Shown here piece after piece: positions 1 to 58,041 of a stretch of DNA of 58,041 nt. Position 1 is the first letter of the stretch; the number at the start of each line of letters is the position of its first letter. This stretch comes from an uncultured Erysipelotrichaceae bacterium (GTDB lineage: Bacteria; Bacillota_I; Bacilli_A; RF39; UBA660). The stretch lies in contig CACZOQ010000004.1 in assembly GCA_902782835.1 (NCBI GenBank), positions 1 through 58,041 of the forward strand. The letters are read 5' to 3'. Below the pieces are notes generated by a model. That model made no database searches and had not been told where the DNA came from. It saw only the letters and a list, made by a program, of their open reading frames with translations. The position numbers and the translations under genes are program-made.

Positions 1-371
1 ATTTTAGGCCATGAATCAATATCAATTTCTACTCCCTCAAAAGAATATTGAATCCTTCTATTTTCTTGATATCCTTTAGCTTCATATCCTAACTCATTCA
101 AAATCAAATTCGTCTTTTCAAAATCATCCACTACAATTTCTAATTCTTGTGTACCATCAATCTCAGAAGAGACAATATTTTTAATAGTCAAAGTTGTCTT
201 TTCACCATTTGTACGTAAACGAATCCATTTACCAGCAACTTTTGGAATAAAATCATAAACATATCTTCTTTGTAATAAATCCCATTCAAAAGTAGCCCCT
301 ATTTTTTCTAATTGAGATTGAACTTGAGACACATCAATTTCTAAAACTCTTACTTCATATTCTGTATGCAT
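1..371 (-). CDS. CYTH-domain protein (class IV adenylyl cyclase / triphosphatase-like), N-terminal part, runs off the window edge
   Basis: Absent from the ORF track because it is truncated. Reverse translation from the ATG at 369-371 gives MHTEYEVRVLEIDVSQVQSQLEKIGATFEWDLLQRRYVYDF..KWIRLRTNGEKTTLTIK..ELEIVVDDFEKTNLILNELGYE, which resembles CyaB/CYTH proteins. GGAGG lies just upstream. Confidence 0.6.
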   Translation of the reverse strand, partial: MHTEYEVRVLEIDVSQVQSQLEKIGATFEWDLLQRRYVYDFIPKVAGKWIRLRTNGEKTTLTIKNIVSSEIDGTQELEIVVDDFEKTNLILNELGYEAKGYQENRRIQYSFEGVEIDIDSWPK

Positions 372-380
372 ATTACCTCC

Positions 381-585
381 AAAAAAAACACGAATACTCA
401 TCCTAAGGACGAAATATTCGCGGTACCACCTTAATTCATGTATGAACATGCTCTCTTTATCTCTTAACGCGAGTAACGATTTTTCTCCAAGTATGTAATT
501 CAATATAATACTCTCTTAGTTTCCACCTACCACTAAGTCTCTATCAAAAAGAATCATACCTACTAAAAACTCTTCCACAAAAACT
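381..585 (-). promoter_or_regulatory. T-box riboswitch leader (specifier ambiguous: UUA Leu or UAC Tyr)
   Basis: On the minus strand: AGAGA and GGTGGAAA stem I elements, then a GAA-UUA-C specifier region (495-501). The conserved T-box sequence GGTGGTACCGCG is at 419-430. A terminator hairpin follows (CGAATATTTCGTCC..GGATGAGTATTCG) with a run of eight T, then GGAGG and the ATG of the CYTH gene. Confidence 0.8.
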
Positions 586-591
586 AACTAA

Positions 592-620
592 ATATTATCA
601 TAAATACGAAATGAACGCAA
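592..620 (-). promoter_or_regulatory. sigma-A type promoter for the T-box leader
   Basis: Minus strand reads TTGCGT, 17 nt spacer, TAATAT. Confidence 0.5.
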
Positions 621-696
621 TAACTAATTGTTAGAAGACCCATCTTTTATTTTCACTTTACCCTTATCCTCAAGAGCTAAAGGAATAAGTAAAGTA

Positions 697-723
697 ATAA
701 AAAAAGTAGCTTCAAACTACTTT
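697..723 (-). terminator. rho-independent terminator after the YtxH-like gene
   Basis: Minus strand AAAGTAG-TTTGAAG-CTACTTT followed by a T run. It overlaps the stop codon. Confidence 0.55.
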
Positions 724-1130
724 TCTTCAGATTTTTCTAATTTTTTTAAAGCATCTTTAGAAACTTTAATAACATTTTCTAAAACAGCTTCAGCACTCTT
801 CTTTAAAGCAGGAGTTCCTTTTTCTTTAGCAAGTTCAACTAAATCTTGAGCTTTAGCCTTAATACTATTACCTTTTTTCTTAGCAATTTCTAAAATTTTT
901 TCTTTATCTAAATCAGCAAGCTCATCTTTAATTTCTTGAACTTTTTCGTCGAACTCTTCTTTCACTTCTTTAATATCAATTTTCTTAGCTTGATCTAATA
1001 AATCGTCTAATTTTTTCTTTAAATCTTTACGTAATTCTTCTCCAGCTTTTGGTGCAAATAATAAACCAAGTCCAGCACCTAAAGCAGCTCCTACAACAAA
1101 CTTTCCTAATCCTTTACCTTCTTTTTTCAT
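717..1130 (-). CDS. YtxH-like general stress protein
   Basis: N-terminal GAALGAGLGLLFAPKAGEELRKDL signature followed by a long K/E-rich helix. Confidence 0.7.
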   Translation of the reverse strand: MKKEGKGLGKFVVGAALGAGLGLLFAPKAGEELRKDLKKKLDDLLDQAKKIDIKEVKEEFDEKVQEIKDELADLDKEKILEIAKKKGNSIKAKAQDLVELAKEKGTPALKKSAEAVLENVIKVSKDALKKLEKSEEK

Positions 1131-1132
1131 AA

Positions 1133-1411
1133 TTAATCTTCCTCCTCTTTCGTTTTTTTATGAAATATTTTAGATATAGTAGAAGTAACCCCAAATACAA
1201 GAGAATTACTAATACTTGCTAAACCATCAGCAGCTTTACTAAAAGTAGTAATAGCATGATCAAATGAATGAACCTTTTCATCAACATCATCCATTACTCG
1301 ATCTACTTTATCTAAAATATTAATCAATTTAATACCAACTATTATCAATATGACTAATAACACAATCCCTGCAATATACAATAGGATTGATAAAAAAGTA
1401 CCGATCTCCAT
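1133..1411 (-). CDS. DUF948-like small membrane protein (YtxG-like)
   Basis: Single N-terminal TM helix followed by helical DKVDRVMDDVDEKV. Located immediately upstream of the YtxH-like gene, as in Bacillus ytxG-ytxH. Confidence 0.6.
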   Translation of the reverse strand: MEIGTFLSILLYIAGIVLLVILIIVGIKLINILDKVDRVMDDVDEKVHSFDHAITTFSKAADGLASISNSLVFGVTSTISKIFHKKTKEEED

Positions 1412-1425
1412 TTTCTCTCTCCTTT

Positions 1426-2529
1426 CTAATCCTTTTCTTGATACATAGAATCGATTAAATCGAATAAATTATCATTATCTTCTTCAACTTTTGAAGTATT
1501 TTCCGATTCATTCATAACTTCTACAACTGGATGTACTTCCTCAACAGGTTGTTGTGTTTCTTCTACTACAACGGGCTTCTCTTTTACTTCTTTTTTAGGG
1601 ATACTCTTTTCTTTACTAACATCAACATAATCAACATTGTATTCTAAACCTAAATCTTGAAAATACTCTAAAGCATCACCCATCGTTAATTCTTTTACTT
1701 CTGGTTTACTACGATCACTTAAATCTACTAATAAGTTATCGTCCTCTTCTTCAACCTCAAATTTAGAATTATCACTTGGCTCTTCCTCCGCTAAACCTTC
1801 TTCTCTTTGTCGACGACCATAAGCCTTATTACGAATATCATCAACACTTACATTCGTTCTAGAATAGCTACTAGTAATACGAACTTCTTTTTTCTCCCTA
1901 ACATCTTCTTTTTTATAATTTTTATCCAAGATCCCATAAATTGGAGAAATAATTGGGCTCGGTTTAAAATATGTTTTTTCTTCTTTCTTTTCGTAAGTTC
2001 CATATTCATGAACAGGAACACTATAAGAATTATCTACACCATATAATTTATTCTCTTTAGAAGCAGAATATAATGGCTTCGTCGGAGTATAATAATCATG
2101 CAATTCCTCAGGTGCAGAATAGGCTTCCTTCTTTTCTTCAACAGAGGGCTGCTGTGGAACATTTTCTGGAACAGATGGATTATTATGAACTTCTTCTTTT
2201 TCAAAAACCTGTAAAATCTCTGGCTCATCAGATAAATATTCATCTTCAACTTTAAAATCTTTATCATCCATAAATTTAAATTCTTCATGAGGTTTTTCTT
2301 TAACAAACTCATCTTTTGGACGAATTTCAAAATCTTCATCTTTTAACTCTTCTTCATGTAATTCTTCTATTTTCTGTTCTCTTTTTCCAGGTAAAACAAC
2401 CTTTTTTGCAATAGGTCTATCTTCTCTTTTTTCTTTTATTTTTGATTTTTTCTCTTTTTTAGGTGGTTCGTCTACTTCAACATACTCCACTTCAAAAAGA
2501 GCATTTTTAATCTTATCTAATACACCCAT
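1426..2529 (-). CDS. acidic low-complexity protein of unknown function
   Basis: 367 aa ORF, E/D/K rich. N-terminus MGVLDKIKNALFEVEYVEVDE resembles the SepF amphipathic N-terminus. No recognisable catalytic domain. Confidence 0.5.
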   Translation of the reverse strand: MGVLDKIKNALFEVEYVEVDEPPKKEKKSKIKEKREDRPIAKKVVLPGKREQKIEELHEEELKDEDFEIRPKDEFVKEKPHEEFKFMDDKDFKVEDEYLSDEPEILQVFEKEEVHNNPSVPENVPQQPSVEEKKEAYSAPEELHDYYTPTKPLYSASKENKLYGVDNSYSVPVHEYGTYEKKEEKTYFKPSPIISPIYGILDKNYKKEDVREKKEVRITSSYSRTNVSVDDIRNKAYGRRQREEGLAEEEPSDNSKFEVEEEDDNLLVDLSDRSKPEVKELTMGDALEYFQDLGLEYNVDYVDVSKEKSIPKKEVKEKPVVVEETQQPVEEVHPVVEVMNESENTSKVEEDNDNLFDLIDSMYQEKD

Positions 2530-2546
2530 GAGTTCACCTCTTCATC

Positions 2547-3206
2547 CTAATAATCCAACTCAATTTTCTCATCTTCAAGATCTTTTTTATATCGATCAGT
2601 TTCCTCTCTCTCAACAACATCTAAGAAAGATTCTTTAGAAGAATCTGCTTTAAATAAAGTAAAATCTTCTTCTTTATAATCTAAAATATTTTCTCCAATC
2701 AAACTTTCTAACACAACATCATTAAAATGAATTGTTCTTAAAATAGTGGCCATATTTGTAACAACATCTGTTAAATCATCTTTTGCAACATATGCCTCCA
2801 TTTTCGAATAATGATAAACAAATTGAATAAAATATTTAGAATCAATTTCTTCTATCTGAATATATCCAGTTTTTTTATTATAGTCTATTTTTTTAGAATA
2901 ATAAAAATCTTTAGATTCTTGATAAGAATTATTAATTTTATGATAATAGCTGATCGCATCTACATATAAATAATAACGATAGTTTTTCTCATCTTTTAAA
3001 ATTGCATTATAATCTTCTCGATCAACAAAACTAATTCCTTTCGGTAAATAATACTTATATCCATCATAGTAAACATTATATAATGAAACTTTATTTGACA
3101 TAAGAATATCAATATTTCTAGAAATATCATCATTAGATAATCTTTGTATAGTACAACCACTACCAAAAAGAATTACAATAGAGAGCAAAACAATTAACTT
3201 TTTCAT
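2547..3206 (-). CDS. putative lipoprotein, unknown function
   Basis: Signal peptide with lipobox: MKKLIVLLSIVILFGSGC. Confidence 0.6.
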   Translation of the reverse strand: MKKLIVLLSIVILFGSGCTIQRLSNDDISRNIDILMSNKVSLYNVYYDGYKYYLPKGISFVDREDYNAILKDEKNYRYYLYVDAISYYHKINNSYQESKDFYYSKKIDYNKKTGYIQIEEIDSKYFIQFVYHYSKMEAYVAKDDLTDVVTNMATILRTIHFNDVVLESLIGENILDYKEEDFTLFKADSSKESFLDVVEREETDRYKKDLEDEKIELDY

Positions 3207-3279
3207 ATTTCACCTACTCTTATTATATTATATCATCCTTTTAACAAATGTAAAAATTTTTCTTTTCGAATTTTACATA

Positions 3280-3912
3280 TTAGACAATATCCTTCGTACA
3301 CAAGACATAGTAAATAGGCATATTATCTTTTGAAAACTTATCTTCATATTCCGTCGTAATAACTGGATTATGATCTTGATGAAGATTAAATGAAATTTCC
3401 ATCAACCGATAACCAGCTTGACTAAAAGAAACAAGTGAATACTGATATAAATCTAAATTATCTGTTCTCATTTCAATCGTCTTTTTACCACGAAAAATAG
3501 ATTCATATTTTTCTAAAAAAACTGGACTCGATAAACGACGTAAATGATGTCTTTTTTTAGGCCATGGATCCGAAAAATTCAAAAATAAATGGTCTATTTC
3601 ATGATGAAACAATAAATCTATATCTAAAGCATCTGCTCGAATAAAAGCCAAATTAGGTAATCCATCTGGAACTTTTTGCAAAGCTTTAACAATAACACTA
3701 TCATACTTCTCAATTCCAATAAAGTTTATATCTGGATACATTTTTGCATTTTCAATAATAAATTGTCCTTTACCAGTACCGATTTCAATAAAAATCGGAT
3801 TATCATTTGAAAAATAATCACACCAATGTGATGAATACTGAAAAGGATCCCTAACCAAATAAGAAGATTGACTCATAATTTCTTCTTTATTTTTAACATT
3901 TCTAAGCCGCAT
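3280..3912 (-). CDS. trmB: tRNA (guanine-N7)-methyltransferase
   Basis: Motifs IEIGTGKGQF, FLNFSDPWPKKRHHLRRL. Start moved to MRLRNVKN (ATG at 3912), which is preceded by AGGTGA. Confidence 0.9.
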   Translation of the reverse strand: MRLRNVKNKEEIMSQSSYLVRDPFQYSSHWCDYFSNDNPIFIEIGTGKGQFIIENAKMYPDINFIGIEKYDSVIVKALQKVPDGLPNLAFIRADALDIDLLFHHEIDHLFLNFSDPWPKKRHHLRRLSSPVFLEKYESIFRGKKTIEMRTDNLDLYQYSLVSFSQAGYRLMEISFNLHQDHNPVITTEYEDKFSKDNMPIYYVLCTKDIV

Positions 3913-4061
3913 AATTTCACCTAGAACATATTTTATCATAGAATTACTTTTTTGCATATAATTATTCATTCAAACCAAAAACCGAGAAAATTACTACGAA
4001 AGTATACGCATTTTAAAGTGGCTATGATATACTTATTTATGAAGAAAGTGAGGCTACTAAC

Positions 4062-5375
4062 ATGTTAAAACTAAACCTATTAGAAAAAGAAAAATTTGAT
4101 TCCTTTGTCAAAAATCATAAAACAAAATCTCATTTCTTACAGTCATACTCTTGGGGTGAGTTTTCTAAAATCAAAAAAAATATGACACCATATTATTTAG
4201 GATTAGTAAATGAAGAAAATGAAATCGTTGCAGCCACTCTTCTTTTGCAAAAACATCTACCAATGAACTATAGTTACTTCTATGCTCCAAGAGGCTTTGT
4301 ATTAGATTATAAGAAAAAAGAAATAGTACGCACAATGACAAAGAAAGTAATCGAATTTATAAAAAATAAAAAAGCAATCTTCTTAAAAATAGATCCAGAT
4401 ATTATAATAAAATCTATAAACTATCAAAACGAAGAAACAGATAATGAAGACTATAAAGATATATTTGAAACATTAAAATCTTGTGGTTTTAAACATCAAG
4501 GATTTACTAAAAATTTTGAAACAATGCAACCAAGATATACTTTTCGTATCGATTTAAATCAACCAATAGAAGAAATAGAAAATCACTTTTCAAAAACAAC
4601 AAAACAACGAATTGCTAAAAGTTTAAAATTAGATACAGAAGTTGTAATTGGAACAAAAAAAGATATTCCAGAATTTTACCATTTAATGACACTAACCGAA
4701 AACAGGAAAGATTTTATTTCTTATAATGAAGACTATTACGAGACATTATATGAAATTTTTAATGGAAATGAGAATAGTAAAGCCACTTTATTCTTAGGAA
4801 AAGTACATATATCTAAAACAATCAAAGCATTAGAAAAAAGCTTAAAAGAAATAAACAATCAAATATCAATTCTACCAATTGATAATCTAAGTAAAAGTGC
4901 CAAAGCTAAATTAACAGAATTAACCAAACAAAAAGAAAACATTCAAAAAGACATTGAAAAATATAAAGAATACAAAAAAGAATATGGAAATGATCTAACA
5001 CTAAGTGCTCATATGATTATTGAATATGGAGACAAGGCATGGGTTCTATATGCTGGAAATCATAACATATTAAGTGAAACATATGTAAACTATAATACTT
5101 ATTTTGAACACTTAAAATATTGTAAAGATCGTGGTCTTAAAATATATGATCAATTTGGAACCATTGGTGATTTAAGTGAGAACAATCCTCGATTAGGGCT
5201 ACATGAATTCAAAAAGAAATTCGGTGGAGACTATGTTGAATTTATGGGAGAATGGGATTATGTAACAAATAAAATCATGTATTTTATATTTACTAAATGT
5301 GTACCACTATATCGTAAAATAATTCGTAGGAAAAGCAAAAAGGAGTTAGAACATGAAATTAGTAAATCTGAGTAA
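4062..5375 (+). CDS. FemAB-family peptidoglycan interpeptide-bridge aminoacyltransferase
   Basis: FLQSYSWGEF, FYAPRGFVLDY, FLKIDPD, central coiled-coil insert, C-terminal GLHEFKKKFGG. This is the FemA/FemB/FemX/MurM architecture. Confidence 0.85.
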   Translation: MLKLNLLEKEKFDSFVKNHKTKSHFLQSYSWGEFSKIKKNMTPYYLGLVNEENEIVAATLLLQKHLPMNYSYFYAPRGFVLDYKKKEIVRTMTKKVIEFIKNKKAIFLKIDPDIIIKSINYQNEETDNEDYKDIFETLKSCGFKHQGFTKNFETMQPRYTFRIDLNQPIEEIENHFSKTTKQRIAKSLKLDTEVVIGTKKDIPEFYHLMTLTENRKDFISYNEDYYETLYEIFNGNENSKATLFLGKVHISKTIKALEKSLKEINNQISILPIDNLSKSAKAKLTELTKQKENIQKDIEKYKEYKKEYGNDLTLSAHMIIEYGDKAWVLYAGNHNILSETYVNYNTYFEHLKYCKDRGLKIYDQFGTIGDLSENNPRLGLHEFKKKFGGDYVEFMGEWDYVTNKIMYFIFTKCVPLYRKIIRRKSKKELEHEISKSE

Positions 5376-6642
5376 AAATGAATTTAAAAAATTTGCAGAC
5401 AAACATGAACAAATAACATTTCACCAAACAGAAGAATGGGCAAATCTAAAAAAGAAAAATGGTTGGGATGCATACTATGTTGGTTTAAAAGACAAAAATA
5501 AAATAGTAGCAGGAGCTATGATTTTAGCAAAAACTCTACCAATAATAAAAAAGAAAATGTTTTATTCTCCAAGAGGATTTTTAATTGATTACAAAAACAA
5601 AGATTTATTAAAAGAATTTACAGAAGAAATAAAAGAATTTGCCAAAAAAGAAAAAGCTATTTTTATCAAAATTGATCCTTATGTAGAATATCAAGAAAGA
5701 GATAATAATGGTGATATAGTAGAAGATGGATATCAAAATAAAGATACTGTAGAAAATTTAAAAGAGTTAGGCTATAAATTTTTTGGCTTTAATACAATGC
5801 AAGATACTCTTCAACCAAGATGGATGCATGTAATTGAAATCAATGGTAAAAATGAAGAAGAAGTCCAAAAAGACATGGAATCTAAGACAAGACAAATACT
5901 AAGAAAAAATGAAAAATCCAGCATTAAAACACATGAAATAACAAAAGAAGAATTACCACTATTTAAAAGTATTATGGAACATACTGGAGAAAGACGAGAT
6001 TTTATTGATAGACCATTATCATACTATGAAGCAATGTGGGATAATCTACACGATAGTGGAATACTAAAAATATTAATAGCTGATATTGATTTTAATGAAT
6101 ATGAAAACAATACAAAAAAGGAAATAGAAGAAGTAAAAAAAGCATTAGCAGATCGTATTTATAAACATGATAATAATTTATTGAAAATGAATGAAAAAAA
6201 ATATGAATCAACTAACAAGCAAGATAAAGAATCTATCGAAAGACTAAATAATCAACTAGATAAAATCAAAAAATATAAAGAAGAATATGGAGAAAAAAAG
6301 ACTTTAGGAACAATCTTATTCTTGATATATGGAAACGAAGTATTATCATTATTTGGAGGAACTGACGATAATTTAATGCAATTCCAATCAGCTTATACCG
6401 TTCATTATGCCGGCATAAAATATGCGATTGATCACCATTATAAACGATATAATTTTTATGGAATTACAGGTGACTTTCATAAAGAAAATCCATTATATGG
6501 TCTATTTCTATTTAAAAAAAGTTTTGGAGGACATGTAGTAGAATTAATTGGAGAATATGACTTAATCATTTCTAAGTTTTGGTATAACATATATCAAACA
6601 GCCTTTAAAACATATCATTTTTTAAAGAAAATAAAAAAATAA
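5353..6642 (+). CDS. FemAB-family peptidoglycan interpeptide-bridge aminoacyltransferase (second tandem copy)
   Basis: FHQTEEWANLKK, FYSPRGFLIDY, FIKIDPY, coiled-coil insert, GLFLFKKSFGG. AAGGAG RBS. Overlaps the previous gene by 23 nt. Confidence 0.85.
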   Translation: MKLVNLSKNEFKKFADKHEQITFHQTEEWANLKKKNGWDAYYVGLKDKNKIVAGAMILAKTLPIIKKKMFYSPRGFLIDYKNKDLLKEFTEEIKEFAKKEKAIFIKIDPYVEYQERDNNGDIVEDGYQNKDTVENLKELGYKFFGFNTMQDTLQPRWMHVIEINGKNEEEVQKDMESKTRQILRKNEKSSIKTHEITKEELPLFKSIMEHTGERRDFIDRPLSYYEAMWDNLHDSGILKILIADIDFNEYENNTKKEIEEVKKALADRIYKHDNNLLKMNEKKYESTNKQDKESIERLNNQLDKIKKYKEEYGEKKTLGTILFLIYGNEVLSLFGGTDDNLMQFQSAYTVHYAGIKYAIDHHYKRYNFYGITGDFHKENPLYGLFLFKKSFGGHVVELIGEYDLIISKFWYNIYQTAFKTYHFLKKIKK

Positions 6643-6664
6643 GTGGTTAAAAACCACTTTTTTA
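6641..6664. terminator. bidirectional rho-independent terminator between convergent genes
   Basis: AAGTGGTT-AAA-AACCACTT flanked by A and T runs. Confidence 0.75.
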
Positions 6665-7459
6665 TATACTTTTTGCACCATAAGTATTCCAATAAGAAGA
6701 CTTAGCAGTATTACCTCGATCAATACCTCTACTTTCACTATTATCCGGTATTTCAAAGTCAACCGTCCATTTATAGGCAGCATCATAAGCTCCTTGTTCT
6801 GTATTAGGAACACTCTTAAGAGTATTATAAACTCCTGGATATTCATGCTCCAATTCATAAACTAAATAATCAAGTTGTCCTTCAAGACTATTTACATCTT
6901 TATTATTAGCAGCACAATAATTCTTTAAATTTGTCCAACGACTATTATGCCATTGACATATACCATAAGAAGTACCATTATCACCTAAAGCTGTTGGATC
7001 AAAACCTGATTCATGCTCAATATTAGCTAAAATTCCACAAATAGCAGCATTATTAAATCCTTTGTTAGCTAGATAATTGTAAACTGCATCCTTTGAAGCA
7101 TTACCTGTAGATACATTACTAACTGTTGCCGTCTCAACTTTAGAATTTGCTCCAATACGAAGAACAGCATCACTACCAGCCTTATCACCCTCTTGATAGG
7201 AATTAGCTGTATCTACCAAGTAATCACCTACCGCTGAGAAATCTGAAGTAATATTATTAATCTTTGAATTGGCAGCAGAAAATGCATCCATACAAGAATC
7301 ACAAATTGGACCCATGAATACTGCATCACTATCTAATGTGCTTTGGCAATCAGAAATTGCTGTCTTACTAGAGGCAAAATCAGTATTCAAAGTATTAATA
7401 GAAGAAACGCCATCACTAAAAGCCCCATAATCACTAACTTGAATATTCTCATTACCCAT
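6662..7459 (-). CDS. leaderless protein: WXG100-size helical N-module fused to a phage-tail-lysozyme-like muramidase domain
   Basis: N-terminal 95 aa are nearly identical to those of the gene at 7551-8444. C-terminus has ICGILANIEHESGFDP, YGICQWHNSRWTNL, QLDYLVYELE. No signal peptide. Confidence 0.7.
   Translation of the reverse strand: MGNENIQVSDYGAFSDGVSSINTLNTDFASSKTAISDCQSTLDSDAVFMGPICDSCMDAFSAANSKINNITSDFSAVGDYLVDTANSYQEGDKAGSDAVLRIGANSKVETATVSNVSTGNASKDAVYNYLANKGFNNAAICGILANIEHESGFDPTALGDNGTSYGICQWHNSRWTNLKNYCAANNKDVNSLEGQLDYLVYELEHEYPGVYNTLKSVPNTEQGAYDAAYKWTVDFEIPDNSESRGIDRGNTAKSSYWNTYGAKSI
7193..7429 (-). repeat. copy 1 of the duplicated N-terminal module coding sequence
   Basis: Aligns with 8184-8420 at an offset of 991 nt. 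By eye, about 7 mismatches in the 112 nt nearest the gene 5' ends, more divergent further in. Confidence 0.8.
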
Positions 7460-7518
7460 ACTATCACCATCTTTAAATCTATTGTAGCATCAAATATAAA
7501 GGGGATACAAATAATCTA

Positions 7519-7550
7519 CAAAAAAATTACACAACCTGTAAAGTGTAATT
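7519..7550 (-). terminator. rho-independent terminator after the glucosaminidase-fusion gene
   Basis: Minus strand AATTACAC-loop-GTGTAATT followed by TTTTTT. Directly abuts the stop codon. Confidence 0.7.
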
Positions 7551-8444
7551 TTAAGTATCATATTTTTCCAAACCGTAATTAGAAATAATAGAAGCATATT
7601 TTCCAGTAGTAGTTCTTCCGGCAGGTGGAGGAGTATAAGCCTCCAAGAAAGTAGAATAATCTTGTAAATTGTTGCTACCAACACATTCAGGATGGTAAAT
7701 AGACATAATATCCGTATAATCATCAATACATTCTTCTACACTGTCATAATGACGCATGTCTTCACTTGTAGGAATCGTTCCTGTTTTACTTTCATTTAAT
7801 TGACTAACATTATTCTGACCATATGTTTTTTTCTTAGACCATTCCGATGTCTGACGATCAGTAGATACTCCCATCTCATAGTTAACACCCAAAACATTAT
7901 TATAATTTGAAAGAGAAGAGGCATGCGAACTCATCCATCCACTCTCATTAATAATTTGAGCAATAATTAATGATTTTTTCATACCATGAGTATTCGTATG
8001 ATTCACAATATTGGCAACTTTATCAATCCACTCTTGTTGAGCAGCCTTATCAGAATTATAAGCACGATCACCTAAACTATAAAATGCATTTGCCTGAGTT
8101 GACCCTCCATTTAACGACAAACCAGAATTAGAAGGAAGATTTAATGCTTTTGCAACGGTATTAGAAGCTTGTTTATCATCACTTTGATAAGAATTAGCAG
8201 TTTCCACTAAGTATTCTCCAACAGCAGAAAAATCAGAAGTAATATCATTTATTTTAGAATTAGCAGTGCTAAAAGCCTCCAAACAAGAATCACAGATAGG
8301 GCCCATAAAAACAGCATCACTATCTAATGTGCTTTGACAATCAGAAATTACTGTCTTACTAGAAGCAAAATCAGTATTCAAAGTATTAATAGAAGAAACA
8401 CCATCACTAAAAGCTCCATAATTACCAACTGTTGTATCAGGCAT
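7551..8444 (-). CDS. leaderless protein: WXG100-size helical N-module fused to an N-acetylglucosaminidase (glucosaminidase/FlgJ-type) domain
   Basis: C-terminus has SLIIAQIINESGWMSS, NNVLGV, MRHYDSVEECIDDYTDIM, YASIISNYGLEKY. The N-terminal module is shared with 6662-7459. No signal peptide. Confidence 0.7.
   Translation of the reverse strand: MPDTTVGNYGAFSDGVSSINTLNTDFASSKTVISDCQSTLDSDAVFMGPICDSCLEAFSTANSKINDITSDFSAVGEYLVETANSYQSDDKQASNTVAKALNLPSNSGLSLNGGSTQANAFYSLGDRAYNSDKAAQQEWIDKVANIVNHTNTHGMKKSLIIAQIINESGWMSSHASSLSNYNNVLGVNYEMGVSTDRQTSEWSKKKTYGQNNVSQLNESKTGTIPTSEDMRHYDSVEECIDDYTDIMSIYHPECVGSNNLQDYSTFLEAYTPPPAGRTTTGKYASIISNYGLEKYDT
8184..8420 (-). repeat. copy 2 of the duplicated N-terminal module coding sequence
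   Basis: See 7193-7429. Confidence 0.8.
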
Positions 8445-8482
8445 ATCATCACCATCCTATCTATTAATATTCTATCATAATT

Positions 8483-8506
8483 AAAAAAAAGTGGAAACCA
8501 CTTTTT
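8483..8506 (-). terminator. rho-independent terminator closing the five-gene WXG-like operon
   Basis: Minus strand AAAAGTGG-TTT-CCACTTTT followed by a T run. Confidence 0.75.
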
Positions 8507-8512
8507 AGAAAT

Positions 8513-8824
8513 TTACGCACCTATAGCTTTATTAATAGTACTTTGTCCAGCTTTATCACGTTCTTGTTGATCTTTAACCATCGCTCTAATATAGCTCTCC
8601 AAATTAACTACCTTTTGATGGAAAACATCATATTGTTTACTTAATTCTTGATAATTTTCTCTTGTAATATCTGCCCCTTGACTAATCCAGCCAGTCTCAT
8701 AAATATTATCCATATTGGAATTAATACGCCCAAAAGTGTCAACAATTTCTTCATCAAGACTCTTTATTTCACTAGCAATTTGAATTGCTTCATCATAGTG
8801 ACCTAAACGAATATTACCTGCCAT
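8513..8824 (-). CDS. WXG100-like small helical protein (variant turn GWISQG)
   Basis: 103 aa with a two-helix layout. Its C-terminal DQQERDKAG resembles the end of the duplicated module (YQEGDKAG). Confidence 0.55.
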   Translation of the reverse strand: MAGNIRLGHYDEAIQIASEIKSLDEEIVDTFGRINSNMDNIYETGWISQGADITRENYQELSKQYDVFHQKVVNLESYIRAMVKDQQERDKAGQSTINKAIGA

Positions 8825-8840
8825 AATAAACCTCCTTAAA

Positions 8841-9149
8841 TTAAACTCCTTCTAAATTTCTTGCATCGTGAGCTCTTTCAGCTTCTCCCTCTTCAAACAT
8901 TCCAGCAACCTGAACATTGGCATTACCTAAATCATTCAAAGTACCTTGAAGAGCAGTAAATGATTGTTCCATTGTATTAAATGAGCTACCAAAATCAACA
9001 GCATCATCACCATCCCAGATTGCTAATAACTTATCAACTTTAGATTCCATAGAACTGATTTGTTCACGTAGAGTATCTGAATTTTGAACAATATTGTGTC
9101 CTTCTGAGCTCATATCACTTGTATTTGTTTTAAAATCAACTTGCGCCAT
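8841..9149 (-). CDS. WXG100 family protein (EsxA-like)
   Basis: Canonical central AIWDGDDAVDF (W-x-G), about 100 aa. Start moved to MAQVDF (ATG at 9149), which is preceded by GGAGG. Confidence 0.7.
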   Translation of the reverse strand: MAQVDFKTNTSDMSSEGHNIVQNSDTLREQISSMESKVDKLLAIWDGDDAVDFGSSFNTMEQSFTALQGTLNDLGNANVQVAGMFEEGEAERAHDARNLEGV

Positions 9150-9224
9150 ATATATCCTCCTATCTAATACCAATTATATACTATAAATTTCACATATGAC
9201 AATAAAATGTACATATCTTTACGA

Positions 9225-9512
9225 TTATATACTTAAACTTGACAATTCTTCTTCCAATGATTCAATACTTTGAGCAGCAGATTTTATAAACTCACCTAAT
9301 GAGTTTACATATTCAGCACTAGCCTTTGCTTCTGCTATTTTAGCATTATTAGTTTCAACAAAACTATTCTTAGCTGAACTTGTCCAATTTGACAAATTCC
9401 CTTCAATATTTGATCCATAAGTATTAACACTTGACGTAATATTGGAAGCTTCTTGACATAATTTCTCACCAACAGATGTAACAGTTGCAAAATCACAAAC
9501 ATATTTAGCCAT
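9225..9512 (-). CDS. WXG100-like small helical protein (turn NWTSSA)
   Basis: About 95 aa, helical, Ser/Ala/Asn rich. Start taken at MAKYV with AGGAG upstream. It abuts the stop of the upstream gene. Confidence 0.5.
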   Translation of the reverse strand: MAKYVCDFATVTSVGEKLCQEASNITSSVNTYGSNIEGNLSNWTSSAKNSFVETNNAKIAEAKASAEYVNSLGEFIKSAAQSIESLEEELSSLSI

Positions 9513-9513
9513 A

Positions 9514-10584
9514 TTAAACATTTTCTCCTTTCTCATTATTATCTATAGATTCATCAGAGTCTGTTTTACTACCCGATTCTTGTGAAGTATCAACCGTCTC
9601 CTCAGAAGAGGATTGATCATCACTAGGGCTCTTTTCAGTACCAGATTTCTGATTACTAGCGGACTCTTCATCAGCAGGCACACCATTATCTTCTGCCATA
9701 ACTGTCTTTTGATCAGATTCCGGTTCTTTTACTTTTTTATAATTACCTTTGTTTTCAATTTCAGAAACATCTTTTAATAAATGATCACATACATCTTTCT
9801 TTTTTAATTCTTTATAATTTTTATCCACTAAGAAACCAATTGCTTCTTTATTTTCCTCAGATACTGTGGAAATACCAATAACACAAGAAACAATAGTTCC
9901 ATCCTTATGAATAAAATCAATAACATCTCCAACATTACCTATAGAAGAATCGCAAGCAATCACAAAACGATTTCCAATCATCGCATAACCATCTTTATAA
10001 GTAACAGATTTCATAAGTTTTTTAGAATCATCACTTAATTTATCCGATTTTGGTGATGCATAATAAACATCCGATAATTTTGCTTTTACTTTACCTTTTT
10101 TATTTTTCTTTTCCTTGTCATCTTCATCTTCCTTTTCTTTCTCTTTTATACCAGGAGAAGGAGTAATATAGGAACTTCCACCACCACTATAGCCACCAGA
10201 GTAACCACCTGAATAACAACCGCCAGTATAGCCACCACCAGTAGGAGCACCTAAATTACTACTATCAGGGGTACCAGTTTCATTGCTAGTTGGAGTGCTG
10301 CTAGCTTCTTTTCCTGTTGCAACGTCAACTTTCAACTGATTCTGAAGATCCGTATGAGAAGATACAACTTTTTCCATAATACTTGCCGTATTATGAACTT
10401 TAGTAGAACAAGCATCAATATTTTGAGCAATAATATTTTTAGCCGTTGCAAAATCAAAACCATCTTCACAAGCAGTATCATATCCATTAACCGAACTACT
10501 TAAAGAAGTAATTTGCGAAACTATCGAATCAATAGATGATGCTGAAGAAGATACAGCATCGCATTCTAACATAAATACTGCCAT
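9514..10584 (-). CDS. leaderless modular protein: helical N-module, GGYSGG low-complexity linker, unassigned globular domain, acidic Ser-rich tail
   Basis: N-terminus SSASSIDSIVSQITSLSSSVNGYDTACEDGFDFATAKN..HTDLQNQL. Linker GGGYTGGCYSGGYSGGYSGGGSS. Domain GNRFVIACDSSIGNVGDVIDFIHKDGTIVSCVIGIS. AGGAGG RBS. Confidence 0.6.
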   Translation of the reverse strand: MAVFMLECDAVSSSASSIDSIVSQITSLSSSVNGYDTACEDGFDFATAKNIIAQNIDACSTKVHNTASIMEKVVSSHTDLQNQLKVDVATGKEASSTPTSNETGTPDSSNLGAPTGGGYTGGCYSGGYSGGYSGGGSSYITPSPGIKEKEKEDEDDKEKKNKKGKVKAKLSDVYYASPKSDKLSDDSKKLMKSVTYKDGYAMIGNRFVIACDSSIGNVGDVIDFIHKDGTIVSCVIGISTVSEENKEAIGFLVDKNYKELKKKDVCDHLLKDVSEIENKGNYKKVKEPESDQKTVMAEDNGVPADEESASNQKSGTEKSPSDDQSSSEETVDTSQESGSKTDSDESIDNNEKGENV

Positions 10585-10593
10585 ACATACCTC

Positions 10594-11511
10594 CTAAGCA
10601 TTTTTACCTACATAACGTAAATATCCATCCCATCCACCATTGTGGAAATTTTCATAATCATTAACGTTAATTTCTTGCCCTCCAGGATCCCCATCGTTAG
10701 ACCCACCACTCCAATTATCATGAGCACCAACCTTTTTACCATCACCAACATACATTTCAACATGATGAGCTAAATTAACTAAAATATCTCCCGGTTCTAG
10801 TTCATCAACATTAGGAGTTCCTTCATGCCATTCAAATCCAAAAGGCAAATAATTATTAACCATAGAAGCATTATTCGTATAATATTTTACATCTCCTAAA
10901 GGAACCCCAGCATTTTCATATGCTTGATTGATAAGGGAAGAACAATCAAACCCATGGTTTCCTAATTGAGGATATCCTCCACTCTCATATCCATAAGAGT
11001 CATCCGCTGCAATCTTAAGTGCCCATTCAACAGCTTTTTGAGCAACTTCATTACTAGAAGTTTTAAGAACTGCTCCATTACGAACATCACCACTTAATGA
11101 AATAGCGGACAAAGTAGCTGCCGAAGCAGAAGCTAAATTAGACTCAATTTGAGATTTCAAATCAGTTAATTGTTTATCATATAAAGAAATATCAGAATTA
11201 TATTTTTGAATATTAGCAGAATCATTATTAGAAACAGCTTGATTGTACAAAGATCTTGCCTGTGACAAAGAAGTCTTTACATTTTTATAATCCTCATATA
11301 AATCACAAGCAGCAGCAAAAGAATCCATTTCTCCTTGAATTGTACTTAAGTATTCTGATAAAAATTCTTCACTCTTAGATAATAAATTATCATGAGATGA
11401 TCCTGTCCAAGAAGATGATAACCCATTAATCTCATTCGAATAACGATCCAAAGCTTCTTTCAAAGAATTAAAATCACTTTGAACAGCGCTACCAGCTACC
11501 ATAGGCATCAT
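10594..11511 (-). CDS. leaderless protein: WXG-like helical N-domain fused to an NlpC/P60 cysteine peptidase domain
   Basis: N-terminus LSSSWTGSSHDNL (W-x-G turn) within about 140 aa of helices. C-terminus GNHGFDCSSLINQAYENAGVPL and PGDILVNLAHHVEMYVGDGKKVGAH. The true start may be the third ATG (11502). Confidence 0.7.
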   Translation of the reverse strand: MMPMVAGSAVQSDFNSLKEALDRYSNEINGLSSSWTGSSHDNLLSKSEEFLSEYLSTIQGEMDSFAAACDLYEDYKNVKTSLSQARSLYNQAVSNNDSANIQKYNSDISLYDKQLTDLKSQIESNLASASAATLSAISLSGDVRNGAVLKTSSNEVAQKAVEWALKIAADDSYGYESGGYPQLGNHGFDCSSLINQAYENAGVPLGDVKYYTNNASMVNNYLPFGFEWHEGTPNVDELEPGDILVNLAHHVEMYVGDGKKVGAHDNWSGGSNDGDPGGQEINVNDYENFHNGGWDGYLRYVGKNA

Positions 11512-11602
11512 CCTTTCTACATCTACTAATCTATTATAAGTTTACCATTATTTACAGAATAAAACACTTATTTTTCATATTAATTCGGTATTTTACATAA
11601 GT

Positions 11603-13255
11603 TTACCGCTTTAATAAAATCTTTTTGACAGTCCTGAAAATATCTTTTCCAAACACTTTACTTGTCAAGTGAGTAAAATAACCATAAATAAAATAGAAAA
11701 TCATTCCCATTAAAACATATACTAATAAAATAAACAAATTAACAATTCTAATATCAGAAGAAATAGGAATAAATAATTTCAATAAAAGTAAACCAACAAC
11801 CATCAACAAAGAACCACAAATTATATCAAAAAAGTTTTTTAAAAAGTCCTCAAAATGAATCTTATAATGAGAATGTAGAGTAATAAAACAAAGAACAATT
11901 GCTACTAAGTATCCCAAAATACTAGCCGTAATAGCACCATAATAAGGAGGTAAATTCATCTTACAAAAAGCAATAATAAAATTAGTATTAAATAATATTT
12001 TTATAATAACACCAACCAATAAACTAATAATAACCATACGATAATTTTTCAAAGTTTGTAAAATAGTTACTAATAATGTAAATAAACCAATTGTAAATCC
12101 TAAAAAAATAAAATAACTTAACACACTTGGTCCAAATATACTATTACCATAAAATAAAATCCAAATTGGTTTTGCTAAAAAGCTAATTCCTAATGTCATA
12201 GGAACTGTTAGATATAATAATATACATAAAGATTGATTAACTTTTTTATTAATATCATTCTTATCTTTTTTCACAACACTTTCTGTAAGATTAGGTAAAA
12301 GACTAACAATAACACCAGTAGAAATAGATAGAACAATCATATTAAATTTAGCTGCCCAGGTCGAAATCATAGCATATACATTTTCAGCATCTTTAGCAGA
12401 AAATGAAGCATAAGATACAAGATTTTTTACCAAAGTAACCATGTCAACATAGTTATAAATCGACTTAAAAACATCAATTAAAATAAAAGGAATCGCATAA
12501 AAAACAATCTTATGAAAAATAACTTTATCCGTTACGATTGGTTCATTAATTGGTCGAATTCTTTCCTGAAATTTAGCCTTATTTTTAATCTTCTTCTCAA
12601 CTAAATAAAGATAGGAAACCAAAGCCCCGATAGTTGCTCCCAAAAGTGCAATTCCAACCGAAGTAGCTAAATTTAAATGGAATATTTTAATAGCCGAAAA
12701 ACTACCAAAAATAATAATGGAAACACGTACAGCTTGCTCTAATACTTGAGAAATAGAAGGAGGACTCATGAAACGATGCCCTTCAAAGTATCCGCGATAT
12801 ACACTTAATAAAGGAACAATTAAGATAGCTGTACTAATAATTCGAATAACATAAGTAACATCTTTTAAAGAATTACCTCCAACCACGTCACCCAAAATAG
12901 CCTTAGCTAAAAGCGGCGCAAAAAAGAATAGAATTAGAAAACAAGAAATTCCCAAAATAAGAGCAATCTTTTTTCCCATAGCAAAAACTCTTTTTTTAGT
13001 ATTATAATAACCTAACGTTTGGTATTCTGAAACAACTTTACAAATAGCCAAAGGAATTCCAGCTGTTGCTAAAGACATAAACAAAGTATAAATTGTATAG
13101 GCATAACCATAAAGGGCTCCACCCTTTTCACCTACAACAGCGTGAAAAGGAATAACATATAATATTCCTAATATTTTTGTAAGAATAATTGCAAAAGTAG
13201 CTATAAAAGCTCCCTTTACAAAAGTTGTCTTTTTCATAGTAATATCTTTTTTCAT
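11603..13255 (-). CDS. MOP-superfamily flippase (MurJ / SpoVB / YtgP-like, putative lipid II or polysaccharide flippase)
   Basis: 550 aa polytopic membrane protein. N-terminus KGAFIATFAIILTKILGILYVIPFHAVVGEKGGALYGYAYTIY is typical of the YtgP/SpoVB group. Confidence 0.7.
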   Translation of the reverse strand: MKKDITMKKTTFVKGAFIATFAIILTKILGILYVIPFHAVVGEKGGALYGYAYTIYTLFMSLATAGIPLAICKVVSEYQTLGYYNTKKRVFAMGKKIALILGISCFLILFFFAPLLAKAILGDVVGGNSLKDVTYVIRIISTAILIVPLLSVYRGYFEGHRFMSPPSISQVLEQAVRVSIIIFGSFSAIKIFHLNLATSVGIALLGATIGALVSYLYLVEKKIKNKAKFQERIRPINEPIVTDKVIFHKIVFYAIPFILIDVFKSIYNYVDMVTLVKNLVSYASFSAKDAENVYAMISTWAAKFNMIVLSISTGVIVSLLPNLTESVVKKDKNDINKKVNQSLCILLYLTVPMTLGISFLAKPIWILFYGNSIFGPSVLSYFIFLGFTIGLFTLLVTILQTLKNYRMVIISLLVGVIIKILFNTNFIIAFCKMNLPPYYGAITASILGYLVAIVLCFITLHSHYKIHFEDFLKNFFDIICGSLLMVVGLLLLKLFIPISSDIRIVNLFILLVYVLMGMIFYFIYGYFTHLTSKVFGKDIFRTVKKILLKR

Positions 13256-13333
13256 AAAAATCTCCTACAACTCTTCTATACTAAATACAGTTTAACATAA
13301 TTCCATTTTTTTTTAAAGATTCATACCAAAAAG

Positions 13334-13357
13334 AAAAAAGCTTAAAAAGCTTTTTTA
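13334..13357 (-). terminator. rho-independent terminator after the L,D-transpeptidase gene
   Basis: AAAAAAGCTT-AAA-AAGCTTTTTT palindrome. Confidence 0.7.
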
Positions 13358-14803
13358 CCATGGATTATTACTATCCTCATCTGTTGGATCCCAACCTCGA
13401 TTAGGACTATTTCCATCAATTTTAGTAAAACCAGGTTTAGAAATTTCAGATGGTAAATCTCCATCATATATCTTAACAGTAGTTCCAGCAGGACAATGAT
13501 TAAATATCCATCTAGCATCTCGAACCGTTAAACGTACACATCCCATAGAAGCTTGTGTTCCCAGTTTATTATATTCTTCCCATTCTAAATCACCTTTGTT
13601 TTTACTAAAATATGGTACCGAATGAAATAATATATCACTAACAATTCTAGTCGTATATTGTCCCCAAACACCACCATATAATAATCCCCAAGTAGTTCCT
13701 TTTGTAGTTTGAAAAGTTCCAACAGGGGTTGCATTACCAGCCCCCGTAGAACAAATAAAAGATTTAATTACTTCTGTATATTCTCCATTTTCATCCAAGC
13801 CATAAACAACAACGACATTTTGGTTTCGTATTACATGAATAATATAAGGTTTCTGATTTACTTTCGCAATAACTTTAATAGAAATAGTTTTCTCACTCAT
13901 ATTACCATTCTTATCTTTAGCAGTAACTTTAATAGGATAGGTCCCCACACTACTTTTATTATAAGAACCATCTAATACACAATCAACTTCACCATCAACT
14001 AAATCCTCACAATGAACTTTTTGAGAAAGATTCACTTCATTATTAACATAGATTGTAATATCATTTGCAGTAATAATAGGCCCATCTTTATCATCCACTA
14101 ATTGAAAAGAAATATTCTTTTTAGAATTAGATATTTCAATCATACAGAATTCATCATAAATACTACGTTTTTGAAATTCAACTTTATGATCAGATAAACG
14201 CCAGGTATCAAAATGATTTTTTAAAAACTCTAAAACCATAATATCTTTGTCAATAAGATTCATATGATTAGTAATAGTATTTAAATATTTCTTTAATAAT
14301 GAATAATTAACCTTCTTTAAAAGAGAATCATATTCTTTTTTATGTTTGAAATCAATAAATTGATTCTGAGTTTTCTTTTTTAATAATACTTCTAAAGATT
14401 CTTTTTCCTTACTTAATTGTCTATTCTCTTCCTGCAACGTCTCTATACTTTTTTGAATTTTAGAAACATCATCTAACTCTTCTTCAGAAAACACAATATT
14501 AGACGTATTTTTTTCAATAATTGTATTAGAAACATTATAAGTAGAAATAATTTCTTTTAAATATTGGTTTAATCCTTTTTCCAATTTTTTTAAATGGGTT
14601 TCTTTTTGTTTTATTGTCTTTTCCACATCAATATATTTACAATCAGAAGATAGAAAACGATTTACAAGAATTACTTTATTATCTAACTTTTGATATTCTA
14701 TTTTATTTCGTATGAGAGGAAATAAAAACAAAATTACAGCAACCAAAAAAACGCCTAATAATAAGAAAAATATTTTCTTTTTCATTCTATCATCTACTTT
14801 CAT
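13355..14803 (-). CDS. membrane-anchored L,D-transpeptidase (YkuD domain) with coiled-coil and Ig-like domain
   Basis: C-terminus HSVPYF..ASMGCVRLTVRDARWIF (His..Ser-x-Gly-Cys-x-Arg catalytic signature). Ig-like segment GTYPIKVTAKDKNGNMSEKTISIKV. N-terminal TM helix. Confidence 0.8.
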   Translation of the reverse strand: MKVDDRMKKKIFFLLLGVFLVAVILFLFPLIRNKIEYQKLDNKVILVNRFLSSDCKYIDVEKTIKQKETHLKKLEKGLNQYLKEIISTYNVSNTIIEKNTSNIVFSEEELDDVSKIQKSIETLQEENRQLSKEKESLEVLLKKKTQNQFIDFKHKKEYDSLLKKVNYSLLKKYLNTITNHMNLIDKDIMVLEFLKNHFDTWRLSDHKVEFQKRSIYDEFCMIEISNSKKNISFQLVDDKDGPIITANDITIYVNNEVNLSQKVHCEDLVDGEVDCVLDGSYNKSSVGTYPIKVTAKDKNGNMSEKTISIKVIAKVNQKPYIIHVIRNQNVVVVYGLDENGEYTEVIKSFICSTGAGNATPVGTFQTTKGTTWGLLYGGVWGQYTTRIVSDILFHSVPYFSKNKGDLEWEEYNKLGTQASMGCVRLTVRDARWIFNHCPAGTTVKIYDGDLPSEISKPGFTKIDGNSPNRGWDPTDEDSNNPW

Positions 14804-14824
14804 AAAAGAGAAAAAAAGATAATT

Positions 14825-15811
14825 CTAAGATTTAGGATTATCATTTTTTTTCAGATAACTATTACCATGAACTTGTAATTCATTATTTCTTTTTCGAACA
14901 CGATCATTAATATCTAACTCAATAATTGAATCACAGATTTTATAACGATAAAATGCTTTGATTGCGCTATAATCGCCTTCCCCTATCGCTAAATTCATGG
15001 CAGTGTGATATTCTGTTCTTTCCATGGCTTTAACATAGATAGGTGGTAAACCCGCATCTTCAAGTAGCTTATTAATAAAAGCTCTCACTGTTCGACCATT
15101 CCCATCTGGAAATGGATGAATCCAAATGAGTTGACATTTTAATTCTACACATCTATCTAAATATTTTAATAAAGCATCTACATCTCCCAATAGTCGAATC
15201 TCTTTAGCCACTTTATGTAATTGGTCAACATCATGACGAAGCGCAAACATTTCCCTCTCAACCATATAAGATTCACATAGATTTAAACCAGTTCCCGGTA
15301 AGAAACGTTGATCTGTTCGGTAATACCCTGCACACTCTGGATGAGGAGCATGAGAATATAATTTTTTATGTAATTCTTTTAAAGAATAAATTGAAAAATA
15401 TTCTTCAAACTCTTCTGAATGAAGATACTCATACATATCTAATAAACCTTCTATTTCCACTTTACCATGAATATCCTCATCATTAACTCCTTCAAGTTGA
15501 CTTTCATTTTTCACATATTTAGAAACAAAAGATTTTTTAAACTTATCAAAGTCTTCATTAGTCGGTTTTAAACTATAATAAAAACGAATTAAATCAGTTG
15601 GAATATGACCATCTTTTTCATATAATTTTCCCTTTTGTTTACGATACTTATAACCCAAAAAAGATTCTAATAATATATCCGGAATATTTACTCCGCTTTC
15701 AAGCAAATCAACATAAGCCTTTCTAATACGAGCTGTTCTCTCTTGAATAGAATCTGGATCGTCCTGAACTTCAATACTATATCGGCAACCATTACTGCTT
15801 ATATAATCCAT
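14825..15811 (-). CDS. Fic-family protein (AMPylase-type motif)
   Basis: Canonical HPFPDGNGRTVRAF. Start moved to MDYISSNG (ATG at 15811), which is preceded by AAGGGGG. Confidence 0.8.
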   Translation of the reverse strand: MDYISSNGCRYSIEVQDDPDSIQERTARIRKAYVDLLESGVNIPDILLESFLGYKYRKQKGKLYEKDGHIPTDLIRFYYSLKPTNEDFDKFKKSFVSKYVKNESQLEGVNDEDIHGKVEIEGLLDMYEYLHSEEFEEYFSIYSLKELHKKLYSHAPHPECAGYYRTDQRFLPGTGLNLCESYMVEREMFALRHDVDQLHKVAKEIRLLGDVDALLKYLDRCVELKCQLIWIHPFPDGNGRTVRAFINKLLEDAGLPPIYVKAMERTEYHTAMNLAIGEGDYSAIKAFYRYKICDSIIELDINDRVRKRNNELQVHGNSYLKKNDNPKS

Positions 15812-15863
15812 CAATACTACCCCCTTTAAATTGCCTAAATTATAACACAAAATTAAAAAAAAG

Positions 15864-15890
15864 TCAAAAAAAAGAGACTTAATAGTCTCT
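15864..15890 (-). terminator. rho-independent terminator after leuS
   Basis: Minus strand AGAGACT-ATTA-AGTCTCT followed by TTTTTTTT. Confidence 0.75.
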
Positions 15891-18301
15891 TATTTCACAA
15901 CAATATTAACAATTTTGCCTTTAATAACAATGACTTTTACAACTTCTTTTCCTTCCAAATGCTTCATAACATTTTCACATTCCATAGCTTTTTCTTGAAT
16001 CATTTGATCATCATCATCTAATGATATTTCAATCGTACCACGTACTTTTCCATTTACTTGAACAGCAATTTCTTTGGTAGTCTCAATTGTTTTTTCCTCA
16101 TCATATTCAGGCCATGTACCCTCACAAATTGGAGAATAACCAATCATTTCATTTAATTCCTCTGTAATATGTGGTGCCATTGGATTTAATAAAACTAATA
16201 ATAAATGATAATCATCTTTAGTAATAGAATCCAAATCATCATAAGCATTCGCTAAAATCATCAAACTAGAAATAGCTGTATTATACCCCATATGAGTAAT
16301 ATCATATTCTATTTTTTTAATCGTTTTATTTTGTAATGATTCTAAAGAAGTAGTATAACCACTTAAATCATTAATTTTATCTTTTAAACGAATCACTTTA
16401 TCCAAGAATCTTCGACAGCCACGTAATGAGTCAGTACTCCATGGAGCATCCATTTGATAATCACCCATAAACATTTCATATACTCTTAACGTATCAGCAC
16501 CAAATTCTTTAATAATATCATCTGGATTAATAACATTTCCTTTTGATTTACTCATTTTCTGATTATCTGATCCTAAAACCATTCCATGAGAAACACGAGT
16601 CCAAATCATTTCTTTATGAGGAACAAGACCAATATTATATAAAAATTGAACCCAGAAACGTGCATACAACAAATGTCTAGCCGTATGTTCCATTCCACCA
16701 TTATACCAATCAACACGGTTCCAATAATTCATTTTATCCATACTAGCAAATTGTTGATCGTTATGTGGATCCATAAAGCGAAGAAAATACCATGAAGATC
16801 CAGCCCAATTAGGCATTGTATCCGTTTCTCTCTTAGCATCCCCTCCACATTTAGGACATTTGCATTTTACCCAATCTGCAATGTTAGCAAGTGGACTTTC
16901 ACCATCTTCTGTTGGCTCATATTCAGCAACATCTGGAAGTAATAAAGGTAAATCTTCCTCATTCATAGGAACCCAACCACATTTTGGACAATGAATCATA
17001 GGAATTGGTTCCCCCCAGAATCTTTGTCGAGAGAAAATCCAATCCCTCATCTTATAATTATGAACACGACGACCAATTCCCATCTTTTCAAGCTTCTCAG
17101 TAATTTTTTCTTTAGCTTCCTTAACACTCATTCCACTAAACTCTTCACTATTAACAAGCTTAGCATCTTCATCCTCAAGATACTCTTGTTTTTCAACTGC
17201 TTTTTTAGAAATATCACCAGTGGTAATAACACGAATAATCTCTAAATGATGTTCCTCAGCATATTCAAAATCTCTTTGATCATGAGCAGGTACGGCCATA
17301 ACAGCTCCAGTACCATAATCACCCAAAACAAAGTCGCCTAAATAAACAGGTACTTCCTTTCCACTGATTGGATGAATTGCTTTGATTCCCTTTACTTCAA
17401 CTCCAGTTTTACCTTTATTCAATTCAGTACGATCCATACTAGATTTCATAGAAGTCTCTTTAATATATTGCTCTACTTCTTCTTTATTTTCAACTCTTGG
17501 CATTAATTCCTTAATTAATTTACCATCTGGAGCAATTACAAAGAAAGTAATTCCATAAAGCGTTTCAATACAAGTTGTAAAGATTTGGAAAGTCCCTCCT
17601 CCAACAATTTTAATATCAACTTCTACTCCTTCACTTTTTCCAATCCAATTAATTTGACCTAATTTAACACGGTCAGCAAAGTTGGTATCATCTAATCCTT
17701 TTAATAAATCTTCAGAATAATCACTCATGCGAAGCATCCATTGACTCTTTTCTTTTTGTTCAACAGGACTACCACATCTCTCACACACACCACCAGCAGC
17801 ATCTTCATTTGATAAAACACTTTTACAAACAGGACACCAATTAACAGGAATGGTATCTTTATATGCCATCCCATGCTTATAAAACTGTAAAAATTGCCAC
17901 TGTGTCCAACGATAATATTCAGGGTCTGTAGTAGAAAACTCTCTTGCCCAGTCAAATGAAAATCCTAAAGATTTCATTTGCTTCTTAAATGTCTTTATAT
18001 TCTTTGCAACAGCCTCTTTTGGATGAATATGATTCTTAATAGCATATTGCTCCGCAGGGGCTCCAAAAGCATCCCATCCCATTGGGTATAATACATTGTA
18101 TCCTTGCATTCTCATCATTCGTGCCATAGCATCTTGTGCCGTATAACTACGAACATGTCCTACATGTAATCCAGCACCACTTGGATATGGAAACTCTACT
18201 AATATATAATATGGTTTGCCCCCGTCTTTTTCATTCACTTTAAAAGACTTATGCTTATCCCAATATGTTTGCCATTTTTTTTCTATTTCAATATGATTCA
18301 T
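15890..18301 (-). CDS. leuS: leucine--tRNA ligase
   Basis: 803 aa. FPYPSGAGLHVGHVRSY (HIGH region), KMSKSKGN (KMSKS), and the leuS-typical N-terminus NHIEIEKKWQTYW. Confidence 0.97.
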   Translation of the reverse strand: MNHIEIEKKWQTYWDKHKSFKVNEKDGGKPYYILVEFPYPSGAGLHVGHVRSYTAQDAMARMMRMQGYNVLYPMGWDAFGAPAEQYAIKNHIHPKEAVAKNIKTFKKQMKSLGFSFDWAREFSTTDPEYYRWTQWQFLQFYKHGMAYKDTIPVNWCPVCKSVLSNEDAAGGVCERCGSPVEQKEKSQWMLRMSDYSEDLLKGLDDTNFADRVKLGQINWIGKSEGVEVDIKIVGGGTFQIFTTCIETLYGITFFVIAPDGKLIKELMPRVENKEEVEQYIKETSMKSSMDRTELNKGKTGVEVKGIKAIHPISGKEVPVYLGDFVLGDYGTGAVMAVPAHDQRDFEYAEEHHLEIIRVITTGDISKKAVEKQEYLEDEDAKLVNSEEFSGMSVKEAKEKITEKLEKMGIGRRVHNYKMRDWIFSRQRFWGEPIPMIHCPKCGWVPMNEEDLPLLLPDVAEYEPTEDGESPLANIADWVKCKCPKCGGDAKRETDTMPNWAGSSWYFLRFMDPHNDQQFASMDKMNYWNRVDWYNGGMEHTARHLLYARFWVQFLYNIGLVPHKEMIWTRVSHGMVLGSDNQKMSKSKGNVINPDDIIKEFGADTLRVYEMFMGDYQMDAPWSTDSLRGCRRFLDKVIRLKDKINDLSGYTTSLESLQNKTIKKIEYDITHMGYNTAISSLMILANAYDDLDSITKDDYHLLLVLLNPMAPHITEELNEMIGYSPICEGTWPEYDEEKTIETTKEIAVQVNGKVRGTIEISLDDDDQMIQEKAMECENVMKHLEGKEVVKVIVIKGKIVNIVVK

Positions 18302-18657
18302 TTTTTAATCATTCCTTTCTTCTTATAAAACAAATATACTAAATGATAACTAAGCAAGATAATCACTAAAGTAGCTATAAAACCTACAATTACTTCTAAT
18401 ATAAAATTCTTTAACAATAAAATGATACTTACCACTAACGATATATCAAATGAAGACACCAACGCTACAATTTGTAAGAGTTGATTATAATGAACTTTTT
18501 TTAAGTCCAAATGATACTTACGTACTAAATATGATATTTCTATAGGATCTTTTTTTCCTTTCTTTCCATGATTTTTTTTCGCTCTGCGAACAATAAAAAA
18601 CTGATAAATCAAGAAAACAAAAACAAAACTTAACAAAAACAATAATAGTTCTTCCAT
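18298..18657 (-). CDS. small membrane protein (three hydrophobic segments), first cistron of the leuS operon
   Basis: ATG at 18657 lies 5 nt after GGAGG. The track's upstream TTG sits inside the RBS. Its stop TGA overlaps the leuS ATG as ATGA (18298-18301). Confidence 0.6.
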   Translation of the reverse strand: MEELLLFLLSFVFVFLIYQFFIVRRAKKNHGKKGKKDPIEISYLVRKYHLDLKKVHYNQLLQIVALVSSFDISLVVSIILLLKNFILEVIVGFIATLVIILLSYHLVYLFYKKKGMIKK

Positions 18658-18667
18658 AAAAACCTCC

Positions 18668-18867
18668 AAAAAAAAGCAATCACCCTATAAGGACGATTGC
18701 TCGCGGTACCACCTTAATTTATAAGAATTCTTATACTCTCATTATTGATAACGGAATTACCCATTTGCTCAAAAGACAAGTTCATAAAAAACTATTCTCT
18801 ATTTTCACCAACCATAGAGTCTCTACAGATAGTTATTTCACTACTACTTCTTTTTCATCACAAAATA
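18668..18867 (-). promoter_or_regulatory. T-box riboswitch leader, Leu specifier CUU
   Basis: Minus strand AGAGA, GGTGAAAA distal loop, GAA-CUU-G specifier (CUU at 18778-18780), GGTGGTACCGCG at 18702-18713. Terminator GCAATCGTCC..GGGTGATTGC plus T run. An extended -10 (TGtTATAAT) is at 18875-18883. Confidence 0.85.
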
Positions 18868-18916
18868 TAAGACTATTATAACATAAAAGGAAAAAAAACC
18901 AACAAAAAAAAACAGA

Positions 18917-19720
18917 TTAATTCTGTTTTTTTAAGTTCTTCTTCCATTCTGTACCATAATAGTGATCATAATGAATATCAACAATTGCATTTTCAAATGA
19001 ATCTAAATCATTAGAATACAAAGATCCCAAATTTTCCAAAGAAGTGCGTTCCATAGAATCAACACCAAAATATTTTTGATTTAAACGTTCCTCTAATACT
19101 TTAGCGGGAATTCGTTTATAACCATCATCTGAAAATTCACACAATACTCCACCTGGATATCTAAACAAAATGGCCTTTTCTTCTGATGTCAATCCAATAT
19201 ATTCACCATCTTTTCTAGAAAGTGCAATTAAACAACTTTTTAAAGCTTCATCATTACCAAAATTATTTCTTAAAAAATCAATAATAGAACTTTCATCTGC
19301 CATAGAAGTCATTTGAAAGCTAGTCAATAACTTTAATGTATCTTCTCCCCCATCTCTTGTAAGACCTAAAAGAAAATCAAAATGATCTAAAATCTTTGTA
19401 CAAATCAAATCAGAATCTTCTAAAGAAACTCCTTCTATAGAATCAAGCCAAAAATCTATATTTCCCTGAAAAAAACACAAAGAACCATACTTTCTAGCTA
19501 ATTGATAGATTTCTTTTCGTTCTGAATCATTTACACCTATTAGAGTATCTGATAAGAATTCCTCATCAAAATCACCATTCAACAAATGTCTTAACAAAAC
19601 CTCACATAATTCAACGGAATACTCAAAACCGGATCTTTGAGAAAGAGAAAGTTCTTCCAAAAAATGTATAATTGTTGCTTGTTCCAATTTTTCCAATCTC
19701 TTCATATATACCGCAGTCAT
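18917..19720 (-). CDS. hypothetical cytoplasmic protein
   Basis: Long ORF with no recognised motif. Start moved to MTAVY (ATG at 19720), 9 nt after AGGAGG. Confidence 0.5.
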   Translation of the reverse strand: MTAVYMKRLEKLEQATIIHFLEELSLSQRSGFEYSVELCEVLLRHLLNGDFDEEFLSDTLIGVNDSERKEIYQLARKYGSLCFFQGNIDFWLDSIEGVSLEDSDLICTKILDHFDFLLGLTRDGGEDTLKLLTSFQMTSMADESSIIDFLRNNFGNDEALKSCLIALSRKDGEYIGLTSEEKAILFRYPGGVLCEFSDDGYKRIPAKVLEERLNQKYFGVDSMERTSLENLGSLYSNDLDSFENAIVDIHYDHYYGTEWKKNLKKQN

Positions 19721-19733
19721 ACAACAAAACCTC

Positions 19734-22154
19734 CTAGAATTCGCCAATATAGTCTAGTAATTTTAAGAATAAATTCATGTATTCTGCAGAAAGTCCTTTT
19801 TTCTTTAACTTACGCAAACCAATACGTTTTTTATCAATTGGTAATTCACCAAAGATAATATCAGCGATTTCTTCCTTTAAATATGTCTCAATCTTAAGAT
19901 CCATCAAAATACTATCCAAATCATCATTGATCAAACGAACAGCATCAATTTCAATATCTTTTCCTTTACAGTTAATAGTTAATTGACCAATCGTTGGAAC
20001 ATTTTGAACTTCAACAATAAAATCATTTCCTTCAACATAATTTTCTGCATTTAGTTTTTCTGCATTAAAGTAAATTGTAACACTATCAGCTTGTTTAGTA
20101 TTACGGAAAACCATCTTATAATTTCTACGTTCTGGTACAATTCCACTTTTTCCATCAATGGAACGAATAATAACTGTATAATTATTACGAAGATAGTTAT
20201 AGTCGATAGATGTTTTTAAATAATATCCCTCCCGATATAAAGAAGTAATTCCATCATCTTCATAAAGCGTATAGGTATTACTTGCGCCAGGGAATATTTG
20301 AATTTCCAAATCGGTAGGAAGACCTACATTATTATAATCACTTCGATTTGAGAAAGGAACAATCGAACCAGAATGTGCAAAAACTGGATAATCATCTTCT
20401 TTAAAGAAAGAAACGTATTTCTTATTTCCAGGGAATTTTTTACCAGTAACAAAGTCATACCAAGTTCCATCTGGAACAAAGAAACGATGAATAGTACGAT
20501 TCATAATTGGATCTTTTGGTTCCAAAATAGGACAAACTAATAACTGTGATCCCAAATAATACTGATTACGATATAAATCATCATCATAAACCCACATATA
20601 ATTATAATAGAATGGCTGAATCAAAGGAATACCAGATTTCGTATAATTATAAGCTTCCGTATATAGATATGGAATTAAACGGTGACGAAGACGTAAATAG
20701 TCAGCAGCAATACTTTCTGTTTCCGCATCCCATACCCAAGGTTCCTTTTTATAATAACGGCCACGAGCACCATGGAAACGAAGAATTGGACCAAATGTAC
20801 TTAACTGAACATATCGTACATAAAGTTCTCCATCTTCAATACCGCCATGGTTTCCACCAACATCATGACTCCACCAACTAACACCAATATTAGCTGCATT
20901 TAAATACTTAAAAGGCAATTCCTTTAAATGCTTCCAACTAATTTCACTCGAACCACCATACAAAACAGGATAACGATGAGGTGCATAAATTCCACCTCTA
21001 CCTAAAATCAAAGCCCTCTTTTCATTCGTACGTCCAGAATCCAAATACATATAGTGATTTAGAGCCCATAATTTATTCACATCCATTTGACCATCAGAAT
21101 CATTCCAAAAGAAATCTACTCCCAAAGCTTCCAAAGGATGAAGAAGCATCTTAAATAATACATCCATTAATTTTGGATTTAAAGGGTCAAAATCAACTAC
21201 AGTAGGTGCTTGTAATTGTAAAAACTCACTAATTTGTGGAAAATACTGTTCAAACGGATATATTCCATTTGTTGGATTAATACATAAACCAACACGAATA
21301 CCACGTCGATGAAATTCATTAATCAAAGCTGAAGGATTAGGAAATAACTCAGGATTAAACGTAAATCCAGTCTTTAGATTTTGATAATCCCCCCAATTAC
21401 GAATATGCCAATCATGATCAAATAGCATGACAGAGATTGGTATTTTTTTTCTTTCAAAATTACGAATTAAATCTTTAGCCCCTTGTTCATCGTATTGAAC
21501 ATTACGACTCCACCAGTTTCCTAATGCATATCTAGGAATCAAGGAAGGTGCTCCCGTCATTTTAAAATAATCAAACAAAACCTGTTTAAAATCTTTATCA
21601 TACATAAAAACATATATATCAAGATGATTCTCTAATGGATTCTCTAAAGTTCCATCTTCCATTACCACTTTTCCATAAGAATCATCAAAAGACACAAATC
21701 CATCTAAAGAATATAGTCCTTTTTGTAATATTTTAGGAACATCAACATCAACACCAACCATATTACCATACATATTGCGTGCTTCAGGATGCCCAACATA
21801 CCAGTCTTTGCAACGATCTCTTTCACGCGAAAGTAGCGTAATCTTTAAATTACGCATAGGATCTACTTTTGTACCTATAAAAGGTTGTCCCTTTATATAG
21901 CTTAAAGAAAAATACTTAGTAGTGATTTCCACAATCGATGCATCTTGACGAACTGAAAAATCAGGTAACCCAATATTTCGTTTCTTAATAAGTTGCGTAG
22001 GTCGATCATTAAACTGTCCATTAGGAGAAAACTCAAGTCGAACGATTCTTTCGGAAATGATAGAAATCCGATAATTAGCCCCTTCAACAACAGCTTTCTT
22101 ATCACTTTTAGCCTTTGTATAATCTACTTCAAATTGTTTTCCAAGTGGATACAT
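19734..22154 (-). CDS. glycoside hydrolase family 31 (alpha-glucosidase / alpha-xylosidase type)
   Basis: GVDFFWNDSDG and VSWWSHDVGG catalytic-region signatures. Start moved to MYPLGK after AAGAAGGTG. Confidence 0.8.
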   Translation of the reverse strand: MYPLGKQFEVDYTKAKSDKKAVVEGANYRISIISERIVRLEFSPNGQFNDRPTQLIKKRNIGLPDFSVRQDASIVEITTKYFSLSYIKGQPFIGTKVDPMRNLKITLLSRERDRCKDWYVGHPEARNMYGNMVGVDVDVPKILQKGLYSLDGFVSFDDSYGKVVMEDGTLENPLENHLDIYVFMYDKDFKQVLFDYFKMTGAPSLIPRYALGNWWSRNVQYDEQGAKDLIRNFERKKIPISVMLFDHDWHIRNWGDYQNLKTGFTFNPELFPNPSALINEFHRRGIRVGLCINPTNGIYPFEQYFPQISEFLQLQAPTVVDFDPLNPKLMDVLFKMLLHPLEALGVDFFWNDSDGQMDVNKLWALNHYMYLDSGRTNEKRALILGRGGIYAPHRYPVLYGGSSEISWKHLKELPFKYLNAANIGVSWWSHDVGGNHGGIEDGELYVRYVQLSTFGPILRFHGARGRYYKKEPWVWDAETESIAADYLRLRHRLIPYLYTEAYNYTKSGIPLIQPFYYNYMWVYDDDLYRNQYYLGSQLLVCPILEPKDPIMNRTIHRFFVPDGTWYDFVTGKKFPGNKKYVSFFKEDDYPVFAHSGSIVPFSNRSDYNNVGLPTDLEIQIFPGASNTYTLYEDDGITSLYREGYYLKTSIDYNYLRNNYTVIIRSIDGKSGIVPERRNYKMVFRNTKQADSVTIYFNAEKLNAENYVEGNDFIVEVQNVPTIGQLTINCKGKDIEIDAVRLINDDLDSILMDLKIETYLKEEIADIIFGELPIDKKRIGLRKLKKKGLSAEYMNLFLKLLDYIGEF

Positions 22155-22245
22155 ACCAAACACCTTCTTATTACTCTATTAACATAATAACATAAAAGAA
22201 GAAATAATAAAAGAAAAAAAGATAGAACAAATTCTATCTTAACAC

Positions 22246-23373
22246 TTACTTATCTAAAAACATAACCCAATATTCTTCTAAAGTCATATCATGTTCATGA
22301 ATATAAGTAGCAATATCTTCTCCAACATATCGATAATGCCACGGTTCATTACGAAAACCTGTCAAATACTCATATTTAGTTGTAAATCGACGTATAAAAC
22401 CATATTTATAGGCATTCTCTTGCATCCATTCATATTCTTTACTATTTCCAAATACATTAACACTACGACTTCCGATATCATAAGCAAGACCTGTCTGGTG
22501 TTCGGAATAACCAGGCTTAGCAATATATTTATCCACATAAGATTGACCATAAGCTTTTAAATAAAAATTAGATAAATCAACCTGGTCTTGATAACTACGA
22601 TAAGCAGAATTAATGACAATACCATATCCTTCTTTTTCAGCAGCATCACTCATCTTTTTATAAGCATTATACGCTATCTTACTAGATTGAAGTCCATCTT
22701 CAGAAGCATATTTCGAATCGATATCTACTAAATCATATGGAGCAAACTTCTCACTCAAATGATGATGTTTATTAACTAACATATCAGGCGAAAAAGAACT
22801 AACTAATGTACTATCAACGTAATCTTCTTTGTCAAGATCTAAATTGACAAATAATACTGTAACATCCTCATCTTCACCAGTATCATCTGAATATTGAGTA
22901 TAACGATCATAATAATCTAATTTTGCATAATCAATACTAAAGAATTCTTCAAGATAACGTACTTTATCTCTTTTTAAAAAATTCTCAACAGCAGCATCAT
23001 TACCATGAGCAAAAATAATATTGATATCACTATTACTATAACCAATCTGAATCATTTTATTAATGTGTGAAATAAAATGTTTCTGATTAACAAAATCAAT
23101 TTTTCGATATCGATCTAAATTTTCTTCAATATAATCATCACTTTCAAAAGCCGCATTCAAACTTTCATTCTTACCAACAGATAAAACATAATCTTTTTTA
23201 AAAGAAAACAATATCGTACGACTAGCTACTTTACTATATCCAAGTTTTGTCAAGTCATTGATTTGTTTACAATAAAACAAAAATACTACTAAAAAAATAC
23301 CTAAAAGAATTCCAAATACTTTTAATAACATAGCAAACTTAGGTTTTAATTTAATCTTATGAACCTTTCTCAA
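22246..23373 (-). CDS. membrane-anchored D-alanyl-D-alanine carboxypeptidase, VanY / peptidase M15B family
   Basis: SAYRSYQDQ, AKPGYSEHQTGLAYDI, EPWHYRYVG. TTG start 7 nt after AGGTGA. Confidence 0.8.
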   Translation of the reverse strand: MRKVHKIKLKPKFAMLLKVFGILLGIFLVVFLFYCKQINDLTKLGYSKVASRTILFSFKKDYVLSVGKNESLNAAFESDDYIEENLDRYRKIDFVNQKHFISHINKMIQIGYSNSDINIIFAHGNDAAVENFLKRDKVRYLEEFFSIDYAKLDYYDRYTQYSDDTGEDEDVTVLFVNLDLDKEDYVDSTLVSSFSPDMLVNKHHHLSEKFAPYDLVDIDSKYASEDGLQSSKIAYNAYKKMSDAAEKEGYGIVINSAYRSYQDQVDLSNFYLKAYGQSYVDKYIAKPGYSEHQTGLAYDIGSRSVNVFGNSKEYEWMQENAYKYGFIRRFTTKYEYLTGFRNEPWHYRYVGEDIATYIHEHDMTLEEYWVMFLDK

Positions 23374-23407
23374 ATGATATCACCTATTTTAATAATACCA
23401 CAAATCA

Positions 23408-23436
23408 TTGCAAAAAAATAGGTTTTATGGTATAAT
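23408..23436 (+). promoter_or_regulatory. sigma-A type promoter of the kinase-like / radical SAM operon
   Basis: TTGCAA, 17 nt spacer, TATAAT. Confidence 0.6.
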
Positions 23437-23464
23437 AAGCACGTTTAAAAAGGGGGATAATTCA

Positions 23465-24181
23465 ATGATTTACTATGTAGGAGAAGAAGAGAAAAATATA
23501 CCTGTAGAAAAAGAACCTTATAGTAAAGGTAGTGAAGGTAAAATTTATAAATGTGGTAAGGAAGTATATAAGATTTATTATGAAAACGCCCTAAATGAAG
23601 GATATGGAAATAAAGAAAATTCTCATCAATACTTATTAACAGTACCTACCAAACAAATAATTCTTCCTGAAAAACTAATATATACAACCGATAGAAAATA
23701 TAAAGGTTATAGTTGCCGTTTAATCCCAGGAGCAAAAAGAAAACAAACAGGTATTACTCAATTACCATCAATACTATTTATCAAAAATTTAAAAATACTA
23801 GAAACAGATTTTGATGTGCTATCAGAACATTATGTTTTAGCACAAGATGTAACACCTGTTAATTATATACTAAATCGAGTAACAAACGAAATGACTATTA
23901 TAGATCCAGGAAGATATAAACATCACTGTCTATCTACACCAGATTCTTATAGATCATTAAATAATAATCAATTAGATAGTTTAATAACATTACTATTATA
24001 TCTAGATTTTATAGAATATAAACCAATGAATACAAAAAGAAAAATTCAAGTTCTAAGGGATTATATAGAGAAATTAAAAAGAAAAGAGGATTGTCGTTAT
24101 AGTGAATTTTTCGAAGAACAATTAAAAGACTTTGAAACTGTACATGAATATGCAAAATCACTAAAAAGATATATAAAATAA
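23465..24181 (+). CDS. small protein-kinase-like fold protein, unknown function
   Basis: GSEGKIYKCGKEVYKIY (Gly-rich loop plus Lys), LAQDVTPVNYIL (D..N catalytic-loop-like), IIDPGRY (DFG-like). The track's TTG start at 23408 is the -35 box, so the start is set at the ATG after GGGGGA. Confidence 0.5.
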   Translation: MIYYVGEEEKNIPVEKEPYSKGSEGKIYKCGKEVYKIYYENALNEGYGNKENSHQYLLTVPTKQIILPEKLIYTTDRKYKGYSCRLIPGAKRKQTGITQLPSILFIKNLKILETDFDVLSEHYVLAQDVTPVNYILNRVTNEMTIIDPGRYKHHCLSTPDSYRSLNNNQLDSLITLLLYLDFIEYKPMNTKRKIQVLRDYIEKLKRKEDCRYSEFFEEQLKDFETVHEYAKSLKRYIK

Positions 24182-24191
24182 CGAAAGCAAT

Positions 24192-24647
24192 ATGAAAAAC
24201 AATAAAAAATATGAAGGAAAAACATATAAATTTAAAAAAAATAGTATTATAAAAACGAAAAAAAAATACAATCAAACCTATCAATATGTATTAGAAATGA
24301 TATTAAAATATACAACTAGAAAAAAAGCATTTTTAAAAATAATAAAAATAGATGAAGAAAAGAATACAAATCAATTACTAATGAGAATAATGGAATCCAC
24401 AGCAAAAGATTTTAAACTAGATAATAATCAAATTTACAGTTATAATAAATTTAATAGAAAAATAATTAAAGAATTCAATAAACAACGAAAACTAGAAAAA
24501 AAGAATCAAATTGAAATTAAACTAAAAATTGTAAAATTATACAAAATGATTGAACAAAAAGATTTCAAAGATTTAAGAAAAATTGCTTTTGAAAAACCAA
24601 ATGATTTTTTAAAAGCCTTATATTTATATACAATATGTGAGGACTAA
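24192..24647 (+). CDS. lysine-rich hypothetical protein
   Basis: 151 aa, very basic, no known motif. Tightly packed between its neighbours. Confidence 0.4.
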   Translation: MKNNKKYEGKTYKFKKNSIIKTKKKYNQTYQYVLEMILKYTTRKKAFLKIIKIDEEKNTNQLLMRIMESTAKDFKLDNNQIYSYNKFNRKIIKEFNKQRKLEKKNQIEIKLKIVKLYKMIEQKDFKDLRKIAFEKPNDFLKALYLYTICED

Positions 24648-24648
24648 T

Positions 24649-25581
24649 ATGAATCAATTCCAATATTCAAATTCAAATAAAAGATATCATACTTTAGATT
24701 ACTATTATAAAAATAGATTTGGAGAAAAAATCTTTAAAGTAAGTCTAAATGCAGGGTTTTCATGCCCTAACATTGATGGTACTGTAGGCAGTGGTGGATG
24801 TATATACTGTTCGAAAAGCGGTAGTGGAGAATTTGGAGGAAATAAAAAAGATTCACTAGAAAAACAATTTCAAATAATAAAAAATAAAATGCATAAGAAA
24901 TGGAAAGAAGCTAAATATATTGCATATTTTCAAGCACGTACAAACACCTATGCACCAGTTGAAAAGCTTAAAGAAATATATGAAAGAGTTTTAAAAATAA
25001 AGAATGTGGTAGGGATCAATATTGCCACTCGACCAGACGCTATTACTGAAGAGTGTTTAGATTATTTAGAAGAACTAAATAAGAAAACCTATTTAACTAT
25101 AGAATTAGGATTACAAACAACCAATGAAAAAACATCCATATTAATCAATCGATGCCATACCCTAAATTGTTTTGAAACCATGGTTAAAAAATTAAGAGAA
25201 AAAAAAATAGATGTAGTAGTTCATATTATAAATGGACTACCCTATGAAACAAAAGAAGACATGATAAACACTATAAAATACTTAAATAAACTAGATATTC
25301 AAGGAATTAAAATTCACATGCTCAGTATTTTAAAAAATACAACAATAGAAGAACTATTCAAAAAAGAAAAATTTAAAATTTTATCCAAAGAAGAATACAT
25401 TGATATCGTCATAGAACAATTAGAAAACCTAAGACCCGAAATAGTAATCCATAGAATTACAGGAGACCCAGATCCTAATGAATTAATAGAACCATTTTGG
25501 TTAATAAAAAAATTTTGTGTATTAAATGATATAGATAAAGAAATGGTAAAAAGGGATACCTATCAAGGAGCAAAACTATGA
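24649..25581 (+). CDS. radical SAM protein, TIGR01212 (YhcC-like) family
   Basis: FSCPNIDGTVGSGGCIYCS cluster motif and overall length. ATG at 24649 follows GAGGA. Confidence 0.8.
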   Translation: MNQFQYSNSNKRYHTLDYYYKNRFGEKIFKVSLNAGFSCPNIDGTVGSGGCIYCSKSGSGEFGGNKKDSLEKQFQIIKNKMHKKWKEAKYIAYFQARTNTYAPVEKLKEIYERVLKIKNVVGINIATRPDAITEECLDYLEELNKKTYLTIELGLQTTNEKTSILINRCHTLNCFETMVKKLREKKIDVVVHIINGLPYETKEDMINTIKYLNKLDIQGIKIHMLSILKNTTIEELFKKEKFKILSKEEYIDIVIEQLENLRPEIVIHRITGDPDPNELIEPFWLIKKFCVLNDIDKEMVKRDTYQGAKL

Positions 25582-25835
25582 GTCCCCTTCAACTATATAT
25601 TATTGGAATGAATTTATTCTCATTCATCCTAATGGGATGGGATAAACTTAGCGCAATCAAAGGAAAATGGCGAATCAGTGAAAAAGTATTATTAAGTATT
25701 TCATTATTAGGAGGAAGTATAGGAACTCTATTTGGAATGTTAATTTTTCATCATAAAACAAAGAAACCATTATTTCAAATAATAATTCCATTATCCATAC
25801 TAATAAATGGAATAATCATTTACTTCTATCAATAA
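25578..25835 (+). CDS. DUF1294-like small membrane protein
   Basis: 85 aa. GWDKLSAIKGKWRISEK and GGSIGTLFGMLIFHHKTKK are typical of DUF1294. ATGA overlap with the upstream gene. Confidence 0.65.
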   Translation: MSPLQLYIIGMNLFSFILMGWDKLSAIKGKWRISEKVLLSISLLGGSIGTLFGMLIFHHKTKKPLFQIIIPLSILINGIIIYFYQ

Positions 25836-25861
25836 GTATTACTAAGAGTAATACTTTTTTA
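25835..25861 (+). terminator. rho-independent terminator
   Basis: Perfect 9-bp stem AGTATTACT-AAG-AGTAATACT followed by TTTTTT. Confidence 0.8.
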
Positions 25862-25921
25862 TTTCAAGCATATAAATCATTGTAAAATAGACAAATTCCA
25901 TTAGAAAAAAACCATTATTTC

Positions 25922-25950
25922 TTGTTAAGTCGAAAAAACTAGTTTATAAT
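25922..25950 (+). promoter_or_regulatory. sigma-A type promoter
   Basis: TTGTTA, 17 nt spacer, TATAAT. Confidence 0.55.
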
Positions 25951-25975
25951 GATAAGTAAGATAGGAGCTGTGCTT

Positions 25976-26686
25976 ATGAAACATTTCAATGAAAAAGAGA
26001 TTCGCATCCTAGCAATAACACTTACTGTTTGGGGCTTCATATTAGCTGGAAGCGGTCTAATTATGACCAGTCAAGTAAAGCCAGTTATTAAAACCAAATA
26101 TAATCTCAGCATTGAAGAAAGAAAAATTGCAGAAACACAAGCAAAAACAAATGAAATTAAATTAAAAGATATTGAAATTGAAATTAACAATCCTATAAGT
26201 GTTGACGTAAAAGATTACTTAGAAGCTCTTGATACAATTAGTGAAACAACTCTAAAAGCCTTAAAACTAGATACTTCTTTAGTAAATATCAATCAAGCAG
26301 GAACATATCAATACACAATATCTTATAAGAAAAAGAAATATATTGGAAATGTAAAAGTAAAAGAAAAAGAATTACCAAATGTAACTTTTACATTAAAAAC
26401 AATTAAATTAAAAACTGGAGAATCTTTATCCAGCAATCCTAGAACATTTATAATCGAAAACATTACAGATGAAGTATATAATAACATTACATTAGATATA
26501 TCAAAAGTAGATACAACAACTCAAGGTAACTATACTTATTATATTTTATATAAAGGAATAACTTACCAAGGAAATGTTGAAGTCCGAGATCCAGGGCCTA
26601 CAATTATTACACCAAGTAAAGAAGATGAAACAATTGAAAAGAAAGAAGAACCAACAACAGAAGAAACACCTAAAGCAGAATCATAA
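25976..26686 (+). CDS. membrane-anchored protein with two internal beta-rich repeats, unknown function
   Basis: One TM helix, then the repeats AGTYQYTISYKKKKYIGNVKVKE and QGNYTYYILYKGITYQGNVEVRD. Start at the ATG after AGGAG. Confidence 0.5.
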   Translation: MKHFNEKEIRILAITLTVWGFILAGSGLIMTSQVKPVIKTKYNLSIEERKIAETQAKTNEIKLKDIEIEINNPISVDVKDYLEALDTISETTLKALKLDTSLVNINQAGTYQYTISYKKKKYIGNVKVKEKELPNVTFTLKTIKLKTGESLSSNPRTFIIENITDEVYNNITLDISKVDTTTQGNYTYYILYKGITYQGNVEVRDPGPTIITPSKEDETIEKKEEPTTEETPKAES

Positions 26687-26687
26687 A

Positions 26688-26716
26688 ATATCCACAAAAC
26701 TGTGGATATTTTTTTA
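26688..26716 (+). terminator. rho-independent terminator
   Basis: ATATCCACA-AAAC-TGTGGATAT followed by TTTTTTT. Confidence 0.8.
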
Positions 26717-26743
26717 TATAAAAACCACACCCTAAGGTGTGAT
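26717..26743 (-). terminator. rho-independent terminator after fhs
   Basis: Minus strand CACACC-TTAG-GGTGTG followed by GTTTTTAT. Confidence 0.55.
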
Positions 26744-26767
26744 TAGAATTCAATATACATGAAACAA

Positions 26768-28378
26768 TTAACTTAAATTAATGATTTCTCCATCAACGAC
26801 ATCGATTAATTCATAATTAGGTTTTCTAGAAAGACCTGGCATAACCATAATGTCACCTAACAATACAGTAATAAAACCAGCACCACCATACAATCTAATA
26901 TCTTTAACTGTAACTTCAAAATTTTCAGGAACGCCTAATTTCTTTGGATCATCAGAGAACGAATACTGTGTTTTCGCAACACAAATTGGAAGCTTATCCT
27001 TTCCATTATCGATAAAGTTTTGGATTTTAGTTAAAATTTCATCACTATAATGAACAGAAGAAGCTCCATAGATTTCTTTGCAAATACAATTAATTTTAGA
27101 AACAATATCATTCTCTAAATCATATAAGAAATGAAAATCTCCCTTTTTAGATTTTAATACTTGATTAGCTAATTCAATAGCGCCTTCTCCCCCTAATGAA
27201 TAAGCATTACTAACAGCAAATGGATAATTTTTATCTTCACAATGCTTTTTTAAACAATTAATTTCTTCTTCCGTATCAGTATGGAATTGATTTAAACAAA
27301 CAACAACATTCACCCCAAATTTTTTTAAATTCTCATAATGCTTATCTAAATTAGCAAATCCTTTTTTCAAAGCATCCATATTTCTTTCAAAAATAGAATC
27401 TTTAGGTACTCCACCATGATATTTTAATGCTTTAATGGTTGCAACAAGAACAACTGCATCCGGTTCTAATTCTCCAACACGACATTTGATATCTAGAAAT
27501 TTCTCAGCACCCAAATCTGCACCAAATCCTGCTTCCGTTACAACATAATCGGCAAGAGACAATGCCGTTTTAGTAGCAACAATACTATTGCAACCATGAG
27601 CAATATTAGCAAAAGGGCCCCCATGAATCAACGCAGGAGTGTTTTCAAGTGTTTGAACAAGATTTGGTAAAAATGCATCTTTTAATAATGCCATTAATGA
27701 TCCTTCAACCTTTAAGTCTTTAACCGTAACATACTTCCCAGAACCATTAATACCAACAACTATATTTCCAAGTCTTTCTCGTAAATCATCTAGGGAAGTA
27801 GCTAAACATAATAAAGCCATAACTTCACTAGCTGAGCTAATAGAAAATGAATCATGTCTTTTACCTAAGTCAACATCTCGTAAAGCACGATCATTAACAT
27901 CTAAACAACGATGAAATGTAACTTCTTGAATATCTAAAGAATTACCAAAATAAATATGATTATCAATGGCAGCACAAATCAAATTATTAGCAGAAGTAAT
28001 CGCATGAAAATCACCTGTAAAATGAAGATTAATATCTTCCATAGGTACTACTTGAGAGTATCCTCCCCCTGTAGCTCCACCTTTCATACCAAAAACCGGT
28101 CCCATAGAAGGCTCTCTTAAAACCACCATTGTTTTCTTCCCAATTTTTTGTAATGCATCAGCCAATCCAATACTTACTGTTGTTTTTCCCTCACCCATAG
28201 GAGTAGGACTAATAGCCGTAACTAAAATTAATTTACCCTTAGAATCTGTATATTGTTTTTTCACCTTAGCCTTATAATCACCATATAAAACAATATCTTT
28301 TCCTTTTAATCCTATTTTTTCTGCAACCTTCTTAATCTTTTCTTTCTTAATGCTTCTGGATATCTCAATATCAGTCAT
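26768..28378 (-). CDS. fhs: formate--tetrahydrofolate ligase
   Basis: [17 protein letters not shown] and [15 protein letters not shown], with full-length similarity to FTHFS. Confidence 0.95.
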
Positions 28379-28550
28379 TATATCACCTCGTACATATTAT
28401 ATCATTTTCTATAAAAATATTTAAAACTATTTTTTTGAAAAATAAAACAAAATAAAATTATCAAATTCCCTAAGAGAAAATAAAAAATAGAAATAATTGG
28501 AAAAGTAAAAAGGATAAAACATCGATTTGTTTTAAAAATAAACATCTGCT

Positions 28551-30035
28551 ATGATGGCTCCATTAAGAAAAAAAGGAGGGAGAATTATCAAAAAGATAAG
28601 TATTTTCTTAATAACAATAATTGGCTTATTACTTTGTATCAATGTAAAAGCTGAAACCGTCAATTTTTATGAGGCAGAATATATAGATGGAATCTATATC
28701 AATAAGTATAATGCATTTAAAAATACGATTGATTATCAAAAAGCAAGATTTTTCCGAAGAAGTGACACCAATGAATTTGCCTATTGTATTGAACCATTCA
28801 ATTATTTCAGGGCTGGATATGAACATGAAATAACAAATTTTCCTAATAATGCAAATCCAGAAAGAATAGATAGAATTCGTAAACTTGCCCATTTTGGTTA
28901 TGGCTATCAAAACCATACAGATGCAAAATGGTATGCAATAACACAAGTACTAATCTGGGAAACAGCAGAACCAGAAGGAGATTATTATTTCACACAAGGA
29001 ATCGTAGGGGAAAGAATAAATCCCTATCAAGCTGAAATAGATGAAATAAATTATTTGATAGAAGAATACTCGAAAATGCCAAGTTTTGCCAATCAAACGT
29101 TTTATACAGTAGAAGGTCAAGATTTTATACTTACAGATACCAATAACAGTATTCAATCATTCACAACAAATGATCCAGTAAGCAGAATAAATAATCAATT
29201 AAAATGGACGAATACAAAAGCAGGAAATTATCATTATACATTTCAAAAAGAAGACACATTTTATAACAAACCATTATTATTCTATCAATCTGATAATACT
29301 CAAAACCTAGTTACAACAGGTGATATAGAAAGTATTCATTTCGAATTCAATATCAAAGTCATCCAAACAAGTCTAGAAATAACAAAAATCGATAAAGATA
29401 CGAAATCCATTACACCAAGAGGAGAAGCAAAACTAGATGGAGCAATCTATGAATTATTAGATTCCAATAAAAAAGTAATACAAGAAATAACAATTGAAAA
29501 TAATCAAGTAATCTTAAACAATCTAAATTTTGGAAAATACTATATAAAAGAAAAAAAACCTGGAATAGGATATACTCTAGATACAAATGAATATGAAATA
29601 ACAATCACAAAAGAAAAACCAACGATTGAACTCATCTTAGAAAACAAAGTAATAGAAAAGAAAATAAGAGTAGAAAAAAAATATGGAGAAGACAATAATT
29701 TTCAAAAAGAAACAAATATTATATTCCATATTCTTAATCAAAATAATGAATTTGTTCTAGAAGCCACAACAAATGAAGAAGGATTTTTTGAAATTCAATT
29801 ACCATATGGAACCTATCAATTAATTCAAATCAATACAACAGATGGTTACCAAAAAATAGATGACTATCAAATCATTGTCAGTAATACAGAAGATGAATTA
29901 ATTGAATTAAAAGATCTAAAAATACCAATTCCTAATACTCATAAAGATAAACAAAAATCCACAATGCCACTATCGATTCTATATCCAATACTAATAGGAA
30001 TACTATGGAAAAGAAAATTATCTATGGAGTTTTAA
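28551..30035 (+). CDS. surface adhesin with Cys-Gln thioester (TQXA-type) domain and two CnaB/SpaA-like domains; atypical sorting signal
   Basis: Signal peptide ..LLLCINVKA-ETV. FAYCIEPF (thioester Cys) and AITQVLIWE (Gln). LEITKIDKDT..GKYYIKEKKPGIGY and EGFFEIQLPYGTYQLIQ folds. C-terminus IPNTH (29928-29942) plus a hydrophobic stretch plus WKRK. The start codon is uncertain. Confidence 0.7.
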   Translation: MMAPLRKKGGRIIKKISIFLITIIGLLLCINVKAETVNFYEAEYIDGIYINKYNAFKNTIDYQKARFFRRSDTNEFAYCIEPFNYFRAGYEHEITNFPNNANPERIDRIRKLAHFGYGYQNHTDAKWYAITQVLIWETAEPEGDYYFTQGIVGERINPYQAEIDEINYLIEEYSKMPSFANQTFYTVEGQDFILTDTNNSIQSFTTNDPVSRINNQLKWTNTKAGNYHYTFQKEDTFYNKPLLFYQSDNTQNLVTTGDIESIHFEFNIKVIQTSLEITKIDKDTKSITPRGEAKLDGAIYELLDSNKKVIQEITIENNQVILNNLNFGKYYIKEKKPGIGYTLDTNEYEITITKEKPTIELILENKVIEKKIRVEKKYGEDNNFQKETNIIFHILNQNNEFVLEATTNEEGFFEIQLPYGTYQLIQINTTDGYQKIDDYQIIVSNTEDELIELKDLKIPIPNTHKDKQKSTMPLSILYPILIGILWKRKLSMEF

Positions 30036-30514
30036 TCTTTCTATGGATACTAACCATCCCAACAAGTATAATCAAAATCGAAAACAAACAACAACCCGTA
30101 GAAAAAAAAGAATCAGGAGAGAGAATTGGCACTATTATTATCGAAAAAATACAGCTGAACGAGCCATTATACAAAATAAACAGTTCAAAAAATAATATTG
30201 AAGAACACGTAACAATATTAAAAGAATCTACTCCACCAACTGAAGACAATAGTATTATGATTCTAGCAGCACACTCAGGTGATGACAAAATATCCTATTT
30301 TGAATATCTGGATCAAATAGAAATAGGAGATACCATTCATTTAATATATCAACAAAAAAAATATAGTTATCAAGTAAAAGAAATATGGGAAGAAATAAAA
30401 AATGGTTTTATACATATCAACAAAGAAAAGGGAAAACAACTTGTCCTAACAACATGTAGCCCCAACAAAGAAAAATGGCAACTCATAATAAATTGTACAG
30501 AAAAAGGAGTCTAA
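30005..30514 (+). CDS. small sortase-family transpeptidase
   Basis: N-terminal TM helix, ILAAHSG (His), QLVLTTCSP (Cys). Overlaps the adhesin gene by 31 nt. Confidence 0.7.
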   Translation: MEKKIIYGVLIFLWILTIPTSIIKIENKQQPVEKKESGERIGTIIIEKIQLNEPLYKINSSKNNIEEHVTILKESTPPTEDNSIMILAAHSGDDKISYFEYLDQIEIGDTIHLIYQQKKYSYQVKEIWEEIKNGFIHINKEKGKQLVLTTCSPNKEKWQLIINCTEKGV

Positions 30515-30739
30515 TAAAGACTCCTTCTTTTATGAATAATTTTTTCTTTTTTAAATTTCTTCCCATACCAAAGGGGAAAACGATCCACTCGCTCTTATCA
30601 CCATCAACTCTAACATAGTCATGACTATGACCACCACTACAAGATACACGAATCAAGACATTATCAGTCGCTTGTTCACTACCTTGTAAAGCCTCATCAT
30701 CATAGCAATAACACTAATCATACTGTTCTTTTTCTTTGC

Positions 30740-30784
30740 TAAAAAAATCATCCAAATTGAAATGGGTAACAATTTGGATGATTT
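30740..30784 (-). terminator. rho-independent terminator after the S41 protease gene
   Basis: 14-bp perfect inverted repeat AATCATCCAAATTG..CAATTTGGATGATT followed on the minus strand by TTTTTTT. Confidence 0.75.
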
Positions 30785-30861
30785 GTAAGCAATTTCTAAC
30801 AGTTTAAACGAATATTGTTAACGTCGTTGAACTACAATAATCTTTAACATTAAGAATCATA

Positions 30862-32187
30862 TTACTTATTTAATTGACTTAACGCTTCTTGTAAAATAGC
30901 ATCATTCGTATAAATTGGTTTTTCATAATACTCCTCAGATTGCCCTATTACAACGTCTGGAGTAACTCCTCTTTCATTCAACCATTCTCCTTTAGATGTT
31001 AACCATTTTTGTGTCGTATAACGAATGCTACTTCCACTATTTAAATCTTGAGATTTCTGTACCGTTCCTTTTCCATAAGAAGTAGTACCAATAATGGTTG
31101 CCTTTTTATAATTTTCTTGGAAACAAGAAGCAATAATCTCTGCTGCTGAAGCACTATTTTCATTAATTAATACAGCAACAGGATATTTACGTGTAGCACT
31201 ACTATCAGAATAAACCTTTTGTGTTTTACTCTTAGATTCAATTTGATATAAAATAGTCTTTCGATCAAAGAATAAACTCAATATTTGTTTTGTCTGTAAC
31301 AAATGTCCACCCAAATTATCACGAACATCAATTACCAAAGAATCAATATCATTCTTTTCTAAACGTTTAAGAGCAGAATAGAATTGTTTATAGGTGTTGG
31401 AAGCAATTGAATCTAGTTTTATATATCCAACTTTCTTGCCTTCATAATCAATAACTTGATTAGAAACACTCTCTAAATCAATCGTTTTTCTCTTTAAGAC
31501 AAACTCTTTTTCTTCGTCACCTCTACGAATTGTCAAATGAACATTCGTATTAATTTTACCACGAATTAATTTTGTTAAAGAGTCTCCATAAACTCCAACA
31601 ACGTCTTTACCATCAACTTTTAATATAACATCATCAACTTTTAAACCAGCACGATCAGCAGGGGAATCATCATAAACACGAATAATTGTATTATATTCAT
31701 TATCGTATAGTACAACAACTCCAATACCAACAATCGTTCCATCAACAGTCTCAGAAGAATTATCTGTCTCATTTTGATCCATATAAATAGAATTTGGATC
31801 TTCCAAAGAATCAACCATTCCCTTAATAGCAGCATCAGCTAATTTATCAGGATCTACTTCACCATAATAATAGTCTAAAAGATTATCATAAGTACGAATC
31901 ATCTCATTAACATTCGAACTGTGACCAATTTGTGCAGAATCTCTACTATAAATAATAATATAACCAATAAGAATTCCAAATAGTATAGAGATTAATATAA
32001 TAACAATAACTTCATAAATCGAAAAACGAGAATCATCATTAACTCCTTTTTTCTTTTTGGAAATTTCAGCAAAAAGATTTTCCCTCTTCTTCTTTTCTTT
32101 CGTAGGAATCTTCTTCTCTATTTTTTTAGATTTCTTTTCTTTTTCAACATTTTTCTCAATATTAGAATCATTTTTCTTTTTTACCAT
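30862..32187 (-). CDS. S41 family C-terminal processing peptidase with PDZ domain
   Basis: TM anchor, PDZ segment SPADRAGLKVDDVILKVDG, VLINENSASAAEIIA and SYGKGTVQ. Confidence 0.85.
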   Translation of the reverse strand: MVKKKNDSNIEKNVEKEKKSKKIEKKIPTKEKKKRENLFAEISKKKKGVNDDSRFSIYEVIVIILISILFGILIGYIIIYSRDSAQIGHSSNVNEMIRTYDNLLDYYYGEVDPDKLADAAIKGMVDSLEDPNSIYMDQNETDNSSETVDGTIVGIGVVVLYDNEYNTIIRVYDDSPADRAGLKVDDVILKVDGKDVVGVYGDSLTKLIRGKINTNVHLTIRRGDEEKEFVLKRKTIDLESVSNQVIDYEGKKVGYIKLDSIASNTYKQFYSALKRLEKNDIDSLVIDVRDNLGGHLLQTKQILSLFFDRKTILYQIESKSKTQKVYSDSSATRKYPVAVLINENSASAAEIIASCFQENYKKATIIGTTSYGKGTVQKSQDLNSGSSIRYTTQKWLTSKGEWLNERGVTPDVVIGQSEEYYEKPIYTNDAILQEALSQLNK

Positions 32188-32266
32188 CTAACGCACCTCT
32201 TCCTATCTTCTAATTAATCATATCATAAAAAAATATTTTTTAGAATAAAAAAAGACAGAAAACTGC

Positions 32267-32806
32267 CTATTTTAAATAATTAGAGATAGCCTCTTTACCT
32301 TCTATATAATCAACTACTTTATTTTCATTAACTTGGATTAAAGTTGGCCCATGAATGGCAAAATCTTGAATAGTTTCAGGATTTTTATTGGATTCTCCAT
32401 CAGTTTCAAAAGATTTATTAAAACCACTACTCATATCTACAATATATAAAGGTCCATGTTGCGCTCTAATTTGATAAGTAGAAACAAGACTATCATAAAC
32501 ATTAGCTATTAACTCATCACTTTTATCATAATAAATTACCAAATATTCACCCTCACCCATAGATAAACTCTTACCTAATAGGATTGTATCAGAAGAAATT
32601 GACGTCTCAGTTTCTTCGTCTTTTTTCTCTTCCTTTGGAGCATTTTTATTTGTAATAAATAATGTTAATAAATAAAAAGCTAGGAAGAAACATAGAATTC
32701 CAATAATAACAAAAAATACACTCCAAAAACTTCTTTTTACTTCCTGTACTTCTTCAACTTTCTTCAACGTTTCTTTTTTTGTTGATTTTTTCTTTTTACC
32801 TGCCAT
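32267..32806 (-). CDS. membrane-anchored hypothetical protein
   Basis: Basic N-terminus, one TM helix, about 110 aa extracytoplasmic domain without known motifs. Start at ATG 32806. Confidence 0.45.
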   Translation of the reverse strand: MAGKKKKSTKKETLKKVEEVQEVKRSFWSVFFVIIGILCFFLAFYLLTLFITNKNAPKEEKKDEETETSISSDTILLGKSLSMGEGEYLVIYYDKSDELIANVYDSLVSTYQIRAQHGPLYIVDMSSGFNKSFETDGESNKNPETIQDFAIHGPTLIQVNENKVVDYIEGKEAISNYLK

Positions 32807-32881
32807 ATTAACCACCCAAAACCATTATACCATAAACAAAATAAAAAAACCAACATAACAAATGTTATATTGGTTTAAAAA

Positions 32882-34237
32882 CTATTTTTCAGAGATTCGA
32901 ACTCTAATCTTCTTGGTCTTTGAAGTATAAGATAATTTCAAATCAGTACCCGTTACTTTTACTTCTACTTCATGTTCACCAACGCCATAATTCTTAAGAT
33001 CAATGTAAGCAGTAATATCAGCAGCTTGAATATTATTGATGGCTTCTTCGCTACCCTTAACCACAACAGTTACCTGACGATCTTCATCCGATAATGCTTG
33101 AACTTTAAGATTATTATCAAGATTTTCAGATTGAACTGAAATATTTTGGAATTCCTTACTAGAAGAATTATCGATAATAACTTTAATGGTCATTGTCTTA
33201 GAACTTAATTCCGTAATTCCCTTAGGCTTCTTCAAAGTAACATTATATTCTTTATCTTTATCTAATCCTTTAACATCGATTTCAACTTCTAATTGCTCGA
33301 TACTATCAATAGCCTCTTGAGAACCATAAACAGTAATCTTAGAAATACTTGTATCCATAGACTTAATAGATTTACCAAATGCAAGAGAACCAGTTGGAAC
33401 AACACGAACAGGAATTTCCTTGCTTGGAGATGTAATAACAACATTAGCACTAACGGTCTTTGGAACAATTTCAACATCTAAAATTTTACCATCATTATCA
33501 TAAGCGACTAAAGGAATATCCTTAACAGTAATTTCTCCCGCCTTTGGATTTGGAATATTCTTCACATCTAACAAAGCTTTAACAGAAGCTACTTGATCCA
33601 ATTTATATTGTGCTCCCTTAACAATAACATCACTACGATCAATCTCAACATTACTAATATATAACTTACTATCCAAACTATCTTGATGTAATATATCATA
33701 TGTTAAAGTTCGATTTTCACTAACTTTTTCATATATTGTAACGGTCACTTGAGATGGATCCAATTTATAATCTAAAGATTTTAATTGCTGTGTATACTTT
33801 AAAGTAACTTTATGATTTCCAGGTTTCAATCCAGTTAAATCAACACTGACACCTTTAGAAGGAGTTTGTTTAGCTAAGAAAATATGTCTTCTTTGACCAA
33901 TCAAAGTAATATCTACTGTTTTTGGTAATCCTTCAACTACATATAATTCTTCATTAAACACAGCTGTAACAGGTCGATCATATAATATTTCAGCATATTG
34001 ATCTATCATAACATTTGACTCTTGATCAATGACAATAAATGTTAAAAAAGCAACTATTAAACTTACAATTAATAAAGTCGATTTTTTGCCAGATACTTTA
34101 TCAAAGGATTTAAGAAGGACTTTTCCCAATCCCATAATTTTTAGAATTAATTTCGTGATAGGAGTTATTAACCATTTATCAAAGAATAGTCCTATATGAC
34201 GAAAAATTCTTGCTATTAATCTACCTATTTTCTTCAT
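32882..34237 (-). CDS. cdaR: YbbR-domain protein, diadenylate cyclase regulator
   Basis: N-terminal TM helix plus four YbbR-like repeats. Position immediately after cdaA, overlapping it by 17 nt. Start at MKKIGRL after GAGGAAG. Confidence 0.8.
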   Translation of the reverse strand: MKKIGRLIARIFRHIGLFFDKWLITPITKLILKIMGLGKVLLKSFDKVSGKKSTLLIVSLIVAFLTFIVIDQESNVMIDQYAEILYDRPVTAVFNEELYVVEGLPKTVDITLIGQRRHIFLAKQTPSKGVSVDLTGLKPGNHKVTLKYTQQLKSLDYKLDPSQVTVTIYEKVSENRTLTYDILHQDSLDSKLYISNVEIDRSDVIVKGAQYKLDQVASVKALLDVKNIPNPKAGEITVKDIPLVAYDNDGKILDVEIVPKTVSANVVITSPSKEIPVRVVPTGSLAFGKSIKSMDTSISKITVYGSQEAIDSIEQLEVEIDVKGLDKDKEYNVTLKKPKGITELSSKTMTIKVIIDNSSSKEFQNISVQSENLDNNLKVQALSDEDRQVTVVVKGSEEAINNIQAADITAYIDLKNYGVGEHEVEVKVTGTDLKLSYTSKTKKIRVRISEK

Positions 34238-35051
34238 ATATCTCTTCCTCACTCAATTCTTCTTCATAATCAACATCTTGTTTAGGTTTTAACTCATCAA
34301 TTAACATCATTCGAACATCATCAAGAGTTAAATTATAAAGCATATCTCCTTTTAAAGCGATAGATACCCGCCCCGTTTCTTCTGAAACAACAATACAAAT
34401 AGCATCTGTCTCTTCTGCAAGTCCCAATGCTGCTCTATGCCTTGTCCCTAAACGACGATTAATTTTGGAACTATTACTCGTTGGAAAAACCGCACCTGCA
34501 CAAGTAATACGATCTCCTTGAATAATAACACCACCATCGTGTAAAGGATTCCCTTCATAGAAAATTGCTATTAATAAATCACTAGAAAGATCTGCATATA
34601 ACTTTTTTGCTTTATCAATATAGTTACCCAAACTAATATCTCTTTCAATAACAATTAACGCTCCAATTCTTTCTTTTCTAAGATAATCAATCGCATTAAT
34701 CATTTCATAAACCATATGTTCTCTCTCATCAACAGTAAGAACTTTATGTCTTCCTAACAATTGACTACGACCAAGTTGCTCCAAAATAGTACGTATTTCA
34801 GGTTGAAAAATAATAATTAATGCAACAGGTCCCCATTGAATAATATAATCTAACAAATATCCAACAGTAATAAAACCTAACCAATCACTAATTAACTTTA
34901 ATACAATTACAAAAGCAACACCTTTAAATATTAAAGATAATTTAACATTATTTTTAATATTCTTTAAAATATAATAAAATATAAACCATACTAACGAAAT
35001 ATCAACGATTTTTCGCAATACAGTCAATACATCCGATACAGTAATAACCAT
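34221..35051 (-). CDS. cdaA: membrane-bound diadenylate cyclase
   Basis: Three N-terminal TM helices. DAC domain motifs LHDGGVIIQGDRI, GTRHRAALGLAEETDA, VVSEETGRVS. Confidence 0.92.
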   Translation of the reverse strand: MVITVSDVLTVLRKIVDISLVWFIFYYILKNIKNNVKLSLIFKGVAFVIVLKLISDWLGFITVGYLLDYIIQWGPVALIIIFQPEIRTILEQLGRSQLLGRHKVLTVDEREHMVYEMINAIDYLRKERIGALIVIERDISLGNYIDKAKKLYADLSSDLLIAIFYEGNPLHDGGVIIQGDRITCAGAVFPTSNSSKINRRLGTRHRAALGLAEETDAICIVVSEETGRVSIALKGDMLYNLTLDDVRMMLIDELKPKQDVDYEEELSEEEIYEENR

Positions 35052-35566
35052 CACGTCATCTCCTTAAACAATACAAATTCGGAAAAAAAAGGAATCAGCA
35101 AACACTAATATCACTTATTTTTTTCACCCCGTATCTATCATAATAATAACATTTTATAGAAATTTTAGCAACCTCCAGCATAAGAAAAAAAAGAAAAAAA
35201 GTTATTAATTATCTTTGAAAAAAATAATAATTACTAATAATTATGTTTTAGGAGAAAGATTAATTAAATGACGAAATATACTCGTCTATCCTATAAAGAT
35301 AAAAAATATAGAATAAATGATAATAAGTCTATGAATCTAATTACTAAAAAAATAAATAAAAAAATAGACACAATAATGTATCTATTTGATTTTATCTTTT
35401 TAGAGATCTTGCTTTTTCAGCATTAATTGGTGATTTGAGAAATATTGAATAATACTTACTCAACAGAATCATAATGTAAATTTATGATTATTCCATCCTA
35501 GCTATCTAAATTACATCCATCAAAATTGAAAGTACATATAAAAAGAGTATTAATAAAAAACTCTTT

Positions 35567-36115
35567 TTATGATTTAACAAATAATTTTCCATGACCACCC
35601 TGTTTATAAGAATAATCACTTGGTGCGGTTTCTTGAAAATGAATTCCATAACAATCTTTTAACATATCTGTCATCTCTTTATATTTTTGAACCGCTTTTT
35701 CATTATTACCTGCTTTAATACAAGATACAACAGGTTGAAGGAAAAAACGAAATACTCCTGTTATCATAGAATAAATATCCATTCGCAAATGTTCAGCAAT
35801 AGTAGGTCCTATTGCATCATATTCATATAACAAATTAGCATAGCGCTTATCTTTCTGCAATACTTCCTTACGAAACTTCCGTAACGTCTCCAATTCCTCA
35901 CAATTATCACTTTTTCCTAGCCTCTCACATACAATAGTCGTAATATAGCAACCATCTTTACTAGAGTATTGACTACAAGAAGGTTCGGTTGGATAATAGT
36001 AACGCTTCCACTCTTTACAATGTCCCTTTGTATATGGAGATCTACTTGTATCATAAGGTCCACCATTAGGATCTTCAAATTTTCTACAACTTCCACACTG
36101 ATCTTCATATGCCAT
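35567..36115 (-). CDS. cysteine-rich hypothetical protein
   Basis: MAYEDQCGSCRKF..GHCKEW..CYITTIVCERLGKSDNCEELETLRKFRKEVL. Start moved to the ATG after GGGGGAA. Confidence 0.5.
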   Translation of the reverse strand: MAYEDQCGSCRKFEDPNGGPYDTSRSPYTKGHCKEWKRYYYPTEPSCSQYSSKDGCYITTIVCERLGKSDNCEELETLRKFRKEVLQKDKRYANLLYEYDAIGPTIAEHLRMDIYSMITGVFRFFLQPVVSCIKAGNNEKAVQKYKEMTDMLKDCYGIHFQETAPSDYSYKQGGHGKLFVKS

Positions 36116-36167
36116 AACTAATTCCCCCCAATAGTTGTACATATTATACCACATTTTTCTTAAAATA

Positions 36168-38525
36168 TCAAGCATTATAGATTTTAGCAAACATTTCTTC
36201 TAATCGTTTTTGTTTAACATAAGCATTTGATCTGCTATTATTAACTACAGGATTTTCACGAACCTTTTCTGAAATATAAAAATCGATAGATTTCGTTTCT
36301 CTTCTAGCAGATTTTAAACGTAATTTTAAACGATCCCCTAAATAATAAGATTCCATATCATCAATAGAAACTAATGTAAAGGTATCCTGATTAAAAACAA
36401 ATTCTCCTTTAAGAAATCTTGTACGAACATGACCTTTAATGTAATTATCAAGCATTACCGTTAATCCAAAAGAATCAACATCAATAACAGTTCCCTCAAA
36501 TTCTTCAGCTTTATGGTGATTCATAACACTAGCTGCATCCATCTGGTCAACACTTCTTTCCACAGCATCAGCAACTCTTTCCATTGTAGATGCTTGCTCT
36601 GCAAAAATTGGAGCTTGTTCAGACCACATCTGAATAGCTTTTATACGATCTTCCCTATCTTTTGCAGTAGACTTATAATCAATTGGTGTTATTTTAGATC
36701 CTTCTTCTGTGAAAATTGGAATGATTTGAGACCAAGTTTGAAGATCTTGCAAATACTGATCATTTCCATTAACAAAATAACAATCATCAGCAATTCGACT
36801 GTTTGTATCATCAGATAAACGTCTTTCAGGTGAAGTTGTATGACCATATATTTTTTTACCAGTACCATAATGACCCCTATTTAAAGTACTATAATAAGCA
36901 GGAGACATGCAATCACGTAATTGTTCATTTAAAACTGTCTTTAAAGGACCTGACTGATTAATATGTTCTGTTAATAATTGTAATTTTTTATGATCCAGGC
37001 AAATTTCTTCTGCTGAATATTGAAATGGCATATCTATAATATCCAAATATTTTAACAAATTATTTAAACGCTTTTCATTAGGGCTACCATGAACACGATA
37101 AATAACAGGGCATCCGCTCTCTTTCATAATCTCAATTGTATGAGTATTTGCCTCTAGCATTAATTCTTCAATAATACCCTCCGCAATATCATGAATACGG
37201 AAATCAACATCAACAGCTTCTCCATTCTCATAGATAAATCTCGGTTCAGGTATATCAAATTGAATGGCTCCATCCTGAACCCTTTTATCATGTAATCGTT
37301 CTGCAAAATCTTTCATCATCTCTAACGTAGTAGTAAATGGCAAATAATCATCATCTGCAATTCCTTCATGAAAATAATCATTTACTTTTTCATAAGACAT
37401 CGCAAGGCGCGAGTTAATTACGCCTTTTACATAAGCACGCCTAACAACATTTCCCTCTGGATCGTATTCTACTAAAGTGGTTTTTGTTAACCTTTCAACA
37501 TCATGTTCTAGAGAACATATCCCACAACTTAACTTTCGAGGATATTGTGGTTCAACACACCCACCAAAATAGTAGCTATTTCCCTTACGGAAAGCATCTA
37601 AATGAATAGGTGAACCTGTCGGAACAAAATAAGGAGAATCAACAATATGAGCAGCATATAACATGTTTCCATTAGGAAGTTTAAAATAAGAAATACAATC
37701 ATCTTTGTCTTTAACATCTGACCCATCAATCGAAATAACAGGCCAATTTGTAAAATCAAAACGTCCAATTTTATCTTTTAGGGAAATAGATGTAGGAAGA
37801 GCAGCTTCCTGTTCTAAACTATCTTCACTAAAACCATCTGGCATTCCTTTCCTAAAAGCCTCTAATAAAATATCTGCTCGAGGATCATATTTATGATGAA
37901 ACCTTCTTAAAACCGTTCCAATATAAAAATTTTTACTTCTCTCTTCCCCAAGAGAAACAGAGACAATCTCACCTGGTATATAATTTTCTCCTTCTAAAGC
38001 AATTGTAATAATTCTTTGCTTTTTATCAAGTGGCTGTACATAAAATTGACTTCCATTTCGAATAATTTCACCAACAATATTAACAACATTCCGTTCTAAA
38101 ACCCGAACCACAGATGGTTTCTGTCCTCTGCCACCAATATCAATCAATACAATATCTCCATCGAGTGCATAATTGCATTTATCCTTTGTAATAGGATATT
38201 TATGTTCTTTTACAATATGTTCTCCATCTTTTGTTATAAAAGCACTTATTGTTGTAACAAAACCATCCCCACCACGATTAGCAAAAAATCTTCCTTTACG
38301 AAAAGATGTTTTCGTTAATAAAGTATAATAATTATTAGGAGTTTTATAATAATCGCACTTTTCTACTCCAGATGTAAGAATAGTCTTAATCTCTTCCTTA
38401 TCTTGAAAAGATAATTGCTGTTTGATGTGATTCTTCTGAAACAACACTTCAATTCTCTTGCAAATTTTATCAAAATTAACTGGTTTTTTTTCTTTTTTTA
38501 ATACATAATCAATATAATCTTTCAA
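36168..38525 (-). CDS. RNase II/R-family 3'-5' exoribonuclease paralog (RNB plus S1 domains), divergent
   Basis: RNB acidic motif ISIDGSDVKDKDDCISY, degenerate HTTSPERRL, C-terminal S1-like EFEGTVIDVDSFGLTVML. TTG start at 38525, 5 nt after AGGGGGAA. Confidence 0.75.
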   Translation of the reverse strand: MKDYIDYVLKKEKKPVNFDKICKRIEVLFQKNHIKQQLSFQDKEEIKTILTSGVEKCDYYKTPNNYYTLLTKTSFRKGRFFANRGGDGFVTTISAFITKDGEHIVKEHKYPITKDKCNYALDGDIVLIDIGGRGQKPSVVRVLERNVVNIVGEIIRNGSQFYVQPLDKKQRIITIALEGENYIPGEIVSVSLGEERSKNFYIGTVLRRFHHKYDPRADILLEAFRKGMPDGFSEDSLEQEAALPTSISLKDKIGRFDFTNWPVISIDGSDVKDKDDCISYFKLPNGNMLYAAHIVDSPYFVPTGSPIHLDAFRKGNSYYFGGCVEPQYPRKLSCGICSLEHDVERLTKTTLVEYDPEGNVVRRAYVKGVINSRLAMSYEKVNDYFHEGIADDDYLPFTTTLEMMKDFAERLHDKRVQDGAIQFDIPEPRFIYENGEAVDVDFRIHDIAEGIIEELMLEANTHTIEIMKESGCPVIYRVHGSPNEKRLNNLLKYLDIIDMPFQYSAEEICLDHKKLQLLTEHINQSGPLKTVLNEQLRDCMSPAYYSTLNRGHYGTGKKIYGHTTSPERRLSDDTNSRIADDCYFVNGNDQYLQDLQTWSQIIPIFTEEGSKITPIDYKSTAKDREDRIKAIQMWSEQAPIFAEQASTMERVADAVERSVDQMDAASVMNHHKAEEFEGTVIDVDSFGLTVMLDNYIKGHVRTRFLKGEFVFNQDTFTLVSIDDMESYYLGDRLKLRLKSARRETKSIDFYISEKVRENPVVNNSRSNAYVKQKRLEEMFAKIYNA

Positions 38526-38597
38526 CTGAATTCCCCCTAACTGTATAACTAACTTATCATAAAAGTAAATAAAAAAAAAGCATTTAGCCAGATAAAA

Positions 38598-38627
38598 CAA
38601 AAAAAGTTATAATTTTCATTATAACTT
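38598..38627 (-). terminator. rho-independent terminator after the NlpC/P60 gene
   Basis: Perfect 10-bp stem AAGTTATAAT-loop-ATTATAACTT followed on the minus strand by a T run. Confidence 0.75.
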
Positions 38628-39658
38628 TAATTAATTCTTCTAACAGCAATGACATGTGATCCACTACCTCTTGTCCAAGCGGCAACATCACTTGCAATAA
38701 CACCTTGTCTAGGATTAGTAGCATGAACCATCTGACCATTTCCTACATATAAAGCTGAATGAGTTGGAACCCCATCTACATATCCCCAACTTAATATATC
38801 TCCAGGTTGAGCATCTTGATAGCTAACAGGAACTCCTTCACGATACTGAGTAGATGAACTTCTACTAATAGAAATACCAATTCTAGAATAAACATATTGA
38901 ACAAATCCACTACAATCAAATCCATAAGGACCATTAGATCCAGAAATATATGGTGATCCTATTAAAGAATAAGCTATAGATACTAAATCATTCCCATTAA
39001 CATTAGGAGCTGCATTTACATAATATTGAGGTTGGTAAGCTGGAGTCTCAGGTACTACAACAACAGGAGCAACAACTTCTAATATATATGTCATAGAAGA
39101 TGTATTTCCTGCTTTATCTTTAGCAGTTACTTTAATCTCATGTTCTCCAACATTTGATATTTCTTCACGATTGCTATCAATATGATAATAATTGGTACTA
39201 TTCTCATGAACATCTTCTAAATAAGAAATGTCCCCATCAACATCATCTCGAATAAAATCAATATTATTGGATAAATCATAATCATCCCCTTTTGTAATTG
39301 TTACCTTCTCTTCTTTTAAAGATATAATTGGTGCAACAGTATCCACAACAGATATTACAACAGGAACGGTTTTTATAACATTATCTTTCTTAATCTCAAC
39401 GATTGCTTCCTGACTTCCAACAACATTTGTATTAATATCTCTCTTTACAGAGACAATTTTACCATCTACTTTTTGAATCAATTTACTAAGATTATAATTA
39501 GCACTACCATATTCAACAGCAACATTTTCTTTCATAACAACCTTCATATTATTATAAGTATAGTAATTATGATAAACACAACAACTAAACATAATAATAA
39601 AAGATACTAATACCAAGGATAATAATTTTATCTCCGAGGGTACATTTGATTTTTTCAT
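38627..39658 (-). CDS. membrane-anchored NlpC/P60 peptidoglycan endopeptidase with Ig-like domain
   Basis: GFDCSGFVQYVYSRIGISISRSS, PGDILSWG..HSALYVGNGQMVHA. Ig-like GEHEIKVTAKDKAGNTSSMTYILEV. Confidence 0.85.
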   Translation of the reverse strand: MKKSNVPSEIKLLSLVLVSFIIMFSCCVYHNYYTYNNMKVVMKENVAVEYGSANYNLSKLIQKVDGKIVSVKRDINTNVVGSQEAIVEIKKDNVIKTVPVVISVVDTVAPIISLKEEKVTITKGDDYDLSNNIDFIRDDVDGDISYLEDVHENSTNYYHIDSNREEISNVGEHEIKVTAKDKAGNTSSMTYILEVVAPVVVVPETPAYQPQYYVNAAPNVNGNDLVSIAYSLIGSPYISGSNGPYGFDCSGFVQYVYSRIGISISRSSSTQYREGVPVSYQDAQPGDILSWGYVDGVPTHSALYVGNGQMVHATNPRQGVIASDVAAWTRGSGSHVIAVRRIN

Positions 39659-39738
39659 TCAGAATCCTCCTTGAACAAACTATATACTATCATAAATAAA
39701 AAGAAAAGTCAAAAAAAGGAGGCAAAGCACTCCTAGAT

Positions 39739-40572
39739 TCAACGTTTTTCTGCATTATCATAAAACTCTAAAAAACTAGTATAATCGCCATTTCTTTTAC
39801 TGCCTAAAACACAATCTAAATTGACATTATCCAATGCCTTATAAATATTATAATCCACATTAGGATTTGTTTTTTTCATTTTTTCTATAAAGTTCTTAAC
39901 CTCTTTTCGCTTACTAAGTTCTTCATGCTCAACAATGTTTTCTGTAAAACGACAAGCACAGTTTAAAAAAGTTAAAAAATTACTTTTAGCCCATGCCTTA
40001 ACATGCTCTTCTTTTACATAATACAATGGACGAATCAATTCTAATCCCTCAAAATTTTCACTATGCAGTTTCGGCATCATAGTTTTAATTTCTGCCCCAT
40101 AAAACATAGATAAAAGCGTGGTCTCTATCACATCATCAAAATGATGTCCCAAAGCAATTTTATTACAACCCAATTCTTGGGCTTTTTTATAAAGACACCC
40201 TCTACGCATTCTAGCACATAAATAACATGGACTTTTTTCAACATTTTCAACAATTTCAAAAATATCACTATCAAACATCTCTAAAGGAATATTTAAAGTT
40301 TTTGCATTCTCCAAGATTAATTCTTTATTATCTTTACGATATCCAGGATTCATACAAACATAATGAATTTCAAAAGGAAATTTACCATGTTTTTGAATTT
40401 CTTCCATACATTTAGCCAATAGAAAAGAATCTTTTCCACCACTAATACAAACCATAATTCGATCATTTTCCTCTATTAATTGATAATCCATTACAGCCTT
40501 CACAAATTTTCCCCAAATATCTTTGCGATATTTTTTTATAATACTTCTCTCTATTTCTTGATAACGTTCCAT
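39739..40572 (-). CDS. TtcA-family PP-loop ATPase (tRNA thiolation type)
   Basis: VCISGGKDSFLL PP-loop, CYLCARMRRG and LNCACRF cysteine motifs. Confidence 0.7.
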   Translation of the reverse strand: MERYQEIERSIIKKYRKDIWGKFVKAVMDYQLIEENDRIMVCISGGKDSFLLAKCMEEIQKHGKFPFEIHYVCMNPGYRKDNKELILENAKTLNIPLEMFDSDIFEIVENVEKSPCYLCARMRRGCLYKKAQELGCNKIALGHHFDDVIETTLLSMFYGAEIKTMMPKLHSENFEGLELIRPLYYVKEEHVKAWAKSNFLTFLNCACRFTENIVEHEELSKRKEVKNFIEKMKKTNPNVDYNIYKALDNVNLDCVLGSKRNGDYTSFLEFYDNAEKR

Positions 40573-40576
40573 CTTA

Positions 40577-40792
40577 TTATTCTCCTAAAATAGAAAACCC
40601 CAAACTCTCTATTAAATTTTGAACTTCGTCTAAACTCAAATTATCTTTATACGTTATAATAGCTTTTTTGTCTTCTAAAATCACTTTTACAGATTTAACA
40701 TTCGCAATTTTTTTTAATTCTGTAGCAACTCTTTTAGCACAATTATTACAATGCATTCCATCTATTCTAATAGTCATCTTTTTTCCAAACAT
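40577..40792 (-). CDS. heavy-metal-associated (CopZ-like) domain protein
   Basis: IDGMHCNNCAKRV metal-binding motif. Start moved to MFGKKM. Confidence 0.75.
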   Translation of the reverse strand: MFGKKMTIRIDGMHCNNCAKRVATELKKIANVKSVKVILEDKKAIITYKDNLSLDEVQNLIESLGFSILGE

Positions 40793-40828
40793 AAAAAATC
40801 CTTCTTTCACTTCTATTATATCATTCAA

Positions 40829-41329
40829 TTACAATTTCAAGATTTTATTTAATACTTTATGATCATAGAGTACTTCTTCATGATTATCGAAATCAACATC
40901 TGTACTTCTATCTCTACAAAAACAAAAATCATAAGACAAATTATGACAAAACCATTCTAATTTCATAGACGGAATACTTCGTTCCCAATCAGAAGGATAT
41001 TCATTTTCGTATTCACAAAGAACAGATAATATTTCATCCATTTCTCGAGAACTTCGAACATCACAAGATTGATAGACTTTCATACAAGGATTATCATCTT
41101 TCGAACGTTGATCTTCTACTATAATATCACCATCATGTACACAATCTAATTGTTCTAAAAAATCACTATCACCAATAAAAATTAAGCCCTCGCTATAAGA
41201 GGCATAAGCCCCACCTTTTTCATGAATAATCTCATATTTAGATTCTGAATGGGGTTGTTGATAATAAGAACATACTAATAGAACTGCACCTAAAAAAATA
41301 GCTTTTGATTTCCAATTAGACTTTTTCAT
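40829..41329 (-). CDS. putative lipoprotein, Cys-rich, unknown function
   Basis: Signal/lipobox MKKSNWKSKAIFLGAVLLVCS. Confidence 0.5.
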   Translation of the reverse strand: MKKSNWKSKAIFLGAVLLVCSYYQQPHSESKYEIIHEKGGAYASYSEGLIFIGDSDFLEQLDCVHDGDIIVEDQRSKDDNPCMKVYQSCDVRSSREMDEILSVLCEYENEYPSDWERSIPSMKLEWFCHNLSYDFCFCRDRSTDVDFDNHEEVLYDHKVLNKILKL

Positions 41330-41461
41330 ATAAGCCCCCTTCTAGAAAAATATTGATTTCAATCATATATAACTATCATATCATATCACTACAAACATCA
41401 AAAACTATAATAAAAAACTTATAGATATTTATCCATAAGTCTTAATGCTTATATCAAAAGA

Positions 41462-44400
41462 TTAACGTAATATAAAATAGAAAAACAGCCCAGCCAATAA
41501 AGTACCAATCAACAATAAAATACCCGTTTGAACACTAAAATAACCATGACTAGGATTTTCATTTGCATTTTTTTTCTGATAAGCAACTCCTTTTTCATTT
41601 GAATGATTATCTACATTTTTTTGAATACTCATAGATGCCAATTGATCTTGTGCCTTTCTCTTTTTTTCGGGATCCTTCTGATAATTCTCTTCCGTCATTA
41701 ACTTCATAGCCCGAACAACATCTTGTCCATTTTGACAATCATATTCACCTAATCTAGAAACAAAAGAGGAAGCATCTTTTTTTAATTGATTTTTTTTCTC
41801 AACAACAGTTCTAGTCTGACCGACCGAATCACGAATTCTGGTTAACAAGAATTTTTTTTCTTGGAAAGATAGTTTTGAATCATTATCAATCTGATCCAAT
41901 TGTTCTTGTATATGCTCATCAGCTACCTTTTTTGCATCTTCCATTACACCAAATTTTTCCTGTAAAACTTCACTGATCTCTTCTACTGAAGAATCACCTA
42001 ACGAAGACACAACAATACCAGTATAAAGAGAAATTAATTCTGCTTCATCACAAAAACTATTCTTTTTTGTGTTGCGATACATTTCTTGTAATTTTCTATT
42101 TTTCTTTCTCTCTGCCACAACATCATAAGAATCAGAAACAATATGAAGAGGATACAAAGAAGAAGTCATAGTACGCCAAGCAGAATAACTATCAAATGAA
42201 GCAGGATGATGAGCATCCACTCCAAACATCACAGGACATCCTACCTCAGAAGCTATAGATAAAAACATAGAAGAAGGATAAGGGATGTCTCCTTTTTTTG
42301 CCTCTTCACCTAATAAAGCCCCAAAATTAACTTCTACTGGAATTCCTAACTCTTTGGATTTTTCACAAATCATTCGTAACCCTTTTTCAGCATTTTGTAA
42401 ATATTCCTCCCTATTTTCATCAGAAACCATTTTAAGATATTTAAAGAAAAGATCCGGATGTGCAACAATATCAAATATCCCAGTATCCATTCCTTGACAC
42501 ACCATTTCTGCATATTGAATAGGGTAACTAGGATCTTTAAAAGAAACATGACTAAAACCAGAATTCACAAAGTGCTGACCCAAAATCATATAATCAACTT
42601 GGTCTCTAAGTTGAACTAAATAATCCAATTGTGTAGGAACAAACTCAGCTTCAAATCCACAACTAATTTGCATATCAGAATATTGTTTTTGAAGTTTACG
42701 AATATGATCTAAATAAATACTAGCTTCATCATTTCTCATACGTGAAGTTAACACAGGTAATTCAAAGGGAGATGATGGCACATGATCAGAAAAACCTAAT
42801 TTTGTAAAACCATTATTATGAGCACTTTCAATATATTGATCATCCGTAAAAGTAGATGCATGTCCGCAAAGATTCGTATGAGTATGGTAATTAAAATAGG
42901 TCTTAGCATCAGCACCCTTAGAAGTCATATCATCTCTATAATAACCACCATAGAAAGTAGTAATAGGTTCTTTCTGATTCTCAATTCTTATTTTATTTTC
43001 TAAACTAACTCTAAAGTTTTGACAATCTGTTTTACTCCAAATAGTGAATCCACGAATATTACACTCATCCCTTAATGATTCAACAACATCATATACTTCA
43101 GCCATCTTTTTCTGACGTTTCTCCTGGATTTGTTCAGAAGATAATTTAGAATCCATATCTGTCATTGCTAAATCAAATTCTGTAATTTCAATTGGTAACT
43201 CAAAACTACTTAAGCTTTGAAACATCCGCTCCATCTGCTCACGAGTACAAGAATAATCAATATGCATTTGTGTACCAATGCTATCAATTAAGCGAATATC
43301 ATGTTCCTTTTCATAAGCATGAATTTTATCAATAATTTGTTTATTAGCCTTTACTTTTTGAAAATCAATCAAATGATCATCATTATACATAAAATCAACA
43401 TGAGGAAGATTTTTTCTTGCTTGAGCAATAACGTCACATAAATCTTCAACTGACAAGTGCTTTAACCAACCACTCTTTATATTATCAGAAGGGTCTTCAC
43501 CTTGCTCAATATCACCCCTATATTGATAAGGAACATCTCCTTTCATAGGGAAACGATTCAATAATTCATTAAACACATCAACACTACGTACTGTAGCTGG
43601 ATATTTTGCTAAAACTTTAGTGGTTTCATCAACATAACGTAATAATTCTTTTTTTACGATATCATGATTCTTCGGTGTTTTATCTAATTGATACAAAACT
43701 TCCGGACAATCCATATAAAACAGCAATGTATTAATTCGAACAGTCTTGCCTAACCCTTCTGCAAACTTTAAACATTTTTCCAAATGTCTAAAATCACATT
43801 CACCATTTGCTAAAACAATCTTTCCTTGTTTTCCTTCTTCATCAAGGGTAATAGAATTATATTTATGTAAAATCATATCATATAATCTACGATACATGTC
43901 GATAGTAGAACTTTTAATACCTGATTTTTCAACAGGAGAGCAATCACGTAAAACATGACATATTCTAGAAATTTGTTCTGGAGAAAAATAGTCCTGTAAA
44001 TGGGAAAACGTCGGAGAAGGAGAGTTTAATAAATTCAATAATTGTTTTTTCTCTTCTATTGTAAGATCATCAGAAGATAACAAATAATCAATCTTTTTTC
44101 TTAATTCTAAAGAAGGTTCTTGAAAATAATCATTTTTGCCTATTTTTTGATCTAAATATAAATCAAATACCGAAGATACATACTTTTCAAAAGTTATTCC
44201 CCCAGGTAATGAATCCGGTATTTCTAAAGGACATCCAGTAATAGATTGAAAAACATCTCTTAGTTCATCTAAAGACTTAGAATTTGCTATAAAAAGTAAA
44301 TCAATATCCTGTTCATTTAAAGTAATTCCTTGATAATTAAGAGGAATTTCTTCTATTCTTTTCTTTTTTTCTTCAAATAAACATTCAAAAAAATCATCTA

Positions 44401-44557
44401 TATCAGGACGTAAGTCCTCCTCATCAGAAGTAGGAGAAAAATAAGAAGCTAAATATGCAGCTAATTGTTCAAAAGTAACGTTAATTCCTTTATCTTGAAA
44501 ACGCATAACCCAACCTATAATATAATCTTGATATTCTAGTATTTTTTCCTTTGACAT
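41462..44557 (-). CDS. 1031-aa tail-anchored multidomain protein: unknown N-domain, GH10-like TIM barrel, PHP (histidinol-phosphatase-type) domain, C-terminal TM helix
   Basis: GH10-like signposts VDVFNELLN, FMYNDDHL, IDSIGTQMHID, EITEFDLAM. PHP motifs NYHTHTNLCGHAS, GFSDHVP, VAHPDLF, GVDAHHP. C-terminus GILLLIGTLLAGLFFYFILR. No N-terminal signal peptide. Confidence 0.6.
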   Translation of the reverse strand: MSKEKILEYQDYIIGWVMRFQDKGINVTFEQLAAYLASYFSPTSDEEDLRPDIDDFFECLFEEKKKRIEEIPLNYQGITLNEQDIDLLFIANSKSLDELRDVFQSITGCPLEIPDSLPGGITFEKYVSSVFDLYLDQKIGKNDYFQEPSLELRKKIDYLLSSDDLTIEEKKQLLNLLNSPSPTFSHLQDYFSPEQISRICHVLRDCSPVEKSGIKSSTIDMYRRLYDMILHKYNSITLDEEGKQGKIVLANGECDFRHLEKCLKFAEGLGKTVRINTLLFYMDCPEVLYQLDKTPKNHDIVKKELLRYVDETTKVLAKYPATVRSVDVFNELLNRFPMKGDVPYQYRGDIEQGEDPSDNIKSGWLKHLSVEDLCDVIAQARKNLPHVDFMYNDDHLIDFQKVKANKQIIDKIHAYEKEHDIRLIDSIGTQMHIDYSCTREQMERMFQSLSSFELPIEITEFDLAMTDMDSKLSSEQIQEKRQKKMAEVYDVVESLRDECNIRGFTIWSKTDCQNFRVSLENKIRIENQKEPITTFYGGYYRDDMTSKGADAKTYFNYHTHTNLCGHASTFTDDQYIESAHNNGFTKLGFSDHVPSSPFELPVLTSRMRNDEASIYLDHIRKLQKQYSDMQISCGFEAEFVPTQLDYLVQLRDQVDYMILGQHFVNSGFSHVSFKDPSYPIQYAEMVCQGMDTGIFDIVAHPDLFFKYLKMVSDENREEYLQNAEKGLRMICEKSKELGIPVEVNFGALLGEEAKKGDIPYPSSMFLSIASEVGCPVMFGVDAHHPASFDSYSAWRTMTSSLYPLHIVSDSYDVVAERKKNRKLQEMYRNTKKNSFCDEAELISLYTGIVVSSLGDSSVEEISEVLQEKFGVMEDAKKVADEHIQEQLDQIDNDSKLSFQEKKFLLTRIRDSVGQTRTVVEKKNQLKKDASSFVSRLGEYDCQNGQDVVRAMKLMTEENYQKDPEKKRKAQDQLASMSIQKNVDNHSNEKGVAYQKKNANENPSHGYFSVQTGILLLIGTLLAGLFFYFILR

Positions 44558-44642
44558 ATAACCCCTCCAGTATCTATATTCATTATAACAAATTATCTAA
44601 CATTTTATAAAAATATTTTTTATTAATTAATTTTAGCATAAT

Positions 44643-44670
44643 AAAAAAAGATGATAAATCATCTTTTTTT
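44643..44670. terminator. palindromic (bidirectional) terminator
   Basis: AAAAAGATGA-TAAA-TCATCTTTTTTT. Confidence 0.6.
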
Positions 44671-44753
44671 CATAATTTATTAATATATTGTTTTGTATCC
44701 CCTTGAATCAGTAAGAGCGAAAACAACATCTTCTATACTAATACCAATAATCT

Positions 44754-44788
44754 AAAAAAGCATTATTCCCTATCCCTAATGCTTTTTA
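44754..44788. terminator. palindromic terminator downstream of ssrA
   Basis: AAGCATTA-loop-TAATGCTT with A and T runs on both sides. Confidence 0.6.
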
Positions 44789-44867
44789 ATAACTTTGGTT
44801 CTCTCAAATGAAACCTTTACTAAAACGAACCCAGTCCTACATAGACATTGTTCGTATAATTCTCATA

Positions 44868-45247
44868 TGGTGGAACTGAGGAGAATCGAACTCCTGTCCG
44901 AAAATAGAGCTACATAAACTTCTACAAGCTTAGTTAACTAATTATTTTAATATACTTTCCAAGTAATTAACGACCAAGAAAATATACGAGTCTAACAATT
45001 CATTCTATCTTCTAGACAAAAGATAGACATAACCTATAAAAATGAACCTCTAAATAATCCCTAGGTAAAGATTAAAAAGAAGCGCTGGCTCGTCTTATTA
45101 AAGAGCGTATGCAACAGCTTGACGTCCGCCAAACATGTTAGCAACAGCATTTTTTAATTTATTTGCATTTATTTTTTTGTGCCCGTGACGTGGACATTCG
45201 ACCTGCCATCTATGCTCTACTATTCCCGTCGAAACCATATCAGCCCC
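44868..45247 (-). ncRNA. ssrA: transfer-messenger RNA (tmRNA)
   Basis: Minus strand 5' GGGGCTGATATGGTTTCGACGGG. 3' end GGAGTTCGATTCTCCTCAGTTCCACCA with the G3:U acceptor pair. Internal tag frame GCA AAT AAA ... GCT CTT TAA TAA (about 45095-45166) reads ANKLKNAVANMFGGRQAVAYAL. The resume codon is not proven. Confidence 0.93.
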
Positions 45248-45255
45248 ATGCCATA

Positions 45256-45284
45256 ATTATACCATATAATGAGCAATTTGCCAA
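45256..45284 (-). promoter_or_regulatory. sigma-A type promoter of ssrA
   Basis: Minus strand TTGGCA, 17 nt spacer, TATAAT, then 8 nt to the first G of the tmRNA. Confidence 0.7.
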
Positions 45285-45380
45285 GCCAAAAATAATTATC
45301 GTAAAAAGTTGTCTATTGTTGCAAATGCAACATGTACATTTTTTTGATAATGCTATAATAATCGAGGAGGCGAATAAAAA

Positions 45381-47621
45381 ATGAGAACAAATGATGAATG
45401 GAGAAACTTTAATGATGGAGAGTGGTGCTACGAAATAAATGTTAGTGACTTCATTAAAAGAAACTATAAAGCATACACCGGAGGAGAGGATTTTCTTGCG
45501 GGGCCGACGAAGAAAACCAAAAAAATATTAAAAGTATACGAAGATGTATGCAAAGAAGAAGTAAAAAAACACGTAATTGATATAGATACTAAAACTCCAG
45601 CAGGAATCAATGCTTTTAAACCTGGATATATCTCAGAAGATGATAATGTTATTGTAGGTCTTCAAACAGATGCTCTATGTAAAAGAAGTATTGTTCCTAA
45701 AGGTGGTTTAAGAATGATTTATGAAGAGTTAGATGCCTATAATTACAAAATGGATAAAGACTTAGATCACTTTTTAAATACGAATTTAGTAAAAACACAT
45801 AATGATGGAGTATTTGATGCTTATACAAAAGAAATTAGAACAGCTCGTCATGTTAAATTGTTGACTGGTCTTCCAGATGCCTATGGGCGTGGTAGAATCA
45901 TAGGAGACTATAGAAGATTAGCTCTTTATGGAACAGAAAAACTAATGGCTGAAAAATATAAAGAATGGGATCAAATGAAAATCAATGTCATGGATCAAGA
46001 TACCATTCGTCTTCGTGAAGAAATAGCCATGCAATATAAAGCTTTAAACGAAATAAAAGAAATGGCTGAAAGCTATGGATTTGATATTTCTGAACCAGCA
46101 AAAAACGCCAAAGAAGCAGTTCAATGGACATACTTTGGTTATCTAGCAGCAATTAAAGAAAATAATGGTGCTGCAATGTCTATTGGAAGAGTAGATGCAT
46201 TCTTTGATATTTATTTTGAAAGAGACTTTGCCGAAGGTACTTTAACAGAAGAAGAAGCACAAGAAATCATAGATAACTTTGTTATAAAGTTAAGAGCGGC
46301 ACGACACTTAAGAACGCCAGAATATGATGAATTATTCTCTGGTGATCCTACATGGGTAACTTGTTCCCTAGGAGGTATGACGAAAGAAGGAAACACTATG
46401 GTTAATAAAACTTCCTTCCGTATTGTTCATACTCTAGAAAATCTAGGAAGTGCTCCTGAACCAAATCTAACAATTCTATGGGCTCAAGGACTTCCAGAGC
46501 CATGGAAAAAATATTGTGCTAAAATCAGTATCGAAACAGATTCTATTCAATATGAAAATGATGACTTAATGAGAAATTCAATGGGTGATGATTATGCAAT
46601 TGCATGCTGTGTTTCTTGTATGCGAGAAGGAAAAGATATGCAATTCTTTGGTGCCCGTTGTAATTTAGCCAAAGCTTTATTATATTCAATCAATGGTGGA
46701 ATTGATGAAAACAAAAGACAATTAGTAATTTCCGGCTTTGATATTATGAAAGATGAATACTTAGACTATGAAAAAGTAAAGAAAAGTTATTGGAAAATGT
46801 TAAAAGAAATTGCTAGAATCTATTCAGATGCTATGAACATTATTCACTATATGCATGATAAATATGCTTATGAAGCAGGCCAAATGGCACTTCACGATAC
46901 AAACGTAAATCGTCTAATGGCCTATGGAGTAGCTGGTTTTTCAGTAGCGGTTGATTCCCTATCAGCAATAAAATATGCCAAAGTAAAGCCAATTAGAGAT
47001 GAACAAGGAATTGCTATTGATTTTGAAATTGAAGGGGATTACCCAAAATATGGAAATGATGATGATCGAGTAGATGAAATTGGTAAAGAATTACTTGAAA
47101 AATTCTATAAAGAACTATCTACTCATCCATGTTATCGAAATGCAACACCTACTTTATCAGTACTTACAATCACATCAAATGTTGTATATGGACAAAATAC
47201 GGGTGCCACTCCAGATGGTAGAAAAGCAGGAATTCCTTTTGCCCCAGGTGCTAACCCAATGCATGGAAGAGACTCTTCTGGAGCCATTGCTTCCCTAAAT
47301 TCAGTTGCCAAACTAGATTGGGAAAATTGTTGTAGAGACGGTATATCAAATACATTCTCTATCATTCCTGAATCTCTAGGAAAAAAAGAAGAAGATCGAA
47401 TTAACAACTTAGTTCAATTATTAAATGGTTATTTTGCCAAAGGTGCTCATCATCTAAATGTTAATGTTTTAAACCGCGAAACACTAATTGACGCAATGGA
47501 GAACCCAGATAAATATCCACTTCTTACAATCCGTGTTTCAGGATATGCTGTACGATTTAATAAATTAACGAAAAAGCAACAAGAAGAAGTAATCTCAAGA
47601 ACATTCCATGAATCACTATAA
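45381..47621 (+). CDS. pflB: pyruvate formate-lyase (formate C-acetyltransferase)
   Basis: 746 aa. Active-site IACCVSCM and glycyl-radical motif [25 protein letters not shown]. Confidence 0.96.
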
Positions 47622-48346
47622 TGAAAGCAGCCATTAATAAAATAGAAACATTTGGACTAGTAGATGGCCCAGGAATTCGTACAGTAATTTTCTTTCAAGG
47701 ATGTCATTTACGCTGTAAATTTTGTCATAATCCAGAATCTTGGGAAAAACAAAAAGGAACAACCGATACCGATGAAATCATAGAAAAAATATTAAGAAAT
47801 AAGCCCTATTTCCAACAAAATGGAGGAGTTACATTTTCAGGAGGAGAACCTCTTCTTCAAAAAGATGTATTAATAGAACTATGTAAAAAACTAAAAGATG
47901 AGAAAATTCATATTGCTTTAGATACAGCTGGGATCGGAGATGGAGATTACAAAGAACTATTAGAATACGTCGACTTAGTATTGTTAGATGTTAAGCATAT
48001 AACAAAAGAAGGATTTCATAATATTACACAAACAGATTATCAAAATAAATTTTTCGAATTTGTAAAACAATTAAATCAATCAAATACAGAAGTATGGATT
48101 AGACAAGTTATTATTCCAGATGAAAATGACAATATCGAATATACAACACAACTAGCAAATTTCATTAAACAAAACATTCTAAATGTTACAAAAATTGAAT
48201 TTCTTCCATTTCATACCATGGCTTTTGAAAAATATAGTGAAAGAAACATTAAAAATCCATATTTAACAAAACCTGCTATGGATAAAGTAAAATGTGAAGA
48301 ATTAGAAAAGAAATGTATAGAAATATATAAAAAAGAGTTTTCTTAA
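47621..48346 (+). CDS. pflA: pyruvate formate-lyase activating enzyme (radical SAM)
   Basis: GCHLRCKFCHNPES cluster motif and GGVTFSGGEPLLQ. The start overlaps the pflB stop (TAATG). Confidence 0.93.
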   Translation: MKAAINKIETFGLVDGPGIRTVIFFQGCHLRCKFCHNPESWEKQKGTTDTDEIIEKILRNKPYFQQNGGVTFSGGEPLLQKDVLIELCKKLKDEKIHIALDTAGIGDGDYKELLEYVDLVLLDVKHITKEGFHNITQTDYQNKFFEFVKQLNQSNTEVWIRQVIIPDENDNIEYTTQLANFIKQNILNVTKIEFLPFHTMAFEKYSERNIKNPYLTKPAMDKVKCEELEKKCIEIYKKEFS

Positions 48347-48361
48347 AAACTCTTTTTTTTA
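48331..48361. terminator. bidirectional terminator between pflA and smpB
   Basis: AAAGAGTTT-TCTTAA-AAACTCTTT followed by TTTTTT. Confidence 0.75.
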
Positions 48362-48799
48362 TACATATTTTTTTAAATTCTTTTGTACGTCTCGCTTAAT
48401 ATCTCTCTCTTTAATCGACTCTCTCTTATCATAAGTCTTTTTACCACGACAAACTCCTAAAAGGATTTTAAATTTATTCTCTTTAAAATACCCTTTTAAA
48501 GGGATCAAAGTAAGTCCTTGAGTAGTAATAGCTTCTTCAATTTTCTTTATTTCTTTTTTATGAAGTAATAATTTTCGACTTCTAGTTTCTGCATGATTAA
48601 ATAGATTTCCTTCTTTATAAACTCCTATATACATATTTAAAAGAAACACTTCTCCATTTTTTACAATTCCATAACAATCTTTAATATTGCAATTACCATT
48701 TCGAATTGATTTAATCTCCGTACCAGTTAAAGCAATTCCTGCTTCGTACTCTTCTTCAACAAAATAATCAAATTTTGCTTTTCGATTGAATATTTCCAT
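48359..48799 (-). CDS. smpB: SsrA-binding protein
   Basis: NRKAKFDYFVEEEYEAGIALTGTEIKSIR and the C-terminal basic tail. Confidence 0.95.
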   Translation of the reverse strand: MEIFNRKAKFDYFVEEEYEAGIALTGTEIKSIRNGNCNIKDCYGIVKNGEVFLLNMYIGVYKEGNLFNHAETRSRKLLLHKKEIKKIEEAITTQGLTLIPLKGYFKENKFKILLGVCRGKKTYDKRESIKERDIKRDVQKNLKKYV

Positions 48800-48800
48800 T

Positions 48801-50006
48801 TTATCCCTCCCCTGAAAGTCCCCAAGTTAAATCAGGATATCTCTCATTAACAATAGCTTTATATTTTTCATAATATGTATTATATCCTCGCAACTTACTA
48901 TCATCTAATTGAGGATAAGGAACTACTTTAAAATCATGATTTACACCACCACGTGGAGTAGTAGTTGTATAGACTAACTGAGCTTTTGGATTAATAACAG
49001 TATTGGTAATTTGATCATTAATATCCACGTATTTATTCAAAGTAACTTCAAAAGCAAGGCCAGTGAAATTATCAACATCATTTTGATCACTAATAAAATT
49101 ACCCAAAGAATATACAACAAAAGTCTTACCATCATTAATAGATTCCACAGTCTGAATAACATGTGGATGTGCTCCTATAATTAAATCTACACCAAGATTC
49201 GATAAAGTATTAGCAATTTCCTCTTGTTTATTATCTACACGGAAAGAATACTCTGTTCCCCAATGCATTGCAACAATCACAAAATCAACTTGATCTCGCA
49301 CTTTTGCTATATCAGCTGCCGCTTTTTCATCACTATATTCATTATTCAAATAAGATTTTCCTGCAGGCGTTGGTAGACCATTATTCCAAATAGTATAAGA
49401 AATAAATGCATATTTAATATGATTTACTTCATATACTTTGGCAATCGAAGCTTCCCTCTCTTCTTCACTACTCCATTGTCCAGAAGTAACAACATCACCA
49501 TGTTCCTTCCAATATGCAACTGAATTTAAAACACCTTGTTCACGTTTATCCATCGTATGATTTGTCGCTAAAGAAACCATATTAAATCCAGCATCTATAA
49601 AGGCATCCCCTACTTCCTGTGGTGAATTAAACATCGGATAACTCGAATACCCTAAACTAGCTCCTCCAAGAATCGTTTCTTGATTATAATAAGCAATATC
49701 ATATTTAGAAGAAATCGGTTTAATAGCCTCTAGCATTGGTTTAAAATCATAAGATCCATCACTCTTTTTTGCATCATTATAAACACCCCAATGAATCAAT
49801 GCATCTCCAACCATAAACACTTTTGCTTGATACGTTTGCGGTTGTTTTTTCTTCTCAACGGGTTTTTCTTTAGGAATAATCTTTTTTTCACTTAAACGAG
49901 AAAAGTCAAGATAATCTAAAGCAAAGACTCCTAAAACAACAGCTAAAATAAGAACCAATAATATTCTACCACTTTTTTTTACTCGTACTTTTCTCTTTTT
50001 ACTCAT
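48801..50006 (-). CDS. membrane-anchored CapA-family metallophosphoesterase-like protein
   Basis: TM anchor. VSLATNHTMD, VAMHWGTEYS, IIGAHPHVIQ are typical of CapA/PGA_cap. Confidence 0.75.
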   Translation of the reverse strand: MSKKRKVRVKKSGRILLVLILAVVLGVFALDYLDFSRLSEKKIIPKEKPVEKKKQPQTYQAKVFMVGDALIHWGVYNDAKKSDGSYDFKPMLEAIKPISSKYDIAYYNQETILGGASLGYSSYPMFNSPQEVGDAFIDAGFNMVSLATNHTMDKREQGVLNSVAYWKEHGDVVTSGQWSSEEEREASIAKVYEVNHIKYAFISYTIWNNGLPTPAGKSYLNNEYSDEKAAADIAKVRDQVDFVIVAMHWGTEYSFRVDNKQEEIANTLSNLGVDLIIGAHPHVIQTVESINDGKTFVVYSLGNFISDQNDVDNFTGLAFEVTLNKYVDINDQITNTVINPKAQLVYTTTTPRGGVNHDFKVVPYPQLDDSKLRGYNTYYEKYKAIVNERYPDLTWGLSGEG

Positions 50007-50007
50007 A

Positions 50008-52128
50008 TTATGATACCTTCCTTACTATTTCAAAATCAATTGTTCTTTCTTCTTTAGAAGCACGTACAACTTTCACAATAACAGTTTCTCCAATAGAATA
50101 TTTTACATGACTTCTCTCCCCTGTCAAGGTCATATGTTCTTCATCAAAATGGAAAAAGTCATTCATATCCTTAATAGGGACTAATCCTTCAATTAAATTT
50201 GGTAGTTCAACAAACATTCCAAAACTAGTAACAGAAGAAATCATACCCTCAAATTCTTCACCAATATGTTTCTCCATATATTCAGCCATTTTCATATCAT
50301 CCACTTCACGTTCACAATCAACAGAAGCTCTTTCTTTTTCTGAAGAATGATCTGCTATATAGATAAGTTTTTCTTCCCACTTTCTAATCGTATCCATATC
50401 CATCTTACCATCAAATAAATAGGTATGTAATAAACGATGAACCGTAGTATCCGGATATCGACGAATTGGTGACGTAAAATGAGTATAGCAACTACTAGCT
50501 AAACCATAGTGACCTAAATTTTCTGGTTTATAAACTGCTTTTTGCATACTTCTAAGAAGTAATGATGATAGTATTTTATACTCTGGCTTATCCTGTAACT
50601 GTTCTAGAATAGCCTGAACAGTCGTAGGTTTAACATCTTTGATATTTCCACGAATAGAATATCCTAAACCACTCACGAAGCTTAAGAAACTTCGAATCTT
50701 CTCTTCCTTTGGATACTCATGAACACGATAGATAAATGGTAAATTCATAAAGTATATATGAGTTGCAACACATTCATTAGCAGCAATCATAAAATCCTCT
50801 ATCAATTTTTCTCCTGTTCCACGATCTCTTAAAATTACATCTGTTGGAACACCTTTATCATCAACCAAAATTTTAGCTTCATCAACCTCAAAATCAATAT
50901 AGCCTCTTCTTTCTTTCATTTTACGCAAGATAGAAGCAAACTCAGCCATTAATTTTAAAGAATCAACATATTCTTCATAACCTTCTGGAACAATATTCTT
51001 TTCTAAAATACTATTAACTTTCTTATAAGTCATTTGAATTCTAGAACGGATAATACTTGGAAAAATCTCATAACTTAATTGTTTTCCAGCATCATCAAAT
51101 TCCATAACACAAGAAACTGCTAATCGGTCCACATTTGGATTTAAAGAACAAATTCCATTAGATAATTCATGAGGTAACATAGGAATTACGCGATCAACTA
51201 AATATACACTAGTTCCACGGTCTAATGCTTCATTATCCAAAGGACTTCCTTCTTTTACATAATAACTAACATCAGCAATATGAACACCTAATTCATAATG
51301 TCCATTAGGTAGTCTTTTAATCGAAATAGCATCATCAATATCCTTCGTATCATCTCCATCAATCGTAAAAATCATCTCATCCCGTAAATCTCTTCGATTC
51401 TTGCGATCACTATCTAATACCTCCATTGGCATTTCAGACACTTCTTTTTTTACTTCATCTGGAAAATCAATATTAATATTATATTTATAAACAATAGATA
51501 AAATATCAACTCCCGGATCATTAACATGACCAATAATCTCTACTACTTTCCCCTCATATCGACCAATATTATTAATCTTTTTAGTTAGTTCTACTACTAC
51601 TTTATGACCATCAACTGCATTCAAAGTATGGTCCTTAGGTATTTCGATTTCTAGTTTAATCTTAGAATCATCTAATATAATATGTCCTTCTCCCTTAGCA
51701 TCAAAATGAATAACACCAATGTACCTTTGAATTCTTCTCTCAACAATCCGTAAAACTCTTCCTTCTAAACGATCTAAATTCATCTTACTCGTAATTTCAA
51801 CTAAAACAATATCATCATGAATAGCCCCATTCATATGATCTGAAGCAATATAAATATCATCATCTAAATCATCCACTTCAACAAAGCCAAAACCTTTTTT
51901 ATTAACTCTCATGATTCCTTTACGAAGATGACTCTTTTCAATCATCATATACTTGTCCTTATTAGATCGATAAATAATAACTTCATCTTCTAACTTTTGA
52001 AGTTCCTCTAATAACAAAGAAATCTCTTCAGAAGAAGTAATACCTAATAAATCCTGTAATTCATAAATATCTACCGCTTTATCACAATTTTTTAATACAT
52101 TAATAATATTATCTCTCACATATATCAC
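50008..52128 (-). CDS. rnr: ribonuclease R
   Basis: FTIDGDDTKDIDDAISI, HFTSPIRRYPDTTVHRLL, S1 domain EFEGMISSVTSFGMFVEL. secG-rnr-smpB synteny. Confidence 0.95.
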   Translation of the reverse strand: MIYVRDNIINVLKNCDKAVDIYELQDLLGITSSEEISLLLEELQKLEDEVIIYRSNKDKYMMIEKSHLRKGIMRVNKKGFGFVEVDDLDDDIYIASDHMNGAIHDDIVLVEITSKMNLDRLEGRVLRIVERRIQRYIGVIHFDAKGEGHIILDDSKIKLEIEIPKDHTLNAVDGHKVVVELTKKINNIGRYEGKVVEIIGHVNDPGVDILSIVYKYNINIDFPDEVKKEVSEMPMEVLDSDRKNRRDLRDEMIFTIDGDDTKDIDDAISIKRLPNGHYELGVHIADVSYYVKEGSPLDNEALDRGTSVYLVDRVIPMLPHELSNGICSLNPNVDRLAVSCVMEFDDAGKQLSYEIFPSIIRSRIQMTYKKVNSILEKNIVPEGYEEYVDSLKLMAEFASILRKMKERRGYIDFEVDEAKILVDDKGVPTDVILRDRGTGEKLIEDFMIAANECVATHIYFMNLPFIYRVHEYPKEEKIRSFLSFVSGLGYSIRGNIKDVKPTTVQAILEQLQDKPEYKILSSLLLRSMQKAVYKPENLGHYGLASSCYTHFTSPIRRYPDTTVHRLLHTYLFDGKMDMDTIRKWEEKLIYIADHSSEKERASVDCEREVDDMKMAEYMEKHIGEEFEGMISSVTSFGMFVELPNLIEGLVPIKDMNDFFHFDEEHMTLTGERSHVKYSIGETVIVKVVRASKEERTIDFEIVRKVS

Positions 52129-52199
52129 CCTCTATCTTAATTATACTGTATTTCAAATGAGAGTACCAGCCTTTTTCCAAAAGAAAAGGACCATAGGTC

Positions 52200-52415
52200 C
52201 TAAAAAAACATTGATATAAAACAGATTGCGAAAAAAGCAAGTCCTAATAAAGCAGTAATACGAGTAATAACCAACTCAGAACCTCTTTCCTTACGATTCG
52301 CAAACAATTCACTTTGACCCCCAGAAATAATTTGAGGACCACCATCCGCTTTACCACTTTGTAATAAAACAAGAATAATTAATAAAATGGATATAACTAA
52401 TAATGCAATTTCCAT
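52200..52415 (-). CDS. secG: preprotein translocase subunit SecG
   Basis: MEIALLVISILLIILVLLQSGKADGG. Start moved to the ATG after GGAGGG. Confidence 0.85.
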   Translation of the reverse strand: MEIALLVISILLIILVLLQSGKADGGPQIISGGQSELFANRKERGSELVITRITALLGLAFFAICFISMFF

Positions 52416-52500
52416 GTAATCCCTCCATAACAGTAACAATATAATACCATAAAACAAATAGGATTGCAAGAAAATCAAGTCATAAACCTGCTAATACTCC

Positions 52501-53499
52501 CTATTTTGTCGCTTGTTCAACAGCAACTGCTACTGAAACTGTAGCTCCAACCATAGGATTATTTCCCATACCAATTAATCCCATCATTTCAACATGAGCA
52601 GGAACAGAAGATGAACCAGCAAATTGTGCATCACTATGCATTCTTCCCATAGTATCGGTCATACCATAAGAAGCAGGTCCGGCAGCCATGTTATCAGGAT
52701 GAAGAGTTCTACCAGTTCCACCACCAGATGCAACAGAAAAGTATTTCTTACCTTTTTCTATACACTCTTTCTTATAGGTTCCAGCAACAGGATGTTGGAA
52801 TCTTGTAGGATTGGTAGAATTACCAGTAATAGAAACATCAACATCTTCTAAATGCATAATTGCTACACCTTCACGAACATCATTTGCTCCATAGCAACGA
52901 ACCTTTCCTCTTTCCCCATCAGAATATGGAATTTCTTCAACAACTTTTACTTGACCTGTAAAAAAGTCAAAATCAGTCTTAACATAAGTAAATCCATTAA
53001 TACGAGAAATAATTTGAGCAGCATCTTTACCAAGCCCATTTAAAATAACTCTTAATGGTTCTTTTCTAACTTTATTAGCATTCTTAGCAATACCAATTGC
53101 TCCTTCTGCAGCAGCAAAAGATTCATGTCCAGCTAAAAAAGCAAAACATTTTGTATCTTCTGATAATAACATAGATGCAAGATTTCCATGGCCTAAACCA
53201 ACTTTACGGTCATCTGCTACACTACCAGGAATACAAAAAGCCTGTAATCCTTCACCAATTGCCTTAGCAGCATCAGCAGCCTTAGTTCTACCAGATTTAA
53301 TAGCAATAGCAGCTCCTAATGTATATGCCCAACATGCATTTTCAAAACAAATTGGTTGTACGTTTTTTACGATTTCATATGGATCAAACCCTAAATCTGT
53401 ACAAATCTTTCTAGCATCATCAAAATCTTTAATACCATATTTTTCCATAACAGGTTTAATTTGATCAATTCTTCTTTCATAACTTTCAAATAATGCCAT
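52501..53499 (-). CDS. GGGtGRT-motif protein, function unknown
   Basis: 332 aa with FSVASGGGTGRTLHPDN and a conserved-looking C-terminus MGRMHSDAQFAGSSSVPAHVEMMGLIGMGNNPMVGATV. I recall this family name from annotation, but no search was run. Confidence 0.6.
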   Translation of the reverse strand: MALFESYERRIDQIKPVMEKYGIKDFDDARKICTDLGFDPYEIVKNVQPICFENACWAYTLGAAIAIKSGRTKAADAAKAIGEGLQAFCIPGSVADDRKVGLGHGNLASMLLSEDTKCFAFLAGHESFAAAEGAIGIAKNANKVRKEPLRVILNGLGKDAAQIISRINGFTYVKTDFDFFTGQVKVVEEIPYSDGERGKVRCYGANDVREGVAIMHLEDVDVSITGNSTNPTRFQHPVAGTYKKECIEKGKKYFSVASGGGTGRTLHPDNMAAGPASYGMTDTMGRMHSDAQFAGSSSVPAHVEMMGLIGMGNNPMVGATVSVAVAVEQATK

Positions 53500-53504
53500 A
53501 ATCT

Positions 53505-54194
53505 CTACTCCTCTCTAGGGTCAATTTTCTTAACCGCTTCGTCAAATCGTCCATATGTACCACTAGCTTTTTCAATTGCTTCCATTGGGTCCATTTCTTT
53601 TTTAATATTTTCCATCATCTTACCTAGATTAACATATTTATAACCAATAATTTGATTATCTTTATCTAATCCAATCTCAACAATATATCCTTCTGCTAAT
53701 TCTAGATATCTTGGACCTTTGGATTTTGTTGAATAAATCGTTCCAACTTGACTTCTTGTTCCTTTTCCTAGATCCTCAAGCCCTGCGCCAATTGGAAGAC
53801 CACCTTCTGAAAAAGCAGATTGGCTACGACCATAAACAATTTGTAAAAATAATTCACGCATCGCTGTATTAATAGCATCACATACTAAATCCGTATTTAA
53901 TGCTTCTAGTATTGTTTTTCCAACTAATATTTCACCCGCCATAGCAGCACTATGGGTCATTCCACTACATCCAATTGTCTCTACTAAAGCTTCTTGAATA
54001 ATACCTTCCTTTATATTTAATGTAAGCTTACAAGCTCCCTGTTGTGGTGCACACCAACCAATTCCATGTGTTAGACCAGAAATATCTTTGATTTCTTTAG
54101 CCTGAACCCATTTTCCTTCTTCAGGAATAGGAGCTGCGCCATGACTAATACCCTTAACAGGGCACATATTTTCTACTTCTTTTGAATAAATCAT
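53505..54194 (-). CDS. IscU/NifU-N-like domain protein with C-terminal extension
   Basis: YSKEVENMC..IGWCAPQQGACKLTLNIKEGIIQEALVETIGCSGMTHSAAMAGEILVGKTILEAL parallels the IscU pattern GAPACGD..KLQI..GCGSAIASSS..GKT..EA. Confidence 0.6.
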   Translation of the reverse strand: MIYSKEVENMCPVKGISHGAAPIPEEGKWVQAKEIKDISGLTHGIGWCAPQQGACKLTLNIKEGIIQEALVETIGCSGMTHSAAMAGEILVGKTILEALNTDLVCDAINTAMRELFLQIVYGRSQSAFSEGGLPIGAGLEDLGKGTRSQVGTIYSTKSKGPRYLELAEGYIVEIGLDKDNQIIGYKYVNLGKMMENIKKEMDPMEAIEKASGTYGRFDEAVKKIDPREE

Positions 54195-54217
54195 AAATCC
54201 TCCTTATTACATAAGAT

Positions 54218-54246
54218 ATTTTAACATAAATTATTGTTACAATCAA
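54218..54246 (-). promoter_or_regulatory. candidate sigma-A promoter for the IscU-like/GGGtGRT pair
   Basis: Minus strand TTGATT, 17 nt spacer, TAAAAT. Confidence 0.45.
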
Positions 54247-54255
54247 TTTAACCAA

Positions 54256-55005
54256 CTAACTATTTAGTATTTCAAAACTTCTATCAATATAACGATCATC
54301 TAGACGATTGATAATCTCAATTTTCCCTTCCACAGAAGCTGTGGAAATTAAATGAGCATTTTCTAATTGATGTTTCACTTCCCTTGCAACACCATTGCCA
54401 CCGTCTAATAAAGCAACACCAGGTAATACTTTTTTAAATACATCCGAAACAAGAGGATAATGAGTACATCCCAGTACAACAGAATCCACCTTTCCTCGAT
54501 ATTTACCTAAAGTTTTTTCCAAAAAATCATATATTTCTTGTTTTTTATCTAATTCAATTAAATTCGCCAAATTTTCACCAGATACATTAATTATTTCTTG
54601 TTCAGGTGAATGATAATCATGAATTAATTCCTGAACCCTCTTTGATTGAGTAGTATAAGGCGTTGACAAAATAATCGTATGCTTATAATGATGATCGTAA
54701 GCAACTTTAATTGCGGGAACAGTACCAACAAAAATAACATTTGGATACATTTTTCGTAGTGTTTTCATACAACATGTAGTAGCAGTATTACAAGCAATCA
54801 CAATAATTTTACAATTTCTTTCCAATAAATAATCCACAATCTGAGAAGTAATTTGAATCAACTCTTCCTCACTTTTTACTCCATATGGATTATGAATACT
54901 GTCTTCATAAAAAATATAATTCTCATTTGGTAAAACTTTTCTTAACTCCTTCAAAACAGACAATCCACCCAAACCAGAATCAAATACTCCTATTGGTCCG
55001 TTCAT
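54256..55005 (-). CDS. murI: glutamate racemase
   Basis: GVFDSGLGGLSVL, IACNTATT, LGCTHYPL. Confidence 0.93.
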   Translation of the reverse strand: MNGPIGVFDSGLGGLSVLKELRKVLPNENYIFYEDSIHNPYGVKSEEELIQITSQIVDYLLERNCKIIVIACNTATTCCMKTLRKMYPNVIFVGTVPAIKVAYDHHYKHTIILSTPYTTQSKRVQELIHDYHSPEQEIINVSGENLANLIELDKKQEIYDFLEKTLGKYRGKVDSVVLGCTHYPLVSDVFKKVLPGVALLDGGNGVAREVKHQLENAHLISTASVEGKIEIINRLDDRYIDRSFEILNS

Positions 55006-56357
55006 TATTGCCTCCTTAAATCATATACCTTTTGTTTAAACTCTGCTCCTCGAACTTCGCATTCTTTATATTGATCCCAACTAGCACTTGCTGGTGATAA
55101 CAAAACAACATCACCTGGTTGACTAATCTCATGAGCTTTATCAAAACCATCAGCTAAATGTTCAAAAACATAAACATCCTTCCCAATAGACTCAGCATAT
55201 TCCCGAACTCTCTCTCGACATTGGCCAATTGCAATAACGGCTTTTACCGAATCCATATAAGGATTCAAATCTTCAAACACTTGTCCACGCTCTAATCCTC
55301 CTAAAAAAAGAATGACAGGGCAATTAAAAGAAGATAAAGCGATCTGACAACACTTAATATTCGTAGCTTCAGTATCATTATAATAATCCACATCATCCAC
55401 AGTATCTACATATTCTAATCGATGTTCTACACCTGTAAAATGAGAAATAACATCTTTTATGATCTCATTAGAAACCTCATATTCTTTCACTGCTGCAATA
55501 GCAGCCATACAATTTTCTATGTTATGAATTCCTTTTATTTTTATATCATCAATACACATTACTTTATCTTGATAATAATAAATATCTCTATCTTTTAAAT
55601 AACAACCATCCACTTTTTTATGACTGGAAAAATATTTTTTAACAGAAAGAACATTTGCTAAAGTATCCATAACATCTTGATTATCATAATTCATAATAGC
55701 AATATCAGACTCTGCTTGCTGATAAAACATTCGCGCTTTTGTTTCTTTGTAATGTTCATAAGTCTTCATAAAATCTATATGAGCTTCACTAAAATTTGTA
55801 CAAACACCAACATGTGGATGAAATTGAACAAAATTCTCACCCTGCTGACAAGAACACTCCATTACAATAATATCTCCCGAACGGACAACATCTAAAATAC
55901 TAGATAAAGGAAATCCAATATTTCCAGCCAAATGAACTTTTTCTCCATAAGCTTGACGCATGATTTCATAAATAAGAGTTGTAGTCGTTGTTTTACCATT
56001 TGTTCCAGTAATACCTATAATAGAAACATTCTCAGGAAGAAGACGATAAGCCATCTCCACTTCATTAATAACTTCTATTCCTAGTTCCCGTGCTTTTAAA
56101 ACATATTTATGGTCAATCGGAACTCCTGGATTCTTAATTAAATAATCAAATGAAGAATCTAATAAGTCATCTGGATGATTCCCAAAAATTAGATTCACTC
56201 CCAAATCTCGTAATTCTTTTACTTGATTAGGATCCATTTTTTCTTCCTCTTTAGCATCATTTAAAAAAACAGTATTATGTCTAGAAATTAATAACTTGGC
56301 AGCTTGATAACCACTTCTCGCAAAACCAAGTATCAACACTTTTTTATTTTGAAACAT
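55005..56357 (-). CDS. murD: UDP-N-acetylmuramoyl-L-alanine--D-glutamate ligase
   Basis: VLILGFARSGYQAA, GITGTNGKTTTTTL, LLSPASASWDQY. Start moved to MFQNKK. Confidence 0.92.
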   Translation of the reverse strand: MFQNKKVLILGFARSGYQAAKLLISRHNTVFLNDAKEEEKMDPNQVKELRDLGVNLIFGNHPDDLLDSSFDYLIKNPGVPIDHKYVLKARELGIEVINEVEMAYRLLPENVSIIGITGTNGKTTTTTLIYEIMRQAYGEKVHLAGNIGFPLSSILDVVRSGDIIVMECSCQQGENFVQFHPHVGVCTNFSEAHIDFMKTYEHYKETKARMFYQQAESDIAIMNYDNQDVMDTLANVLSVKKYFSSHKKVDGCYLKDRDIYYYQDKVMCIDDIKIKGIHNIENCMAAIAAVKEYEVSNEIIKDVISHFTGVEHRLEYVDTVDDVDYYNDTEATNIKCCQIALSSFNCPVILFLGGLERGQVFEDLNPYMDSVKAVIAIGQCRERVREYAESIGKDVYVFEHLADGFDKAHEISQPGDVVLLSPASASWDQYKECEVRGAEFKQKVYDLRRQ

Positions 56358-56515
56358 TATATCACCAATAATAGTATACCTTATTTTTCTCGTTTTTTCA
56401 TAAAAATATAGGGATTTTAATGACATTTCACTAGACACAAATTATAAAGAACATATTGAAAGTAACTCTTTCTATATGTTATAATTAATCATAGAATAGG
56501 AAGTGGGCATAAGAA

Positions 56516-57757
56516 ATGAAAATAGTCAAACTTAGTTCCTCACAATTTGATAGATTTGCATCAACACATAGATATCGAAATTTCTATCAAAGTTCTATGT
56601 ATGCAAACGTAATGACAAAATTTGGATATCGCGCCCAATTTCTAGGTGTAGTAAATGATCAAAACAAACTCATTGGAGCTACCTTAATTATTTATAAAGA
56701 AGTTTTTATGGGAAATAAAATTGCTTATGCCCCAAGAGGAATCCTTTTTGATTATGAAAATGCAGAAAATACAGAAAAACTTGTACGTAAATTAAAAAAA
56801 GTATTAGGAAAGCAAGGCTTTATTCTATTAAGAATAGATCCTTATATTCCATTAACAATCCGAGATGCTGAAGGAAACATTATGAACTTCAACAACAAAG
56901 GAAATACAATTACAGATAATTTAAAAAATGCAGGATTTGAATATAAAGGAAAAACAAACAATTTTGAAACAGAAAAACCTCGTTGGGAAGCTTTAGTTCT
57001 TTTACAAAGAGACATTCGAGAGATATTTGCTAAGCTAGATAAAAGGACAAGAAATAAAATTAGAAGAGCAACGAATAGTGGTGTTGAAGTAGTAAAAGAT
57101 ATCAATAGAGATGTTACAGCACTATATAATTTTGTTGGAAAAAAAGATAGAAAACCATTAGCTTTTTATAAGGAAATATGCGAAAAATATGAAAGCAATG
57201 CAGAAATATATTATGCTAAAATCAATACAGAAACTTTTTTAATTAATAGTAGAAGAAGCTATGAAAAAGAAGTAGAATATAATACTTCTTTAGCAAATAG
57301 AGTACAGGATATGTCTCTAGAAGAAAAAGATAGAAATTCATACTTAAATAAAAAAATGGAATCAGATAAATTAATCACAGCATATAAAAATAGTCTTTTA
57401 AGAGCAACCGACTTATTAAAAAGCAATCCGGATGGAATTATTATTGCAGGAGCATTAGTTATCAAATACGATAACGCTGCATATATATTTACTGAAGGTG
57501 GAGATGATGATTACGCATATTTAAATGCTAATTATTTAATAAAATGGCAATTAATTAATGACTATAATAATCAAGGTCTAAAATACTTAAACTTAGACGG
57601 AATTTCAGGAGATGTTGAAAAAGCGAATGAATATAATAGTTTAAACGAATCTAAAGTTGGATTTAATGTAACGATTACAGAATATATAGGAGAATTTGAT
57701 ATCGTATTAAATAACTTTGCCTTTAACTGGTATAAAAAAATGAATAAGAATAAATAA
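56516..57757 (+). CDS. FemAB-family peptidoglycan interpeptide-bridge aminoacyltransferase (third copy)
   Basis: FYQSSMYANV, AYAPRGILFDY, LLRIDPY, coiled-coil insert, LNESKVGFN. Confidence 0.8.
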   Translation: MKIVKLSSSQFDRFASTHRYRNFYQSSMYANVMTKFGYRAQFLGVVNDQNKLIGATLIIYKEVFMGNKIAYAPRGILFDYENAENTEKLVRKLKKVLGKQGFILLRIDPYIPLTIRDAEGNIMNFNNKGNTITDNLKNAGFEYKGKTNNFETEKPRWEALVLLQRDIREIFAKLDKRTRNKIRRATNSGVEVVKDINRDVTALYNFVGKKDRKPLAFYKEICEKYESNAEIYYAKINTETFLINSRRSYEKEVEYNTSLANRVQDMSLEEKDRNSYLNKKMESDKLITAYKNSLLRATDLLKSNPDGIIIAGALVIKYDNAAYIFTEGGDDDYAYLNANYLIKWQLINDYNNQGLKYLNLDGISGDVEKANEYNSLNESKVGFNVTITEYIGEFDIVLNNFAFNWYKKMNKNK

Positions 57758-57806
57758 TTATTCTTTTTTTATACCTAAAATAACATTTCATAAAAAACAC
57801 AAAAAA

Positions 57807-57826
57807 AGAACTGAATATTCAGTTCT
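57807..57826. terminator. bidirectional terminator between the fem gene and tuf
   Basis: AGAACTGA-ATAT-TCAGTTCT flanked by A and T runs. Confidence 0.75.
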
Positions 57827-57837
57827 TTTAATAATCA

Positions 57838-58041
57838 TTATTCAACGATTTCAGTTACAGAACCAGCACCAACAGTTCTTCCACCTTCACGGATAGAGAA
57901 TTGAGTACCTTGTTCCAAAGCGATTGAATGGATTAATTCAACTTCCATATCAATATTATCTCCAGGCATTACCATTTCAGTTCCTTCTGGTAAAGTAATA
58001 ACACCAGTAACATCAGTAGTTCTGAAATAGAATTGTGGACG
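57838..58041 (-). CDS. tuf: elongation factor Tu, C-terminal 67 aa (truncated by the window edge)
   Basis: Reverse translation gives [67 protein letters not shown] followed by a stop. Confidence 0.95.

Follow-up and report, generated by a model that had tools for sequence, protein, structure and literature searches.

A conserved operon coding for leaderless peptidoglycan hydrolases with WXG100-type helical modules, probable type VII secretion substrates of uncultured Bacilli

The window, by which we mean the whole stretch of 58,041 nt analysed, from an uncultured gut bacterium, contains seven consecutive leaderless genes on the minus strand between positions 6662 and 11511 (g1 to g7, Table 1). 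Four of them encode a helical module joined to a C-terminal head, and three encode helical proteins of about 100 aa. The ORF list reproduced the coordinates of all seven ORFs as given in a preliminary description of the locus, and the reported gaps of 9, 1, 75 and 16 nt among the first five genes follow from these coordinates; no ORF is interleaved among the seven genes. For the first gene the ORF (10594-11511) stands but the start does not: translation most likely begins at 11502 (M4) rather than at 11511, because the ribosome-binding site AGAAAGG is then normally spaced and a 99%-identical metagenomic protein begins there. The first five genes had been said to end at a terminator, and a clear hairpin indeed follows g5. 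Of the separate terminators proposed for the last two genes, that of g7 was found, as a bidirectional hairpin, whereas g6 is followed only by a weak hairpin and a T-run recognised by eye. The two copies of a 258-nt direct repeat, 84% identical, each encode the N2 module (see below) of g6 or g7, and the two proteins are 64% identical across their first ~130 residues. The MurJ-like flippase gene upstream is co-directional; 91-100 nt separate it from g1, according to which g1 start is chosen, and the terminator search found none in this interval. The FemAB assignment of the two downstream genes comes from homologues in relatives that match Pfam FemAB.

Table 1. Coordinates of the genes and other features of the hydrolase locus and its neighbours.
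Feature	Position	Strand	Basis
g1: N1 module, linker, NlpC/P60/ELLD endopeptidase head	10594..11502	-	ORF, start site, Pfam, AF2
g2: N3 module, G/S/Y linker, beta domain, acidic tail	9514..10584	-	ORF, model
g3: stand-alone WXG100-like protein, 95 aa	9225..9512	-	Pfam sub-threshold, hhalign
g4: bona fide WXG100 protein, 102 aa	8841..9149	-	Pfam, TIGR03930
g5: stand-alone helical protein, 103 aa	8513..8824	-	NCBIfam sub-threshold, hhalign
g6: N2 module, GH73 glucosaminidase head	7551..8444	-	Pfam, motifs
g7: N2 module, Phage_lysozyme2 muramidase-type head	6662..7459	-	Pfam
Hairpin, intrinsic-terminator-like, 3' of g5	8486..8506	-	Terminator search
Hairpin, bidirectional terminator-like, common to g7 and the convergent FemAB gene	6641..6659	.	
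Direct repeat copy 1, 258 nt, in g7 (N2 module)	7182..7439	-	
Direct repeat copy 2, 258 nt, in g6 (N2 module)	8173..8430	-	
MurJ/Polysacc_synt-type flippase, upstream neighbour	11603..13255	-	Pfam; context only
Two FemAB-family genes, convergent, downstream neighbours	4062-5375, 5353-6642	+	Context only

Three classes of module can be distinguished, N1 with an invariant WxG, N2 with F-M-G-P and YxxxD, and N3. The N1 module of g1 occupies residues 1 to ~130, for which AF2 (mean pLDDT 79) predicts helices at 4-30, 35-91 and 95-127; the WxG sits between the first two (residues 32-34 in the 302-aa numbering), and W32/G34 as well as the Cys/His/His of the head are invariant across 12 homologues. 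In g6 the N2 module shows the F-M-G-P turn and has YxxxD at ~86. In the N3 module of g2, residues 9-33 and 45-84 are predicted to be helical and to form a hairpin, and the turn that could not be placed earlier is the conserved loop GYDTxCEDGFDF between the two helices; a motif count over the N3 family found no WxG-type turn. The signatures are kept throughout the families, with WxG in 22 of 22 N1 modules, YxxxD in all 19 N2 modules, F-x-G likewise in 19/19 (counting one L-x-G member), and HxxxQ in 18/18 N3 modules. Among the small proteins, 15 of 17 members of the g3 family have WxG at position 43, where g3 itself has W-T-S, and the turn of g5 reads W-x-S-x-G.

Of the six families of modules and small proteins, g4 alone passes the curated WXG100 thresholds as a single sequence (Pfam WXG100 2e-10, 41.2 bits against 27.3; TIGR03930 47.2 against 44.85), and the other five fall short. 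g3 matches Pfam WXG100 below threshold (2.8e-4), and g5 matches NCBIfam ESAT6_2 (2.3e-7) and WXG100 (1.3e-3), both under the cut-off. For the families other than g4, the relation is nevertheless backed by family-level comparisons: hhalign gave probabilities of 97% for g3 against g4, 78% for N1 against g3, 80% for N3 against g3, and 90% over 98 columns for N2 against g5, which is homologous to N2 modules over its full length. Furthermore, 23 of 97 scanned N1-bearing proteins match Pfam WXG100 (best 5e-7). The helical-hairpin character ascribed to the modules is thus borne out by predicted structures and profiles, which indicate that N1, N2 and N3 are all WXG100-related at the profile or structure level. 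The proposed profile check came out positive for WXG100 and negative for LXG, TIGR04197/DUF3130 and DUF3958 (best TIGR04197 E 0.24), and membership of the LXG, DUF3130 or DUF3958 families was rejected for want of profile matches. Foldseek with the g1 model returned PPE proteins among its matches (probability up to 0.96). PPE proteins are T7SS substrates.

Pfam recognised the three heads named in the preliminary description: NlpC/P60 in g1 (ELLD 2e-10, NlpC/P60 9e-7), glucosaminidase in g6 (1.9e-13, GH73) and the phage-tail-lysozyme-like head in g7 (Phage_lysozyme2 1.2e-35), the last with only distant phage-tail lysin matches (<30% identity) in a phage collection. The head of g2 has no Pfam, NCBIfam or PDB-sequence match. 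Structure prediction gave a confident beta domain (pLDDT ~90, residues ~160-290) between a disordered linker (86-159) rich in G, S and Y and a disordered acidic tail. Its structural neighbours are weak (E 0.05-0.3), the recognisable ones being double-psi beta-barrels (cerato-platanin, the p97/Cdc48 N-domain, PA4485 and expansin). The model thus points to a probable double-psi beta-barrel, which may have a wall-binding or lytic-transglycosylase-like role. D212, D220 and D228 are conserved, and in relatives NlpC/P60 or Peptidase_C39_2 comes after this beta domain.

Conservation of the operon extends over 16 species of uncultured Bacilli, in which it mostly sits between the MurJ-like flippase gene and the FemAB genes (MurJ-side synteny at 11 of the 16 loci, FemAB adjacent in nine). 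It always begins with the N1-NlpC/P60 gene, and the trio g3-g4-g5 is a constant part, in order at most of the 16 loci; in rearranged loci the small-protein genes travel with the effector genes. The number of module-head hydrolase genes, with heads swapped, varies from two to seven per locus. In a search of 1.84 billion protein representatives, N1 was present in 161 clusters. The heads on the 97 scanned N1-bearing proteins are NlpC/P60, ELLD, C39_2, CHAP, M23, M15_4, esterase, lysozyme, Amidase_5, GH73 and NAGPA, nearly all recognised ones being of wall-hydrolase type, and no nuclease, NADase or pore-forming toxin was found among them.

With regard to export, Kyte-Doolittle hydropathy revealed neither a signal peptide, as already noted from the letters, nor a transmembrane segment in any of the seven proteins: the highest 12-residue mean in the first ~50 residues was 1.43, and no 15-residue window exceeded 1.37 anywhere. 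The reported absence of T7SS machinery from the window also held in Pfam scans covering nearly every ORF of 90 aa or more, and neither the lineage EssC nor any of the seven small proteins linked to it found a match in the 58 kb by tblastn. The slot between MurD and SecG-RNase R, where close relatives carry essC, lacks it in this window, and the searches made did not demonstrate an EssC either in this genome or in others that carry the operon between MurJ and FemAB. The lineage EssC scores 896 bits, above the 778 set as cut-off for the NCBIfam EssC equivalog, has B. subtilis YukB as its best PDB sequence match (6e-116), and has more than 180 close homologues in related metagenomic bacteria. In one species only (L020), a gap of 95 nt separates the downstream end of the operon (g1, N2-glucosaminidase, N3 protein, g3, g4, g5) from the gene for an FHA and FtsK/SpoIIIE protein of 1542 aa (essC), behind which small helical proteins are encoded. 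The essC-linked small proteins show a relationship to g3/g4 as well as to N2.

The WXG100-related hairpins, the aromatic-x-G and YxxxD pair of N2, the lineage EssC and the L020 adjacency were taken as evidence for T7SS routing. All computational tests run agree with the earlier proposal of leaderless murein hydrolases routed through a T7SS encoded elsewhere, and the alternative of an unrecognised route is no longer needed. We consider it likely that the locus is a lineage-specific operon of T7SS substrates with peptidoglycan hydrolase cargo. An N-terminal module of class N1, N2 or N3 would replace the Sec signal peptide, and g3, g4 and g5 most likely bind the modules side by side in an elongated helical pre-secretion bundle, and an EssC-type ATPase, its gene lying elsewhere in the genome, would recognise the turn (WxG or F-x-G) and the YxxxD "export arm" of this bundle. 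After crossing the membrane, the heads would cut the wall as a D,L-endopeptidase, an N-acetylglucosaminidase, a muramidase-type lysozyme and a probable double-psi beta-barrel domain binding or cleaving glycans. The binding by the trio, EssC-dependent export and enzymatic activity are all inferred from sequences and models.

It is improbable that the helical N-termini are instead coiled coils of the CwlO/PcsB/RipC kind, which restrain the hydrolase until it is activated by FtsEX or some other partner, with export by another route. The top Foldseek matches of g1 were Cg1735, at E 6e-5, and RipC from its complex with FtsEX, at E 1e-3; NCBIfam RipC matched weakly (2.5e-4), and the lineage has FtsEX genes. 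However, these structural alignments are driven largely by the common NlpC/P60 domain and are of poor overall quality (rmsd 20-34 Å, TM ~0.3), and known members of this kind have signal peptides, which the proteins of this locus lack. The invariant WxG, the WXG100 matches of some members, the WXG100 genes within the operon, the adjoining essC in L020 and the same modules on glucosaminidase, lysozyme, M23 and esterase heads also speak against it, although regulatory and secretion roles of the helices are not mutually exclusive. A cytoplasmic, endolysin-like cassette for programmed lysis, released via a holin or membrane damage, is very improbable. Phage endolysins are typically leaderless wall hydrolases, and ELLD and Phage_lysozyme2 are named after phage enzymes, but no holin-like or other transmembrane protein lies in or beside the operon, the 58-kb Pfam scans found no phage genes in the surroundings, phage matches are distant, the chromosomal site is kept in 16 species and WXG-type hairpins are foreign to endolysins.

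If the enzymes are T7SS substrates, their target is somewhat more likely the wall of the producer itself or of a sister cell, with a role as autolysins in growth and cell separation, than the walls of competitors. That they are bacteriolysins, the producer being shielded by its wall chemistry and not by an immunity protein, is a less likely yet serious possibility; cross-bridges built by the FemAB enzymes next door could give such protection, in the manner of lysostaphin/Lif and zoocin A/Zif. The bacteriolysin reading would accord with the known T7SSb cargo, mostly antibacterial toxins (PMC10765036), with the variable copy number and exchange of heads among N1, N2 and N3, with orphan module fragments in one locus (L026), with an additional cassette, including an unknown ORF of 186 aa, in another (L024), with the divergence of g1 orthologues (36-48% identity, against 80-87% for LeuRS at the same loci), and with the two FemAB genes abutting the locus. 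However, g1 is a 1:1 orthologue with a fixed place beside wall-synthesis genes, and, as noted before, neither the window nor most relatives have an immunity-like ORF interleaved among these genes. The two adjoining FemAB genes (FemA1, FemA2) are conserved like housekeeping genes (74-86% between species) and the operon also occurs away from them (L014, L016, L030); an immunity role for them is conceivable but lacks support. Ordinary autolysins, too, commonly show shuffled domains and varying copy numbers. It is also improbable that the enzymes open the wall locally for T7SS assembly or cargo passage, as an EssH-like accessory. The part played by EssH in S. aureus and the adjacency of essC in L020 speak for this, but a set of as many as seven hydrolases, with four or five different bond specificities, seems more than the task would require, and the operon mostly lies apart from essC, beside MurJ and FemAB. 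EssH itself is reportedly Sec-exported, and therefore not a T7SS substrate.

The known systems offer several likenesses. The best structural matches of g1, Cg1735 and RipC, are Sec-exported, FtsEX-regulated coiled-coil hydrolases, so a wall hydrolase may carry long helices that do not serve as a secretion signal. The S. aureus CHAP hydrolase EssH is encoded at the T7SS locus and needed for secretion of T7SS substrates (PMC10765036, PMC13059805), and the passage of effectors through the thick wall has been called an open question (PMC13492133). The motif pair found in N2, an aromatic-x-G turn and YxxxD, has a role in T7SS, and LXG toxins require WXG100-like Lap partners with an FxxxD export motif (PMC9600955). 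Likewise, three small partners (EsxB, EsxC and EsxD) are required by EsaD of S. aureus (PMC10653861). Beside these precedents, the leaderless enzymes with T7SS-type helical tags described here suggest that type VII secretion exports wall hydrolases.

The operon formed by the seven minus-strand genes g1 to g7 (in transcription order, see the table) encodes leaderless proteins in which WXG100-like helical modules of three classes, some with motifs of type VII secretion system (T7SS) type, are joined to C-terminal domains (heads) of wall-hydrolase type. An ORF map placed all seven genes at the coordinates of the preliminary description, with intergenic gaps of 9, 1, 75 and 16 nt among the first five and a plausible ribosome-binding site ahead of each; the start of g1 is probably at 11502, because a 99%-identical protein begins at that methionine. 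The claim that the products are leaderless also held, as none of the seven has a hydrophobic N-terminus or a segment of transmembrane grade. A terminator had been proposed after each of g5, g6 and g7: the hairpin after g5 and a bidirectional one after g7 were recovered, whereas g6 is followed by a weak hairpin with a T-run. No ORF, immunity-like or otherwise, is interleaved in the run, nor in most of 16 related loci. An Rfam scan found the operon to be free of riboswitches and of all other known RNA elements; its matches in the window, one tmRNA gene and two T-box leaders, all lie away from it, and one of these leaders precedes a small ORF and the gene for LeuRS. A prophage or mobile-element origin of the operon was rejected in view of its housekeeping flanks and its only distant phage-tail lysin matches. 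The window is one entire contig (58,041 bp) of a MAG, with a G+C content of about 30%, and fragments matching it come from rumen-type samples.

Coordinates of the operon genes and of other features in the window and in related loci (L handles) from uncultured Bacilli MAGs
Feature	Source	Position	Strand	Description
g1	window	10594-11502	minus	NlpC/P60 + ELLD head
g2	window	9514-10584	minus	no sequence-family match
g3	window	9225-9512	minus	WXG100, sub-threshold
g4	window	8841-9149	minus	WXG100 and TIGR03930, both above threshold
g5	window	8513-8824	minus	WXG100 / ESAT-6-like, sub-threshold
g6	window	7551-8444	minus	GH73 glucosaminidase head
g7	window	6662-7459	minus	Phage_lysozyme2 head
tmRNA gene	window	44868-45247	minus	
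T-box leader	window	18686-18867	minus	
T-box leader	window	402-586	minus	
Wall genes	window	4062-6642, 56516-57757, 55005-56438, 22246-23373, 13355-14803, 30862-32187		three FemAB paralogues, MurD-like ligase, VanY, L,D-transpeptidase, S41 peptidase
YkuD protein	window	13355-14803		L,D-transpeptidase
Fic-domain protein	window	14825-15850		between LeuRS and L,D-transpeptidase genes
Pilin and sortase genes	window	28551-30514		SpaA-type pilin with thioester domain, then sortase gene
Anchored NlpC/P60 protein	window	38627-39658		conventional, N-terminal membrane anchor
GH10-PHP protein	window	41462-44557		1031 aa
Syntenic stretch	window	45381-57757		
essC cluster	L020	13882-20407		
essC cluster	L091	10001-17016		
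essC cluster	L095	10001-17072		
essC cluster	L096/L100	10001-17171		
essC cluster	L097	10001-17010		
344-350-aa protein	L091	17056-18108	minus	
344-350-aa protein	L095	17151-18203	minus	
344-350-aa protein	L097	17133-18167	plus	
Extra cassette	L024	834-2955		
Orphan truncated modules	L026	3391-4057		N2 (86 aa) and N1 (126 aa)

The N-termini of 59 proteins that combine a module with a head formed exactly three clusters, N1 (the type of g1), N2 (g6 and g7) and N3 (g2). N1 modules carry WxG only, at residue 32 in 22 of 22, and in the model of g1 the helices 4-30 and 35-91 flank this turn and are followed by a third helix (95-127), a linker and then the peptidase. In N2 the turn F-M-G-P lies at 46-48 (19/19 counting the variants F-K-G-P and L-M-G-P; 18 of the 19 have F-x-G and the remaining one L-M-G) and YxxxD at 86-88 (19/19); both g6 and g7 have the bipartite signal in which a WxG-type turn is combined with a YxxxD/E export arm. 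N3 modules lack both the WxG-type turn and YxxxD; they have a GYDTxCEDGFDF loop, and HxxxQ at about residue 77 in 18/18. The preliminary description could not place an aromatic-x-G turn in g2, and the class to which g2 belongs indeed has none. Structure prediction gave helical hairpins for N1 and N3, in line with the helical modules it had described. The two N2 modules of the window form a 258-nt direct repeat of 84% identity on different heads. As to the three stand-alone WXG100-like proteins of about 100 aa encoded by g3, g4 and g5 (the trio), WxG is found in 15/17 members of the g3 family and 14/15 of the g4 family, and the g5 family has a conserved W-x-S-x-G; the g3 protein of the window itself reads W-T-S and has lost the canonical turn glycine.

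Only g4 is a threshold-passing WXG100 protein (Pfam WXG100, 41.2 against 27.3 bits; TIGR03930, 47.2 against 44.85 bits), the other modules being WXG100-like to varying degrees. With the Pfam model (PF06013), g3, g5 and g1 scored below threshold (21.6, 19.4 and 12.1 bits, respectively), and g2, g6 and g7 gave no match. Profile comparison by hhalign related g3 to g4, a bona fide WXG100 family, with a probability of 97%, N2 to g5 over the full length with 90%, N1 to g3 with 78%, N3 to g3 with 80% over the first 36 columns only, and g4 to g5 with 24%. Overall, we grade the kinship with the WXG100 superfamily as good (g3 and N1), moderate (N2 and g5) or weak (N3). The preliminary description had named WXG100, LXG, TIGR04197/DUF3130 and DUF3958 as families to compare; WXG100 was matched by g4, the other three by none. 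LXG membership was rejected, as the four long proteins have no LXG (PF04740) match at E <= 1; LXG is also absent from the families matched by 97 N1 proteins and from the precomputed Pfam annotation of N3 homologues. Membership in Lap1/Lap2 was rejected as well (best result g3 against TIGR04197, E 0.24, 12 bits against a cut-off of 26), and no DUF3958 match was found in the operon proteins of the window. Judged by these profiles, the operon proteins lie outside the LXG, DUF3130 and DUF3958 families.

The three heads that had been read as murein hydrolases all scored above the Pfam thresholds, their catalysis being predicted. The g1 head matched NlpC/P60 (29.3 against 23 bits) and ELLD (41.3 against 27 bits), and its C187, H247 and H261, the catalytic Cys/His/polar triad, are invariant in 12 homologues; g6 matched GH73 glucosaminidase (51.6 against 30.2 bits) and g7 Phage_lysozyme2 (123.2 against 28.2 bits), both with an activity that is predicted only. 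The g2 head gave no Pfam, NCBIfam or PDB-sequence match, also when a 12-sequence profile was used. An AlphaFold2 model of g2 from a 32-homologue alignment begins with a helical hairpin (helices 9-33 and 45-84), which a disordered Gly/Ser/Tyr linker connects to a beta domain modelled with confidence at residues ~160-290; three aspartates of this domain are conserved (D212, D220 and D228), and the tail behind it is acidic and disordered. Foldseek matches of the beta domain in the PDB were weak (E 0.05-0.3), and those that could be recognised have a double-psi beta-barrel fold (cerato-platanin, the p97/Cdc48 N-domain, PA4485 and expansin); in relatives, NlpC/P60 or Peptidase_C39_2 comes after this domain. 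With low to moderate confidence, it is probably a wall-glycan-binding or lytic-transglycosylase-like domain. The window also encodes at least one membrane-anchored NlpC/P60 protein of conventional type, and therefore T7SS would not be the sole export route for hydrolases in this organism. An Ig-like stretch, IKVTAKDK[A/N]GN, is common to this protein and the N-terminal part of the YkuD protein, which indicates that Sec-type wall enzymes coexist with the leaderless ones.

When 1.84 billion protein representatives were searched by HMMER with the N1 module (130 aa), only 161 clusters were obtained, in which the module always occupies residues 1-128 of proteins mostly 290-470 aa long. Among the 97 clusters covered by a Pfam scan, 23 matched WXG100 at E <= 1e-3 (best 5e-7), and nearly all recognised heads were of wall-hydrolase types: NlpC/P60 (19 members), ELLD (13), Peptidase_C39_2 (12), CHAP (11), M23 (9), M15_4 (6), S9/esterase (6), Phage_lysozyme2 (3), Amidase_5 (3), Glucosaminidase (2) and NAGPA (1). 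LXG toxins are dominated by nuclease, NADase, deaminase and pore-former heads, and not one of these was among the recognised heads of the 97 N1 proteins. Heads are exchanged between the module classes in related loci, N1 being joined to NlpC/P60, glucosaminidase, Peptidase_C39_2 or alpha/beta esterase, N2 to glucosaminidase, lysozyme or C39_2, and N3 to the beta domain alone or with NlpC/P60 or C39_2 behind it.

A scan for the g1 family with one genome per species gave 16 full-length loci, all in uncultured MAGs labelled Bacilli, Bacillales, Mollicutes or Erysipelotrichaceae. Mapping by ORF and BLAST revealed a common layout, in which g1 comes first and is followed by the other module-and-head genes (2-7 such genes per locus); the trio is always co-encoded, in most loci as g3-g4-g5 after these genes, and often has N2-type genes behind it. 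The order in most species, as in the window, is LeuRS, a variable gene or two, the gene of a MurJ-like flippase, the operon and convergent FemAB, while four species have the operon at another chromosomal site. The gene for a Fic-domain protein, between those for LeuRS and L,D-transpeptidase in the window, has a Fic gene at the equivalent place in a relative (L001/L013). Identity between species is 80-87% for LeuRS and 74-86% for FemAB and only 36-48% for g1, from which we conclude that the operon evolves quickly. Small-protein genes accompany effector genes in rearranged loci, either as a g3-like gene followed by an N2-lysozyme gene (in L024) or as a g3-like and a stand-alone N2-like gene followed by N1-C39_2, and this would fit a partner role for the trio. 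In its extra cassette, L024 has genes for a g3-like protein, for a stand-alone N2-like protein of 100 aa and for an N1-Peptidase_C39_2 effector, as well as a 186-aa ORF; the latter, soluble and of no known family, might encode an immunity protein or a chaperone and is the sole immunity-gene candidate across the window and the 16 related loci. Another relative, L026, has orphan truncated modules.

The preliminary description had noted that T7SS machinery is missing from the 58-kb window, and scans against Pfam, which covered essentially every ORF of 90 aa or more, bore this out, returning only housekeeping and wall-metabolism genes; tblastn with the T7SS proteins of the lineage gave no match to the window either. 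Machinery and operon do occur in the same genome in L020, where a 1542-aa FHA + FtsK/SpoIIIE protein is encoded 95 nt downstream of g5. Its best solved relative is YukB of B. subtilis (6e-116), its homologue in L091 scored 896 bits with the EssC equivalog model (cut-off 778), and more than 180 close homologues exist, several of them named EssC of "Bacilli bacterium" by NCBI. Two EssC-bearing assemblies, GCA_030531695.1 and GCA_965311905.1, are genomes other than the operon-bearing MAGs, and the NCBI accession numbers of the EssC proteins are not near that of the g1 homologue of RGIG10070. In five chromosomal contexts essC is followed by a fixed gene set encoding an 84-aa protein and six soluble helical proteins (96-170 aa, one WXG100-like); the L020 sequence ends after the sixth small gene, the set being complete in the other contexts. 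Two of these small proteins are profile-related to g3/g4 and to N2. The 84-aa protein may be EsaB/YukD-like by its beta-grasp look, for which profiles and PDB sequences gave no support, and no recognisable EsaA, EssA or EssB was found within 10 kb of essC. Reduced T7SS variants have nothing in common beyond the ATPase, one WXG100 protein and one ubiquitin-like protein (Garrett et al., PMC11217815). The essC cluster of this lineage recalls these variants, looks simpler than the described T7SS subtypes and, by its gene content, may be a reduced subtype beyond those of that study. A 344-350-aa protein with one N-terminal transmembrane helix and an H-E-x-x-H motif in its extracellular part adjoins the essC module in three loci; it has no Pfam or NCBIfam match and may represent a metallopeptidase or some accessory component. 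L097 and L098, two close relatives, carry the essC module with MurD-enolase-ProRS on one side and SecG-RNase R-PGA_cap-SmpB-PFL on the other. A stretch of the window is syntenic with the essC region of these two and of L020, holding PFL, SmpB, PGA_cap, RNase R, SecG and further on the MurD-like ligase and FemAB, with a racemase, a NifU-like protein and a GGGtGRT protein in the slot of essC. Therefore essC, if in the genome of the window, is located elsewhere.

We propose that the trio would bind the modules to form an elongated helical bundle, that EssC would recognise and export this bundle, and that the heads would cut peptidoglycan after export. Binding by small partners has precedents in Lap1/Lap2 with LXG domains (PMC9600955) and in EsxB, EsxC and EsxD with EsaD (PMC10653861). 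The two N2 motifs, the aromatic-x-G turn and the YxxxD that closes the second helix, match as a pair the bipartite signal of mycobacterial T7SS substrates, and they also recall the FxxxD export motif of the Lap1 targeting factors (PMC9600955). By analogy, the operon would work like LXG or EsaD-type T7SSb effectors with small helical partners.

With regard to which wall is cut, we lean towards remodelling of the producer's own: g1 is a fixed, 1:1 orthologous first gene whose layout of long helices and NlpC/P60 resembles CwlO, RipC and Cg1735, the operon has FemAB genes and the gene of a lipid-II-flippase-like protein as neighbours and lacks an immunity gene, and the combined bond specificities, as predicted, resemble an ordinary autolysin set. 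That the enzymes attack the walls of competitors is possible but in our judgement less probable; in its favour, the operon diverges quickly, heads are swapped between modules, the copy number varies from 2 to 7 and orphan module fragments occur. FemAB could in principle protect the producer, lysostaphin/Lif style; as immunity genes they are left as a weak idea, given their housekeeping-level conservation and the fact that they are not always adjacent. An attack on competitors would also agree with the usual service of T7SSb in antagonism (PMC10765036). With a lower probability, the enzymes would serve to make an opening in the wall for the T7SS itself, in the manner of EssH (PMC13059805). The contig is unusually rich in wall genes, which point to a peptidoglycan with interpeptide bridges and 3-3 cross-links; it also encodes an odd fusion of a GH10 (xylanase-family) and a PHP phosphoesterase domain, and a pilin with a sortase.

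Self-directed remodelling can be carried one step further, into a reading that we hold to be doubtful, namely that a reduced T7SS is the routine export pathway for the lineage's own growth and division autolysins. A coiled-coil NlpC/P60 enzyme of CwlO-like build would, quite tentatively, be one of these autolysins, WXG100-type hairpins would stand in for Sec signal peptides throughout a family of wall hydrolases, and the T7SS parts might, as an equally speculative point, be EssC, the 84-aa protein as a possible EsaB and a few small helical proteins. Were this true, type VII secretion would be a housekeeping part of wall growth, not a weapon or virulence device.

The cargo known for T7SSb is made up of small WXG100 proteins and of toxins of LXG type, whose site of action is mostly the interior of target cells or their membranes. 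EssH is, to our knowledge, the one well-studied wall hydrolase tied to T7SSb, and it aids the machine and does not travel through it; Bobrovskyy et al. are said to have found in 2018 that EssH is exported by Sec. What appears to be new here is that three classes of hairpin module carry wall hydrolases, as shown for N1 and, judging by related loci and homologues, apparently also for N2 and N3. New are also the one common partner trio, the lack of immunity genes and the fixed place among wall-synthesis genes, and apparently the reduced essC gene set. A family of wall hydrolases with T7SS-type targeting modules would add a new class of cargo and offer a natural system in which one partner trio serves several effectors of three module classes. 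The operon also bears on how T7SSb substrates pass the thick Gram-positive wall, an open question according to a 2026 review (PMC13492133). With the producer's own wall as their target, the enzymes would put type VII secretion to a housekeeping use; with neighbouring cells as their target, they would be immunity-free bacteriolysins, which might be of interest as lytic enzymes against gut Firmicutes.

The operon is like the LXG toxins with Lap1/Lap2 of T7SSb (TelC and TelD of S. intermedius; PMC9600955, PMC10801868) in joining an N-terminal helical targeting domain to an enzymatic head, in encoding small WXG100-like proteins in the same operon and in exchanging heads between loci, and an aromatic-xxx-D lies near a helix end in both, as FxxxD in Lap1 and as the invariant YxxxD in N2. 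In contrast to LXG domains of about 200 aa, the modules here are 85-130 aa long and match no LXG, DUF3130 or DUF3958 profile; the export motif resides in the effector's own module (N2) and not, as with Lap1, in the partner; and one trio serves several effectors, its genes being found among the effector genes or downstream of them. Almost all recognised heads on N1 and in related loci are wall hydrolases, and the locus differs further from LXG loci in its lack of immunity genes and its wall-synthesis neighbourhood. S. aureus EsaD is likewise a helical module-bearing enzyme with three small helical partner genes beside it, and this cargo forms a long shaft-like pre-secretion complex with EsxB, EsxC and EsxD (PMC10653861). 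[quoted passage not shown]

The helix-turn-helix with a WxG turn is shared with the WXG100 proteins EsxA and EsxB, whose family thresholds g4 passes, and N2 resembles EspB in having the aromatic-x-G turn and YxxxD in one hairpin (for the motif role see PMC9600955); PPE41, PPE15 and PPE4 are structural neighbours of N1. Unlike in EsxA/EsxB, PE/PPE and EspB, the hairpin here is fused to enzymes of ~150-250 aa, and unlike the mycobacterial substrates it occurs in a Bacillota lineage with a Firmicute-type EssC, in which no EspG-like chaperone was seen. The FtsEX-regulated hydrolases CwlO, PcsB, RipC and Cg1735 also have long N-terminal helices followed by NlpC/P60 or CHAP, and this coiled-coil group gave the best Foldseek matches of g1, poor overall at a TM of ~0.3. 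These hydrolases possess signal peptides and have neither WxG nor WXG100 partners, whereas g1 has no signal peptide and scored 20.6 bits with the RipC model (cut-off 425). Wall-hydrolase domains also serve as secretion cargo in the T6SS Tae/Tge effectors and in the polymorphic-toxin domains Tox-NlpC/P60 and Tox-Glucosaminidase; T6SS effectors are accompanied by immunity proteins. In the 2012 census of polymorphic toxins (PMC3482391), NlpC/P60 and glucosaminidase toxin domains occurred only with T6SS, PVC or TcdB/TcaC and not with T7SS, and the literature searched held no direct precedent for T7SS-exported or WXG/LXG-fused peptidoglycan hydrolases, which is not proof of absence. The CHAP peptidoglycan hydrolase EssH of S. 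aureus is functionally tied to T7SSb (PMC13059805); EssH helps the machine, whereas the hydrolases here look like its cargo.

Follow-up and report, generated by a model that had tools for sequence, protein, structure and literature searches.

In Bacillota, most of what is known of the type VIIb secretion system concerns WXG100 proteins and LXG toxins, interbacterial antagonism being its best-documented role (PMC10765036), and reviews treat the way in which its substrates and machine cope with a thick wall as an open question. The bipartite type VII signal is made up of a Y-x-x-x-D/E motif and of a W-x-G motif on the partner protein, and an F-x-x-x-D motif is needed for the export of LXG toxins (PMC9600955). 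EatA is a known type VII-secreted cell-wall glycanase toxin, and NlpC/P60 heads occur among the predicted type VII toxins of actinobacteria (PMC13444075).

Here we describe two neighbouring genes, A and B, found in a stretch of DNA of 58,041 nt (hereafter the window), in which catalytic heads of different kinds follow closely similar copies of an N-terminal module, N1 (Table 1). We consider it rather probable that both genes encode peptidoglycan hydrolases fused to an export module of type VII style, the copies of which gene conversion has homogenised; that they act in remodelling the organism's own wall we regard as about an even chance. In several respects the pair resembles the LXG toxins of type VIIb systems (TelA-D of Streptococcus intermedius, with Lap1/Lap2), namely in the Sec-less helical N-terminal targeting domain, the variable C-terminal enzyme domain exchanged by recombination, the small WXG100-like partner genes and the Y/F-x-x-x-D motif (PMC9600955). 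N1, however, is a single hairpin of ~95 aa as against ~200 aa for LXG, and no match to the LXG domain (PF04740) was obtained in A, B or the N2- and N3-class proteins encoded nearby; the export motif lies on the enzyme here and on the Lap1 partner there, immunity genes and orphan cassettes were not found, and the heads of N1 proteins are almost only wall enzymes. The EatA/TapA1/TapA2/EatI system of Mycobacterium abscessus, built around an ESX-4-secreted GH183 arabinanase toxin, likewise combines an envelope glycan hydrolase with a helical N-domain of type VII kind; small helical accessory genes lie upstream, and NlpC/P60 heads are found among related predicted toxins (PMC13444075). That system, however, belongs to the T7SSa class of actinobacteria, its N-domain is longer and a lipoprotein inhibitor is encoded next to it, whereas the N1 loci belong to Bacillota and have no inhibitor gene.

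With EsxA/EsxB (ESAT-6/CFP-10), N1 shares its size, the helix-turn-helix fold, a Y-x-x-x-D arm set against W-x-G on the partner and the clustering of paralogues; in contrast to these proteins, it is fused to a catalytic domain of 150-200 aa, has F-x-G-P in place of W-x-G and does not reach the Pfam and TIGRFAM thresholds. EssH of Staphylococcus aureus is also a peptidoglycan hydrolase (CHAP) functionally linked to type VIIb secretion, although it is an accessory enzyme of Sec-type export encoded beside the ess core genes, and is not known to be a WXG-fused substrate or modular. Finally, the modular autolysins of Gram-positive bacteria, in which a Sec signal and LysM, SH3 or other wall-binding repeats are combined with GH73, CHAP or NlpC/P60 domains, carry the same catalytic heads, and domain shuffling is the norm among them, but N1 is a helical hairpin of cytoplasmic type and not a signal peptide with a wall-binding domain.

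Table 1. Coordinates of genes, modules, high-identity tracts and putative expression signals in the window.
Feature	Position	Strand	Description or evidence
Gene A	6662..7459	-	265 aa; N1 module, linker and Phage_lysozyme2 (muramidase-type) head
Gene B	7551..8444	-	297 aa; N1 module, disordered linker and GH73 glucosaminidase head
N1 module of gene A	7169..7459	-	Codons 1-97; ungapped core homologous to gene B, 7175-7429
N1 module of gene B	8160..8444	-	Codons 1-95; core, 8166-8420
Younger high-identity tract, gene A	7323..7429	-	5 differences/107 nt against gene B; maximum chi-square, silent-site contrast
Matching high-identity tract, gene B	8314..8420	-	Same breakpoint scan and silent-site contrast
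Bidirectional terminator hairpin, gene A and convergent FemAB gene	6641..6659	both	Pattern scan; -8.3 kcal/mol, z = -2.9
Weak intrinsic-terminator candidate 3' of gene B	7523..7552	-	10-bp stem, 10-nt loop, U7; -8.1 kcal/mol, z = -1.8
Extended -10-like element upstream of gene A, TGCTACAAT	7481..7489	-	Read from sequence; consensus resemblance only
Gene A ribosome-binding site, GGTGAT	7463-7468	-	Read from sequence
Promoter-like site upstream of gene B	8469..8497	-	TTTCCA, 17 nt, TG-n-TAGAAT; consensus resemblance only
Gene B ribosome-binding site, GGTGAT	8448-8453	-	Read from sequence
WXG-c	8513..8824	-	103 aa, WXG100-like, closest relative of N1; Pfam WXG100 E = 0.0013, NF035934 E = 2.3e-7, both below cut-off
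Terminator after WXG-c	8486-8506	-	Pattern scan and fold energy
WXG-b	8841..9173	-	EsxA-type WXG100 with W-D-G motif; PF06013 40.9 bits (cut-off 27.3), TIGR03930 46.8 (cut-off 44.85)
WXG-a	9225..9536	-	Small, WXG100-like, candidate heterodimer partner of N1; PF06013 E = 3.5e-4, below cut-off; invariant Trp at turn
N3-class protein	9514..10584	-	356 aa; other helical N-module, G/S/Y-rich linker, C-terminal domain without Pfam match
N2-class protein	10594..11511	-	305 aa; longer helical N-domain with W-T-G, and NlpC/P60-ELLD endopeptidase head

The locus lies among murJ/spoVB-like, L,D-transpeptidase and femAB genes, with two FemAB genes adjoining the array, and no phage genes were found in the window. 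Three WXG100-type genes are present in the cluster, one of which exceeds both curated cut-offs; between the stop of the N3-class gene and the start of WXG-a there is an overlap of 23 nt, and WXG-a stands immediately upstream of N1 genes in related loci (L005, L006, L009, L011, L021, L023, L024 and L026). The head of the N2-class protein matched the Pfam families ELLD (E = 2e-10) and NLPC_P60 (E = 9.1e-7). The gaps around the cassettes, of 9-91 nt, hold no ORFs in the window. Of the terminators attributed to each gene by the initial annotation (6641-6664 and 7519-7550), the former was called by the pattern scan at 6641-6659, and the one for gene B is plausible but weak, the scan having missed it because its loop is 10 nt long. 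Separate promoters and terminators for each gene are a peculiarity of the window, the N1 genes of relatives being spaced by only ~10-15 nt.

The proposal that the two genes carry unrelated heads, a muramidase and a glucosaminidase, was borne out by Pfam matches above cut-off for both. The head of gene A was assigned to Phage_lysozyme2 (PF18013; 123.2 bits against a cut-off of 28.2, E = 1.2e-35, residues 124-256), of which it covers model positions 4-137 of 140, and that of gene B, a GH73 domain, to Glucosaminidase (PF01832; 51.6 bits against a cut-off of 30.2, E = 1.9e-13). In the AlphaFold2 model of gene B (mean pLDDT 86.5), a hairpin (10-100) is followed by a linker (101-117) and the head (118-297), with Foldseek matches to Listeria Auto (3fi7, 5.5e-6), Enterococcus AtlA (7qfu, 1.1e-4) and FlgJ (5dn5). 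The head of gene B also occurs, in other proteins, behind at least five different N-termini, a Sec signal with LysM or SH3 among them, and its nearest relatives include the Sec-signal modular autolysins P0025, P0026 and P0047. The protein encoded by gene A has no hydrophobic signal segment (Kyte-Doolittle maximum over 15 residues, 1.13); such a segment was absent from the A, B, N2 and N3 proteins and present in the conventional exported wall enzymes of the window.

N1 is best read as an N-terminal helix-turn-helix hairpin of ~95 residues, of a divergent WXG100/ESAT-6 kind. Modelled alone with AlphaFold2, N1 of gene B (pLDDT 86.6) forms helices at 10-46 and 48-100, the same hairpin being recovered in the full-length model, in which the Y-x-x-x-D motif sits in helix 44-100, near its C-terminal end and directly before the disordered linker. 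N1 of gene A has F-M-G-P at the hairpin turn and S-Y-Q-E-G-D as its Y-x-x-x-D motif. Across 28 N1 sequences, F46, G48, P49 and Y86 showed no variation, and F12, D52 and D90 hardly any; among 81 full-length members of the family D90 was invariant and Y86, F46, G48 and P49 were nearly so. The turn thus reads F-[ML]-G-P, without Trp, and departs from the W-x-G of WXG100 proteins. Comparison of profiles with hhalign aligned N1 end to end with the family of the small gene WXG-c (92% probability, E = 6.3e-7) and revealed no homology with WXG-a or WXG-b, and N1 accordingly appears from these profiles to derive from the WXG-c type only. No Pfam or NCBIfam match was obtained in the N1 region of A and B. 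Among the 81 relatives, Pfam WXG100 matched below threshold in five (best 3e-5) and T7SS_ESX_EspC gave sub-threshold matches in six; the relative L012 also matched WXG100 below threshold (7e-4). The top Foldseek match of the hairpin was the EsxA:EsxB pair 4lws, all matches being individually non-significant (E >= 0.09) and taken as supporting evidence only, and 4lws (E = 0.076) was also the sole match that is not a coiled coil in a PDB sequence search with the N1 profile; the others (coronavirus spike HR1, coiled coils) were dismissed as compositional noise. The initial annotation had spoken of a constant delivery module; the WXG100-like hairpin, and its position within a WXG100 gene cluster, had gone unrecognised there.

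The N1 family comprises 248 representative clusters from uncultured low-GC Bacilli of gut and rumen, with N1 always at residues ~1-100. The heads recognised by Pfam are nearly all cell-wall or envelope enzymes (NlpC/P60, Phage_lysozyme2, Glucosaminidase, CHAP, C39_2, M23, Amidase_5, M15_4, Hydrolase_2, NAGPA and esterases), as opposed to nucleases or NADases; in 81 family members no cytoplasm-acting toxin domain was found. Stand-alone N1 proteins of ~100 aa are present, as expected of a WXG100-type unit, and in the related loci examined N1 genes always co-occur with small WXG100-type genes. No N1 relatives were found in 2.9 million viral contigs.

Export could proceed in three steps. N1 would pair with an adjacent small WXG100-like protein, for which WXG-a is the most likely candidate on the basis of adjacency only; since WXG-a has the W-x-G turn and no Y-x-x-x-D, the pair would form a four-helix bundle with a bipartite type VII signal, in which the Y-x-x-x-D near the end of helix 2 of N1 would be the export arm. 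The lack of homology between N1 and WXG-a is expected, because a partner need not be homologous. An EssC-type ATPase, presumably encoded elsewhere in the genome, would then export the complex, and the exported head would cleave the glycan strands of the wall. Neither the 58-kb window nor ~0.4 Mb of related loci yielded an EssC, EsaA or EssB gene, so that the case for type VII dependence is made by the resemblance of N1 and by the neighbouring genes. Pfam searches on every large ORF near N1 genes identified UvrA, UvrB, IF-2, PNPase, HtpG and P-type ATPases and no FtsK/SpoIIIE domain, a Walker-A pattern scan of the related loci retrieved only UvrA and an ABC ATPase, and the flanks of two more distant hydrolase clusters contained no type VII apparatus; the literature on EssC in Erysipelotrichaceae yielded nothing useful.

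The block previously reported as shared by the two genes (7193-7429 and 8184-8420) proved correct, with a constant offset of 991 nt. From the common YGAFSD onward the alignment is gap-free (A 7429..7175 with B 8420..8166); over the core of 85 codons, 44 differences in 255 nt correspond to 82.7% identity, and at the protein level the match within the window extends over 89 aa (tblastn E = 2.6e-47, 85% identity). The initial 8-10 codons are dissimilar, with indels, and the ~25 nt upstream, ribosome-binding site included, are similar again. Beyond the Y-Q-x-x-D-K junction the two genes, with a global nucleotide identity of ~50%, are unrelated. The estimate by eye, some 7 mismatches over the 112 nt closest to the 5' ends, agrees with the exact count of 7/111, against 31 in the next 129 nt (Fisher p = 1.6e-4), and the inward drop in identity, which had suggested recent gene conversion at the 5' ends, is statistically real: a maximum chi-square scan placed the step at nt 107 of the block (A ~7323, B ~8314), with 5/107 differences on one side and 33/133 on the other (permutation p ~0.001), and among codons for the same amino acid silent differences rose from 6/36 in the first part to 20/36 in the second. 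The 5' tract is probably the most recent conversion tract, judging from this step. The window holds two layers, an older conversion over the entire module and a younger one over ~107 nt. A metagenome scan for closer relatives, by which the 5' tract could be dated and the direction of its step shown, gave nothing above 46% identity, the value of the best N1 match elsewhere.

At the syntenic site in related genomes, LeuRS-Fic-MurJ on one side and FemAB-FemAB-TrmB on the other, flanking proteins are 64-85% identical, with N1 gene number and head types varying (three N1 genes in L004 and two in L007, for instance, which are close relatives); the same two genes with uniform divergence, the outcome expected of an old duplication, were thus not what relatives carry. 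N1 copies cluster by genome and heads by enzyme type, even for two copies on separate contigs of one MAG. N1 of A is 88% identical to N1 of B in the core and at most 46% identical to the N1 of head-orthologues, the heads of which diverge at ordinary rates (63-73% protein identity, compared with 64% for MurJ). In the near-identical strains L006 and L021, identity reaches 99.8-100% in the flanks and 99.3-100% in the heads; the 22 differences in gene 1 are confined to nt 69-271, and gene 1 of L006 equals its own gene 3 at 21 of the 22; the two strains differ only by a conversion tract within N1. Raised silent-site identity, a sharp boundary, paralogues closer than orthologues and an event between close strains were therefore all found, as gene conversion predicts. 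N1 is a portable module, the copies of which have been repeatedly homogenised by gene conversion within genomes, and heads have been gained, lost and exchanged at the linker after Y-x-x-x-D. Head swapping on a constant module, as first proposed, is upheld by the many head families found on N1, by the B head on other N-termini and by the discordant groupings of N1 and heads. Relatives carry many alternative heads on the same module; orphan cassettes were not found, tblastn of both modules and both heads on the window recovering only genes A and B.

These data weigh on several alternative explanations of the pair. An old simple tandem duplication, with the N-terminal likeness kept by purifying selection and no recombination or exchange, is already contradicted, and we give it next to no credence. 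The strong conservation of F12, F46, G48, P49, Y86 and D90 does imply selection on the module, but synonymous sites are not preserved by purifying selection, so that the silent step contradicts this scenario; the heads of A and B belong to unrelated folds, and whole-gene duplication therefore cannot explain the pair. The greater likeness of N1 between A and B than to the N1 of head-orthologues, in spite of well-conserved heads, and the tract observed directly between L006 and L021 also argue against it. It seems very unlikely that N1 is a coiled-coil pro-domain for oligomerisation, tethering or inhibition, carried by lysins that derive from phages or are set free by lysis, with export or release by another route. 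In favour of this reading, hairpins of helices are widespread, the fold matches are weak, the PDB sequence search was swamped by coiled-coil noise, several heads are of phage-endolysin type and no type VII apparatus was seen in the window or related loci; against this stand the absence of relatives from viral contigs, a locus that is chromosomal, syntenic and without phage genes, the specific homology of N1 to a WXG100-like gene of its own cluster, the Y-x-x-x-D at its expected place, the constant company of small WXG100-type genes and the existence of stand-alone N1 proteins.

A closer contest concerns the target of these enzymes. We give roughly even chances to A and B being the organism's own wall-remodelling enzymes, exported via the type VII route, and not weapons: no immunity ORFs accompany them, their neighbourhood is one of wall synthesis and their heads diverge at ordinary rates. 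Varying copy number and head type among close relatives fit accessory or conflict genes better than housekeeping ones, and count against a role on the own wall. Alternatively, and somewhat unlikely in our judgement, the cassettes could be antibacterial type VII effectors lysing competitors, the producer being protected by its wall chemistry without dedicated immunity proteins. Such effectors would draw on the same export-module evidence, and are favoured because type VIIb antagonism, EatA and NlpC/P60 type VII toxins are documented; related genomes differ in the number of copies and in the heads that these carry, the delivery modules change rapidly and in a concerted manner, lytic phage-type heads occur (Phage_lysozyme2, ELLD, Amidase_5) and the array adjoins two FemAB genes. 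Producers of lysostaphin and zoocin A are self-protected by the FemAB-like proteins Lif/Epr and Zif. The FemAB genes of the present locus, however, are 79-84% identical, conserved like housekeeping genes, and cross-bridge changes would be useless against the glycan-cleaving heads of A and B. Nor was an immunity-like ORF found beside any cassette in ~20 loci, with no consistent downstream gene, whereas the partners of TelC/TipC and of EatA/EatI lie side by side; where N1 genes stand alone, their downstream neighbours (polytopic membrane proteins, RbfA, a zinc-ribbon protein) are mutually unrelated and were therefore rejected as a conserved partner. Orphan heads in the window and cytoplasm-acting toxin domains in the 81 family members are likewise absent, and the position among wall-synthesis genes is conserved. 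The likeness to polymorphic toxin loci drawn by the initial annotation extends to the architecture only; since no immunity genes or orphan cassettes were found, and typical toxin heads are missing too, this is not a classical locus of that kind.

In the N1 family a minimal WXG100-type hairpin is fused directly to peptidoglycan hydrolases of essentially every class. Because no immunity genes accompany the family and its surroundings are those of wall synthesis, it would represent a new class of type VII cargo or else a new kind of wall-degrading weapon. Since N1 is covered by neither Pfam nor NCBIfam models, its carriers are annotated by their heads only and would be predicted to be cytoplasmic. 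The family is also a small, clean natural case of a secretion module homogenised by gene conversion, with its cargo domains exchanged, in which one event has been caught between strains. More tentatively, and with somewhat less than even confidence, we propose that much of the housekeeping autolysin set of this lineage (muramidase, glucosaminidase and several endopeptidases) may have swapped Sec signals for type VII export through short, genome-specific WXG100-type hairpins; gene conversion would keep these hairpins matched to a small partner protein evolving along with them. If true, type VII secretion would be a general route for wall-remodelling enzymes, beyond toxins and virulence factors.

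The window, 58 kb of chromosome with 30% G+C from a genome of Bacillota type, encodes LeuRS, FTHFS, SmpB, SecG, RNase R, PFL and a MurD-like ligase and has three FemAB genes. Genes A and B join a common N-terminal module of ~95 residues (N1) to different C-terminal catalytic parts, or heads. Head A was assigned to Phage_lysozyme2 (Pfam, 123 bits) and head B to the GH73 glucosaminidases (51.6 bits), with fold matches of the latter to Listeria Auto and Enterococcus AtlA (Foldseek); both heads are shown to be peptidoglycan glycosidases. Neither protein has a Sec signal: no hydrophobic segment was found, the maximum 15-residue Kyte-Doolittle value being 1.1-1.3, against 2.7-3.4 on the same measure for the conventionally exported wall enzymes of the window. 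The initial annotation had assigned each gene its own terminator, which is clear for gene A, while that after gene B is plausible but weak.

Features of the window and of related loci (L numbers)
Feature	Position	Strand	Description
Terminator	6641-6659		3' of gene A
Gene A	6662-7459	minus	265 aa, real ORF
Hairpin then U7	7523-7552		after gene B; -8.1 kcal/mol
Gene B	7551-8444	minus	297 aa, real ORF
WXG-c	8513-8824	minus	WXG100-type
WXG-b	8841-9173	minus	WXG100-type; passes PF06013 and TIGR03930
WXG-a	9225-9536	minus	WXG100-type
N3 protein	9514-10584	minus	signal-less, hydrolase-type; distinct helical N-module
N2 protein	10594-11511	minus	signal-less; helical N-module with W-T-G; NlpC/P60-ELLD head
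FemAB family	4062-5375; 5353-6642; 56516-57757
YkuD L,D-transpeptidase	13355-14803	minus	between Fic and MurJ-like genes
Fic/DOC domain	14825-15850	minus	adjoins LeuRS
TED and SpaA-fold surface protein	28551-30514	plus	followed by sortase gene
GH10 + PHP phosphoesterase	41462-44557	minus	1031 aa; unusual pairing
L005 contig	1-9243
L005 stand-alone N1-like gene	7791-8093		100 aa
L013 LeuRS	1594-4401		935 aa
L015 tandem genes (GCA_900089715.1)	10001-10969; 10984-11946		common helical module, different heads

The shared block pairs A 7429..7175 with B 8420..8166, gapless from YGAFSD onwards at a constant 991-nt offset, with 44 differences over 255 nt (82.7% identity), and the proteins match at E = 2.6e-47 within the window (tblastn). 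The first 111 nt hold 7 differences, exactly the count initially made near the 5' ends, as opposed to 31 in the next 129 nt (Fisher p = 1.6e-4), and silent changes among same-amino-acid codons amount to 6/36 in the first part versus 20/36 in the second. A maximum chi-square scan placed the drop in identity at block position 107 (A ~7323, B ~8314), with 5/107 differences on its 5' side and 33/133 beyond (permutation p ~0.001). The first 8-10 codons of the two genes are unlike each other, the ~25 nt 5' of the starts, including the ribosome-binding site, are alike again, and beyond Y-Q-x-x-D-K the genes are unrelated (~50% global nucleotide identity).

The flanks of the locus were compared with those of five related loci (L004, L007, L010, L011 and L013). 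They are conserved (LeuRS 84-85% over the shared region, FemAB 78-84%, TrmB-like 65-71% and MurJ-like 59-66% identity to the window), but the cassettes between them differ from locus to locus: N2, N3, three small WXG genes, N1-GH73 and N1-lysozyme in the window, three N1 genes in L004, two in L007, and a single one in L011 (CHAP head) and in L013 (divergent GH73 head). The N1 cores of A and B are 88% identical, and either shares at most 46% with the N1 of other genomes, whereas the lysozyme head of L006 shares 73% identity with head A and the GH73 head of L004 63% with head B. MAG RUG12858 has two N1 genes on different contigs, and each has the other as its closest relative. Two near-identical strains, L006 and L021 (flanks 99.8-100%, heads 99.3-100%), were compared at another syntenic site, where uvrB is followed by WXG-a and the N1 genes. 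Their gene 1 copies differ at 22 positions, all within nt 69-271, and at 21 of these gene 1 of L006 has the same base as gene 3 of that strain; the tract of gene conversion thus lies wholly inside the N1 module. The recombination proposed in the initial annotation is thus upheld, related genomes not carrying the same two genes with uniform divergence, and the N1 module is shown to evolve in concert while heads turn over.

The L,D-transpeptidase gene is absent from the syntenic loci L004, L007, L011 and L013, and the Fic/DOC gene is found at the corresponding place in L004 and L007, with a very divergent sequence (27-43% identity). LeuRS of L013 (935 versus 803 aa) has ~120-130 extra residues near position 385, for which an insertion, an intein-like element and an artefact of assembly are possible explanations. 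Elsewhere in the window, the thioester-domain gene makes up, together with the sortase gene behind it, a small unit for a pilin or adhesin.

Exhaustive profile searching of 1.84 billion representative proteins (E <= 1e-3) recovered 248 clusters carrying N1, always at residues ~1-100 of proteins of either ~100 or 240-380 aa, from uncultured Bacilli, Bacillales and Erysipelotrichaceae MAGs of rumen, goat and rabbit gut (G+C of fetched stretches 24-33%). A Pfam scan of 81 full-length members identified heads of NlpC/P60 (12), Phage_lysozyme2 (11), Glucosaminidase (9), CHAP (8), Peptidase_C39_2 (7), M23 (3), Amidase_5 (3), M15_4 (2) and Hydrolase_2 (2), with a few each of NAGPA, GDSL, and esterases or alpha/beta hydrolases, and no nucleases, deaminases, NADases or pore formers. 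Conversely, at least five other N-termini carry the head of gene B elsewhere, among them Sec signal plus LysM, Sec signal plus SH3 and other helical modules.

In the AlphaFold2 models, residues 1-100 fold confidently into a hairpin of two helices, residues 101-117 are a disordered linker, and the catalytic domain comes after it. F46, G48, P49 and Y86 are invariant in 28 N1 sequences and F12, D52 and D90 nearly so; D90 is present in all 81 full-length members and Y86 in nearly all. The conserved residues thus include two motifs, F-x-G-P at the turn and Y-x-x-x-D late in helix 2. In established type VII export, Y-x-x-x-D/E and a W-x-G on a partner form a bipartite signal, and export of LXG toxins requires the related F-x-x-x-D (PMC9600955). 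Profile comparison aligned N1 end to end with the WXG-c family (92% probability, E = 6.3e-7) and gave no relationship to those of WXG-a and WXG-b. The EsxA:EsxB pair 4lws was both the top structural match and the sole non-coiled-coil PDB sequence match, each weak; some N1 relatives have sub-threshold WXG100 or EspC matches, and stand-alone N1 proteins of ~100 aa exist. Our conclusion is that N1 represents a divergent hairpin of the WXG100 type, joined to enzymes. One or two cysteines directly follow the turn in most N1 modules (in A and B as C-x-x-C, within G-P-I-C-D-S-C), and one is invariant in the N-terminal K-[YF]-V-C-D motif of the WXG-a family; these cysteines could make a disulfide from one partner to the other, or a metal site between the two.

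The three small WXG100-type genes lie directly upstream of A and B. N1 would pair with a small partner protein, for which WXG-a is the best candidate because it is the immediate upstream neighbour of N1 genes in eight loci and keeps an invariant Trp at its turn without Y-x-x-x-D. The resulting bundle would be exported by an EssC-type machine encoded elsewhere, the main gap of this model being that no essC was found in the window or the fetched related loci. The start of WXG-a overlaps the N3 stop by 23 nt in the window, an overlap also seen in L011 and L013. The N3 protein has a GGYSGGYSGGYS-type low-complexity linker, an acidic Ser/Glu-rich tail and a C-terminal domain with no Pfam match. N2 and N3 modules reappear in related loci with varying heads, and the L005 contig is nearly full of helical-module genes (N1, two N2, two N3, two WXG-a, WXG-b, WXG-c and the stand-alone N1-like gene).

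The architecture of A and B corresponds to that of polymorphic type VII toxins, namely the LXG toxins, the WXG-fused toxins of a comparative survey (PMC3482391) and EatA, an actinobacterial wall glycanase with Tap partners (PMC13444075). The LXG Pfam model, however, does not match A or B, and unlike polymorphic type VII toxins, N1 is a single ~95-aa hairpin itself bearing the export motif, the locus has neither immunity genes nor orphan cassettes, and the heads are essentially envelope enzymes only. A role as secreted weapons, to which we give a rather low probability, would accord with the different cassette numbers of close relatives and with the mostly antagonistic cargo known for type VIIb systems (PMC10765036); two recent reviews of these systems, including the latter, present peptidoglycan hydrolases only as the accessory EssH and unlinked CHAP proteins. 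Since no immunity gene adjoins any cassette in the window or related loci, genes for wall synthesis surround the locus, the heads have diverged at an unremarkable rate and, taken together, they correspond to a normal set of autolysins, we favour instead, at about even odds, enzymes remodelling the cell's own wall.

FemAB-like self-protection genes adjoin lysostaphin and zoocin A. The adjacency of FemAB genes and hydrolases in the window recalls this arrangement, but these FemABs are conserved like housekeeping genes. The first two overlap by 23 nt, convergent to and abutting the hydrolase array; L004 and L007 have only one at that site.

N1 copies may be kept alike within a genome because they have to fit one common partner or receptor. 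A cluster of this kind, but with another helical module, occurs in a second lineage (L015 and L017), its WXG100 genes lying with CHAP and GH73 hydrolases; the L015 tandem genes share a ~115-aa module (MDY[ED]IN...), and therefore the principle seen in the window recurs with an unrelated module.
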